Source: Bugula neritina (taxonomy: Eukaryota > Animalia > Bryozoa). From it: DNA of 64,000 nt. Under the pieces are notes generated by a model. The model was not told the origin of the DNA, did not search any database, and was given only the letters and a program-made list of their open reading frames with translations. The stretch spans positions 28,040,628 through 28,104,627 of the forward strand of contig OZ037767.1 of assembly GCA_964035545.1 (NCBI GenBank), in the 5' to 3' direction. A program made the position numbers and the translations under genes. Shown here in pieces: positions 1-64,000 of the stretch (position 1 is the stretch's first letter; each line of letters opens with the position of its first letter).

Positions 1-489
1 TATAAATAAAATGATGATTAATATAGCTATTAATCATCAGTGCAAGATCAGACTTGAATTTAGAAAAAAAAAAGATTAACAATATTGTTAAACAACTTCA
101 TTACATGAAACATCTGTATTGTATACTGTCAGTGTCACTGTGGGACTAGAGTAAAGAGTGAATAAAATATTCACATGGATATCATAAATATCCTACAAAT
201 CTATAACACTTTTACTCATAAAAAACTGAGAGAAAAGATAACATTAACAATTCATAATGTATACACATCACGATGATGATCAGCGATGGCAAAGTTGAAT
301 TAGAATATAAATATATTTTACACAACAGGTTGAGGTTGTTAGACACTTAAAATTAATAGTCTGATTATCACTGTAAGTAAGAGATTGGCTTTGAGAGTGA
401 ACTAAGAAAAAATTTAACTTGAAGCTGCAACACCAAGTAACAGGTTTGTTTTATAATTATTGATAACTTGCTAACAGTAACTGAGTAAC

Positions 490-790
490 TTTAAACTAGT
501 ACTACTACTACTTCTACTAATAGTAGTACTACTGCACTACTAGTAGTACATTTAATAAATTTACTAGTAAGTAGTAATACTTATACTAATACTATTACTG
601 TATTAGTATTAGTTTAGTATTAGTATTACTATTAGTTTCTATTAGTATTAGTAATACTAATAGTAATACTAATAGTAGTTCAGTTTTATTAAATAAATAA
701 TGCCAATAGTAATATTAACACTATATATCCACTAATAGTAATAGCTACACTTATAGTTATACTAATAAATTTATACTTCACTTAAAGCTA
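490..790. repeat. Degenerate (ANT)n low-complexity tract
   Basis: Concatenated AGT/ATT/ACT/AAT triplets. Confidence 0.8.
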
Positions 791-1564
791 AAAGTTAAAC
801 TTAAAGACAAAGTTATTCACTCGTAACTCCAACTCCAACTGTCCAAGTCCAACTGTGAAACTTTTCTTTAATATTAATTAACTTTTTGAGAAAGAAAAAA
901 GTTCCACAATTGTATAGTTTCCAATTCTATGTTTTGATTATTCACACATCCGATCTATTGAGTATAATATTAATAAACAGTAATAGCATAACATTAGCAG
1001 TAGCCTTAACTCTTACGGTCACTCTATGAGCAGAATCTCCGATTTAAAAACTTATTTGTTAACCGGAACTTACTATGCCAAAACACATAGTCCGCATATA
1101 CCATACACCCATATGTTGTTTGAAGTAAAGTATCGTATTTCGAAATTATTGCCAACAAAAAACGAAGACAACCCCAATTGATTAATTAATACAAAACTTG
1201 TGGGGAGATAATTCTTATGCAACGATATGAGTTCTAATCTACAGTAGATTATGCCAATTTAAACACATGCCCTAAAGTTGAAAGCCTGTTTAGAAATGTC
1301 ATAAATTTACTTGAAAACCTCCAGGGTTACATTTTATCATGCAAAATATAACATAAACTGTGTGCTAAATTTCAAGATAACCATTTTATTTAAAAAGCGA
1401 TGTCCTTTATACTGTAAAGCAAACAATAACAAATTGTCAGAATACATATCAGTGATTTCAAGAAACCTTTAAATGATTATATTTAAAACATTAAGCAAAA
1501 ATTTCAACCAGCTAGACAAATCAAAAAGTAATGTCAAGAAAGGCACTTCTATACAGAGCAAATG

Positions 1565-3763
1565 TTAGACAGAAGCCTCGCCACTTTCGCCTGAAGATGC
1601 TAATTTTTTAGTCTCTAACCGGCGTTTTACATTCCAATTGTATACTCTGGCCATGCTTACTTCTGTGGTAGTTGTCTGATCACGCAAGAATCCCAAATCT
1701 TCATCAACCTACAATTTAAGAATGGAAACACAGCTATGACACAATAACTGGTACTAATAAGATATCCTTCAACCTCATATATTGTATTAACGGAACAGTG
1801 TCACTAGCTACTATTATACGACTCATTTTTCTCATACAGATATATTTGTGTTGTGTACAGGAGCTTGATAAAAATGGTGGTTAGCATAAATTCACTCAAA
1901 CCAGGATTCAACATTTTACAAAAATCAAACCCCTTTGCAATAGCAGTAAATACAAAATTTTCTTGTTAAGAAAATCTCCATTATTTTCCTGATGCTTTGA
2001 GGGCAGGGGTATGATAAAATACAGAGGATAGAGAATAAGAAATTGTAACAATGGCAGAATGCCCACCACAACCTGCAAACCACAGAAATGTCCAAAAACT
2101 AAAAGAAATTTAACTTTCAACATGCTTTGATTACAACCAAAAATTACAATTTATCTAAACTGACTAATAAGAAAGTACAAATTAGAATGGTGAAAATTTT
2201 ACAATATAAGTACTTGCCAGAATATTATGCTCAGAATGACACTATCAGAGCAGGAAAAGAAGTAACAAAGGTAAGACATAGAGAGAGTTTAGAGAAAAGG
2301 AGTTTATTGATAAAGCAAAATAGTTTAGCACAGGCTAAAAAAAGTCCCACACGCACACGACACACCTACATTGACCAAAGTTTACAGCCACTGTGAATTG
2401 ATAGTAAATTATAGAAAAATACTACACTCACAATATCCGAGGCTTCTTTAGCCTGAGTTATATTCTTCTGTAACAAAGTGCGGGCTTCTTCTAATGTATA
2501 CTCCAACATCACATTGGCCTAAACAAATTAAATTTGCACAAGCTATAAGTAAACAGCACATAAGTCCAAAAACTTAAAACACACAAAAAAGCAAAGCAAA
2601 AGTGAAAGAAAACCAAACGATGGTCGTCCACGAGATGATTTTAATAGGAAGCGCATTTTATTTGTATTGCCGTCAATTATAATCAAAAAAATAAAGCTTA
2701 ACTATAAAATAACATAACAGGTTTCCATATATAAATAAACATTAAGTTAATCTTAGCAAATTTATGTTTTTGGTTAAACATTAAGCCTTATTCAAACTTA
2801 TAAAGGCATAAGTTAATTCTAGGAAATCTGTAACAACTGCAACAAACACAAAATTTAGCAGCAAATAACAGGGGCAGATAAGATGTGTAACAGAACAGAA
2901 AAGCTCACCACAGATATATAAGAAACTTACACCTAACCACAGACCAACTTTCTTTGTTGGGGGAATCTTTGCTTTAACATACAGGTTGTCAGCTAACATG
3001 AATTGTGTGTCTATAATTTCAGTATCTTTCTCTTCTAAATGCATGATTGCATTTAAAGCACCTTTCAACTCTGGCAGTTGAACTTTTAGTCTATGAGGTA
3101 ATTAGAAAACTAACCCACATTATATAAAGAAAGGAATATCATAAACACAGTTACCAGATACATTGTCAGCCACACAAGACAAAAAACTTAATTAAACAAA
3201 ATTTCAGTTTTTTGCAATAAAATAGCTGATGGGAGGTAAAACATCACATAAAAATATTTAAATTTTTGAGTTTCAAAAATTTAAATTTTTGAGTTTCAAA
3301 AATGCTTCAGACACGCACCTTTTCTTCTTGAGATTTAGATTTTGTTCCATAAATTTATATTTTTGATGTTGTTCATCGAGACGTCTGAGAACTACTTCTG
3401 CTGATTCATTCTCTGCCTGCTGCATGTACACATCGACATCTTCCTGCGGTGGTATAAAAGTAGAGGTTACTAAAATGATGAAACTTGCGTGCAAAAAATA
3501 TTTAAGAAACTGGTACTATAGTTATGTGGTGACAATTTATGAAGTTATACTAGCATATAGTGTATCTTTCTAGCAATGGCTATTTCTATTACACAAAACT
3601 ATCAAACATGACCAATCATCATTTGGCAATATCAACTTTATAGGCTATATTACATTTGCTTCTATTTGATTTAAGCATCTCTTACAACAAAGACTGCTTT
3701 GGGTATGCCAGACTTATTTGCTTTGTTTTCTTCAGGTTTTGCATCTTTTACTTCAGACGTCAT
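1565..3763 (-). CDS. VBP1: Prefoldin subunit 3 / VHL-binding protein 1, 5 coding exons, 197 aa
   Basis: complement(join 1565-1708, 2432-2518, 2931-3090, 3319-3443, 3686-3763), all GT-AG and in frame. Motifs: GIPKAVFVEDVD, LDEQHQKYKFME, FMLADNLYVKA, VGLWLGANVMLEY, FLRDQTTTTEVSMARVYNWNVKRR. Confidence 0.96.
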
Positions 3764-5259
3764 TTCGAGTGATTGGAGCACAACTTCTGCTTTATCTTCA
3801 AAATCTAAAAGGAACATCCAAAATGATAAAGTTATTATGAAGTGGATATGCATTACAACATTAGTATATAAAGCAAGATAGGCCACAAAATATATACTCG
3901 TTTTATTATTAGAGAATTCGTAAACATAGAGAGTTTATGGCTGTGCTAGACTAGCTAGAGAAATATTGTAATAGATCATATTTTGTTAAGTCATACTCAT
4001 ACTTAATGCTATTATTACACAAGATGTAGACCTAAAAGTGCATCCAAATATGTACACAGCAAGACTCATATTAATTTAAATTAATAACATATAATACATA
4101 CAGTTTTACTTCAGCATTGTAACAATCACAATGTAAGTGATAGTATGTTATTGTTAGTGTTACACTTTGACTTGCTTATTAACTTACAGTTAGTGTTGTT
4201 ACTGCTACGTTTGGAAAAATAATGGTGAAAAAAGACAGTTTTGGTTCCATTTAAATTTTAATTTGCTTCCATCTTGATTTTTTCACTATCAGTACCAGTA
4301 TGAGTATTACTATGAATGTCGTCAATCAGACTCAGTATCATTATTACTATGAGTATGAACATGAGAAAGTCGAAATAATTTCTTTTTATTAAGTATTTAG
4401 TTTTACTTTTACTACATCAGTTGACCTTGATCATTGTGATTGTAAAAATAAGTTACTGATAAGTAAATAACTAAAAATAAATGTAACTAATAATGCATAA
4501 AATTAAATGATAGTCACAGCGACAGTTTCATTCTAAGTTACTGTGAGTGCGAGTCTCAGTCTGAGGCTGAGCGTCTCGGTGCCACAATGACAAAGTGACT
4601 AACAAAATCAGAATGATCAATGATGATCATAATAATAATAGCACAAAAGAGTTTCCATGAAATTTTCAGCGATGCAAAAAACTTTGCAAATTTAAAAATT
4701 TATAAGTTTTGCTTTTAGGCTAAAAATTAATGAAGGAAATCAAAAATGCACACTTGAAAATAAATTTGCAATCATTCATTGGAATGAAAAAGAATTTTTA
4801 ATACTCGCTATGCATTTAGCCAATAAGATGCAGTAAAAAGCGCTACTATTTTAAGACAAAAGCTGTAGGCAAAAGAATCATTTTTCTTATATCGTCGTTT
4901 TATACCTGCGTATAAGAATTTTTGGCAGTAAACAAAGACTGCGTTTCCTGTTGTCATTCAAGTTATATTATATGCATGATCACCATAAGTGAGTATGAGT
5001 AATATGAGAATGCAATAAGTGCTGGATTTCTTCACCATCATATGAGTCATAGTCACGTCAATAAATTGAACAGTAAATAATAAATTCAGGTTCTTATTTT
5101 GTTATACTGATACTCTTGTCACATTTTTCATTGCTGTTGGCTTTTAATTTTAATTATAATATTAATAATAATTTTAATTTAGTTTTACTTTTACGTTTTA
5201 GATTTTACTTCGTCTTGAGTTCTTCTGGTTTTTTACTTGGTCTTTTACTAAAAGTTTTA

Positions 5260-5750
5260 GTAATGCTTATACTTATAGACTATAGTTAATCTTATACTTA
5301 TAGTTATACAGAATAATACTAATAGTAATACCATTACTATTAGTATTGGTACTACTTATACTTGTAGAGTTATACTTATACTTATAGCCTATAGCCATAG
5401 GTCTACTAGTACTAGTACTACTACTAATATTATTAGTATTACATTTACTGTCTAACACTATGACTATAGTAATAGTAATACTAATACTAATAGTACTAGT
5501 AGTGCAATTACTATCACTATCAGTATCACTATTAGACATTAGTCTTACTCTTGGGCTTACTCTTGGACTTAGAGTTAGTATTAGAATTACTATTACTATT
5601 AGACTTGAAGTTAGTTACACTTACAGTTACACTTACTTAGTATTAGTATTACTATTAGTATTTGTCACTATTACTATTAGGCTTAGGCTACTAATACTGT
5701 TGCTAATAGTAATTTACTAATAGTAATCTAATAGTGGTAGTTATAATAAC
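5260..5750. repeat. Degenerate (ANT)n low-complexity tract upstream of the CHMP2B CDS
   Basis: Concatenated AGT/ATT/ACT/AAT triplets. Confidence 0.85.
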
Positions 5751-6216
5751 ATTGAACAAAAAAATGCTGTTATGCTAATAATTGTCATCATAGCGATATA
5801 ATTTAAATCATTTTATAAAAAAGGTAACACGCTTAATTTATTTATATTTGTTTCCAATGAATTTTAAGTGCTCTAAATGCTACCCATAAGCTGATAGAGA
5901 CAAAGTGTATTAGCACCAATCACAGTACAATGTGTCAGTGTTTATATTTAGCTAGTGCCAGCAATTGCTAAATGCCAAACTTCAAATGTAAAGTTTTAGG
6001 TAAACATGAAATAGCAAGCGTGCTTCTTAGCATGCTGATCTTAGAGCATTACTTGATTAAAAAGCAACAAATATCAAAACTATACAATTTCAGGTGTCAT
6101 CAGTCATTTATAGTAATAAATATAGCAGCAGATAGGTATAAGGAAGTATTTGCTCAGTCTAAAATGTTTATTTTCGTATATTTTAGTCGCCTTGTCTGAA
6201 TTTGGTGGTGTTGATT

Positions 6217-7682
6217 ATGCCTCTTTTCAGTAAAGAACCAACTGTGAAAGGTTTGTAAATATTGCTTGAATGTTGAATTGCTTACATTAGCTCACTAGTA
6301 TAAGGTAAATATTTAGTTGGTTTGACAATCAATATGAAATATATTATAGAGCAGTTGAAGTCTCAAGACAGAACATTGCGTAAAGTTGACCGAGACTTGG
6401 CTAGAGATAGAAGTGGGTTAGAGCGACAAGAAAAGTTGCTGGTGGGTTTATTAAATAATAAAATAACGACTGGTTGTCATTGTGTTTTGATCAGATAGCT
6501 TGTTCAATTGTGGTTTTAATTTTTGATAAGAATTCAAAAAAAGATCCCAGTATTGCGAACTAAAGTGAAAAAACATTTTGTTTGTAGGAGCAACAAATAA
6601 AACAGGCAGCCAAAAGGGGAGACAAGCAGTCATGCACTATTTTAGCAAAACAATTAGTTAACCTAAGGAAAACTAGAACAAAATCTGTAGCTACTGGGGC
6701 TAGAATTCAGGCTATTGGTAACCAAAGTAAGGTTATGAACTCTAACATGAAAATGGCGGAAGCTATGGGAACAACAACTAAGGTATGAAATTAAATTATT
6801 GCAGAATATAAAATAAAAGGAATTGGACTTGTGGTACTTTTTCATTTCATCTTAGCCTATTTGAAGTAGATATATTGGCAAGTTGTGGTACAGATGAACG
6901 TGGTATAAATATAAAGGCATATTTACTACTATTAGCTCGTGCCTTGTTTTAGCAGTTAGTCTTGATGGTATATTAAGAGCTGTTGGAGAAGTAATAGTGT
7001 AATATTTTACAGACAATGCAACAAATGAATAAGGTGATGGATCCACAGAAAATGGCCGCACAGATGAACGAGTTTACCAAACAAAATGCAAAACTGGAAA
7101 TGACAGAAGAAATGAGTAAGTTAGTTTATGTGAAGATATTATAGCGTTATGATATACATACGCACGTCACAATGAATAGTTCTGCTGAAACAAAGGCTTG
7201 CTGCTGACAGTATCTAGACAGCATTAGCAGCAGATTTAGTACTAATGCTCCCGTCACTGTTGGAAAGTGGTACTAATGGAGTTTCTCAACAACATTTAAT
7301 TGATAGTGATTTTTAATTTGTTTTAGTAAATGACACACTAGATGAAATGTTGGATGAATCTGGTGATGAAGAAGAACAAGATTCAATTGTTGCAGGAGTG
7401 TTGGACGAAATTGGTATTGATATTTCAGGAAAGGTTAGTACACCAGTTCAATTTAGGCAGCAAAAATTTTTGATTTGGCCACATGAAAATGACTAGTGAC
7501 TGGTTTATGCTTGTGAAAAGCAACTTAAATGCTAATTTTATTTTGTTCAGTATATAATACATGGCTATGTGCTTTAGGTGGCAGAAGCCCCCTCCGCTCA
7601 TAGAGGTACAATTGGAGCTGAGGCTTCAGGATTCACAGATGATGATTTAGAGAGGCAATTGAAAGCTCTAAAAACAATGTAG
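6217..7682 (+). CDS. CHMP2B: Charged multivesicular body protein 2B (ESCRT-III), 6 coding exons, 211 aa
   Basis: join 6217-6250, 6350-6441, 6588-6782, 7013-7115, 7327-7433, 7578-7682. Motifs: LAKQLVNLRK, KVMNSNMKMAEAMGTTTK, KLEMTEEMINDTLD, VLDEIGIDISGK, C-terminal DDDLERQLKAL (MIM1-like). Confidence 0.93.
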
Positions 7683-8232
7683 TCGCTGTATATAATTAAA
7701 TTTTGAAATGATTATTTAAGATATGTATTTTTATTGGTAACTATTATTAGTTGTATTTCTGCAAGTATTGTATCTATTCACCAAACAAACCTGCTTTTGC
7801 GTCTAGCTTCATTTTACAAGCCTTTAAATTTGATCTTATAACTCAATTGTATTGTATAAATACTGCTAACTTGTTTGAAATCATAAAAATTATTTTTTGA
7901 TGAAACGTACTTTCAAAATATATTATTATATATATTTGTATTGCAAAACTTTCGAAAAAATTTTATTCCAAAACTGTTATGCCATGTCAATGAAGCATAA
8001 TCATAATATAAAATTAATCTATTCAACAGATTAAAAAAAATTAATCAGTATCTCAATTTTGTATTAAAGATACACTGCCTATAACCTATTTTATTCACGG
8101 CTCCTGAATTCAGTTTGCTTATATCAGAACATACAGCTTGCCAATTTCTAGTTGTTTCATAAATTCCAAGACCATCTTCCAGCTACCAAAGCTGTTCCTA
8201 ACCTCAGTTAGTGTTCCCTATCACCAGAGTTC

Positions 8233-11200
8233 TCAACGCAGGTTCTCTAAACGATCAATTTCACGTGTCACTTCCAGCTTCTCAGCCATCAAATCATCTA
8301 ACACTGCTTCAAACCTTCTGCGTAGGTCAGGATTCTGCATTTGTTTTATCTCAATCTCCTACAATACACATGTTACCTTCATTTAGAAAGGTATTTCAAT
8401 AAACATGGTAAATATGGTATTTGTCTCTATTTCTGAAAAACCTCCCCCCCCCCCCCCCCCCCGCCAACAAAAAGTCAATGTTTATCAAATTGCTCATTGA
8501 CTCAGTTCCAATGTTTATAAAGTTGCTAGCTGAGCCAAGTACCCGCAATCTCAGCATACAGACACTTGGAACTGGGCTATGCTATTCAAAACAGTGTAGA
8601 ATGATCTCATAAGATTTAAACACAACCAACATAACTACTGCACTGCTACTATTTGTTCACGTCTTTTAAATAAAACATAATAGGTATATAGTGGCCATCT
8701 TATGTGAAGTTAAAATGGATAATCAACTAACATTCAAGAAGTATTTCAAAATGTCAAATATGAATGCAGGGTTGCAACTTTTTTTTAGAAATTTAGAGAC
8801 AAAAGAGAGGTGAAACATGTGCAAGACTAAGCTCTATGCGCTATATTACTTAAAACACAAATCCCAGGCTAAGCATGCACACTATGTTATTTAAAATACA
8901 GATACAAGGCCAAGTGTTGCAAGCCAAATCATTTAAATCACAGATCACAGGCTGAGCTCTGCACACCTGCTGTGAGATTCGAGTCTCCAGTGCACTCTGC
9001 TGCTTTTTCAAGGTTCGAACTTTTTCTAAAATTACGTCATCATCGTCATCCTCTACATTCTGCGCATCTGCAGCTGGTGTGTCGGGATCTGAACCGGCAG
9101 CTGCAGATTGTGCCGTAGACGCTGCCATTGTCTGCAGCACAAAACAAATATCTCATGTCTAACAACCATATTTCAGTATCTAACCAACAAAACTTAACAG
9201 GTTATTTATTTTTCAGCCTATGACCACAGATAGCAGGAGTAATCTTTCCAGAGCCGGAAGATAAAGCACTTTCTGTAAAACAAATTCATTACTAGCTGAA
9301 AGCATATACTTATGCTGCAACACATCTGTTGAGATAACAAACTCTGCTCTCCACAGCAAATCCATAAAACATTTCAACAGAATTCTATTGACCTAGAATA
9401 TAATTGATATCCCAAGAACTGCATTACCACATGAAAGTAGATAAGTTAGATAACCAAAACACCAATGAAGCTATGCGGAGTTACCTGCTCATTGTCAGAG
9501 TCTCCTTCAACATTCACTTCTCCCTCATCTTCTGATGACGAAATTTCACCAAAGAGTTTCTCCTCGTCAAGAGGCACTTTTCCGGAAGCACCAGTCTCGT
9601 TAACACCAGAGGCATCGCCGGCTGCAGTATATTACATACGATACCTGCACTACTCAATACACCAAGCGTACTGTGACGACGCTAGTTTTACAATTCACAG
9701 TCCTAGGACACCGATATGATAACTTAAATACTAACTAGTAAAGACTGACCTGGTACACTATCATCTATAATCTCTTCATACGAAACTTCGATTGCCTCCA
9801 GATCTGTCCGCAGCAACCGCTTGACTTCCTTTTCAATACTTGCCAAATCTATTGGCTTTTTCCGGAGTGTTTTTCGAAATCTACGCCGTCTGACATTTTT
9901 CAATGGAGGAGTGATACCATGCAAAAACTGATATTTCTTTTCTAAAAAAAGGAGATGTAAATTCAATTAGGTATTACACTTTAAGCACTATGGAAACTTA
10001 AGCTAACAATTTCATAAGAACCGACAAATGTAGTAATTAGACAGTCAAAGCAACAATGTTAATTTCAGCTCAGCCAATTTCCTTTTATTCCATATTTATC
10101 AATATGTAATTTCAAAATTAAATTCCTATTTATAGGAGTTTAATCTTATATATAAGATTTGAACTATATATCTAATACAAACATAAACATACCAACACTA
10201 ACATATATATAACTCTGAAATAAGCAGCAATAAACAAGTATTTATGATAATCTTGGCAGCGGCAAACCTTTCTCTTTCTTCTTCTTGGGAGATTCAACTT
10301 CCTCATCACCGGGCTCCATATCATTAGAACAGATAAGCATCTGACTAATATCTGCAGTTTTGTAAAATGTTTTGTTGTCTGTTGTCTTTAGTGTTTCTAT
10401 TATACACGGCAAATCAACTAGCTGCAAAGCAAACGAGGAACATATGTATCAGTTTAGTCTTAAAGTTGATCAGTAAACTATAAAAAATCTTTAAAATTTG
10501 GTAGAAATAGATAACCATATTAGCTATTTTAGTTTTTCGTTTTAAAAAAAATAAAGACAGGTGAAAAATATTTGAATGGCCATATTCATGATACTAGAAT
10601 GCATTTTAATATAAAAATAGAATATGAATATAAAATTCTAAAATCATTTTTGCAAATTTTTGAGCAACAGAAAAAACTTTTTAAAGACTTTTTCTATTAA
10701 TTCCTTATTATGTCAGTATTGGATAACATAAAAGGAAACAAGGCTGGCAAAACAGAGCAATCAAAGTAGATGAAAAACACAGTTGCCCGAGGTACAAAAA
10801 TGACACCATAATCAAAAAATTTAATACTGAAAGCTCCAGAAAATGATACAACATTTACATGATGGAAGTAGAATATGTATATTGAAACTAAATACAAAAC
10901 AAAAGTAATTTTTAGACACATATAAACCAACAACAGGTGAAGCTTAATGATATTCAAATTGAAACACATAGTTGACTTATTACTTTGATTATAAAGTAAA
11001 TTGTTACATTGCTGCTAAAGTATTAAACTTGCAATAAAAAATGGTAACTTAAGTTGAGAATTATTAACCACTCTACCTTAGCATTGATAACTTCACTACC
11101 GTAACGAACTGTCCCCCACCGATTATCTGGCTGAATGTCTATATGAAGATTATCTTTTAGATTATTTCCATTTTCAAGTTCGTGAGCAAGTGCCATGGAT

Positions 11201-11550
11201 TGACCAGGTGGCAGACTAGATATAAAACATGCCAGTAGAACACGTCTTATTTAGCAATGCAAAGCTAAAGGCACTCAATTATTAGTTATTGTTTTTCATA
11301 CAATATTTTAGACAAAACTCAAAACATCAGGAAACCACTCAGTCAACCAATACATTCTGATTCTCATAAGTCAAACCTTAGATACAAATAATAATATAAG
11401 TATGATATGATGCTAAAATGAATGAGCTAATATTCAATAGGATTTAAATGCGATACTAAGATGATTGACAAACCGTAAAATAAAATGCTGCTCCATATCA
11501 AACTGATCATCTTTACGCCTTGCATCTGTTTGCTTCCCTTTACTAGTCAT
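8233..11550 (-). CDS. TAF7: TFIID subunit TAF7, 7 coding exons, 329 aa
   Basis: complement(join 8233-8358, 8967-9131, 9485-9621, 9750-9941, 10268-10421, 11077-11215, 11474-11550). Motifs: EQHFILRLPP, KLVDLPCIIETLKTTDNKTFYKTADISQML, HGITPPLKNVRRRRFRKT, IEKEVKRLL. Confidence 0.95.
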
Positions 11551-12399
11551 TTTGATTTTCGGCTAAATAAAATTAAGATTTTCAACTTTATGATTTAAAT
11601 CATTGATTATATTTAAAAGTAATGTTCCCCAGCAGAGCGGAGACATAAGAAAGTAAGTAGCTACAAGCACAGCATACTCATACTGATACTTCATTAACGG
11701 TAAGAGACTAACTCTAAGTCTAAGAGTAAGACTAAGACTAAGAGTAAGAATAAGAGACAAAAGTACACTCACACTGTCACTGTGACTGTACAGAGTAGAA
11801 AACAATTACATACAAATAAATTTTCACAGCTTTACTAAGATAACCTTAGCCTCTATTTTTAAAATTAATGTAAAAAAACAGGAGACAAGAAAAATCTATT
11901 CAGTAAATTTATTTTCAAAATTCTGTTGTAAGCAAAGGGCTATCATAAAGTAATAATGTCTCAGACTCTGAATCGGTTTGTAATTGGTCAGTATTTAGCA
12001 TAAATGTAGGAAAATGGAGTCACTAGGTAACTTAAGAGCTGAGCTAATACAGTTTAGCTTTTATTATGAAACTATTTATGGAATCGTCTATGCAATGATT
12101 AGTAATAAAAAGGATTTCACGCTATCGCGCCCAAGGACGAAACTTGTTTATGTTCATTCTCACATTGTGATTGTGCTGGTGTTGCATGCTCATGCTGGTA
12201 ATGATAACAAAAACTGTTATAATTATCACCATGTCGAACAAATTTTAGTAATTGAATTGTTGTCAGCAAGCATACGCCAGTGTTTTTTCATTATGATTAT
12301 GCATTCAATTTATATCGATATGATTATATAAATGAACCAGGCAAAAGCATAATAATTTAATATAATATAATAAATATAAATATTGATAAATATAATAAT

Positions 12400-13100
12400 T
12401 TAATTTTAATAATTAATATTATTATTACTAGTATTAGTATTACTATTACTATTAGTGTTAGTATTACATTTAGTGATTTTACTATTACCATTACTAATGT
12501 ACTTTCAGTTAAATAGTAACATTACTAATACTAATACTATTACTATTAGTAATACTAATAGTAATAGTACAGTAAATGTAATGACTATTACAGTAAGAGT
12601 AATACTATTACTATTAGTATTACTATTGGTATTACTATTAGTAATACTTATACTAATACTAGTTGAGTAATTCAAATTGGCAATCGTTATTTCATAATCG
12701 GCACCACCATCATGATCTTAACCATTATGATTATTAGTTGCTCATACTCTAACACCCACAGTCACTATTACTGTATAAGTATTAGTATTACTAACATTAA
12801 CACTTACTAGTAATACTATTACTAATAGTAAAACTTATTGTTAATAGTAATACTTACAGTTAATGTTGTAAGTTATATTAATTAAAATATTTATAGATAC
12901 TTATGTTTATCATAATCTTATATTAATAATAATGATAATAAAATTGCTAATATAATAAAATATAATTATAAATATTGATTAAGGCAAATACTGATACTCA
13001 TAGCAATGATTCAATTTTAGTTATACTTATACTATAGCATTAACTATACATACAATATTAAGTATAACATTAACTGTACTCTGTAATTATTTTACTACAA
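12400..13100. repeat. Degenerate (ANT)n low-complexity tract upstream of the EED copy 1 CDS
   Basis: Concatenated AGT/ATT/ACT/AAT triplets. Confidence 0.8.
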
Positions 13101-13201
13101 ATGTTTCCTTATACTTATAGTGATATTCATATGTAATTTTATGCACTCAGTTATAGTCATACTTTCAGTTACAGCAGCTGAAACTTTAAATTACATTTGA
13201 A

Positions 13202-16200
13202 ATGAAAAGAACTCGAGGAAATTCAGAAACGGTAAGACTAAAATTTAAAATGTGTCAAACTTTAATTTGAAGTGTCTTCTGCCTGTATTTCTGTTGCAAA
13301 TTTATTATTTTCGATCTCTAAGACTAAAAAAAGTTTCAGTCTAAACTTGTCACAGAATATGCATAATTACAATATAAATCTGAATGCTAATGTCTATTAT
13401 GAAAATGACCTAATTAGAGATCTTCATTGTTATTTTAGCTCTTAATATATTCAGATAAATGATAGTCATAATAATATATGCAGCTAATGAAATCCAGGTA
13501 TATGTTTTATTTAGGCCCCCCCCCCACCGTCAGGTTTATTTATCAGATAATGAGCAGGTCTTCGATATTTTTGATACATTTTTTTGGACTGTAAAAAGCT
13601 TTCAATAGCTTGCAATTGTATTACTTTATATTGATTAGATATACAATACAGTAAGTCAAGTCAATTGTCTTCATGATCAATGATTAAATTTTATTAGGAA
13701 AGTGAACAGACAGAGGGGGATGCAGGGTTAGTAGCACCCACTGGTGCACAAGATGGGGGTGATGTTGGAATTGCTGCTGGCAAGAAAAATGGAGCTGGGT
13801 CTACAAGCTATACTGGAAAATTTTGTAAACCTGGCTACAAGTTTTCTGAGACCTTTAAGGTGAGTATTTTGTATAAGAAATATGCGGACATACCATACTT
13901 TAGACAAAGCCTTGTGTTAGAAATAACTGACAATTTTTCTCTATTCTTAGGAGGATCATGGTGACAATTTGTTTGCTATACAATTTCATCAGCAAAGCAA
14001 AGATCAGGCTATTTTCGCAACAGCTGGTGCCAACCGACTCTCTATTTACGAATGCCTTTATCCTACTGGTATGTTTTCCTTTAGCTCATTTAGTAGTGTT
14101 CATTCTACTCAAATGATGGTAAATAATAAGCAATCTTTATTAACCCTTACATCAATAGACCATATATGTCCCTCAAAGCGACACTATCCACAGATCAATG
14201 GACCATATATGGTCTTTTACGTATATAAACAACAGCGTATATAAACAATAGCGCTTACTTTAAACTTCCAGTTTTCAACCGGAAAGCCTAAAAGTTTTTG
14301 TAATTGATGTTGATGGTGCAGCTTAGTAATTTTGGGATAATTATAGCCATTAAATTTGATTAAATGAATAGCTACCAAGCCAGCTATTTGTTTTTTAATT
14401 TAATCCCTAAACTTCAAAATCATCGCTAAATTTTAACGCTACTTTCAAATGCAAGAAACTGCTGTCAAATTATATAGAGCCAGTTTAATTTATTCAGATT
14501 ACATTTAGAAGAACATATAAATAAGCAGAAATGTTAAAGTCACTATATTTTGAATCATATTATAAATTAATTTTATCATTTTGAATTTTCAATTTTAAAA
14601 TGGCGGTTTTGAGAGGTCAAATTAAAATGACGATTTTAGCTAGAATTAAGTTCTCCCGTCACTTTAAGAAGCTTTTTATAATAGAAAATACTCTTAAAAT
14701 TATACTACCCAGTTTATTTAAGGCCAAAATCAAGTGTAACTTTTTAATAATAAAATTGAAACTTGTGCAAAATCTGTTAGCAAATTTCGCGATAAACTCA
14801 AACGAGGCATAAAATTACGTAACTTCAAAGTTGATCGCGAAAGGGTTAAATCATTTGTGAAAATATTTTCTGGTATTACATGTAGATATGCTGTTGTGGA
14901 ACAAGATGCTATGATATACTTACAGGCATCAGGTTACTGAGAATGTACGCTGACCCTGCCGTAGATGAATGTTTTTACTCATTGGCCTGGTCTTACTATG
15001 ACGGGTGTATACCTGTGGTTGCTGTTGCTGGCAAAAATGCAATAATTAGACTGATATATCCGACCAATCCAGGGTACAGTTCAGATGAGCTTGTAAGTTG
15101 TCTTTACTCATTCTTTCATACAGTGTAGTCTTTGCAATATCATTTGCCATGATGTTTGTTTGTTTGTTTGGTTTATTTCATCAAAGGTATTTAATAACAC
15201 AAGGACATTAGAAAATGCCAAGGAGGCGATGATGAGGCCCATTGCGCTATAGCCTAGCTAGTCATGCGCGGGCCAACACGAGCTGACAGCGACTCTATCC
15301 AGAAAAATACAAAAAAAAAAAAAATACAACTATTGTCTAGTTAAGCTTTAGGTCTATTATGATAAAACATACCATGTGACTAGTTATGTGTACTTGTTAT
15401 ATGCACTTGTGTTGAAAAATAATGTTTAACTGTCATGTGCTCATTTTCTATATGTGCCGTGTTTAAATGAATTGAAAATCTATCATTATAGTCATACACT
15501 GGACATGGCCATGCGATCAATCATCTAACATTCAATCATACCAAGCCTCACATTCTTCTCTCTGCCAGTAAAGATCACGATATGAGACTATGGAATATTA
15601 GGACACACACTTGTCTCGCTATATTAGGCGGAGTGGAAGGTCACACGGATGAAGTTCTTTATGCTGTGAGTTCAACAAACCATGTGCTCTTCTGCAGTCT
15701 CTATTCAAGTATGTCTCTTGTATTGCATCACACGACTAACATAGGACAGCCATCACTGGACAAATGGTACAGTCATATTGCATAATACAAACAACATGTG
15801 ATTTCGAAAATTCTCTACACATTATTTCCATGTCCTTTAGTCAATACTGCATAGTTATTAGTGAACAGTCACTACTGTCTAGTCACTACTGTATAGTCAC
15901 TATTGTATAGTCACACTACTGTCTAGTCACTACTGTATAGTCACACTACTGCCTAGTCACACTACTGTATAGTCACTACTCTATAGTCACACTACTGTCT
16001 AGTCACTACTCTATAGTCACACTACTCTGTAGTCACACTACTGTATAGTCACTACTGTCTAGTCACTACTGTATAGTCACACTACTGTATAGTCACACTA
16101 CTCTATAGTCACTACTCTATAGTCACACTATTGTATAGTCACACTACTGTCTAGTCACACTACTGTCTAGTCACACTACTGTCTAGTCACTCTACTGTCT

Positions 16201-18334
16201 GGTCACTACTGCATAGCCACACTACTGTATATAGCCACACTACTGCTTAGTCACTGCTACCAGCCATCACTTCCAAACCTAATTGGTTTCAAGATTTTTG
16301 CTATTTATTTATTTTCAGTGCTTACTAAGTAATCATAACATGAATTACTAGCAAAGGATTGTATTTTAATTTCTAAAGGACTACTGGTCTCCTACCAGAT
16401 GCTGAATAAACTATTGTCTTTCAATAGAGTGGGAGCCTTATGTTGTCTATTGTATTAGATTCACTAAGTATAGCAACCATCTGGTGTAATGAAAAGAAGT
16501 TACACTTCTTATGTTCATTCGTTCATAGTTTAATGCATCCTATCCATCATTGTGGTAACATTGTTCCAGAGAGACTATGCTAAATCTGTTGTTTAGTTTA
16601 CATAAAGCTTTATCTCATCTCTACATGCCGTGGTAGGAATTTAGTCTGGATGGCAACAGGATTGTATCATGTGCAATGGACCATTACTTGAAACTGTGGA
16701 ATTTAGACAAGCCCAAGATGAAGGCAGCTATAGAGAATTCCTCTAAACATAGTCACAAGTCCAAAGTGTATGTCTTCTTACCTTCTGCTATTTTATGAGG
16801 TAGCTTGTGTTCTAGATTAAAAATGTAGCAAAAAAGTTAGGTTTTCGGAAAGGTTTCAACTTACGCCCCAAACCAAAATCTATAAAAAAAATTGAAGAAC
16901 TTAAGCTTTTCTCAATTTCTCCACTACTGCAGCTAAATGCATTTTATCTGTGTAATTAATATACTCAGACTGTGAAGTCTTTTGATTTTTTGTCACTGAA
17001 AGAGTCGAATTTATATTGCAGGTCTTTCCCGGTTCATAGAGATCATTTCCCAGTATTTTCTACACGTGACATTCACAACAATTACATCGATTGTGTCTTG
17101 GATTTTGGGAAGTTTATCATCTCCAAATCTTGTGAGAATGAGGTGGTTATTTGGAAGCCAGGACCTAGTGGTGTACAGGTAAGTTTACTGCTGTCTACCT
17201 ATATCTCATTGTGCAACCTATAGACATACTATGTGTTTGCATAATACATGTGCCCTCCTATAGAGACTTTTTTGCCGTACTGCATATCAAAGTCTGGTGA
17301 GGTTTTTGTATTGTATACTCTGTTTCCTTTATACAATTGGTATTTTCTTGATATTTTCAGCCCAAATCAAGCAGCAAGAACTGCGTAACTGTTGTAACTC
17401 GACTACCTGTAAAAAATGCTGATATCTGGTTTCTGAGAATCAGTCTAGATCGCATGAAGAAGAATATGGCACTTGGAAATCTTATCGGGAAAATATACCT
17501 GTGGGACTTGGATGTAGATGATCACAGAAAGATAAGGTAAGTCTCATTTGTGTTTAACTCTTTCAGTATTTCGTTTTGTATATAAGATAAGTTTTGTTGC
17601 GTTACTAATAACTTTTATGTAATGATAGTACTGCAGAATATTGTATTCTATTCTAAAAATAATTACATGGCGCTGCATTAAAACTAGTACAAAGGAATAA
17701 AATCTGCATATTTAATCATGGTGACATAACCATATTACTTATTTCCCAAATGTTATCTTGGTTTTTGATAGACTGGTTTTCCAAATTTTGAAATATTAGT
17801 TGAGATTTTTTTTTATAAAACCATTACTATGCGCTGGTTATACACTAGTTATACTTACATAAATAAAGAGTTATAAATCCTACTTTGTGTTTCATTTAGC
17901 CGTAAGATACTTCTCATCTGTGAAGTTCTTCCCCTGAAAACAGGCCAATTTATATAAAATTTTATATGTATTTTTCAACTGTTCATAATGGAGAAATATG
18001 TGTAAAAATGGTGAAAAAATTTGATTAGTCCAAATCTTAAACCTTAACTTTCATTACTGTTAAATGTTACTCAACTCATTTGAATAAATGGAATGATAAT
18101 TAAACTAGAGAAAATGTATGAGCCATAAATATGTGTTTTCTCTCTGCATGCTCTAGCTAGTTGTCTACTGAGGTCTTCTGCTTTTGCAGGCCGTCTATAC
18201 TGCAGCACCCAGCTTGTACCACTGCTGTTAGACAGACCTCATTCAGTCCTGACAGTAAGACCTTAATAGCCTGCTGTGATGATGGAACTGTATGGAGATG
18301 GGACCTCATTCAATCAGCTAAAGCCGACCCCTAG
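13202..18334 (+). CDS. EED: Polycomb EED/esc, copy 1 (closer to canonical), 9 coding exons, 419 aa
   Basis: join 13202-13231, 13698-13859, 13951-14068, 14926-15092, 15492-15665, 16637-16767, 17022-17178, 17361-17536, 18190-18334. Motifs: [79 protein letters not shown]. Cage positions are F/Y/W/F. The first exon is the least certain. Confidence 0.93.
14144..14845. mobile_element. Non-autonomous piggyBac-like element in EED copy 1 intron 3
   Basis: TTAA|CCCTT (14140-14148) and AAGGG|TTAA (14841-14849); internal GACCATATATG repeats. The paralogous intron of copy 2 is 137 bp against 857 bp here. Confidence 0.7.
15149..15334 (-). mobile_element. 3'-UTR-only copy of the same LINE in EED copy 1 intron 4
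   Basis: Matches 49899-50073 except for one extra TTTG unit and a longer A run; ends 2 nt past the ORF2 stop codon. Confidence 0.95.
15865..16260. repeat. 16-18 bp minisatellite (ACTACTGTATAGTCAC-like) in EED copy 1 intron 5
   Basis: Direct tandem units visible. Confidence 0.9.
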
Positions 18335-19053
18335 ACACTTGGGTAACTAGTGTACAGCAGCTCCATGGCTATTCTAGAGTGCATTACGTCTTGTTGTTAT
18401 TGTTTTGTTGACGTAAACTGACTCTAGGTATTATATGCACTAACCTCATGACTCTTTTATTAGTCTAGCATTATATTGCTGGATTAACTGTTTACATGTT
18501 TACACAATTTGTTCTCACCATCTTTGCTGTAAAATTCTTTCTTTAGTACTGTTGATAATATATTAACTTCTCTCTGTTGTTTATACCAAATAAATGGAAA
18601 TTTAAAACTGGTTAACTTCTGCACCCTTATTGTTTTACATACCTCTCATACCAACTCTATCCTCTCAGAATAGTTTTACATGTTTTCTGATCAAGTTTGA
18701 CTGGTCCTTCCGATCCATTCATTCATAGATAGAATATGTCTAAAATTCACGGAAGTCTCGTCCTCATGAGTATCAGTTCCATGGTACTCGGGCTTTAATG
18801 TTACGTAGCAAAATTAGATGTGCTGTATTTTAAGTTTTAGCCAAATCTCAATAGAAATAGCTCTAATCTAACTTGCATGGCTTCGATAAACAGCTTGTTA
18901 TGTGGCTGTATTTTGATCTCTATTAAAAAGCAGTTTTTGTTTATAAGCTGCTATATGTGTATTGAGTATTAGAAAAGCTGAAACCCATTTGAGTTTGAGA
19001 TGTTGGCAAGTTTCTACTGACCATTCACTAGACTTCACCTGTATCGAGTAGAA

Positions 19054-22000
19054 ATGGTGAGTGTATAGATCATATTTTCACTTTCTAGTTACTAGTAGGT
19101 AACTTGATATTTTATACAGTTCTCACATAATCTATTGATTATTCACTAGACTTCACCTGCATTAATTATTTTTTGTCGCTTGATTTAATGGCTAACTTTA
19201 AAATTTAAAAACTTTGAAAATATTTCCCTAATTTTTTTATATGAGCAGCTCCTTAACTTGCCTCTATCACATCAATATTATAATTTACATATCTTACATC
19301 ATACATTTCAAAAATGGTTTTTCAAAGTGATTGTAGGCCTATCATGTGTGTAAACTTGCCGCATTGTTCTACAATCTATGTAAATTGGTAATATGGGAAT
19401 ATTTGTAGCTCATTATCACGTAGTTTTGTAATTTACTTTTGCTTTTAGGAAGAGGAAGTACAAGGCGCAACAGCCGCTTCACCAGAAGCTGTGCCAGAGG
19501 TGAGAGAGTTTCTCTACTTTTAGTTCTATTACCTTTTTGGATCTTAAATATTTTTACCCCCTAACTTATAATTACAATGTGTGTTGCTTATATCTTTCCA
19601 AGTCATCAACAGTTTGTCCTCTTGAAAGATTCTTCAAAGAACAGAGCAGCATATACAAGTATGCATACCGGCAGATAGTCTGACGTTTGCCGTCTCTTTT
19701 TTAGGATGTGGGCATTGAAAATCTAGTGACCAGTCTGACCAGGGATTTCACTCGAGTTTCAGTAACAGACCCTGAGTCTGTAAGTCCTACAATACTTAAA
19801 TTTTTGCATAACTTTTGTGACACAATTACTGTAATGCTTAGTATAACCTCTGTACTGACAGCAAATACTCTGTTACTTTGCAGGAGTCTGAAACTTCAAG
19901 TACTCAGGGCTTGTCACCTGAAAACAGAGAAATGCCAGCTGAGACACCTGGTGCCAGTAAAAGATCCCATCAGACCTGTCATAAATACAGCAGTTCCATA
20001 CCCAACAGCAGATACTCTGATATTACTGTAAGTTGGCTCATAGAATGAAGATTGTAAGATACGTTAATAAAACACAGTTCAAGTAATGACAGCAATAATT
20101 TTTTTGCATGTGAAAAATATTTATAGTTGTTTGTAAGATATATTTTGAATTTAATTATTGTTTATTAAGTGTTACTGCTAACAAATATTCTGTTACTTTG
20201 CAGGCGTCTGAAACGTCAAGTACTCAGGGCTTGTCACCTGAAAACAGAGAAATGCCAGCTAAGAGACCTGGTGCCAGTAAAAGATCCCATCAGACCTGTC
20301 ATAAATACAGCAGTTCCATACCCAACAGCAAATACTCTGATATTACTGTAAGTTGGATCATATAATGAAGATTATAAGATTTGTTACAGCTCAAGTAATG
20401 ACAAACAAGAATTTGTTTTCATGTGAAAAGATACTTATAGTTGTTTGTAAGATATATTTTGACTTTAACTATAGTTTATTAGGTTGCATAAATGATTAAC
20501 TTGTATTAATATATGCATGTATGTATTACCATAAAATTTCAAATATAAGAGTGTATTTACATAAACTTCCAGCTTTATCTTTTGCAGCTGTATTTAAAAG
20601 TCAGCATTTTTAAATTTGAGAGCAAAATTGCAAATCAAACTAAAAGTTGCTGCCCTACCTTTGTTTTTTACAAGACATGATAAAGATTATGATGCATGAA
20701 AAGTGTTTCATTCAAAGTCACAAAATCGTCGTCTGCTTCTAAAAACAGTGCTAACCCTGACAAGAGTAAATGCGACCTTGCCTTGTATATTTTATGTTTT
20801 TACAGGACGATGATGACCTAGAGAGAAGTATTTTACCTAAAATCGAAAAGATTTCTTCTGTAAGTGATACTATTGATCTTTCAACTGGTATCAGCTTAAG
20901 TAATACCGAATCCGATCAAAAAAATGTAAGTATCGCAAAACAATAATATTAAGTTAATGTTCATTAGGTTATTGGTAATCTGTTTTGACAATGAATTAAT
21001 ATGTTTCACTCAGGCATTAAGCGAATTGTTAATATTGTGAATATAAGTTATTCCAAGCACTCTTAAATATGGCCAACTCAGTATTACCACAACTCTTACT
21101 GAGAAATAAGTCAGTTGCAGTCTCAATGTTTTCTCTGATTCTGGTTGTATCAATAAAATCTGTTGACTATTCACAAGAAGGAAATTGCTGAAAAGTGTGC
21201 AGATCTGACTGCCTTGTCTCCAGCTTCTATAACAACTGTGTGTGTCTTTTAAATCTACATTTCAAAACCACGAGAAATTTGTTCAAAAACTAGAGTGGCA
21301 CAATGAGTAATTTTGTGTTTAAAAAACCTTGCATGTTTATGGTCTGTTCAGTATATTAGTTTATTTTATTTTTGTCATATTATGTTTTAATGTTCCCCTC
21401 AATAATAAGTATTATTGAGAGGAACATGATATGACAAAATTCTACTAAATGCTAGTACTAGTACTTTATTTTGATTAGCCATACAACGCACTTTTGACTT
21501 TGTGGTGAATAACTTTATGTTTTATTAGAAAAGGGAACGTGCAAAAGCAGCAACTGTGTCATCCGCGTCGCTCGCTGCTCTAGATGAAGCTGACGCTGGA
21601 GCGTGCAGACGCAGGAGAATCGAAGCCTGGTCTTCGAGCATCTCAGAAGATGTTTGTGACCCCCGCTATGAATTTTCTGGTACCTTAAAAGTGAGTAAAT
21701 TGGGTAAAAAATATGTGAACATATCATATTTTGAATAACCTTTTATGCTGAAATATACTGGCTACGTTTTTCTAATTATAGGAAGATCATGGTGGCAATT
21801 TGTTTGCTATACAGTTTCATCAGCAAAACAAAAATCAGGCTATTTTCGCAACAGCTGGTGCCAATCGACTCTCTATTTATGAATGCCTTTATCCTACTGG
21901 TATGTTTTCCTTTAGCTCATTTAGTAGTGTTCATTCTACTCGACACATAAAAAACTGATATCTGCTTAATTTATTTTTCTGTTGTATAATATGTAGATAT

Positions 22001-24711
22001 GCTGTTGTGGAATGAAATGCTATGACATACTTACAGGCATCAAGTTACTGAGAATGTACGCTGACTCTGAAAATGAAAGCTTTTACTCATTGGCTTGGTC
22101 TTACACTTCGGAAGGTATACCTGTGGTTGCTGTTGCTGGCAAAAATGCAATAATTAGACTGATATATCCGACCAATCCAGGGTACAGTTCAGATAAGACC
22201 GTAAGTTGTCTTCTTTACTCATTACTTAATGGTAAAGTGTTTCATCATCATGCTTGTTCAAGTTTAGCCCAACTTAATGTGAGTGAGTGTGATATAAGAC
22301 CATCATCTGTGAGTGAGTGTGATATAATGCATTATTTAACAGTTATAATTTGACTGAATAAATAACGTGATAATTGTACGCATACATGTACAATTTCAAA
22401 GTGATTTCATATACTCACATTCTATTTGCTCTGCGTTTTTATCATTTAGATATTTATTATTACAGTCATACACTGGACATGGCTACGCTATCCATCATCT
22501 AACATTCTGCGGAACTAAGCCTTACCTTCTTCTCTCTGCCAGTAGAGATCACGATATGAGACTATGGAACATTGAAACACACATTTGTCTCGCTATATTA
22601 GGTGGGGTCAAAGGTCACCAAGCTCAAGCTCTGTATGCTGTGAGTTGAACAAAACATGAGTTCTTTTACAGTTTCTATTCACAACTGAATGTGTAGTTTC
22701 ACATTACTCTGATAATAGCAATTATTAACATGATTTCACTGAGAACTTTAGTTTATGTTATAGTATACCCATAGCATTATATATACATCTAAATCTCAAC
22801 ATACTAATTTAGCATGTATGACATGTTAGGTATTGCATCTATATCTTCACCAAGTAACTCTTTCATTTTTAATTAGGAGTTTAATCTGGATGGAAGCAGG
22901 ATTGTATCATGTGGCAAGGATCATTCTCTCAAGCTGTGGAATCTAGACAAACCCAAAATGCAAGAAGCTATAGAAAATTCCTCCAAGTATAGTTACAAGT
23001 CCCAAAAGTAGGCTTCATCTTCTGCTTTTTACATATGAGAATAGAATTTGAAAAAGTTCACATCTAAACAATCAAATATTTGTTTGTGACAATGTCACAA
23101 CTATATTTTTTAGTTAATGACCACCTATAATCTATATATAATATCCAAGTATTTCCCAATACTTTTCCTTAATTGGAATTTTCTGCTACATGTGAACTTT
23201 TTTAAATATAATATCTTGATTAGTTTGATCATACTCCTTCTTTAATTTAATCTAGAGTGTAACTTAGTCCAGCACACCATAAATGGGATATTTTATACTC
23301 TTTATTTTGGGGTTTGCAGGTCCTTTCCAATTTATAGAGATCATAATCCAGTATTTTCTACAATTGAAATTCACCAAACCTATGCCGATTGCGTCTTGGA
23401 TTTTGGAAAGTTTATCATCTCCAAATCTTGTGAGAATGAGGTGGTTATTTGGAGGCCTGGACATGATGGCTTAGTGGTTAGTTTCATTACGTCTATAATG
23501 CGTGCGCACATGTAGTCTACATATTCCTACATGCTATGCATTTTTATTACGACCAGTAAATTTTCTTTAAATTACCAGGCCAGATCAAGCAAAAAGAACC
23601 CTGTAACTGTTGTAACTCGACTACCTGTAAGAAATGCTGACATACACTTTCTGAGGGTCAGTCTAGATCGCATGAAGAAGAATATGGCACTTGGAAATCG
23701 GATTGGCAAAATATACCTGTGGGACTTGGATGTAGATGATCACAGGAAGATAAAGTAAGGCTCATTTATGTTCAGAGCAGGGTGTGTTGAGTTACAATGA
23801 GATATGTCTGTACTGCTGTAAATGATATATATATGTATCCCTAACAAGCTCATAGCGTATATTTTCATAGTTTTACTGCTAAAATTAAAGATTTTACTAA
23901 ATAAATAAATTTTCTAAAATATCGGTTCTGCAAAAGCCAAATTGAGACTTGATTTTATCAATTTCTTATTTATAAGAATGGTGTAAGATTTTTACAAGAA
24001 GTAATAAATAATACTTACTTAACGTATTTATTGATTTTGTAGACTAATTTTAGTACAGCTACATATGTATCAGAAATGTTTAAAGTTGCAGAATACACTA
24101 CATACAGGGTTATAGAATGAAAACAACTTCATCAATTCTAAGTCCTATGACAGGGCTTTTCCCTTTTACAGGCTATTAAATATTTTTCTGATTGTTTTAA
24201 CATTGGCTGAGCATGAAAGCCGAGAAATGTGATACGATAATCTTGGCACATGGACTGTAACATTATTCACAAATGGAATTGATAGAAACAGAATTAAAGA
24301 TGATATATTATATCTTTTGCCTACAATTATATGCAAATGATAATGAAAAGTATAAATGAATAAAAGATCTAAAAATCATTGCACATTTCATCAATTATAG
24401 AATTTTATAACTTAATGTGCACTGGATACATCAAAATATGCTTTTTCTTTCCCATATGCATTTTTTACACTGGAGAAAAATAAAGGAACCTACCATAAAT
24501 TTTAGCTTTAGAAATTATAGTTTCCATGCACAGGTTACTGTCACAGGATTTCTTCTGCTTTTGCAGGCCGTCTATACTGCAGCACCCAGCTTGTACCACA
24601 GCTGTTAGACAGACCTCATTCAGTCCTGACAGTAAGACCTTAATAGCCTGCTGTGATGATGGAACTGTATGGAGATGGGACCTCATTCAATCAGCTAAAG
24701 CCGACCCCTAG
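19054..24711 (+). CDS. EED: EED/esc-like tandem paralog (copy 2) with extended N-terminus and altered top face, about 587 aa
   Basis: Exons 21529-21690, 21782-21899, 22037-22200, 22466-22639, 22877-23007, 23320-23476, 23579-23754 and 24567-24711 match copy 1 in phase and length, apart from one in-frame 3-nt deletion; no stops. Predicted upstream phase-0 exons, lower confidence: 19054-19056 (ATG), 19449-19499, 19705-19779, 19884-20027, 20204-20347, 20806-20925 and possibly 21181-21237. Confidence 0.88.
19840..20480 (+). repeat. 320-bp tandem duplication, each unit holding a 144-nt phase-0 exon
   Basis: 19884-20027 and 20204-20347 are nearly identical, and the flanking intron sequence is also similar. 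Confidence 0.93.
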
Positions 24712-26331
24712 ACACTTGGGTAACTAGTGTACAGCAGCTCCATGGCTATTCTAGAGTGCATTACGTCCTGTTGTTATTGTTATGTTGACGTGAACTGACT
24801 CTAGGTGTTATATTGTCAAAGAAATGACACACTTACCTCATGACTATATAATATGTTTTCAAATTTTACTTCTTGTAACAAGCATGTTTATACTGTTGAT
24901 ACTAAATCCCATAATTTCTATTTGATATAGCAGATAAAATGCCTCACTCTACTATATAAATATACTTCTTTTGTTCTCTATACACCTTCTCTACCCCCTC
25001 CTTTCTGTAACATATACTATATTCAACATATATACATCATTTATACAACATATCATATACATCATATAATAATATGCAACATATATACATCATATACATA
25101 TCAGAGACCATCTGCAACCATCTGGTTATGGCTACAGCCAAAGTTCTGGTCTTATAATGTACCAGAGTTAAAAAGTTATATTTTCCTAGCAATTCTAATT
25201 CTGAACATTGCTTGAAAGTTTTGTACAGTCCAGGGTTTTTTCCGTAGCAAAAGTGACTTTAACTTTCTGTAACTTCCTAACTAACTGTTATCAAGTTTAA
25301 AATGACCTCCCATCCATATCTGGCCGTCTAGCAGTTTAGATTCAATCATATTAAAGAGAATAGCCAAAGTACACAGAAGCACCATACGCAGTTTTATGGT
25401 ACTGCAGTTTCAGTGTTATGAAGCAAGAAAACCTCAACTACATTTCAGCTGTAGGCAACTCCCAATATAAGAACAATTGTATTAAAATTACCAATATATG
25501 GCTATACGTAGTTGGTAATCTACTTTTAGAATGAGACGTAGGTAGGTTTGTAGTATTCACTTCTATTGAGTAGAAGTGGTAGGTATTTCAGCTTTCTAGT
25601 AGATAAATGTCTTATTTCCAGTTTGCAAACAGAGTTCATTATCAGAGCGGTTTATCTATTAAAATGATTCAAGTAAAATCAATTGGCAGTATTACAGTTG
25701 GAATTTGAACACGACCTCTACAGTTCTCAAAGATCTGAGGCTTGCTTATAGCAGGATACGGTTTATTGTAAAAATTGGAATGAAGAAACTGGTTCTACGA
25801 TAAAACAACAGAATGAAATATCTAAAGTGATAGAAGATGTTGATTGTCTAAATTTAGCACAGAGTATATGTACATACTAAAACATACAAAAAATCTCACC
25901 AAATGCAGTAAATTTCCTTACACTGCAATCATAAAAGAAAGACGGCATACATCGCAATGTAAATAATATCAAACTTAAAATGTAAATCTAAAAAACTAAA
26001 TAAGTCAACTAAAACTATGGGAACCAAAATAATTTATAGAGATTTTTTTTTGTAATAGTACTTAAGTTTTCATAACAATAAAAATGAAGAATTAATACAG
26101 AATATTTGAAAAATACTTACAAATAAAATTAAAAAACACTTTTACAAAAATTGATTGTAAAGAATAAACAGGGAGGAAAATACTTACTATAGTAATATGT
26201 AATATATGGTTTGAAAATAATTATAGGTTGAAATAAGTAAATTTTGTACCAAGAGCAAGTCAATTTATAGCCAGATTATTGTCTCTAATAAATGATTGTA
26301 AAGGTAAGAATGCATGCGTAGCACCACTTCG

Positions 26332-29300
26332 TTAAACGCTGCTTTGATCAACAGAAGTTACCATCGAAGAAGAGCTGTGATTTTTCCGATGAGGTAAAAT
26401 TCTGCTGGCATCAGTGCAGATGTAAGGACACAGCAAACAGTGAAAATGAGAGGATTTGCTGCTGAACTCGCAATCTATTCGGCCACATTCACTTCGCTGT
26501 TTGTAGAGTTTGAAATCGTCTCCCATTATTTTATCTACAATTAAACATTGCATCAAATTGTTTAGTATAAAAATCAATTCATTAAAAAAAAACTAAGAGT
26601 TTGATCAGGACTTGATAAAGTACATCAGCAAATTTTGAAAGTTTTTATGCATCTAAAATGTCTACATAGATACACACCAAGTTTTTCATGTCGCTTAGTA
26701 TGTTGGGGGAGTTTTGATTGTTCCACAACGCTGTAGGTGCACTCGGCCCTCAGGCAATGGTAGTGATCACTAATCATGCAGTGCACACACTTTGCATAGC
26801 CACAGTCCTTGGCCTTAGAGAACTTCTTGTACATGCTGTGATGAATTGTAGCAGAATCTGTTTCTTCATCTGGAGCTGAGTCTATGGCACTGCTCTCTCC
26901 TTCCTAAAAACAACAGTTACTTTGTGTTTATAAATAAGTTTGGCATTGCCAGAGCACACTGAATAACAGCACAGCAGAAAGACTTGTACCAAAAAAAGAC
27001 ATGGAGTATTTAGAGCTTGTGCTTTACTTATAATCCCAACATAGATGTAAACAGTCTAACATAAAAGTGACAAGAATATCTTAGTGATACCAAGCTTAAT
27101 AACTAAATGCAGAATATAAATCCGATTCTTTAAACATCAACTTATTAACAATACTGACATACTTATGACATCTTACAAGATGGTGAAAAAATTTACGGGA
27201 GAGTGAGATATATTACGATATAGTGAGAGAGATTACGAGAGAGTGAGAGATATTATGTGATAGTGAGAGATATAATGAGATAATGAGAGAGATTACGAGA
27301 TTATGAGAGAGATTACGAGACGATAAGAGAGGTATACCTCTCTATCAGACAGAATAATGTTCTGGTTGGTGCTCTGGGAAGGCTCGGTAGCCTCACTCTC
27401 AACACCATTGACCATCTGCAACTGCAAGGCTTTCATCATAGCTTCTGGAACATTCTTTGAAGAAGTGGAAGGAGTTGTCTGCCCATCTGTACTACTATCG
27501 GGTACCTCTGCATTCCGACGTGGGGTTTTCTGAGCTACTGAAGTGTTCTCAACTAAAAATAACAACACACCATAAACAAAAACTAGATCAATACTCCATT
27601 AATTGAACAGTAACCCATGTGACAAAATTTCAGCACAATATTCACGCATAATATAAAATATGTTCCCGTATCTCAGAAATGTATTTAAATGAGATTACCT
27701 GCAGCTGCAGCAGACATGTTTTGCTGTGCTGCAATGGCTTCCATGAACTTAGCTATAGACTGTGGTTGAGTTGCCTGAGTGAACTGACTCCCATTGTTAC
27801 CTGGTAACATCGAATCAGCAGAACCAGAACTGCCGAGTCTGTTGACGTACTTCCTGTGTTTAGACATGTGCAGCTTCAGGCCGGCTTCATTGTTCTGAAA
27901 AACAAACAGTTATTAAGTTAAATCTGAATCCCTTTCAATAGAATTAGCAACATCACAGAAAGAAAATTCCTGGACAAAACAAGAACATTTTGAAAACAGC
28001 AGTAATTCTGTGACACTTGTGGAGTTCTACCTGGTTGAACGCAGTTCCACATTCCAGACAATGATAGTGCTCAATCTGCTTCTTCTTACAGAACACGTTA
28101 CTGCATGGCAGCTCGGGAGATGCATACATCCTTCCCAGCATCCTTTGCCAAGTAGCATCCTGCAGAATCAATGTGAGTGTATTCTTGTAGCATTACCGCC
28201 TCATTAACCTATCATATGTATTGTGACTATCTCACTAACCTATCACATGTACTGTAACTATCTGACTAACCTACCACATGTACTATAACTATCTTACCTG
28301 CACTGTAACCAAGGGGCTTTCTTCTTTCGCCTGTAACATCTGCTGCTGCTGTTGAAGTTGTGCTGCCGCAATAGACTTTTGGTGCAAGACTAACATCTGA
28401 GTCAGCATGTTAAGCATGGTTGAAGCTTGAGAATTCTGAGCACCTAACCCATCTACTACAGAATTACTCGGGGGCGGTATAGGAGTCACCCCAACTGCTG
28501 CGGGAGACATAGTCTGTTGATCACCAGCACTGCTTGAAACTTCAGAAGAATCGTCATGGTTATCCACTTCTCTATCTGCAGTAGCCACACCACAAGCGTT
28601 TGACACACTCGAAGAAGGTAATGGTGCTAGAGCACAGAAATTTAAACATTTGACAGCGCAAGACCAATTATATACAAATAAAATCTAATAATAGATATCC
28701 TTGACTACAAGATAAAATATTTCACTCACTTTCAAGTTTTCCTGATTGTGGGAAGAAGGTTCCAGAAGCCTTTACAGTTCTGTTAGAGTTGTTCATATTG
28801 ACTAGGGCACTGAGGCTATGTGGGTCATCGTCCCGATCCAATGAACGAATATTGATTTCCTGTTTGATTAGAGGACTCTCTGTCATGCTGGGCACATCGT
28901 TAGCATGTGGACTCGGAACAGTGGCATTAGCTAGATGGGGCGCTGTGCTTGGCACCCCCATTCTCTGCAATAATAACACCAGAGTCAAGTCTGATTATAA
29001 AAGATAAAGAAAGCCTGAATTAGGTTAGTGATTGGGATAATACAAAGTAGTTTCAACTGCCAACTAAGAGAAATGCATTAACGAAGCAAAAATATTAAAC
29101 AATATTGCAAGAAATAAAAATATAGCAGGTGATGTAGTTTCACACACAATTGACTCATAAGTAGTCGTACCAGGAGTGGAGGTTTGGGGGGTAGTTTAGC
29201 ATTGAGCTCATCTTCGGCATGCCGTTTGTCATGCTGCGCGACCGTCGTGTGCCGCATGAATGAGTGATGACAACCTGGGCGCAGACAGTGATAGTGACAC

Positions 29301-32300
29301 GAGTTGCGGTTATTGCTGCAGTTAACACCTCTGCAGTTTACATTCCGATCAAAGTATGCATAATCTGCAAAACAAGAGAGGACAACTTAAAATATTTCAA
29401 AAGAATTTTAATGTTGCAGAAAACATACATTATTCCAAATATACTACTACATTAATTATAGGATATTAGTGTGATAGCAACACTAACCAATGAATTCAAC
29501 AAAGAAATTTAACTCAAGTGTTTCAGAAACTTTATAATTATAATGTTCTATTTATACATACATACATACATACAGCCATACATACATACAGTGAAACATA
29601 CATACAGTCATACCTACACATCTACAGTCATACTTAGTGTAATACGTACATACATAGTCACACATACAGTGGCACATACCTACACTAAATCTAATGCATA
29701 CTCGTCAGTGTTTACACATGTGTAGTCACATATATATGCATCATACTACTAAAGCAATATCATGAATTATTTTGTCTCCTGAAACAGCGTGACTTACTTT
29801 CAGGTATGACTACAAAGTTATGAAAGTTAACGCTGTGAGCATGCATGACGTCAAGTCGGTTGGTGGACGTGTGACAGCGGGGACTGTTACAGTGGTAATG
29901 AGATTCTCGTCGGAACTTGCACAGTTCGTCTGCACATGGCCGACTGATGCTGAAGTTACTGTAGCTCCTGTCAACAAACAAAACAGCATGCAAAATATCT
30001 TAGCAAACCAATTCTGTTGACAAACGATAAAAATAGACTTGTAAGTGAACGCTGCAATAACTAATAGGAACTGTAAATACTAGACATCAAGTAGAGTGCT
30101 AGACGTCAAGTATGATTTAGACACAAATGACAAAAAGTTTGCCATTGTGAGGAAACTCGTATACTTTATGAATTGAAATGAACATTCAACTAGGAACAGT
30201 TGCAACTCAACAAACGTTATGAATCTCACACTTTGGAGTCCTGCGCGGCAAGATTTTTCTGCAGTTGGTCTCCGAAACCACGGTCATCAGAGCATATCTG
30301 AGGAAAAGCTGTTGCAATCTTTGGAGGTCGTCCTCTCTTTTTATTGGCTAATTTAGAGGTAAGAGCCACTTGTGAGCCTCGTTTACCAGTAGCCTGGCTC
30401 ACTCGAGATTCAAACTCATGTTCTTGGAAATGGTCAAGTCTGGCAAAGATATCATCTTCCAAGGCTATAGTTTTACTGCATCCCATCTAGAAATACAAAA
30501 GAAGACATTGCTTATGTATACGACTTGCACCGGCTTGTATCAGCTAGCACATCTAGCCTACTGTAAATATACTGAAAGACAAGTGAAAAAGTCAACTCTA
30601 TTGCATACAGTTACTATTGCATCTAGTAAAGCAATACAAGCAGTATTAGTTGAAAGAGTTTGAGTCTAAAGCGTGGGAATACAGGAAACAGGAGTTACCT
30701 ACCCATTTACAATGGAAATGAGTTGACACTTCAGTGAACGAACAGCCTTCCACTGAGCATTGCTGGCCCTCGGGACAAGTTAAAAAGAGCTGTTCGGTGA
30801 TTTTCTCTTGATTGTCGTGCAACCTGGCGTGGTCTCTTACACCGTCTTTGTTTTTGAATGCATTAAAGCACCGATCAACATTGCAGTGGTAGTGATCTTT
30901 GTAGAGGAGCCAGCATCGTGGATTGCATGGATCGTTAGCTGTATACCTAAAACCAACTCAATATTATGTAACAAACTGTATAATTGCTCATCTCAACATA
31001 TTTTTGTAAAAAATAGTTTCCTATTTAATCACAGCTATTAGTGAGTAAATTACTTTGCAATGCACTATTGATAATGATAATGTTTAGTTATGCGGTAAAG
31101 TTTACAGTAACATGTTTATGTACTTTTAACAGGGTTATTGACTATCAATTCCGGTCACCAATGCTACAGTCAATTACTTTAGTTCCCCAGTTCTACAGTA
31201 TATCAGATAGACTGTAGTACTATTGAACATTAGTGATTAACCGTAGTACTGGTGAACTAAGGTGATCAACTGTAGTACTAATGAGCTACAGACCTTGTAA
31301 GATACTTTTTCCAGAGTTCTGATTGTTTTTCTGTGCTTTTGCCAGATGTTTCCCGATCAGCACCGCTTTTAGCCAAGGCTCCAGGGGAAGACGACTGCTC
31401 GCCAGGAGTTATTCTGAAGTGCCCCATCATACTCTTAGCCTGGTTATTTAGCCTCTTGTTCTTCTCTGTTTTCCAGTTTATGGCAGCGGGTTGGAGCACC
31501 CGCCCTGGAGTTAGGTTGAGAGATTTATCAAATACCTGCTCAGCAGAACTCTCACTCACTGCATCACTGAGCAGCTCATCCGTAACTGAACATGGAAAAA
31601 AATGAAAACTTTCTAAATTAATTGCAACAATAAACCCATCAGAGCAACATCCTTTCAAACATGTAACATGAGTTTGCTCAGAAGACGACAATAATGTTGG
31701 TTGAAAGATCCGTAACAATTAAATACTATTTTATAAGTTTCAATATTTTAAACAAATATTTTGCTTCTAAATTACATTTCAATCAATAAAATACAAAATA
31801 TTTGCCATTTCAAATATAAGTTTTACTACACCATCGACAAAATAATTAAGAGCTGAACATTGAAGCAGACTAGTGTTAAAATGTTATGATAATGTTGTCT
31901 TTGTATTGACAGGCTCAAAATTCAAATTTATGCAGAAGGGAATCTTTGCATGCTTACCATCATTCGCTGTAATAGCAGCGGCAGCAGCAGCAGCAGCAGG
32001 TGTTTCCTGTTTTACTGAAGAAGTAGCTGGGGTTGACGTAGCAACAGGTAGAGTTGGGATGAATGGGTTGATGGGGGGTGCACCGCCAGCCTTCATACCA
32101 GACATCAGATTTATTCCTTGGGAGAGTCGGGCTACGGTTGAGAGGAGATCTGATGCTGTAAGAATACAGATGTCTATGTGAATACAGATGTCTATGTGCA
32201 TACAGAGGTATGTGTATACAGATGTCTATGTGAATACAAATGCCTATGTACATACAGATGTCTATGCACATACAGATGTCTATGTGTATTCAGATATCTC

Positions 32301-35300
32301 TGTGTATAGAAATGTCTATGTGCATATTGATGTCTATGGAAGCACAAACCAGACTCTTCCAACATATGAGAATAAAAACGCACAGCATAAATAAAATCTC
32401 GAAAATGCATCAATTCAACAAGTTTCCATAAGTCCATGAGCTAGCTAAAAATGATTACAACACTGTGTAAGTGTCATAATAATAAATTGTAAACAATGTA
32501 TGTATTGTTGTAGGCAGCTAACATATCTGAGACGTGACCTTACATTCAAGCTTAGCAATATTATTACTGTCTAAAATCAACTTTGTACAAAACTTGATTC
32601 AACTTAATCTACACAGACATTGGCACCAAGTCTTTAATAAATGTGAGGATTATGTGAAGTGGTGGAATACCAGTGGTGGCGGAGGCAGACATTTGCTGTG
32701 GCTCCAGGCTGTTCAGGGTAGCAGCGGTAGATGGAGAGACATACTGCGCTGCCAAGGCAGCTGCTCCTTTAAGAGTCTGCTGCAAGGTTTCGCTGACAGA
32801 GGTGCCAGGGTAGGCGGCCTGGTCAGACTCCTTCTTCTCGTGCTTGCGTTTGTGTGGGTAGAGCTGACTGGTGGAGTGGAGGACGTACTGACACCCTGGT
32901 CGCATGCAGTGAATGTGGTTACTCAACTACAACAGTAATAGCAATGTCATGTGACTAGCATACCAACTATTCGAAAGAGTAAGACAACTCCAATAAATAG
33001 AGGGCAACTGGAAGTTCGTAAAGGAAGTAGTTTATGTAAGTAAGTTGTATACATGAATATCTGGTATATTATATTATCAGATCATATTTACACTAAACCG
33101 TAGGTAAAGTGGGGATAATAGGAAAAAGCTAAGGTGACTTCAATATTCAATTTTTTTGTTAAATTCAATTTTAAAATATAACAATCAGTATTTTTTATTT
33201 TAAAAGAAACTACCAATCTATTACTATTTAAAATAAGAATGTCATGAACAAAAATAAAATTTTAAAATTACATATACAAAGTTGAACAATAAAAGTAGCC
33301 TACCTTTGAATAGGCACAACCATTGTATGGACAATGTTCGTACTTCATGTATTTTTTGAACCCATCTTTGGCCAGGATTTCATCCTTTTGGTGATAGGTC
33401 TTGTGCTTTTCTATATAGTAATATAGTAGTATTATAGTACTATGAGTAATATAGTAATGTGAGTAATACAGTAATATGAGTAATGCAATATATGGTAGTA
33501 TTAGTAATATAACATATAGTAATATTTCAAGAAAGTGATAACAGCTGAAGCAATCAATAGGCTTCATAAATTAAAATAATATTGACAAAATAATTAAGAA
33601 AAATAAAATGATCTTCAAATAAATGATAAACTACTCTCACCCATATCGGCTTTGTTTTTAAAAGTGAAGTTGCATGCCGGTCTCCTACAATGAAAATGAG
33701 TGGTTCTTTGGTTGTAAAAGTCACAGTTAGGAGTCCCACAGTCTTCCGTCGCTCGGAATCTTTGAAAGCCCTCCATGATGATAGCAGACGCCTTCCTATG
33801 GTAGTTGGCGTGCATTTGGACATCAGACGTGCTGACATACACCTTGTTACAGCCAGCCTACAGCACACAGCCCATGTATTTATCACAATTTTACAGTAAA
33901 ATAACTTTAGATGGTCTAACCAAATACTATATAATTATATGGAAAGTTATTCATACAATTACTAGTAACAGTGTACAGCAAAAAATCATCACAGCTATAA
34001 GAGGCTGTGTCAGTTTAGTTGGTTACAAATCATAGACTTAGAACTTTTATAACTCACCTCATTCTGAATAGTTCAAAACAAATGTCCTAAAGTTACAAAA
34101 CGTAACACAAGTTGGAACACAATTCTATGCCATCATATACAGGTTACAGAAGTTGTCTTACCTGTATACAGTGATAGTGTGTTTGTTTGTTGTTGTGAGC
34201 ACACGGCCCAAACTTAGACGTGCAGTCATCGAATGGACTGTACCTCATGAAGCCATGCTGCAGGGAATCCTCTCTCTTCTTGTGCCACTTGTAATGTCTT
34301 ATCATCTCTTCCTTCTTCACTATGATCTGTCACAGTTAATTAATACCATGCAACTCAGCAATAACTAGCAGAGTGCGTCACAACTACACTCCTCAATATG
34401 ACATTTCTATGTGTGGATGACTCAATGTTTACAGTTCCTTCTCGTTGCTAAGCTGACAAATATTGTAAACAAAAAAAATAAACCAACACCTATTATCTTA
34501 TAGCATCATTTAGGATAAAATATTTTCTGTTACACATGATTAAGCGTGTAAGCAAATGTGATGGAATGCCAACTAATGAATTCAAATCTGAAACAGTGAA
34601 CCACTCTTAAACCTGAACTCAAAAAAGAATACGCAGTTTACTTCTAGATCTACAGCAGTCCCAAAATAAAAGTCCAAATAAAATAACTTTTCTTCACAGT
34701 TTTTGGCTGCAAAGTGTTAATTCTAGAGGTTTCAAGCAGCCAACCTATACAACTACATCTTACACCTGTATATGTTTTGGGCCGTTTTGTCCCAGCCAAT
34801 TAAAACTTGTCTACATAGATGTACACAGTGCGTTAGGAAGACCTACCCTTGAAGGACAGTCAAGGCAGTGGAAATGCTCCCGGTAGTTCATACCCATACA
34901 GTAGGAGGAGCCACATTGCTGAGCGCTGGTGTACCGAGTGAGATATTTACTATGATCCAGGGGCTTCTTCGGCTTCCCACTTCCACCACTAGCACCTGTC
35001 ATCAGACAGAATATCAGTAACTCACACCCCCAGCAAACTATATCAGCCTCCACCACTAGCAGTCTCCCAAATCCAACCTTTCACCACAAAGAGTTGCACC
35101 AGCTGAGTAGTTAAGAGCATCTCTCAACACCACATAAACAATACATGACTTTCCACTAATTAGGGATATTTACCAACTTGTCTGGAATAGAAATAAGTGG
35201 TTATTTATTACAACAAATTCATGTCAACACAACTCCATATATTCTATATGTATCAATATAACAGTTGAAAAGTTCATAACCTATTATTTTTAAAAATATG

Positions 35301-38300
35301 CACTTTACCTGGATTGCACTTATAGCTTCTATGAGCACATATCTCACCTACTATGAGCATATATCTCACCTACTATGAGCACATATCTCATCTAGTTTTA
35401 ACATATATCTCACCTAGTTTAAATGATATTCCATGACTGTCGTTCAGTGATTCACCTGAGAGAGAGGCAGGAGAGGCAACTCTAGAATTACCCAGCTCCT
35501 CCGCTTTACATATGCTGGCTGGTAAAAGTAGGTAAGGAAGAGGTAAGTAAAATATTATGTCAAATTAAGCATTAATATTGAATAGTAAATGGGGGGTTTG
35601 TGAAGTGGTAATAATAAATTAACAAACGATAGAGGAATTATCCCCTCTTCATCAAAACCTTATAAGCTTAGAGCAGACATGGGCTTGCTACAACCTTGGC
35701 AATACATAAAACCTTCACTGACAAGAAAAACTGCAACCTTTATTTCTATGTTTAACCCAGGAGGAAAAATACAGAAATTATCACTAATTACATTGTAGGC
35801 CTATGTGCTTATTTCAAGAGTTAGCTTCTATGATCTTATCTGAGGAAATATGATAATTCTACTACTTATTTGTCACTTTTACTAGAAATTTTATTCTGAA
35901 AGACAAGTTATGAAAATTATGCTGATGAAATTGGGTAGATGTGCATATTTGGTTTGATATAGGTCAGTAAATGTGGAACAGCGGAATGAGAGGATGACAC
36001 TAATAAGTCTATTCAAATATCGTATTATCAGTAATGAGTCAGTACAATTCACAGTGTCAGTCAGTCCAAAGTTGGGCGTTTTATTTAGTTTCTTTAAACA
36101 AACATGTGTGGACATAATAAAAAATTGTTCTAAATAAGTCAAGTGTTACTAAAATAGACAAGTTGAAATATTACCCTCTTGAATTGAGTTGAAATAATTT
36201 GTTTTATGCAATGGCTTAACCTTTTTTCGAGTGGCCTATTCTCAAAAATGCATGGTTTTCTCATACAATGCGATTCAATTAGTTTTCACAACAAAATACA
36301 TTTCTTGGCTCTTTTGTGTTTGTTCGAGGTTTTTAATATCACTGACATTTTTACATGCAAATGAAACAATTTGTGGTACAGCGTATTATTTTTCTTTTGA
36401 GGTCTTTTGTTTCTAAAATAATAACTCCAATCTACAAGCTATGACTGTAGATTCAACTAGTGCATAAAGGTTGCCAAGGTGACCACCCATACCCATATAC
36501 ATTCATTAGTGAATGAAAATAAATATGAATGTATGAACAGCTAGGCACTAAGTAAATGCAGCAGTACTTATTCAAAGCAAAATCAATTATTTTAACATTT
36601 CACTAGAGAAATACAGCAACTTAATCAAATGATCTTAAAACTAGACAAATGTTCAAATTACACCAAGTTGAATGCACGCTGTTAACAAATGTAGCCCAGT
36701 TGAAATATCGTGATGCAGCAAGCAGCTTGGTGAGGGCTGAAGGAATGAAAACAATTATGATTCTTCAAACTGTTAATAACCTAACCTCACACACAACTAC
36801 TAGCTAATAACTCTTAAAACATACTGAATAAGTGCAAGCTTATCAGTCCAACACATCAACATCTGCTGTGATGTAAAGCTTACAAGGAACTATAGGACTT
36901 GAAGTAGGGAAATGCAAAGAAAATGCCAAAATCAATAAATCAACCCCAAACTGCTAGGGTAGCATGTATCCTAAAACTGGTGAGAAATTCAAACCTTGTT
37001 GAGCCAGTGCTGCCAGTGATTGGGACGCTGCCGTGCAGTTGAAATCGTTGGAATCTGAGGTTCCTAGAGCCTGGAGCATGGCTGAAAGAAATAAAAGTAA
37101 CTGCATCGTCTGTAAATGAGATTCCGAGTGGAGAGGACTTGCGTTTATAGATAATTAATTATACATGAGGAATGGTACTTGTGAGTAGAGAGAATATTAT
37201 GTGGTAATAGAAAGTTAGGAGAGAGTTAGTTGACAAGATAAACTCTAATCATAAAGGGTGGGATGGGTGAGCAACCCCTCTTACCAGTGTTAGGTAGAGA
37301 GGTTGAGGAAGCTGAGCCATATTGCTGAAAAGGACTTTTATTTCTGCTGACTTGACCACCTCCGTCAGCTGCCACGTGGTCATCTGGTAGATCTATGTAT
37401 AGACTGTGTTCCGAGCTGCCCACAGACTTGCTGTCCTCGGCATTGTTTAGACTGTAGTCTATAAGTTAGCCATCCAAATGTCAAAATGTTTAATACAAAA
37501 CAGTCACGGTCATCTGATTTCTAGTAAAACTGAAGCTAACAATAGTTTTAACAATTACAGGCTTTTCAAAGTTTTTTTTAATAAAAGGATGGATAAAGTT
37601 GTTTGTTATCTTGGGCATGTGGTATGTATTAATTTTGAACTGGAACATTCAGGGTCACCAAATTTAGTCATTGAATAAGATTTTCATCATGTTTTGCCGA
37701 AACAACTAGTGAAATAATAATGTTAGCCCAAAGTGAGTGCAGTATGACGTTTAAAGGATCTTATTATCTCCACACTATAAGAGGCAAAGTTAATTTACTA
37801 ATCTTTACGAATGAGCAAGCTTGAGCTACACAGCTTACAAATATCTCAGTTTAATTTCTACATTTCTTACAAAGTAATGTAAATGATGGAAGATATTGCG
37901 TTAACACCCAGATCTTAGCCTCCGTGTGTTTTATAGAGCAGCTATGCAGGAGCTGATTGTAAGAGTTAACGATTTGCGCTTCTACTAGATTTAAAGAACT
38001 ACTTTATAACTAAGCTGCATTTTGATGCCATTTAGCTAATAAGATGTTTAAATGGCAGCAAGAATCTCTTATCATAACAGCACAAGCAGCAGCAATCTGT
38101 TCTATTTTTATTATAATTTCTGTGAATTAATGCCAACAGCATAGCTATCTGGTTCCACTAATAGGCAGCTAGTCTTACTAGCCCACACTGCTCTCTTATC
38201 CTTTCAGTGTTTTTTGCCTCAAAAGCTTTATGAAAATCAATACTGCGATTAAATTATGCTAGTTTGTTTCTTCTCGAGTGGATATGCCTAAAGACGAGAT

Positions 38301-39160
38301 TTTTTTGTGTTTCAAGTTCAACTTGTTCAAATAGCAGCAAAATCCCTTGATGAATAGAATTGCAAGGCAATTTCTATGACAACATAATTATCCTCAATCA
38401 ATAGATTGAAAAGCTTCAGTTCAAATTAGCATATGCAAAGTAAGATGGGAACACTCTGCCAGCTGTGGTATAAATGTATATAGAAAACCAACTATATTAT
38501 ACAATAACAAAATTAGCACTATAATAAGTAGATATTCTAAATGGCAAAATTCAGCAAAAGAAGTTATATTTCACAAGAAATTTAACTGGAAACCCAAACC
38601 AAAATTCACAAAAACATTAAGGAGCCTTAGCTAATAAAACTTCTTGAGTACTGCACTAAATACATACAGGTCATAGATTAGCTAAACCTGGAATATTTCT
38701 TCTTTTATCAACAATAAAAAGAGCTGACCTGAATTCACTGTGCTGTCCAACAGAGACGAAGATGCTGCCGGTTTCTGCTTCTTCCTTCGAGATGATCCAG
38801 TAGAGGGCGCCACTGCAATCTTACGCTTCAGCACACCAATAGTAGCCTCAGCAGGCATGCCTCCAACATCCAGTGAGGCAGATGGAAAAGGCACCAGTGG
38901 CTGTGCCAGGCCATATCTAGAAACCAGCACAAATATACCATAATATACAGAAGTGAAAGCAATGAGCAAAGAGATGTGAAAGTAACTGCCACTTACTGAG
39001 CTGGTTCACCATCTGATGCCTCTGGCTCAGCTTTAGGAGTGGGAAACAGTGGCTGAGAATGGAAGCTGCCTTCTTGCCGATCAAACGGAGATGTAGTTGT
39101 ATCCTTGACAGCAATGGCCCCACCTTGTAACTTTGCACAAATTGCTGCCAATTTAGACAT
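26332..39160 (-). CDS. CASZ1: Castor zinc-finger transcription factor, many exons, 11 castor-type finger units
   Basis: ATG at 39160 with an upstream in-frame TGA; N-terminal [10 protein letters not shown] resembles LKLNAICAKL of vertebrate CASZ1. Motifs: [95 protein letters not shown]. Stop at 26332-26334. Not every internal exon boundary was verified. Confidence 0.93.
27195..27330. repeat. Degenerate about 18-bp GAGAGTGAGAGATTACGA minisatellite
   Basis: Tandem units visible in a CASZ1 intron. Confidence 0.75.
28205..28295. repeat. About 30-bp tandem repeat, 3 copies
   Basis: TAACCTATCACATGTACTGTAACTATCT-like units. Confidence 0.75.
32160..32340. repeat. 18-bp minisatellite (ATACAGATGTCTATGTGA) adjoining a CASZ1 acceptor
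   Basis: Tandem units visible. Confidence 0.85.
35328..35420. repeat. About 22-bp tandem repeat (CTATGAGCACATATCTCACCTA)
   Basis: About 4 degenerate copies. Confidence 0.75.
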
Positions 39161-42100
39161 GACTTTGACCAGTCACTCTACTGTCTACAAAAAGCAGCAC
39201 CGGCTTGTAATGTTCTTTAAACCTCTAAGCTATTTGAATAAGTAATCAAAGTAATGAAAAACATGATTTTTTGCATGAATTTAGATTTCTTCACTACCTA
39301 CTCTGTAATGTATTAATAGCCTAGCTGGGTGCTTATTGGGTGAACTTTGTAGTGCCAAAGTGCAAGAAGGTCATAGTGTTATTAACGTATTAAATTCAAC
39401 AATCTACAGGGCAACATTATCAGCTAAAATCAGGCTTTCTGTGATAAATTTTACAGAAATAGGTTCATTCCATAGTTGATTCATTTTATCATCAATTTAT
39501 CAATCAACAGTTATAATTCCATCATATCTTTTCCTAATAAAACTAGTTAAGTGTGAGAATTTGGAACCTTGAAAATCACAATAAACTTATATATTATTAT
39601 CTGTAACACATCAGGTCAAAGTCTGCAAAGGTACTTGTGTTGTAAGACTGTAATGATAAAGTTACTGCGTAGCAGGAAGAAGATACCTTTATTACATTGA
39701 ATCATATTTTTAGATAATAATTATAAAATTTCCACTGCTAGTGCTCATGAAATTACAGCAGATGGTTGTAGTTCCTTTTTGCTATTCATGTTAAAAATGT
39801 AAAGGAGCAATCAGGCAAGCAGTGTGCCAAGATAAAATATAATAGCCTCATGCTATTTGCATTTCGTTAACTGTGCTTTGTAAAGAAAGCCAATAAATAG
39901 TGGTTCAGCCATTTTGTCAATAAAATGCAAAACTAGTTCGTTTTAGCCTCAATAAATAGCAACCAGTTATCCACAATACCGCCTGAAAGACTAAGATAAT
40001 GTTAACTTAAGTGTGTTTGAACAAGCTATGCTCTTAGTGAGAAAAGATAAGTTTAACCATATGGCTACAGAAACAGCAATAATTGTGTCGATTGCAGTAA
40101 GGAACACAAACTACTTAAAACCAACACAAAGCTGAATTAACAACAATTTTTAGCTGCATGACTCCACTAATGATTCACCACAGAACTCTATTATCATCTC
40201 TCTTGTTTGCCAACGTACAAACAAAAGAAATGCCAAAACATGTCTTAAACTAGGATGGCAGCTTCAAGGCTTATCGAAGACTCAGTCAGCATCTGTCACT
40301 GGAGTCTTGGTGCCAGTGCAGAACGTGCTGCTATAGCTTTTTTAATTAAAAATTAAATTCACTTTGATAGGCTATAAAGGATAACTTATTGGTATGATAA
40401 CATTCTAGAAAAAACACCACTAGACAAAGACATTGTGAAATATGAAACTGCTTTAAAACTTAAGTTTTAGCTAAAAATTCAGTATGTAAACTACTTTCAT
40501 TCTATCAGTAAATAGAGACTTAGATTACCTCAATGGCAACTCAAAAAGTGACAAAAAAACTTAAAAACCATGAAAGACACAAAGTTACATGAACAGTGTA
40601 TAAAACCAGTAAATATACAGTATTTCTAAGTATATAAGATTTCAGCTGTTTCTTACCACACTCAATTAAGCCGCTAGTATTATTATAGCAACCAGCATCA
40701 CTCAACCTCAAGTCATACAATGCATAAAACCAATAAAATTAGCCATATCATTAGAAATCGCAAACATTCAGCAAATCATATTCCAATAGGAAAACGCAAT
40801 ACCTCTCAACCTTATACAAACACACTTTTGTGTAGTTTCTATGGTTGCAGCCAAACGTTGCCTCGCATAATCAAATCTTAAATTTCAAATAATCTCTAAC
40901 AAACTTTACTTTAAAAAAGATAAAGTTACTAGGAGTTAATGGAATTTGCCCCTCTACGCTGAAGCTATATGGCAATATGTATGAACAATCCATTTTGATG
41001 GCATTCAATCTACTTTAGAAATTATTACAAGTCTTAGCAACGCTATCGCTAGCATGGTTGAGTATTTTAAACTCTAAGTCAAATCCCAGGAAAACAGTTG
41101 AAAATAACAGAAATGAAAATAAAATGAGTTGCCTACAAGTTTGGGAGGTTTTGGTTGAAGATGAATGGACTTTGCGTAAAGCAAGTATGGTAAGGTAGCC
41201 TGGCTAGTTAGGTAATTATGGGCTTCTGGTTTCACACGCTCTCCATTTATTCAGGTGGAAGGAAGACACGACATGTTCAGTAACTCAACAGCATATTATT
41301 ATGCGAGAAGAAATATGTATAAATACAGCATGGCCTTTGGCAGCGTAGATGATGGAGCTCAGAGTTATGGCTGAACGGAACTTCAAATAATGTTATGAAT
41401 GACAGTTGCAGTACAGAACTGGTTGCTACCAAGACAGTACTTCATAGCTCTACAGTGTAGAAGTGGTTATTACCATGAAGGTACTTTATAGAGTGTAGAC
41501 AACATCGTATGATTTGCTATTGAAATCTGACACACAAATCTTGATACAAGCTAATTCACAATAAAATGTAATAAAATTCATCCCCCATTAAGATAGGGAA
41601 CAAAGAAAAGTGTTAAAGCAAAAAACCTGCCCTTTATCTGATTTCTATTAACAAAAACAACTCAGGGGTAAAAATATTGAGAAAAATAACAAAATCATGC
41701 AAAAACAGCTTCTTGGCGTTGACCTACCTACTAAAGTAAAATATGCAACTGCAAGTAAAAAATTGAGAGGATGTTAAACAATTTGGTACATAGCCCATGC
41801 GTTGAGAGTGTTGAGAGTGTGTAAATGTAGAATTAACTGTTTATGAATGTAAATTGTATAATATAATTGCATGTACATTGTAGTTGCATTCCACACTCTA
41901 TATATATCAGCTTAGGCGGCTCTTAGTTCATTGGACTTCTTTCTATTAGTTATCAGGCAACATTCCTGCACTAAAATTGCTGTATTTGCCGCAAAATGTC
42001 AGCACCTACATATAGTTATAGTGAGGCTTTCAATTAGTATTTTGGGTGAAATCATGCAAAACATAACAACTGAAAGCACGAGCAGAAATAGGCATTCCCT

Positions 42101-44501
42101 AACATTTTCAACTATAAACTAGTTAGCAGAAAGTTGATGGATTTCAGCTATTGCAGTAAACATTGGATCACATTATCCAAAGTAACATAAATTAGGAGCT
42201 GTAAATTAAGTCCTATATGAATACCACTAAGTATTAATTGCTTATATTTATTATTCTAAAACACATATAAAGTAGGCTGACTATAATTTATAAGCAGTAT
42301 AAAGGCAACTGCATGGAGTACTAGAACACTGAAAAGTTCTAGGAAGGATGTTTAATTGGCCATCTAATTCAGTGCCCAAAGATGTTGGGGGGGAACTGAT
42401 TTTACCAGAAAAACTACGCTCAGCTTAAACTTGTACACTTTGCATATTTTGAAGTGAACTAATTAAATAGGCACACCTAATAATAGCATGGACGATAAAA
42501 GAGACCTTGTGTGTGTATAAATGAACGACCTTTAGAAATTACAGCCCAATGGAGGTAAATGAGTTTTCAGCTTCGCTTAACATTAAAAGGCACGTTTGAT
42601 GAAACCTAGTATGTTCCATTGTTTGCACTGGGAACGTAACTATGGAAACGTAAATACCAATATGCATTTCATGTATTAATCAATACAGCTTACTAAATAA
42701 TTAGAACAATACATTTTGCCCTCAATCGTAGCCTTTCCAATGAATATGTACAAAAATTCTATGCAATGACTACTTATAATTCACATTGATCATACAAACA
42801 TTGAACGCATTCACTTAGCCATAGCCAACATAAAATCTTTTGTTTATTATGGTTTTTGTACCAAAATCTATATCCACCATTATATGCAGCTCAAATTCTC
42901 AACGTCAATGACACAGTAATAACATAATTATTTCATCAACTCTCAATGCTGAGCATAACAGCTGCATACAAAACTAACTATTGGATTCTAGAATACAAGA
43001 TTTGGATCCAGGAGCCTGAACCAGGCTATAATTCTTTACTGCCCACAGTACCCGTAATTATTAAGGTTGTAAGTTTTTCCAGCTACATCCTTCACTGGCA
43101 GCTTTTCCCCAAGAAGTATTAGTCGTTTACAATTAAATCAGCAGCTGCTTCGCCATTTTATCAATCAATACTTTTATTATACTTTGCATTTAATAGAAAT
43201 TTAAGAGGGCGGATCTATAAATATTTGACAGCTGTGGAAGCTATATGCAACCATACCATAACCCAATACCACTACAACACTAGGATATAGCAGGATCAGC
43301 TACCACGTGAACTTTAAGTGCCAGAGTTCAATGGTCAAAATAAAGTTAAAACGTAAATTGTAACTTATTTACAAAGAGTTTTTAGCCTGACATTTTGTTG
43401 CAACAAATTTAAACTTGAAAATAATGCATCTCAATCTGAAATATTCAAAACATTGTATAAAAAATATGAGTTAAGCAAAAGAGTTTCAGGATGTCAACCA
43501 ATTATTAAATAGTTCACAATCAATGTTGAATAATGAACACTAAGGCAGTTTTAAAATTGAGTGTGCGTATATTTTAGCACAATTTAAATTTTCACTAACT
43601 TTTATGGGAGTAATCTTCTTTTTCATTCAACAGTATATTATGTAATTCTCACAAAAAATTTTATTTCAAGAATCGTTGGGGCAAATAACTAGCTGGATTC
43701 TGAAATTGCTTAATTGAAATTGATTAAATTTCATTGATCACCAAATGTTTTTTACAATTCTAAAATGAGTTTTGCAGCAATAAAATGCACACCTTATTTA
43801 AAAAAGCCATTACATGGCAAACATTTTAGAAAGACAAAGTGCAATCCCCAAAGTAGCTAACTCCTTATTTAAAACTGAAAGGCAATATAAAAGTGGTAAT
43901 TGATTTGTAGAAATTTGCCAATAAAAGGTAATCTGTGGTCTTCCAAATAAGTTTTTACATAATAATTTAAATTCATAACAAAGAATCGATGCTTCTCCTC
44001 AGGCTTCTCCAAATTCGAATAATGCAATTATTTAAACTTCGCAGATAGCCTTGAAGTTGTACTACATTATCAGCTGAGCTTTGTTTTGAATGTGCACATG
44101 TACCGGTACTGTTTTGAGTTAGAGAAACCATAACGCTAACAATAACTATAAGTATAAGATGATCAATTTGAATACATACTCCAAGTTCAGTCATGCTTAT
44201 AAAACAAACGGCACTTCATTTTTTAGTTTCAATTAAATTTGAAATCGACTGTATTTCACTATTCGATTGTCAGTTAGACTGAGACTCACAAACACTGAAC
44301 AGAAACTGAAACCGATTCTAAAAGTAAAAGTAAAACGAAGCACAAACTTAAACAAATGAGCACGTGCAACACTAATCAAACAGCTGATATTGAGAAAATT
44401 TCAATTATCAAAACAAATATGGGTGACTAGAAACTGAAATGGTAGACCTGTTAAAAATAATAGCAATTTGATTTCAAATCTCCGACATTTAAACTACTCA
44501 C

Positions 44502-44570
44502 CTTGACAACCACAAATAAAAATAAAAGTTCAAAAAATTGCGTTGGTAGTCGGCGCATTTGCGTAGTCTC
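44502..44570 (-). other. Probable non-coding first exon of CASZ1
   Basis: Minus-strand donor CAAG|GTGAGT at 44502/44501, next to the GC-richer promoter-like segment. The CASZ1 ATG exon has an acceptor at 39184 that needs an upstream exon. The 5' boundary is approximate. Confidence 0.5.
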
Positions 44571-44581
44571 GCTTCAGTTCC

Positions 44582-44604
44582 GTATCTAAGCAACCCGCCA
44601 TATT
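44582..44604. promoter_or_regulatory. RFX X-box-like site (GTATCTAAGCAAC) directly followed by a YY1-type site (CCGCCATATT)
   Basis: Motif matches about 90-110 bp upstream of the ATG of the motile-cilia gene LRRC23. Confidence 0.55.
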
Positions 44605-44692
44605 TGCTAAACTACTAAAAATAAAACGGTTACACTGCTCGTTCATTACCACTTTTAAGTTTTAAGTAAGATAGTAGTAATAGATTTCAGTA

Positions 44693-47169
44693 ATGTCAGA
44701 AGAAGAACACACAAGTGATGTAGAAGATGGAGAAGAAGAAACTGGTAAAGAGGGTGAAGAAGAAGAGCTAGGAGAAGAAGAGGTTACAATTTACTAAATC
44801 GCTATTACTGTTACTATTATTCTATTACTATTACTATTAGTATTAGTATTAGTATTACTATTAGTATTAGTATTACTATTAGTATTAGTATTAGTGTTAG
44901 TATTAGTATTACTATTAGTATTAGGCTTACCCTAATTTTAGTCTTACTCTTACTCTTAATAAAAAACTAAGTAGTAAGTATAAGTATTACTATTAGACTT
45001 AGTATAAGTATTAGTATTAGTATAATTATAAGTGTTATTTATTACTATTAGTATTACTCAGTATTAGAGTTAGACTAATACTATTACTATTAGTATTACT
45101 TTAGGGTTTAGTGATAGTATTACTGATACTGTTAATTATAACTACGAGTATAATTATTGCTATTAGTATTGGTATTACTATTAGTATTACTATAAGTATA
45201 AGTATAACTTATAAGTTATAAGTATTATCACTAGTATTATTATATTGCTATTACTTAGAGTCTTTGACTATCAGTATTACCATTAGTATTAGTATTACTA
45301 TCAGTATTATTGTTAGTATAATTAATAGTAAAGTATTACTAATAACTTCAAGTAGTTGTTCCTATTAGTTGAGCTTGTAGAAATACAGCACAATTTAATT
45401 AATCATAATGAAATATTTTATCATCAGTAGTAATATAAGTATGACTACAAGTGCATCACTATTATTAAAAAGTCTCACACTAAGCTGTAATGCTCAAAAT
45501 AATAGTAATACAATTATAATGCCCTGGTTTCAAAATAAACTAATAATAAATTAAATTGACAGATTGGTAGAGGGATAGCTTTTTAAATTTATATTATCAC
45601 CATATGATGATGTGTTATATTTTAGGTTTTATGGTGTATATGATTTAGTATAGTTTGAATACTGTTAGGTTCTAGAATGCAGAATACAAATACTCATAGT
45701 GAACTCATAGTGACAGTCACTGCTTTAGTATAAATCTATATTGCAATAACAAAGGGGCATATGTTATATGAAAAACAGCTCTTGGTTAGTTTTACACCAT
45801 AGGCTTTACAAACTAATTAAATGCCTGGTAGAGCTGGGCTGTTATTGTTGGTCATTGCTAGGACTCCTGCAAGCAGCTCCTTTAAAACTGCAGATAAAAT
45901 AGCCACATTAAAATTATAATTGAAGATACTTTTTGATCAACACTGCAATTTTAATTTAAAGCCTTGTTCAATGTTTTTCCAGCTTTTACTTATTTGTTTC
46001 TGAGTTATTAGTTAGCACGACATGTTTATTAATCTAGTTAGAATAGTTACAAATTAACAAAAATTTAGATAGAATTATTTAATTATGGTAAGTTTATGTT
46101 AAAAATGGTAATTTCTAGCATCAATGACACCATAGCTTTGTTTACTTGTGATGTTTTCAGAAAAATTGTAACTATGTTGATTTAGGCAATCGATGAGAAA
46201 CCTTTGACTGAAGAGGTGATAGCTGAATGCCTGTCTCTTTTATGTAAAACTGGTGATGGATTATCACATGCATATGTCCGAGTAGATATTCATGAAAGGT
46301 GAGGCTTAGTTAAAAGTTATAAAAAATGTATTAGAAAGCTTGTGAGTGCAACTATACAAAAAAAATTCTAAATTTGAATGGTGTAAAACATTTTTTTTTT
46401 GTACATATTGACTGAAAGGCTAATGACTGAAAAGTAAATTTAAGTAACTTTATAGTCAAATTATATATGCTATGGAATGCTAAATAAAGCAAACTGAGTC
46501 ATGCAAGCCTGCTATTTTCTTTCAGTCATATTACTTTTGCTGCTTTAATAAAATTTGTGCTAACAAAATAATTTTGTTATAGAAAGTTGTAATGCATTAT
46601 ATTTCTTAATTTTTACTTATTTTATGATATGATTATATTATTAGTTTAAGGTAGTTCTAATTAAATTCAGTGGGTGCTTGTGTATTCTAATGTATTGTAA
46701 TGCCTGTTTACAGAGGTGTAACAGACATAGCTTCCTTGGAAAAGTTTATTCATCTCCGATATGTTGATCTCACTAAGAATTCAATAAGAGATATTTCACC
46801 GTTAAACTCTCTTACACAGGTGAGTGTCGTACATTTCAGTTGTACACTCCAATGTTTTCATGATGTTTTAATTATGTAATGTCTATCCTCAGAGCTAGTA
46901 AAAGTTGAGTAGTATTATTATATATTATCATTCAGTGCTTTTACTCCTTTACTTTGTATAAGTTACATTTTTTTGCTGATGTGTTTTTGTTTTGTATTTT
47001 TTCATGGTGTAGTTCTTATGTATACTTTTCTCTAGTTTATCTTCTGTTAGAAAGTTTTGCCTTTATAGTATGATTAAAAAGGCAATTTTTAGAAGCGACT
47101 TTTTATTTATTGTGTAGCCACTAGTTTTGTGCCTCTATTTATATATATATATATATTTATATATATATT

Positions 47170-47230
<61 letters not shown>

Positions 47231-49692
47231 TTATATTTATATTTTGTATATATATTTATATTATATATATATATTTGTATTTTATACTATATATAATAAT
47301 AATAATAAAATGTAATTATTTTAGCTGCTTCTATTGCGAGCTGATGGCAACTTATTGACGTCTGCGCGGCTGGAGCCACAACCATATCTTCAAGTTGCTA
47401 GTTTTGCTGACAATAAGATATCAAGTACTGAAGGAATAAACCATCCTCTGTTGGAGCAGCTTTCTCTAAACAACAATGTGATTCCAGCGGTGGTTGGTTT
47501 GGATCCCACTGTCCTACAGAGACTACACACACTTGAGTTACGAGGAAATAAACTCACAACAACAGCCGGCCTAAATTTGCCAAATCTTAAAAATCTTTTT
47601 CTGGTAAAACAATTTTTTCACTTGAAATTATAAACTGCGTCATATTATTCGTGTGTTAGAAATAAACTGAGAGTTATTCTTCCTTGCTCATGTAGAAATG
47701 TATTGTAATCACAAAATTGTAATTAATACTTTATGTGAATATTCTAATCATTTTAAGAAAACATCATTTATTTGTTGCATAGTATACTTTTCCGATAGTT
47801 TCACTGTAAATTATTGTTGTAATTTTTTTTCCAATTTAGGCTCAAAACCTAATAAAAAAATTAGAAGATTTGGATAGGTTGGTTCAGCTAACCACCCTAC
47901 ATTTGCGAGAAAATCAGTTAGAATCACTGGATGGCTTTTCTGAACTAAATGACAAACTACAGTATATAAATCTAAGGTAAGTAAAACTTTTATAATTGGT
48001 GCTGTTCTTATTTTATCAGTATTGCATTGAACATAGTTGCAGGTAACACACCTACCTCAATATTTTGGGTTAATCCTTTGTACTTTTAGGTTGTCTTTTA
48101 GGTTAGCCATTTGAGTCCATGGTTATTCTGCATGCAGTTCCAACATTGTTGTGTGTGTATGATATTATGGTGACACCTTAACACATCTTTACCTTTCATT
48201 AATTTTTAAAATAAATCTATAAATGGTACTGAAACGTTTTCTTTTTCAGAGGAAACAATATCTCTGATGTGAAAGAATTTGCTAAGCTAAAGTCACTGCC
48301 TCTTCTTAGAGCGATATCCCTAGCAGGTATATAGTAATGTAAATCGGGATATTGTAGGTATAAATTTTCCTTTTAAGCTTGCTGATGGTAACTTCAGAAG
48401 TGTAGGTCGCAATTAATGCGCATTAATGTAAATACTAATTAAATGAAACTAAAAGTTTGAGATACAGTTTATTTTAATAAGTATATATTAAAAATTCTTA
48501 TTAAAAAAGCCCGAAAGTTTTGGTTATAAAATAAAAATATATCATTATGCTTATTGTTTACAGATCTATGGAACTGCATTATCGTCTAAGTTTGTCACAA
48601 TGTTTGGTAGATTTTTTATATTAGGATGACTGGGCCATTCTATTTTCATGAACATTGTAATTGTGTTGTATAAGTTTTGTCAATACTCTTTTTAGAAAAT
48701 CCTTGTTCCGAGGAGGAAGAATACAGACAGGAAGTGCTTGTAGCTCTGCCTCGCCTTGAGCGCCTCGATAAAGACGAGTTTAACGAAGAGGAGCGACAAG
48801 GAGCTGAGGAGTTGGCCGAACAGAGAAAGGAGGAGGAAGCGAAGGCAAAGGTGTATAAAGATAAAATCTCTTTATGTGTTGTTATCTGTGTTTATAAATC
48901 TCTCTATATTTTGGTACCTGAGTTTATGTCCTACAAAACCTGAGCATAGTTACACTTATTTCTCTTACTTTAAATTGATTTTCAAAATAGCACTTTTTTA
49001 TAAACTGAATTCATTAGTCTTGGTTAAAAAATGAGTTTAAAATAAAAATCAATAGCTTTAAATGTAAATTTTCCCTGGAATTATGTCTTTAATCTCTTAC
49101 CAATATGTTTGCGAACTTCCATTTGCTGTTTTCACTGTGTAATTCTGAGAAAATAGTTTAATTATTACATAGACTAAAGTTGTGTCTGAGGATTCATTGT
49201 TGTTTTGTGTTCTCACTCCTCAACATATACCATGTTTGATACTACAGCTTGAGGCAGTGAAAGCTCGAGAGGAGGTACTTGTGTTTTTAGTGTGAAATTG
49301 TGTTTTTCATTCTGCTTTTTCATTCATAAACTATTTTAATAAGCATATTAAACTTCTTAATAATAAATAACACTTTTGGTTACAAATTTGCATGGTTTTG
49401 TGATCTACCTTAAATTTAATGAACTAGAATTTTATTTTATTCTATTTAGTAGAAAATTTTTTTTACTGCTATGTTTGCTGATTTAGATGCTAAACATAAC
49501 TTTCAGGATGTCTTCTACTGACTAATGTTTTGAGTGAAAATGTGCTATTTTATCCTGTGTTCTTCTAGTCTTATTGATGTCTGAATCATTTCAATGTGTT
49601 ATATTATTGTATACAATTTACAAGGCATTTCTAACAAAAATATCTTTATCTACTTGCAGGCAGAAACTGAAGAAGTTGAAGAAGTTGCATGA
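44693..49692 (+). CDS. LRRC23: Leucine-rich repeat-containing protein 23 (axonemal radial-spoke associated)
   Basis: join 44693-44782, 46186-46298, 46714-46819, 47325-47603, 47840-47976, 48250-48326, 48696-48850, (49248-49274), 49660-49692. Motifs: PLTEEVIAECLSLLCKTGDGLSHAYV, FIHLRYVD, PYLQVASFADN, LHTLELRGN, NPCSEEEEYRQEVLVALPRLERLDK. Confidence 0.94.
44800..45360. repeat. Degenerate (ANT)n low-complexity tract in LRRC23 intron 1
   Basis: Concatenated AGT/ATT/ACT/AAT triplets starting right after the first donor. Confidence 0.85.
47135..47300. repeat. (AT)n microsatellite
   Basis: Direct observation. Confidence 0.95.
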
Positions 49693-49898
49693 AACATCTC
49701 TTAGTCTGGTTACTCTACACCACAATAGTCTGGCTAGCTGTTTGTTTACTTGCATAGACTATACATTTCATCTCTACCAGTTCGGCTTTCTAATTACTTT
49801 TTTAATATACCTGTAAAATAAGAGACTTCATTTATGGCCATGTGACCAATTTGACTTTTATTTTATTATTTAAATACTTATTTATTAATATATAGTGT

Positions 49899-52800
49899 AT
49901 GATGTTTGTTTGTTTGGTTTATTTCATCAAAGGTATTTAATAACACAAGGACATTAGAAAATGCCAAGGAGGCGATGATGAGGCCCATTGCGCTATAGCC
50001 TAGCTAGTCATGCGCGGGCCAACACGAGCTGACAGCGACTCTATCCAGAAAAATACAAAAAAATACAACTATTCTAACAGATAAAGCCTCAACTTCCTCC
50101 CAAATTCATTAGGGTTGCTAATTGACCGTAAAGGGATTGGCAGTTCATTCCATAGTGCCACCTCCTGATAACAGTTTCTTCTGTGACCTGCTGCTGTTTG
50201 AGAGTGAGGAAGGGGGAGATTTATGAATGATTGACGTGTATTGATAGAGTGAGTGGGAAAAAAATTGTCAGAGTAGAAAAAAGAATGAGCTTTCTTTAAC
50301 ACTTTAAAACGGTAAATCTGGTATATTGAGAGAACTTTATGCTTAGTAAATAGAGGCGCTGATGGATGGTCAAACGGTTTTTTGTTCATGATACGCATTA
50401 CCTTTTTTTGAAAAATAAAAATCTTGTTTAGATGGGTATTAGCTGCATTTCCCCAGGCCTCTGCACAATAATTTAACTTGGAATTGATGAAAGAATTATA
50501 TATCAAAAGTAAAATTTTTTGAGGGAGATATTCAGAACATCGGTATATTAATCCACTAAGTGGTCGTAATTTTGTAAGTAGGTTTGAGATGTGCAAGCTC
50601 CAATTTAAATTTTTATCTATTTGTACACCTAGAAAAGTTATGCTGTTAGAGTAATTTATAGGTCTTTTATTTAATAATATACAGTTTTCTAGAATTTGAA
50701 AAGGATTTTGGTAGTTTTTTAAAACAATATAGTTGCATTTTTCATAGTTTATAGTGAGTTTGTTTTTATTGCACCAAATTGACAGAGAGTTTAGATCTTG
50801 ATTTATAGCTTCCAAATGGGAGTTCAAATCTTTTGATTCAAAAAATAAATTAGTGTCGTCGGCATAGAAAATGGGATTAAAAAGTTTAAATTGTTGAGCA
50901 AGATCGTTTATATATATCAAAAATAAGGTAGGGCCCAAGACAGATCCCTGGGGAACCCCACAGGTCACTGATCGTGAACTTGATAAGGTTGCATTTACTA
51001 GTGTGGAGTGACTTCGGTTTGATAGGTAGTTAGCAACCCATGACACTGTGGATTCACTAAAACCAAGTTTTCTCATTTTTGCAAGTAAAATATTGTGATT
51101 TATAGTGTCAAAAGCCTTACTAAAATCTATAAAAATTCCGAGAACGCAATTTCCATTGTTAAAAGCTTCGAGCGTATTATTTTTAAATTTAACAACAGCA
51201 TCTGCAGTACTTAAATTTTTTCGAAAGCCATATTGATTCTTAGAAATCAAATTTTTAGATTCTAAAAAGTTTAAAATTTGATTGTTAACAATTTTTTCAA
51301 GTATTTTACTAAAAATGGGGAGGATTGAAATAGGGCGGTAGTTTTCACATCTGTCATGAGAACCTTTTTTGTAGAATGGTAATATTTTAGCAGTTTTAAT
51401 TTGCGCTGGAACAATTTTTTCTTCTATGCTTTTGTTAAATAAATAGGCAAGTGGTGTAGATAGTGAAATTTTGCAAAATTTGATAAGTTTAGTCGGGATA
51501 TTGTCTAAACCTATAGCTTTCTTGGAATCTAGTTTTTCAATGATCTCAATTATTTGAGATTCATCAGTTTTTTTTAAATGAAATTCTTCTTTAGTAATAT
51601 TTGTCAGCATTGAGTAGGTATCGGAGTTCGAATTTGTAAAATTTGAAGCTAGTTTTTGGGCTATTGTTGAAAAATACAGATTGAAATTGTTAGCTATATC
51701 CATATTGCTATCTAGCATGGTTTCAGAGTCCTCAACCGAATACAGTTTTGATGAAAAGCATCTTTTGTTTAGTTTGGCTTTCCCTGTTTGTTCATTTATA
51801 AGTACCCAAAGCTGCGAACTGTTACAATTGCTAATAAAAGCTTTAAAATAATCATATTTAGCGGTTCTCAGATCAGCATTCAAATTATTTCTAAAAGCAT
51901 TATATCTTTTTAAAATCTTTTTATTCAGGGGTGCTTTTTTCACTCGTTTGTGAAGTGCATATTTCTTTTTGATTTGAGTTAAAAGATGTTCAGTAATCCA
52001 TGGTTTTTGTGCAAACTTTTTAGAAGGCCTATTGTTTTCAATAGTCTGTGAACAACTTTCAATGAGAAATTTTAGTCTAGTAATAAATATATCATAGTTT
52101 ACTTCACAATTTTGTGAGTCATCAAAGAGCTTCAACCAGCAAAATGAGTTTATCTTGGAAACTAGTTTGGAATAATTAATAGTTCTATACATATCATCTG
52201 AGACAATATTAGTTCTATTTGAACAATTCAGTTGAAACGTCACAAAAGTGGGTAGGTGGTCACTCAAATCTGACTCAATGGTTCCAGATTTACCGTTTAT
52301 GCAAGAGAAGTTTAGAAGGATATGATCTAAACAGCTAGCTCGTGACGATGAGATTCTAGTTGGGAGAGTGATAGCATTGTAAAAGGCATAGGTAGAAATA
52401 GTGGTGGAATAAGTGTCACTTACATTCATGTCAAGGGTATCTATATTGATGTCACCTACTACAATATGGGGAGAAGAATCATGGGAAATATAAGCCTCCA
52501 GGTCACTAAGAAACGCATCAGTGGAGGAAGCACCGGGCTGCCTGTATATAATTGTGAGTCTGAAATGGGAAGACTTTGAGGCCTGACTGTGTAGAACAAG
52601 TGAGAGGACGTCTGCTCCAGACAGCGAAACAGCCTTCGTGTCGGCCCCCAGGCCACACCGCACATAGGCCCCAACACCACCTCCTCTACCCAGTCTCTGA
52701 CTACCTACAAAATCATAACCTTCAAGTTTAAAAAATTGAATTTCATCATCATTTAGCCAAGTTTCAGTTAAACAAATTACATCAAAGGGGTTAGAAAAAG

Positions 52801-53240
52801 TGTTCAAAAAATATTCAAAATGTGAAAATTTATTTCTAATGCTTTGAATATTAAAGTTAAGAAGAGAGAAAGTTGAATTATTTACTTCTAGTTTGTTAAA
52901 AGAAAAGATGTCGTATGCTGTGCAGTTAATTTCATGCATTTTGCAAAAGATAACTTAGCAGTTTAAGTTAAATACAAAAGTGAGGTACACTAAACACATT
53001 TCAGGTTCTCGAGATCATTTACATCATTTATTTGGATAGCCTCCGAGTCAGGTGTTCTGCGCAAGTAAATTCGTTGGGCAAATGTCCAAACATACTTATA
53101 GTTGTTTGATTTTTTGAAGTTTCTGGTTTTCCAAAAAAGGTCCCTTTGCTTACTACTGAGAACCTCGTTAATAAATATTTTGGAATCTGTTTGAAAACCT
53201 AATGACTTTTTTACTAATAGATTTTGTTTCGATCAAGACT
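49899..53240 (-). mobile_element. CR1-group (CR1/L2/Crack-like) LINE, 5'-truncated within ORF1, with (AAAC)n tail
   Basis: Intact ORF2. ORF1 C-terminal remnant at about 52990-53230 (-): KIFINEVLSSKQRDLFWKTRNFKKSNNYKYVWTFAQRIYLRRTPDSEAIQINDVNDLENL. About 170-bp 3' UTR ending AAATAAACCAAACAAACAAAC. The 5' boundary is approximate. Confidence 0.92.
50069..52939 (-). CDS. LINE ORF2: APE endonuclease plus reverse transcriptase, 956 aa
   Basis: Endonuclease motifs NFNIQSIRNK, CLTETWL, GGGVG, GDINID, LDHIL, SDHLP. RT motifs NYRPISILP, QYGFR, DFSKAFDTINH, GVPQGSVLGPTLF, YADDT. C-terminal WNELP. Confidence 0.96.
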   Translation of the reverse strand: MHEINCTAYDIFSFNKLEVNNSTFSLLNFNIQSIRNKFSHFEYFLNTFSNPFDVICLTETWLNDDEIQFFKLEGYDFVGSQRLGRGGGVGAYVRCGLGADTKAVSLSGADVLSLVLHSQASKSSHFRLTIIYRQPGASSTDAFLSDLEAYISHDSSPHIVVGDINIDTLDMNVSDTYSTTISTYAFYNAITLPTRISSSRASCLDHILLNFSCINGKSGTIESDLSDHLPTFVTFQLNCSNRTNIVSDDMYRTINYSKLVSKINSFCWLKLFDDSQNCEVNYDIFITRLKFLIESCSQTIENNRPSKKFAQKPWITEHLLTQIKKKYALHKRVKKAPLNKKILKRYNAFRNNLNADLRTAKYDYFKAFISNCNSSQLWVLINEQTGKAKLNKRCFSSKLYSVEDSETMLDSNMDIANNFNLYFSTIAQKLASNFTNSNSDTYSMLTNITKEEFHLKKTDESQIIEIIEKLDSKKAIGLDNIPTKLIKFCKISLSTPLAYLFNKSIEEKIVPAQIKTAKILPFYKKGSHDRCENYRPISILPIFSKILEKIVNNQILNFLESKNLISKNQYGFRKNLSTADAVVKFKNNTLEAFNNGNCVLGIFIDFSKAFDTINHNILLAKMRKLGFSESTVSWVANYLSNRSHSTLVNATLSSSRSVTCGVPQGSVLGPTLFLIYINDLAQQFKLFNPIFYADDTNLFFESKDLNSHLEAINQDLNSLSIWCNKNKLTINYEKCNYIVLKNYQNPFQILENCILLNKRPINYSNSITFLGVQIDKNLNWSLHISNLLTKLRPLSGLIYRCSEYLPQKILLLIYNSFINSKLNYCAEAWGNAANTHLNKIFIFQKKVMRIMNKKPFDHPSAPLFTKHKVLSIYQIYRFKVLKKAHSFFYSDNFFPTHSINTRQSFINLPLPHSQTAAGHRRNCYQEVALWNELPIPLRSISNPNEFGRKLRLYLLE

Positions 53241-54136
53241 CTGTAATCGTCTGTGCCCACAGTTCTGGGCTGGTGTATAGTGGTTGTCACAAATCCTACT
53301 TCTCAGGTTATAATTCTTTATCACAAGAACATCCATGAGTAAACACTGTTATTAAACACTCTATTTAATTATTCACACCAATGGAAATGCTAATGTCCAT
53401 AATGGAAAATAGCTCCAGTTTTAATTTTCGGTTTAAAGGAAAAGTTTTAGCTAATCTTGGACAGGAAACTGCTAAGAATTTATGTAATTTGAAAGTTCAA
53501 AGTTTAAACTTTCAAGACAGCTCAGTTGTTATGCTGTGTGATGCATCAGCTAAGAATAGCAGCAATGAAAGTCAGCCATAATTAATATTAGTTTCATAAG
53601 AATACTGAGAGCCAGCATCAGCAAGCTATCAGAATTCCCAAATTAGTTCAAAACATTTTGTTTATAAAAAGTATATGTGCTTTTTTTAAAGCATTATGAT
53701 AGCATACGCTTTAGTCATTGATATATAAAATAAAAATTATTGTTTTATGAATGATGATTTACTTGGAAAAAAAACAGTTATTTATTTTATTCTTAATTTT
53801 CAAAAAAATAATAAAACTTCGAACACCCCCTCATAATACCACAACCATACTCCACTCCTTTAGTTATAACCTAATTAAATTAGAAGTGCATCTCCAATAC
53901 AAACAAGCTAGGCCTATAGCTATTCTGATGTCTACTGCTGGCATTAGGTTGAAACTGTAGTGAAGCTCTTACTGAGCTAGTACAATGAAAGTGCACTACC
54001 TATAGTAAGCTACCAACATTATAAATTGTTGTAAGCGAGTAAAGGAAATTTGAGTATAGTATGTCGCTAACATTTTATATATATGACTTCTTTCTTTAAT
54101 AAACTAATATTTTTCTATCAATCATTTCAATAAAAT

Positions 54137-54339
<203 letters not shown>

Positions 54340-54940
54340 CAGATTTATCCAATCATGCATTTTGAAAATATTATTATGCTTACATGACTGATGGTGAATA
54401 GACTACAGAAGTTGCTGTAAGATTCGCAAAGTTCACTAGGCTCACTCTAGAAAAGGTCTTCAGCCATTGAAGTATAATATTATATAATATGATATAATAT
54501 ATAGACTATTCATCCCAGTTCAATGTCTCAGCTGTTCACATGTGCATATTTTGGTTTAAGGCTTTCACAAAGCCTTTGTTCCGCACTACTACAAGACGTG
54601 AGGTCATAACTCTAAGCTATTTCAATCAGTAGTATGATAATCCTATAGCTGACATATCAATTTTCATAATTCAACCAAATTTCGACTTTCCTTTCAGTTT
54701 CAACAGTAATAGAGCCATATACGTTTTTTTTTCAGAAATAAACTCAAATGCCAGCTTGGAATTGCATCAAATAATGTGTATGCAACCAGCTAGGTTTATA
54801 ATATTATTATAAGGAGGGTCTATTAGAAATGCAGAAAGTCGAAAAGCTACACGATAGCGTTAGGAATAGGGAGCTATGTTAAAAAAGCATGTAGGTCGAA
54901 TGAGAAATAGAGAATGCCGACGATTTGAAAGACCAATGTA

Positions 54941-54965
54941 GAATCCATTAGCAACGTAAGTTGCG
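54941..54965. promoter_or_regulatory. Possible RFX site(s) upstream of CFAP47
   Basis: GAATCCATTAGCAAC overlapping the inverted GCAAC-GTAA-GTTGC, about 180 bp upstream of the ATG of a cilia gene. Confidence 0.35.
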
Positions 54966-55133
54966 TTTAGGATCGCACTCGTTGACGATGCTCAATTTGA
55001 TCTAAAGTTGAGATTGCCGTTTGTTAAAAGTAGAATTTTTACCACCAAAACCGTGCAGCTTTTTTTGTCAATATTAATGAAACTATAATCAAATAAATTA
55101 TACTGTGCTGTTGCTAAATATGAACCTGGAACA

Positions 55134-58100
55134 ATGAAAGGGGATGTTTCCGGCGTTCGAATTAGTCCAAACCAAATAACGTTTGCTGATACTCAAGTAA
55201 ATACTATTTACAGAGTTGATATAACTGTGAAAAATGTCAGCACCGTAAGCAAAAGCATACGATACTACGCGCCTCAAACAAAGGTATTTCTCTTGCTGTA
55301 TGGTTGATTTAGTGTTAGTGTAACTCATCTCGTAAGTATTATCAGTATAACTCTGACAGACTATGAGTATAGGTGTTGTCATTTAATCACTCATAGTCAT
55401 TGTGGTACTCATTTTGATTCATAACATTTTGTCAATATTTCAATTTGACGTTCATTTTGAAGCGCTGTTTAAATTTTTAAATATTCTAATATTATTTTAT
55501 TTATTATAATAGCTACATGAAAATGCATAATTTTTTTTATTAGGGATGAAAAGTAAATCTAAAAGCAAACAACAAATTGAAATTTAAAACTATAAATTAT
55601 ATAATCACAATGATAGTTATAATTCCGATAGCAACTCACTCTTTAAATAACTTAAAGCTAATTTGAGTTAGCAGGAGCAGCTACTTTGTGCTTAAATTAA
55701 AATGTGGTGTGTTGAATATCAATTTGAGTAATGCCTTTTGTGATTTTATGTTTAGTGCCCAAATTAATTCATTTTTTCATTAGAATTTTTTGCAGTTAGC
55801 TTTTCTTTACATTTTTGTCAAGTAATTGATTGGAACTTGAGACATTTAACTCTGATCAAATTAATTAAATAATTGTAATTCAACATTTCAAACAAGTTTT
55901 TATAGGTGGATCATGTTGATTTAGTTGACTAAAACTATGATGCTTGTTCCATCAGAAAGCAGTGTTGAATTTGTAGGTATCGGGTGTGTTGACTGCTTTT
56001 ACAATGTTTAAAATCATACAGGATAAAAAATTTTGTTTTGAAATTCTATGTTCTAGTGACTGAGTGTGATCATAATTCTTTTAACTGAATATACGAAATC
56101 TTGTAGTTGAGGAGATTAGTCTGTAAAAATAATTTTTGTTTACAGAAGTTCAGGTTGAAAGTAAAAAATCCAAGTGCTCCTGTTGCTGCCGGGTTAGAGG
56201 TATCGGCAGTAGTTGAGTATGAGACAAGTGAAGCTGTAGATGCCAAAGATAGAATTGTTATAACTGTTGATGGAGATGTTTTAGAAGTACCTTTAAGAGG
56301 GTCAGTTTTTAAACAAATTGTACTGCAATGCATAATGTAGCCGAACTTATTCTGTTCTTATTGAAATAAGAGTTTCCTCACTGCATTTCATCATGGAAGC
56401 TACTTTTGAAACATAATATATAACATTAATTCTTATTGACCTTTTGTTTTGTACTTCTAGAGAGCCAGCCAAGCCTAATTTTCAGTTAGAAACTCCTGCT
56501 AATTTTGGGAATGTAGTCTTAGCTGCTAAGACTATCTATAAAGAAGTGACTTTGTACAACCATGGTGCCAAAGCTGGTGGGTCAAAAGTTTTCATGTAAA
56601 AATAAGTTGAATGTTGATAATTTTGAAATGCTATTTAATTGGATTGGTCATGGAAGTATGTTATATTGTTTGTCTGAAAAAAAATACACTAACTTTAATT
56701 CTTTAGGTAATTACAAGATAACATACGAAGGTGATGGGCCTGTCACCATTATACCAAGTTCTGGCACAGTGCCAGCTCACTCTCAACAACCAATCAGAGT
56801 AGAATATGTGACCAGAGTTCCTGGAGCTTTTCGGGAGGTAGCTCGGTGAGTAGTCAGTTGATTTCATCACTTCCTGCCATTAAAACAAGACAAGTTTCCT
56901 GTCATTGAAACACTACAGTTTCCTATGTTTCTTATACGCTGTCTAATTGTCGCAACATGCATGATGTTTAAACAGGGTGGAGCTACAAGGTCAGATGCCA
57001 ATTGAGCTGCCGATAGAGGGCTGCGTTGTCGAGAGAACTCTAGAGTTACTGGATCAAGATCAGAAAAAAATTGAATGTCTGAGATTTGGTGCCACATACT
57101 ACGGGACTGACAGGACAGAGTGGGCGTGAGTGTTTCTATACTGCAGCTAATTTAACGCTTCAATGATTTACTTACACCTTTATAACTTTGACAGACATTT
57201 TAAAACTTTTGTATTATAGTGAGTCAACAGCGTAATGAAGCTTAAAGGCTATAATCATTGGCTAGCCTGTGATCCATACCTGTGAATGGTTTTTCTGTTT
57301 ATAGCTACTTGTACAACAACTCCCCGGAGCCCGTGAACTTTGTCTGTGTTCTTGATGAAAATGCGGTAGGGCAGGAGTTGGGCGTCGACCTAACCATGAG
57401 CACAGCCGCCACACTGGCTCAGAAAATGCAGCCTAAGAACCCAGGCCAGTTGAATGTGATGAACTCACTAGTGAGTGTGGTACCTAACCAGGGCGTGCTA
57501 AGCCCGTATGACCGCATGATGGTTTGCTTCAGATTCTCCCCAAGGTGTGTATCTCTAAATAAGTGTTCAATAATAAGTCTTGGTACAAATTTTCATATCT
57601 TGATATAAGTGGTTTAATATATTTACAATCTCTAAATATTGTGTTGCAATTTGTTTAATTAGCATTTGCAAACGTCTTTTTCTGCATTTTGTGTTGATAT
57701 GATTGGTTTGTACTGTGTTGTGGACATAGAAGATAGCTGTAGCAGTAAATGTAGGCTGTAGAATTTTATTCTATAACGTAGTACGTTGTATGCGTTGTAC
57801 ATCTTTTTGCTTTCTAAATTATCTAACTCTTCTCATACTATGACACAACTTTTTTCAAGATGGACTCCCAGCAAACAGGGATTTGCTTGTTCGGTAAAGG
57901 CGCCTCCTCGGCAAGATTTTGCAATTTTTATGAGATTTTTGGTGGTTGGAGCCAAGGAGACTCTGGCTGAAACAGAAGATGCCAGAAAAGAACAGCACGA
58001 CCAATCATTGGGAGGTAAAACAAAAGAATTAATTTTTGCTAAATAGTTAAATATGTTAGACAATGCCTAGTGTGTTATATTGTTACATAACACATAGTAC

Positions 58101-60981
58101 AGTAAAACATCATTATATCATTTCCTACAGTGTAGTGTTGCATTGTATCATGATATACTATATTATACTACTCAGGACAAAATTAGATTATATGATGTTA
58201 TGCTATATGATGTTATGCTATACTGTTGCATACTATACTGTGGCATGCTATACTGTGGCATGCTATACTGTTGCATGCTATACTGTGGCATGCTATACTG
58301 TAGCATGCTATACTGTTGCATGCTATACTGTGGCATGCTATACTGTTGCATGCTATACTGTGGCATGCTATACTGTTGCATGCTATACTGTGGCATGCTA
58401 TACTGTAGCATGCTATACTGTTGCATGCTATACTGTGGCATGCTATACTGTTGCATGCTATACTGTTGCATGCTATACTGTGGCATGCTATACTGTGGCA
58501 TGCTATACAATGTTATACTATGCTATACAATGTTATACTATGCTATACAATGTTATACTATGCTATACAATGTTATACTATGCTATACACATCCCCCTTC
58601 ATATCTTAATATACTAGTACATACTTTGTGTATTATAAACACATAATCTGTAAAGATTATTTGACTTGTTTCAGCTTCAAAAGTTATTTCCGAAGGTTGG
58701 TTAACATTGCTGCCCTCTCATCATATCATTGCTGTTTAAACATCGCCACATGTAGCTGCTGCAGCACCTGCACTCTGCATGTAAATTATAATAAGCAAGC
58801 AAATTAACCTGCAGTATACAGTTACTAGACTGCTAAGAGACACTTGCACATGTGCATGTGATGTTAGAGAGGGCCTGAGAGTGCCTATTTGATCTCTTTC
58901 TATGCTGTGCACTGCACTGTTTAGTGTAAAACCAATAAACATTAGTGTAGAACTCAGTATGAGTTACACTTAACTTAGTATTTATTACTCATTCACTGTA
59001 GATGTCGACAGCAAAGTTATGGGTGAGATGTATTTCTTATATATACACACGTGTGCTCTTGTTTAGCTCCAGTGCAAAATTATCCATACTCATGTGTGTT
59101 TAAAGTTCCATCCCTGTGAGAACCCCTGATGGTAGGTAACTTGGTAGATGCTGTGGCATTGAAGTATCCACGTTCAGGAACTTTTGCTGGCACCACCAAC
59201 CGGGCTTTGAACCCCAAAACCTACTGTGCACCAGCCACTAGACTACAGCTGCACTCTAGTTTGTGACTATTTACGTAGGAATCAAATCAAAGTTTTGTAA
59301 ACCTAAGGCACCTTATCCATCATCACAAAAATATATGGATTTCTTCCTCAGTGTGTCTTACCTTTAATCTTTTGTGATGTCTGCATTTAAAATTATTTCA
59401 ATATTTCATCACCTTTCCTCTCTTCAAATTCACTATTATACAGATGTTGATCTTTCTGCTCACGAACTATGTTCATTATTTTTCTAAAATAGTGCCCATT
59501 TTATCACATAATCTATTTTTTGTCAACTTTGCGTTTTCTTTCAACTAATGAAATTGTTTTTTTCTTCACGTTTATGCAAGATGCCATCTGCTCGCATTAT
59601 GAAAAGCCTCCAATTAGGCCAGTTCTCATTTTGATGTTCCTCTGAAATATACATACATCTTTCACCTTTGTCACTATGGCTGCACTAGTCAATTGTTTCA
59701 CTGCAATATGGAATGAATCACTAATATGGCAATTGTTGTAGAATTTAGATCTTAAAGCACATGGTAAAAGAATTTATTGAATTTGTTTTTATTTTAAAAC
59801 TAATCTTGAAAGAACATCTCAAGATAGCACAGCAAGTTTGGTTAAAATTTTGGCTTTTCAACAAACTTTGAGATTCGTCTTTTTACTTTTGATAGCTAGC
59901 TGATGTTTGCTGATTACATCATGTCTTGTGGCATTTTTGTTGCGTTGCATTTTTCTCTACTTTCTAAGCCTCACTTGAAATTAGATCATAATATATCATA
60001 TATCATAACTTTATTCTCTCGTTTCTCATTCTAAATTCAAAATTTTTTATATATGTGAAATCTGGTGGAATTTTGCATAATTTACTAAAACCTTAGTGCT
60101 TTAAGGTGAAATCTTATTAGACAGATATCAATTTTAATACCTGTTATTTGCTGGTTTCAGATGTTCATGCTGAAGTAGCGATAGTCGCTACTGCTCTCCC
60201 GGTGTTACTTACGGTCAATCCTATTGGTGAATTCAACTTTGGCTCATGCCCCCTGAACGAGAGGGTGGACACGCTGTGTACCATTTCTAACAACTGTTCC
60301 ATACTTCCTGTGAATTATCAGTTCCGGCGAATAGCTCACTTCCGCACTCAGCCCTCTTCTGGTAAAATCAACCCCGGCAAGTCTGAAAGTGTCATATTTT
60401 CCTTTCAGCCGAATCAAATTGGTAAGTGTTCAACTTTATGGGAGTTGTATTGCTATGAGAGTGATAGTAATCAGCTGTTAACAGCAATTGATAAATCTGT
60501 TAAGTAAGACAAGTGCCGGTGTAGTATTCCTCTGCAATATTTTACTCATCTAGTTATTAGAATTCCTGACTTTTGTTCAATAATTGTACTTCAAGTTTGG
60601 ATTTTAAGTCTGCCAGTGGTGCTGTAAAATAATTTAACAAACTTTTGAAAATTAGATGTTGAAATGTTCTCCAGTAATTCTTTTGTCAGATAGTGAAGTT
60701 TTACGTAGTTTAATATCTATTTTATGATTGGATATATTGGTTGTAGGTCAGTTCAAGGTCACACAGTTTATCGACGTGTTGGGAGAGGTTGCTGACTACT
60801 CGAACCCTTTCCTAGCCTACCTGGAAGTCATCAACTCCACCCCCGTCTTCTTCGCAGCTAAATGTGACTCCGAGAGTAAAAGTGCTAAGCCCAGGCTAAA
60901 CTTAGGTTCGTTGCATTCTGTCTATATGTTGGACAAACTTTATACATACTACTACTACTAGTACTATTACTACTACTACTA

Positions 60982-61012
<31 letters not shown>

Positions 61013-61026
61013 CACTACTACTACTA

Positions 61027-61066
<40 letters not shown>

Positions 61067-63881
61067 CACTACTACTACTACTACTGCCACAGCCATTGCC
61101 ACTACTACTACCTATTAATAGTGTGTGTAAATATAGTATACATAAATGTGTTAATATATTATGTCAGCTGATCCCCTTGATTTCAGGTATAACCCCGAAG
61201 ATTACTAATGAAGTAGGGCTGAGCAGCGAGCTGACCTTCAAGCAAGGTGTAGAACTCAATCCTAAAGGGGCATTGGCAGCCGCCCAAAAGACTAAGATAT
61301 CTCGAGGTATACTTTCACTAGAAGTTTTGCTTGTACTCTTTCATTCCTTAGCAATTGAACATGTAAACTTATGTGTACGATCCTTAATTTGAGTCCGATG
61401 ACATGTCATATTACAGCAAGTTGTTTTCACAAACTCTGGTGAATTAAGTCACTTGTCACTTGCTACTTACAGATACCCGCCGAGCAGTATGCTGCATGTC
61501 AAATAGCATAATTTATTTGGAGTTATTTTCTCATATGTTGAGAGTCGGGAGTTTCTTTCTAATAATATAGATATATTAGTATGTATTTGTGGGTTTATTT
61601 TTGAGAACTCACCAAGAGTAAAGAAATTTCACAACACAATTACCAAAAGTGGTTAGTGTGCTGCTTCACTACAACTAAAAATAATGCAGCGCTAGAAACG
61701 TTTCAACCTGATTTTAGCGGCTTGGTTGTTTTTAGTGAAATACAGCAATATGTGATCTTGCTCAAGAAGAGTTTGGTAAATTGTTTACAGATCCATGTTA
61801 ATGGAAAGTTGTATAGAAATGTGTTTGTGAAAAGTATTCTGTGGACAGTTATGTAAACTACTATGTAGTATGTATACTATTAAACTACTATGTATACTAT
61901 TAAACTACTATGTATACTATTAAACTATTATATATACTATTGAACTACTATGTATACTATTAAACTACTATATATACTATTAAACTACTATGTATACTAT
62001 CAAACTACTATGTATACTATTAAGCTACTATGTATACTATTAAACTACAGGGTCATTGGTTCTGTAATAATTGTTTGAATTTTAGGTCACAAATCGGCTC
62101 CTGCTGACCAAAGAGGAAAAAGTGGGGATGGTGACAATGACTCGTTGATAGCATTTCCTAATGACCGATATGCAAGTGTGAGGCCAACTGAGCGAGGCAA
62201 GAGGTTTAGGTAAGCTATTTCTTCTCTACCAACAAGTTTGTGACTTCCTCCTGTATTCTTATTTGTGTTACAGTTTGCTACTAGAAAATATCTACCTCAA
62301 GATGTTTGTTATATTTAGTCTAAAATGAAGGAAAATATATATAAATGAGCAAAAGAATTGTTGGCCAGAGTCTATGACACAATAGAGAAGAGCACAAGCC
62401 ATGAATGGTTGACAGTTGTTAGCAACTATCATTAAATAAGTTTAATTTCAATGGACCAAAAGTCATATTTTAATTTATCCGTTTAAATTCTCTATTTAGA
62501 TTTGTCAATAATTAGCTTCTCAGTTTGAGTTTAAACCCATTCTCCCGCTTCACAGCACAAACTGAACTGGACAGTTTATTCAGTATAGTATATACAGTAT
62601 ACAAGTCAATATTTTGTTGAAATGACACAAAACATTTTGCTGGTGTTAATATAACCTAGTAACTAATTGGTATCAAAATCTAAAAGTATGTTATGCTTTT
62701 AATAGATGTTGAACAGTATTTCCTCTGAAACTGTGTTATTCATTGCTGTTTATATTTCTCTTGTAGAACTATATTCACCCGAGCTAACAGACACAACTAC
62801 AGTGACCCGGACTACTCGTACACTGATGAGGAAATGGCGGCCATTGAAGCTCACAGGAAACACTATCAGTCATTTATTGACAATCTGAGAGAGGAGCGCA
62901 GAGAGAAAGTTCGAGTCAAAGAGCACAAAGAATACGGCGATGATCTGAATATTGGTGTCAAGGTATGGCTTAGTGCTGTAAATATATTCCCTAAAATAAC
63001 ATTTGTCAAGGGCTGATAACTCAGGCTAGTATAATTTTCATGTATTTTTGGTAAACTTTTCATAAGCTCAAGTCGAAATTGTTAGTCAAAAATAATCATT
63101 ACTTAGCTTTTTTTCTGCAATATAAATTAATTAGTAAAGTTAAGTCCACGTCTTAGTTTATAAATTATATACATATTTTGTCTTTCTTTATAAATGTAAA
63201 TATAATTTTCTTTACAATTTATATTTTAAAGGGTTGAGTGTTGTTTAGTGGTGGTAATGTAGATAAACTACTCTTTTCTTCCAGCTCTACCACACTATAA
63301 CACAGATAAGCATGTTTTAAAATGAATAAACATTGTCAAACATGTATGGTGTGGTCTAGCATGTGTAAGCATGTTTTAACATAGATAAGCATGTTCTAAT
63401 GTAGAAAAGTATTAGTGTTAAATATTATAACAGGTTGCAGCTGGCTTGAAGCCCAAGAAACTTACCATCGCTGATATTAAGGATGACCCCAGGCCCCCCA
63501 CCCCACCAAACTCTAACTGGAAGCTCACCTCGAGCAAAGAGCTTGAAGCCTTAGAGAAACAAACAATTGACAAGCCTGTTTGCGATGGGCTCAAAGCAAT
63601 CCCCCAAACTGATCAAGAGAAGAAAGAGTGCTCAGCCTATCTCACTCCATCAGATTTACATAAGATAGTTATTGGTAATGATAGCTCACTAGTGTGAATA
63701 TTCGAATTGCATTTTCTTGGAAAATTTATATTGAGTTTTTTAGAATAATTTTATTTTTATGTATTCGTGTTCCACAGGTCCTGCTTTCATCAACTTTGGA
63801 GATGTTTGCATGAGGTCTACAAATACTAACCACATTAACATCGTCAATAATCTGGAGTCATTTATCTACGTCCAAGTTGGG
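55134..63881 (+). CDS. CFAP47: Cilia- and flagella-associated protein 47, 5' portion; the gene presumably continues past the window
   Basis: Exons 55134-55283, 56146-56300, 56461-56576, 56707-56845, 56976-57125, 57305-57544, 57860-58014, 60161-60421, 60747-60905, 61187-61306, 62086-62209, 62767-62962, 63434-63674, 63778-63881. ASH/Hydin-like repeats; motifs LYNNSPEPVNFV, AVGQELG, IAFPNDR. Confidence 0.92.
58190..58590. repeat. 15-bp (GCATGCTATACTGTN) minisatellite followed by a 20-bp minisatellite in a CFAP47 intron
   Basis: 18 consecutive 15-bp units carry GCATG (58243-58502), followed by ATGCTATACAATGTTATACT units. Confidence 0.95.
59096..59256 (-). mobile_element. Degraded tRNA-derived SINE-like element
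   Basis: Minus-strand A box TAGTCTAGTGG (59235-59245) and B box GGTTCAAAGCC (59203-59213); box spacing is short and no cloverleaf is evident. Confidence 0.4.
60946..61112. repeat. (ACT)n microsatellite
   Basis: Direct observation. Confidence 0.95.
61854..62048. repeat. 20-bp minisatellite TAAACTACTATGTATACTAT
   Basis: About 9 tandem units. Confidence 0.93.
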
Positions 63882-64000
63882 GTAAGCAGAGCTGCTAGCT
63901 TACATATAATAATTGTTTCAGTATAACATATATACTGTATAGAGTAATTGGGTTTGGCTATGTTGCTTTGATATGTTACAGATAGAGTATTGAGTGTATA

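What the first reader, a model, noticed from the sequence alone, without database searches (positions are those of the whole stretch)
21782..24711. Intact EED paralog with a remodelled H3K27me3-reading face: candidate variant or decoy PRC2 subunit
Seen in sequence: copy 2 has an open frame and canonical splice sites in all WD40 exons, but many of its differences from copy 1 fall in the top-face loops. These are [11 protein letters not shown]>[18 protein letters not shown]>GHGYAIHH, SKD>[11 protein letters not shown]>VKGHQAQA, CAMDHY>CGKDHS (AAG at 22916-22918), [10 protein letters not shown]>STIEIHQTYA, ADIWF>ADIHF (CAC at 23645-23647) and GNL>GNR. Established knowledge (human numbering, aligned from memory): F97, Y148, W364 and Y365 line the methyl-lysine pocket, so copy 2 is W364H. 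M256K equals the Drosophila esc M236K dominant-negative allele, reported to assemble into PRC2 with low methyltransferase activity. RDE236-238 is the ESC RDE216 patch implicated in E(z) binding. N194, R236 and R302 are Cohen-Gibson syndrome sites. Inference: several such sites changing together in a maintained gene, with loss of acidic residues at 233-238, suggests a natural PRC2 attenuator, a PRC2 uncoupled from H3K27me3 read-write feedback, or a propeller with a new ligand.
Basis: partly seen in the sequence, partly recalled or inferred. Interest (0 to 1): 0.9.

Follow-up and report, generated by a model that had tools for sequence, protein, structure and literature searches.

The report
Bryozoan EED copy lacking feedback sites
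A moss animal (Bugula) keeps a second, spliced copy of the Polycomb subunit EED in which seven of the eight residues mutated in the human overgrowth disorder Cohen-Gibson syndrome have been changed and then held fixed, which suggests a natural version of the gene-silencing complex PRC2 that no longer spreads its own mark; no function has been tested.

Summary
Real. The window (Bugula neritina species complex) holds two tandem EED genes; the genome has one EZH and one SUZ12. Copy 2 is intact and longer than reported: ATG at 19054, an acidic leader of about 233 aa, then the propeller. RNA contigs of a sister lineage splice it, at low depth. That lineage (GCA_010799875.2, about 11% intron divergence) keeps the open frame and all top-face changes of exons 3-6. 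Copy 1 and outgroup bryozoans are ancestral. Copy 2 gained N194H, K211R, E233K, D237A, E238Q, V239A, M256K, R302I, D303E, N307T and W364H, each seen in at most 1 of 120 animal EEDs, while WD40 core residues, F97, Y148, F365 and most of the EZH-binding bottom groove stayed. Seven of eight Cohen-Gibson positions changed. dN/dS: 0.35-0.8 on its stem, 0.15 since the split, no amino-acid change in 60 top-face codons. Corrections: R236, S259 and Q382 already differ in all bryozoan EEDs, and the YADSENES change is mostly lineage-private. Best reading: a PRC2 subunit uncoupled from H3K27me3 activation (0.45); a re-tooled binding face is the main rival. Not found elsewhere in this scan or in the literature searched. 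No biochemistry.

The parts
13202..18334 (+). EED copy 1 (ancestral type), 9 exons, 419 aa
   Evidence: 351/355 identical to B. neritina KAF6035704.1 core; its model folds as EED, TM 0.9
19054..19056 (+). copy 2 start codon, directly before a GT donor; first in-frame ATG after upstream stops
   Evidence: RNA contig joint 19057 to 19447; same ATG-GT in sister lineage; start is inferred
19449..19499 (+). leader exon 1 (17 aa, acidic); exon and upstream intron related to a cassette of a DUF1771/Smr-type gene array on contig C2
   Evidence: 82% DNA match, alignment, Pfam hint, splice joint
19705..19779 (+). leader exon 2 (25 aa)
   Evidence: joints; intact in L005
19884..20027 (+). leader exon 3a (48 aa, Ser/Thr-rich)
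   Evidence: only two copies in the genome
20204..20347 (+). leader exon 3b, tandem duplicate of 3a; inclusion not resolved
   Evidence: 89% identical repeat; two copies also in L005
20806..20925 (+). leader exon 4 (40 aa, acidic)
   Evidence: RNA contig piece 20806-20925; single copy
21529..21690 (+). diverged homolog of copy 1 exon 2 (both 162 nt, 91/162 identical)
21782..21899 (+). propeller exon 1, F97 kept; partly homogenised with copy 1
22037..22200 (+). propeller exon 2, Y148 kept; one-codon deletion private to this lineage
22466..22639 (+). propeller exon 3: N194H, K211R, E233K, T236Q, D237A, E238Q, V239A; identical protein in the sister lineage
22877..23007 (+). propeller exon 4: M256K, Y259S, H258 kept
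23320..23476 (+). propeller exon 5: F296N, R302I, D303E, N306Q, N307T, I309A; Y308, D310 kept
23579..23754 (+). propeller exon 6: W364H, L382R; F365, R367 kept
24567..24813 (+). last exon (stop 24709-24711) plus about 100 nt of 3' UTR, 98% identical to copy 1: gene-conversion tract, present in both lineages

Best explanation
Copy 2 is a maintained, lineage-restricted EED paralog that still folds as a seven-bladed propeller and still binds the N-terminal helix of the single EZH on its bottom face, but has lost the H3K27me3-to-EZH activation route on its top face (cage wall W364, pocket rim N194/K211/E238/M256, SRM anchor R302 and neighbours). PRC2 built on it would assemble and keep basal activity but not be stimulated by its own product, so in cells that express it, it would compete with copy 1 for EZH and limit spreading of H3K27me3. 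Shown: gene structure, splicing of the leader and exons 2-4, conservation, direction and position of the changes. Inferred: protein production, entry into PRC2, loss of binding and of activation.
For: Intact ortholog with all exon 3-6 top-face changes in a sister lineage. dN/dS 0.15 since the split, below 1 at p about 1e-5. 33 fixed changes derived on copy 2 against 6 on copy 1. W364, R302, N194, D237, E238, V239, M256, N307 are invariant in 120 of 120 animal EEDs. All 15 WD structural residues checked are kept; of 13 bottom-groove residues named in PMC8404197 only position 336 is a fixed difference between the copies. Human R302G/S assemble, keep basal activity and lose activation (10.1101/206383); W364A restores EZH2 levels but binds H3K27me3 poorly (PMC6876280); ESC M236K lowers activity (PMC3914023). 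Seven of the eight positions in a Cohen-Gibson patient table (PMC13635803) changed: p 6e-6 among all sites, 5e-4 within the top face; dN/dS on those codons 11-20, p at most 4e-4. One EZH with its SAL/SRM segment recognisable.
Against: No binding, activity or protein data. A merely dead surface should drift, yet 60 top-face codons show 0 amino-acid and 4 silent differences between lineages, which fits a new positive function at least as well. F97, Y148, F365, D310, R367, R414 are kept, so some methyl-lysine binding may remain. Bryozoan EED already departs from human at R236, S259, R306, Q382 and EZH at H129, so human allele effects may not transfer. Contig depth is about 10 against about 300 for copy 1 in one whole-sample run, and copy 2 joints for the last three introns were not seen.
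Confidence: 0.45

Rival explanations
1. Re-tooled reader: the top face was selected to bind a new ligand (another mark, an acidic partner, or the protein's own acidic leader), inside or outside PRC2.
For: New residues are frozen since the split: 0 amino-acid changes in 19 diverged top-face codons where about 5 are expected if neutral, P 0.005; multi-base codon changes and dN/dS above 1 on the clinical codons; top-face net charge moves from -11 to -5 while the leader carries -11; exons 3-6 resisted the conversion that homogenised exons 1 and 7.
Against: The changes concentrate on exactly the residues whose loss blocks activation in humans; no candidate ligand or co-duplicated EZH/SUZ12 was found; the leader evolves fast (pN 0.085, pS 0.136). 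Those 19 codons also show no silent change, so the test has little internal control.
Confidence: 0.3
2. Ordinary young duplicate: constraint relaxed after duplication, the copy is now a weakly expressed, partly redundant EED with near-normal or simply reduced function.
For: Stem dN/dS 0.35-0.8 is not different from 1 and not above 1 for the whole gene or the whole top face; post-split dN/dS (0.15) is higher than copy 1's (0.02), p 0.03; rice OsFIE1 is a precedent (10.1101/714444).
Against: Relaxation would hit core and surface alike, but structural invariants were spared and the clinical positions were hit beyond the neutral rate; the top face is now under strong constraint.
Confidence: 0.12
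3. Ligand-independent (constitutively primed) EED: the changes hold the EZH SRM in place without a peptide.
For: The changes cluster at the SRM-facing surface; S259 returned to the animal consensus.
Against: R302 substitutions in human remove the SRM anchor and lower activity; no structural support could be computed.
Confidence: 0.07
4. Copy 2 is only transcribed by read-through from copy 1 and makes little or no protein.
For: One RNA contig runs from copy 1 exons 5-7 through its 3' UTR into the copy 2 leader; low depth; intron-retaining contigs; many upstream ATGs.
Against: Purifying selection on amino acids and 13 conserved in-frame exons in two lineages need a translated product; contigs merge overlapping transcripts.
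Confidence: 0.06

Closest known systems
EED/ESC (core PRC2 WD40 subunit)
   Same: Same exon series as copy 1, best solved-structure matches are human EED, WD40 core and F97/Y148/F365 kept, 158/345 identical to a vertebrate EED.
   Different: W364, R302, N194, D237, E238, V239, M256, N307 changed (invariant in 120 animal EEDs); 21 departures at 70 near-invariant columns against 11 for copy 1 and at most 4 for other animals; new leader of about 233 aa.
Drosophila ESC / ESCL
   Same: Two EED paralogs in one animal, used as alternative PRC2 subunits.
   Different: ESC and ESCL diverged little and differ mainly in expression (PMC5240099); dipteran esc and escl proteins in my set keep all these sites.
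Rice OsFIE1 / OsFIE2
   Same: Young EED-family duplicate with a newly evolved N-terminal tail and weaker purifying selection (10.1101/714444).
   Different: OsFIE1-PRC2 is reported to retain H3K27me3 activity; no loss of cage or anchor residues is described in the abstract read.
Drosophila obscura-group Caf1-55dup
   Same: DNA-level duplicate of a WD40 PRC2 subunit with asymmetric, episodic selection (PMC5240099).
   Different: Different subunit (RBBP4/7 type); no link to the allosteric axis.
Human Cohen-Gibson / Weaver-like EED alleles and engineered cage mutants
   Same: Same positions: 194, 236, 237, 302, 306, 307, 364.
   Different: Single heterozygous disease alleles, against seven positions changed together in a conserved extra gene with a normal copy beside it.
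EZHIP / H3K27M (from own knowledge)
   Same: Would likewise limit H3K27me3 spreading.
   Different: They block the EZH2 active site in trans; this would act as a replacement subunit. No sequence relation.

Membership tests
EED/ESC family | Homology and exon structure of EED | tested here: met
EED/ESC family | Seven-bladed WD40 propeller | tested here: inconclusive
   Copy 1 ortholog P0158 folds as EED (pLDDT 90, TM 0.9); copy 2 keeps the structural residues but was not folded because the joined model is not to be submitted
EED/ESC family | Complete aromatic cage F97, Y148, W364, Y/F365 | tested here: not met
   W364H; the other three kept
EED/ESC family | SRM-anchoring residues (R302, H258, R236, S259) | tested here: not met
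   R302I, 236 is Q (T in copy 1); H258 and S259 present
EED/ESC family | Bottom groove for the EZH EBD helix | tested here: inconclusive
   12 of 13 listed positions equal copy 1 in this genome, but many differ from human in both copies, and the sister copy 2 has two further changes
EED/ESC family | Assembles into PRC2 and supports methyltransferase activity | not testable with these tools
   needs reconstitution
EED/ESC family | Binds H3K27me3 and activates EZH | not testable with these tools
   predicted lost by analogy with human mutants
Pseudogene | Disabling lesions or dN/dS near 1, no splicing | tested here: not met
Assembly artefact (haplotig) | Near-identical copy absent from other assemblies | tested here: not met
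   Copies 78-87% identical in six exons; both present in tandem on VXIV02000842.1

The most novel reading that the evidence does not exclude
Bugula evolved, by positive selection, a dedicated feedback-off EED subunit that combines most of the human Cohen-Gibson positions in one protein and is used in particular cells to build PRC2 that can seed but not spread H3K27me3, a natural regulator of PRC2 of a kind not described (subunit swap rather than active-site inhibitor).
Probability: 0.35. Interest if true: 0.85.

Novelty: new variant of a known kind. Interest (0 to 1): 0.68.

Why it matters
The H3K27me3 read-write loop through EED is thought to underlie spreading and inheritance of Polycomb silencing, and the residues involved were invariant in all 120 animal EEDs sampled. 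Known EED paralogs differ mainly in expression. A conserved natural paralog that changed seven of the eight positions mutated in Cohen-Gibson patients gives a ready pair of proteins (copy 1, copy 2, one EZH) to test whether animals can regulate PRC2 by swapping in a non-stimulable reader subunit, or what else an EED top face can be made to bind. Limits: one genus-level lineage, a non-model animal, low apparent expression, no functional data.

Tried and rejected
Pseudogene and haplotig readings rejected. Fusion of copy 1 and copy 2 into one double propeller rejected: copy 1 has its stop in both lineages. A co-duplicated EZH or SUZ12 was not found (the weak PF11616 hit lies elsewhere and was not followed). 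The representative-protein search with one exon was swamped by multi-WD40 proteins. Exon searches found no copy-2-type sequence outside the B. neritina complex, but these see only short fragments, and outgroup contigs are too short to show that other bryozoans lack a second copy. Whole-gene and whole-top-face tests for dN/dS above 1 were not significant. Leader exons 2-4 have no Pfam, Atlas or own-genome relatives. The primary ESC and Margueron papers were not held. No paper on Bugula Polycomb genes was found.
Full report
Organism and layout. The window comes from a 216 Mb animal genome. Its nearest named relative is the bryozoan Bugula neritina: an exon search returned the annotated fragment KAF6035703.1, and contig VXIV02000842.1 of GCA_010799875.2 carries the same gene order. 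Introns differ by about 11%, so the two are sister lineages of the B. neritina complex (inference). Two EED genes lie in tandem on the + strand between TAF7 and CASZ1. The genome holds exactly two EED copies, one EZH and one SUZ12 by the searches run.

Observation. Copy 2's seven propeller exons have canonical ends, join in frame, and give 293 of 354 residues identical to copy 1. Human numbering was checked against the full-length EED chain in 6c23 and a vertebrate EED.

Copy 2 begins at an ATG at 19054-19056 followed by a donor, then six phase-0 exons that give an acidic, Ser-rich leader of 233 aa (185 if one of the two repeated exons is skipped), for 587 aa in all. The last leader exon is the diverged homolog of copy 1 exon 2. 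The first, with its upstream intron, is related to a cassette of a DUF1771/Smr-type array on another chromosome. Contigs of one public RNA run splice the leader exons to each other and to the propeller, and join propeller exons 2-3 and 3-4 with copy 2 letters. The variants shown match the sister lineage. Depth is about 10-13 against 294-356 for copy 1, a poor but suggestive measure. Copy 2 joints for the last three introns were not seen, and one contig bridges copy 1's 3' UTR and the leader, so the start site is unresolved.

Conservation and direction. In the sister lineage all 13 exons keep splice sites and frame, exon 3 is identical in protein, and every top-face change in exons 3-6 is shared. 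EED exons from five other presumed bryozoan sources are all of the copy 1 type. Of 49 fixed differences, 33 are derived on copy 2, 6 on copy 1, 10 ambiguous. Against 120 animal EEDs (biased to the best hits, mostly arthropods), W364, R302, N194, D237, E238, V239, M256 and N307 are invariant, and K211, E233, D303 nearly so. Copy 2 changed them all, and kept the WD structural residues, F97, Y148, F365, H258, Y308, D310, R367 and R414.

Where the changes fall. With the top face defined from WD40 geometry, 18 of 60 top-face against 13 of 151 other positions changed (p 0.0002), and 6 of 12 canonical hot-spot positions (p 0.003). An independent list, the EED variants in a Cohen-Gibson patient table (PMC13635803), names eight positions; seven changed in copy 2 relative to copy 1 (p 6e-6 overall, about 5e-4 within top-face or near-invariant sites). 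Two of the seven (236, 306) were already non-human in bryozoans.

Selection. Exons 1 and 7 and part of the 3' UTR show gene conversion; exons 3-6 group by paralog at 88 informative sites against 3 by species. On exons 3-6 a codon model written here gives dN/dS 0.013 in outgroups, 0.02 for copy 1 and 0.15 for copy 2 since the lineage split (below 1, p about 1e-5), and 0.35-0.8 on the copy 2 stem, depending on how silent changes are shared between stems (outgroups are saturated). The whole top face is not significantly above 1 (0.6-1.2). The eight clinical codons are (11-20, p 4e-4 in the conservative case), but they are few and several are multi-base changes, which inflate such tests. Since the split the 60 top-face codons show no amino-acid change and 4 silent ones, where about 17 are expected if neutral. 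The pattern is a burst after duplication followed by renewed constraint.

Mechanism. In human PRC2, F97, Y148, W364 and Y365 form the cage (PMC7000746, PMC6484020); N194, K211 and E238 line the pocket (PMC8404197); R302 anchors the EZH2 SRM, and R302G/S complexes assemble with normal basal activity but lose stimulation (10.1101/206383); W364A restores EZH2 levels but binds H3K27me3 poorly (PMC6876280); ESC M236K and V289M, spaced like 256 and 309, lower activity (PMC3914023). The bottom groove for the EZH helix is nearly the same in both copies and the single EZH keeps a recognisable SAL/SRM. The simplest reading is an EED that enters PRC2 but cannot be switched on by H3K27me3 (0.45). The frozen state of the new residues and the shift in surface charge from -11 to -5 argue that the face may also bind something new (0.3); the two are not exclusive. 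Relaxed redundancy (0.12), a primed form (0.07) and an untranslated read-through (0.06) fit less well. All functional steps are inference.

R236, S259, R306 and Q382 already differ from human in all bryozoan EEDs sampled; G255 and S259 in copy 2 equal the animal consensus; F365 is the common invertebrate state; most of the exon 2 change is private to this lineage. The dominant-negative and RDE216 statements could not be checked.

Comparison. By descent it is an EED; it fails two defining sequence features of a canonical EED (complete cage, R302 anchor). ESC/ESCL differ mainly in expression, rice OsFIE1 is a young duplicate with a new N-terminal tail but retained activity, and Caf1-55dup is a selected duplicate of another subunit. 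Distant, divergent EED paralogs of other animals were not sampled, so similar cases may exist.

Method note. Spliced models were searched exon by exon by reference; the joined copy 2 protein was neither searched nor folded. Only the database protein of copy 1 (P0158) was folded.

Verdict. Real, conserved, spliced, previously unannotated (the reference annotates only a 75-aa fragment). New variant of a known kind; interest 0.68.

Noticed in passing
window 18190-18436 and 24567-24813: Last exon plus about 100-150 nt of 3' UTR is 98% identical between the paralogs in both lineages, and exon 1 carries species-specific residues shared by both copies: ongoing gene conversion at both ends, sparing exons 3-6.
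   Followed up: yes
L024:5054-5218 (G000:C3:3741053-3741217): The single EZH has R at human H129, while all sampled bryozoan EEDs have T or M at R236 (R236T is a human patient allele); possibly a compensating pair at the SRM interface.
   Followed up: partly
window 13698-13859; L027:10307-10468: Copy 1 exon 2 has a GT donor here but GA in the B. neritina reference, whose annotated protein skips the exon.
   Followed up: partly
L027:14509-15822; G000:C2:27788100-27789100: The sister lineage has two extra acidic micro-exons (36 and 51 nt) in the copy 2 leader, on a 0.9 kb segment 83% identical to a DUF1771/Smr-type gene array on C2; the RNA contig length fits their inclusion. Absent from the window.
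   Followed up: partly
L005:2550-6929: A 4.4 kb Gypsy-type LTR retrotransposon sits in a copy 2 leader intron of the B. neritina reference; absent from the window. Observed only.
   Followed up: no
window 50072-52954 (-) and 15157-15334: A 961-aa open LINE ORF (endonuclease plus RT); a 178-bp piece 96% identical to its 3' flank sits in a copy 1 intron and is absent from the sister lineage: a recent truncated insertion.
   Followed up: partly
L003 (G000:C88:5609-8770): Intronless RACK1-like gene on a small AT-rich contig, probably from a non-host eukaryote in the assembly.
   Followed up: no
window 1500-11300, 26300-39200, 46700-64000: Neighbours: prefoldin subunit, Snf7/CHMP2B-type, TAF7 (Pfam), CASZ1, an LRR gene, and a CFAP47-like gene (resemblance from memory). 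TAF7-EED linkage is also seen in outgroup L014.
   Followed up: partly
window 18334-19056: One RNA contig is continuous from copy 1 exon 5 through its 3' UTR into the copy 2 leader: the copy 2 start site lies within copy 1's 3' UTR, or read-through occurs.
   Followed up: partly
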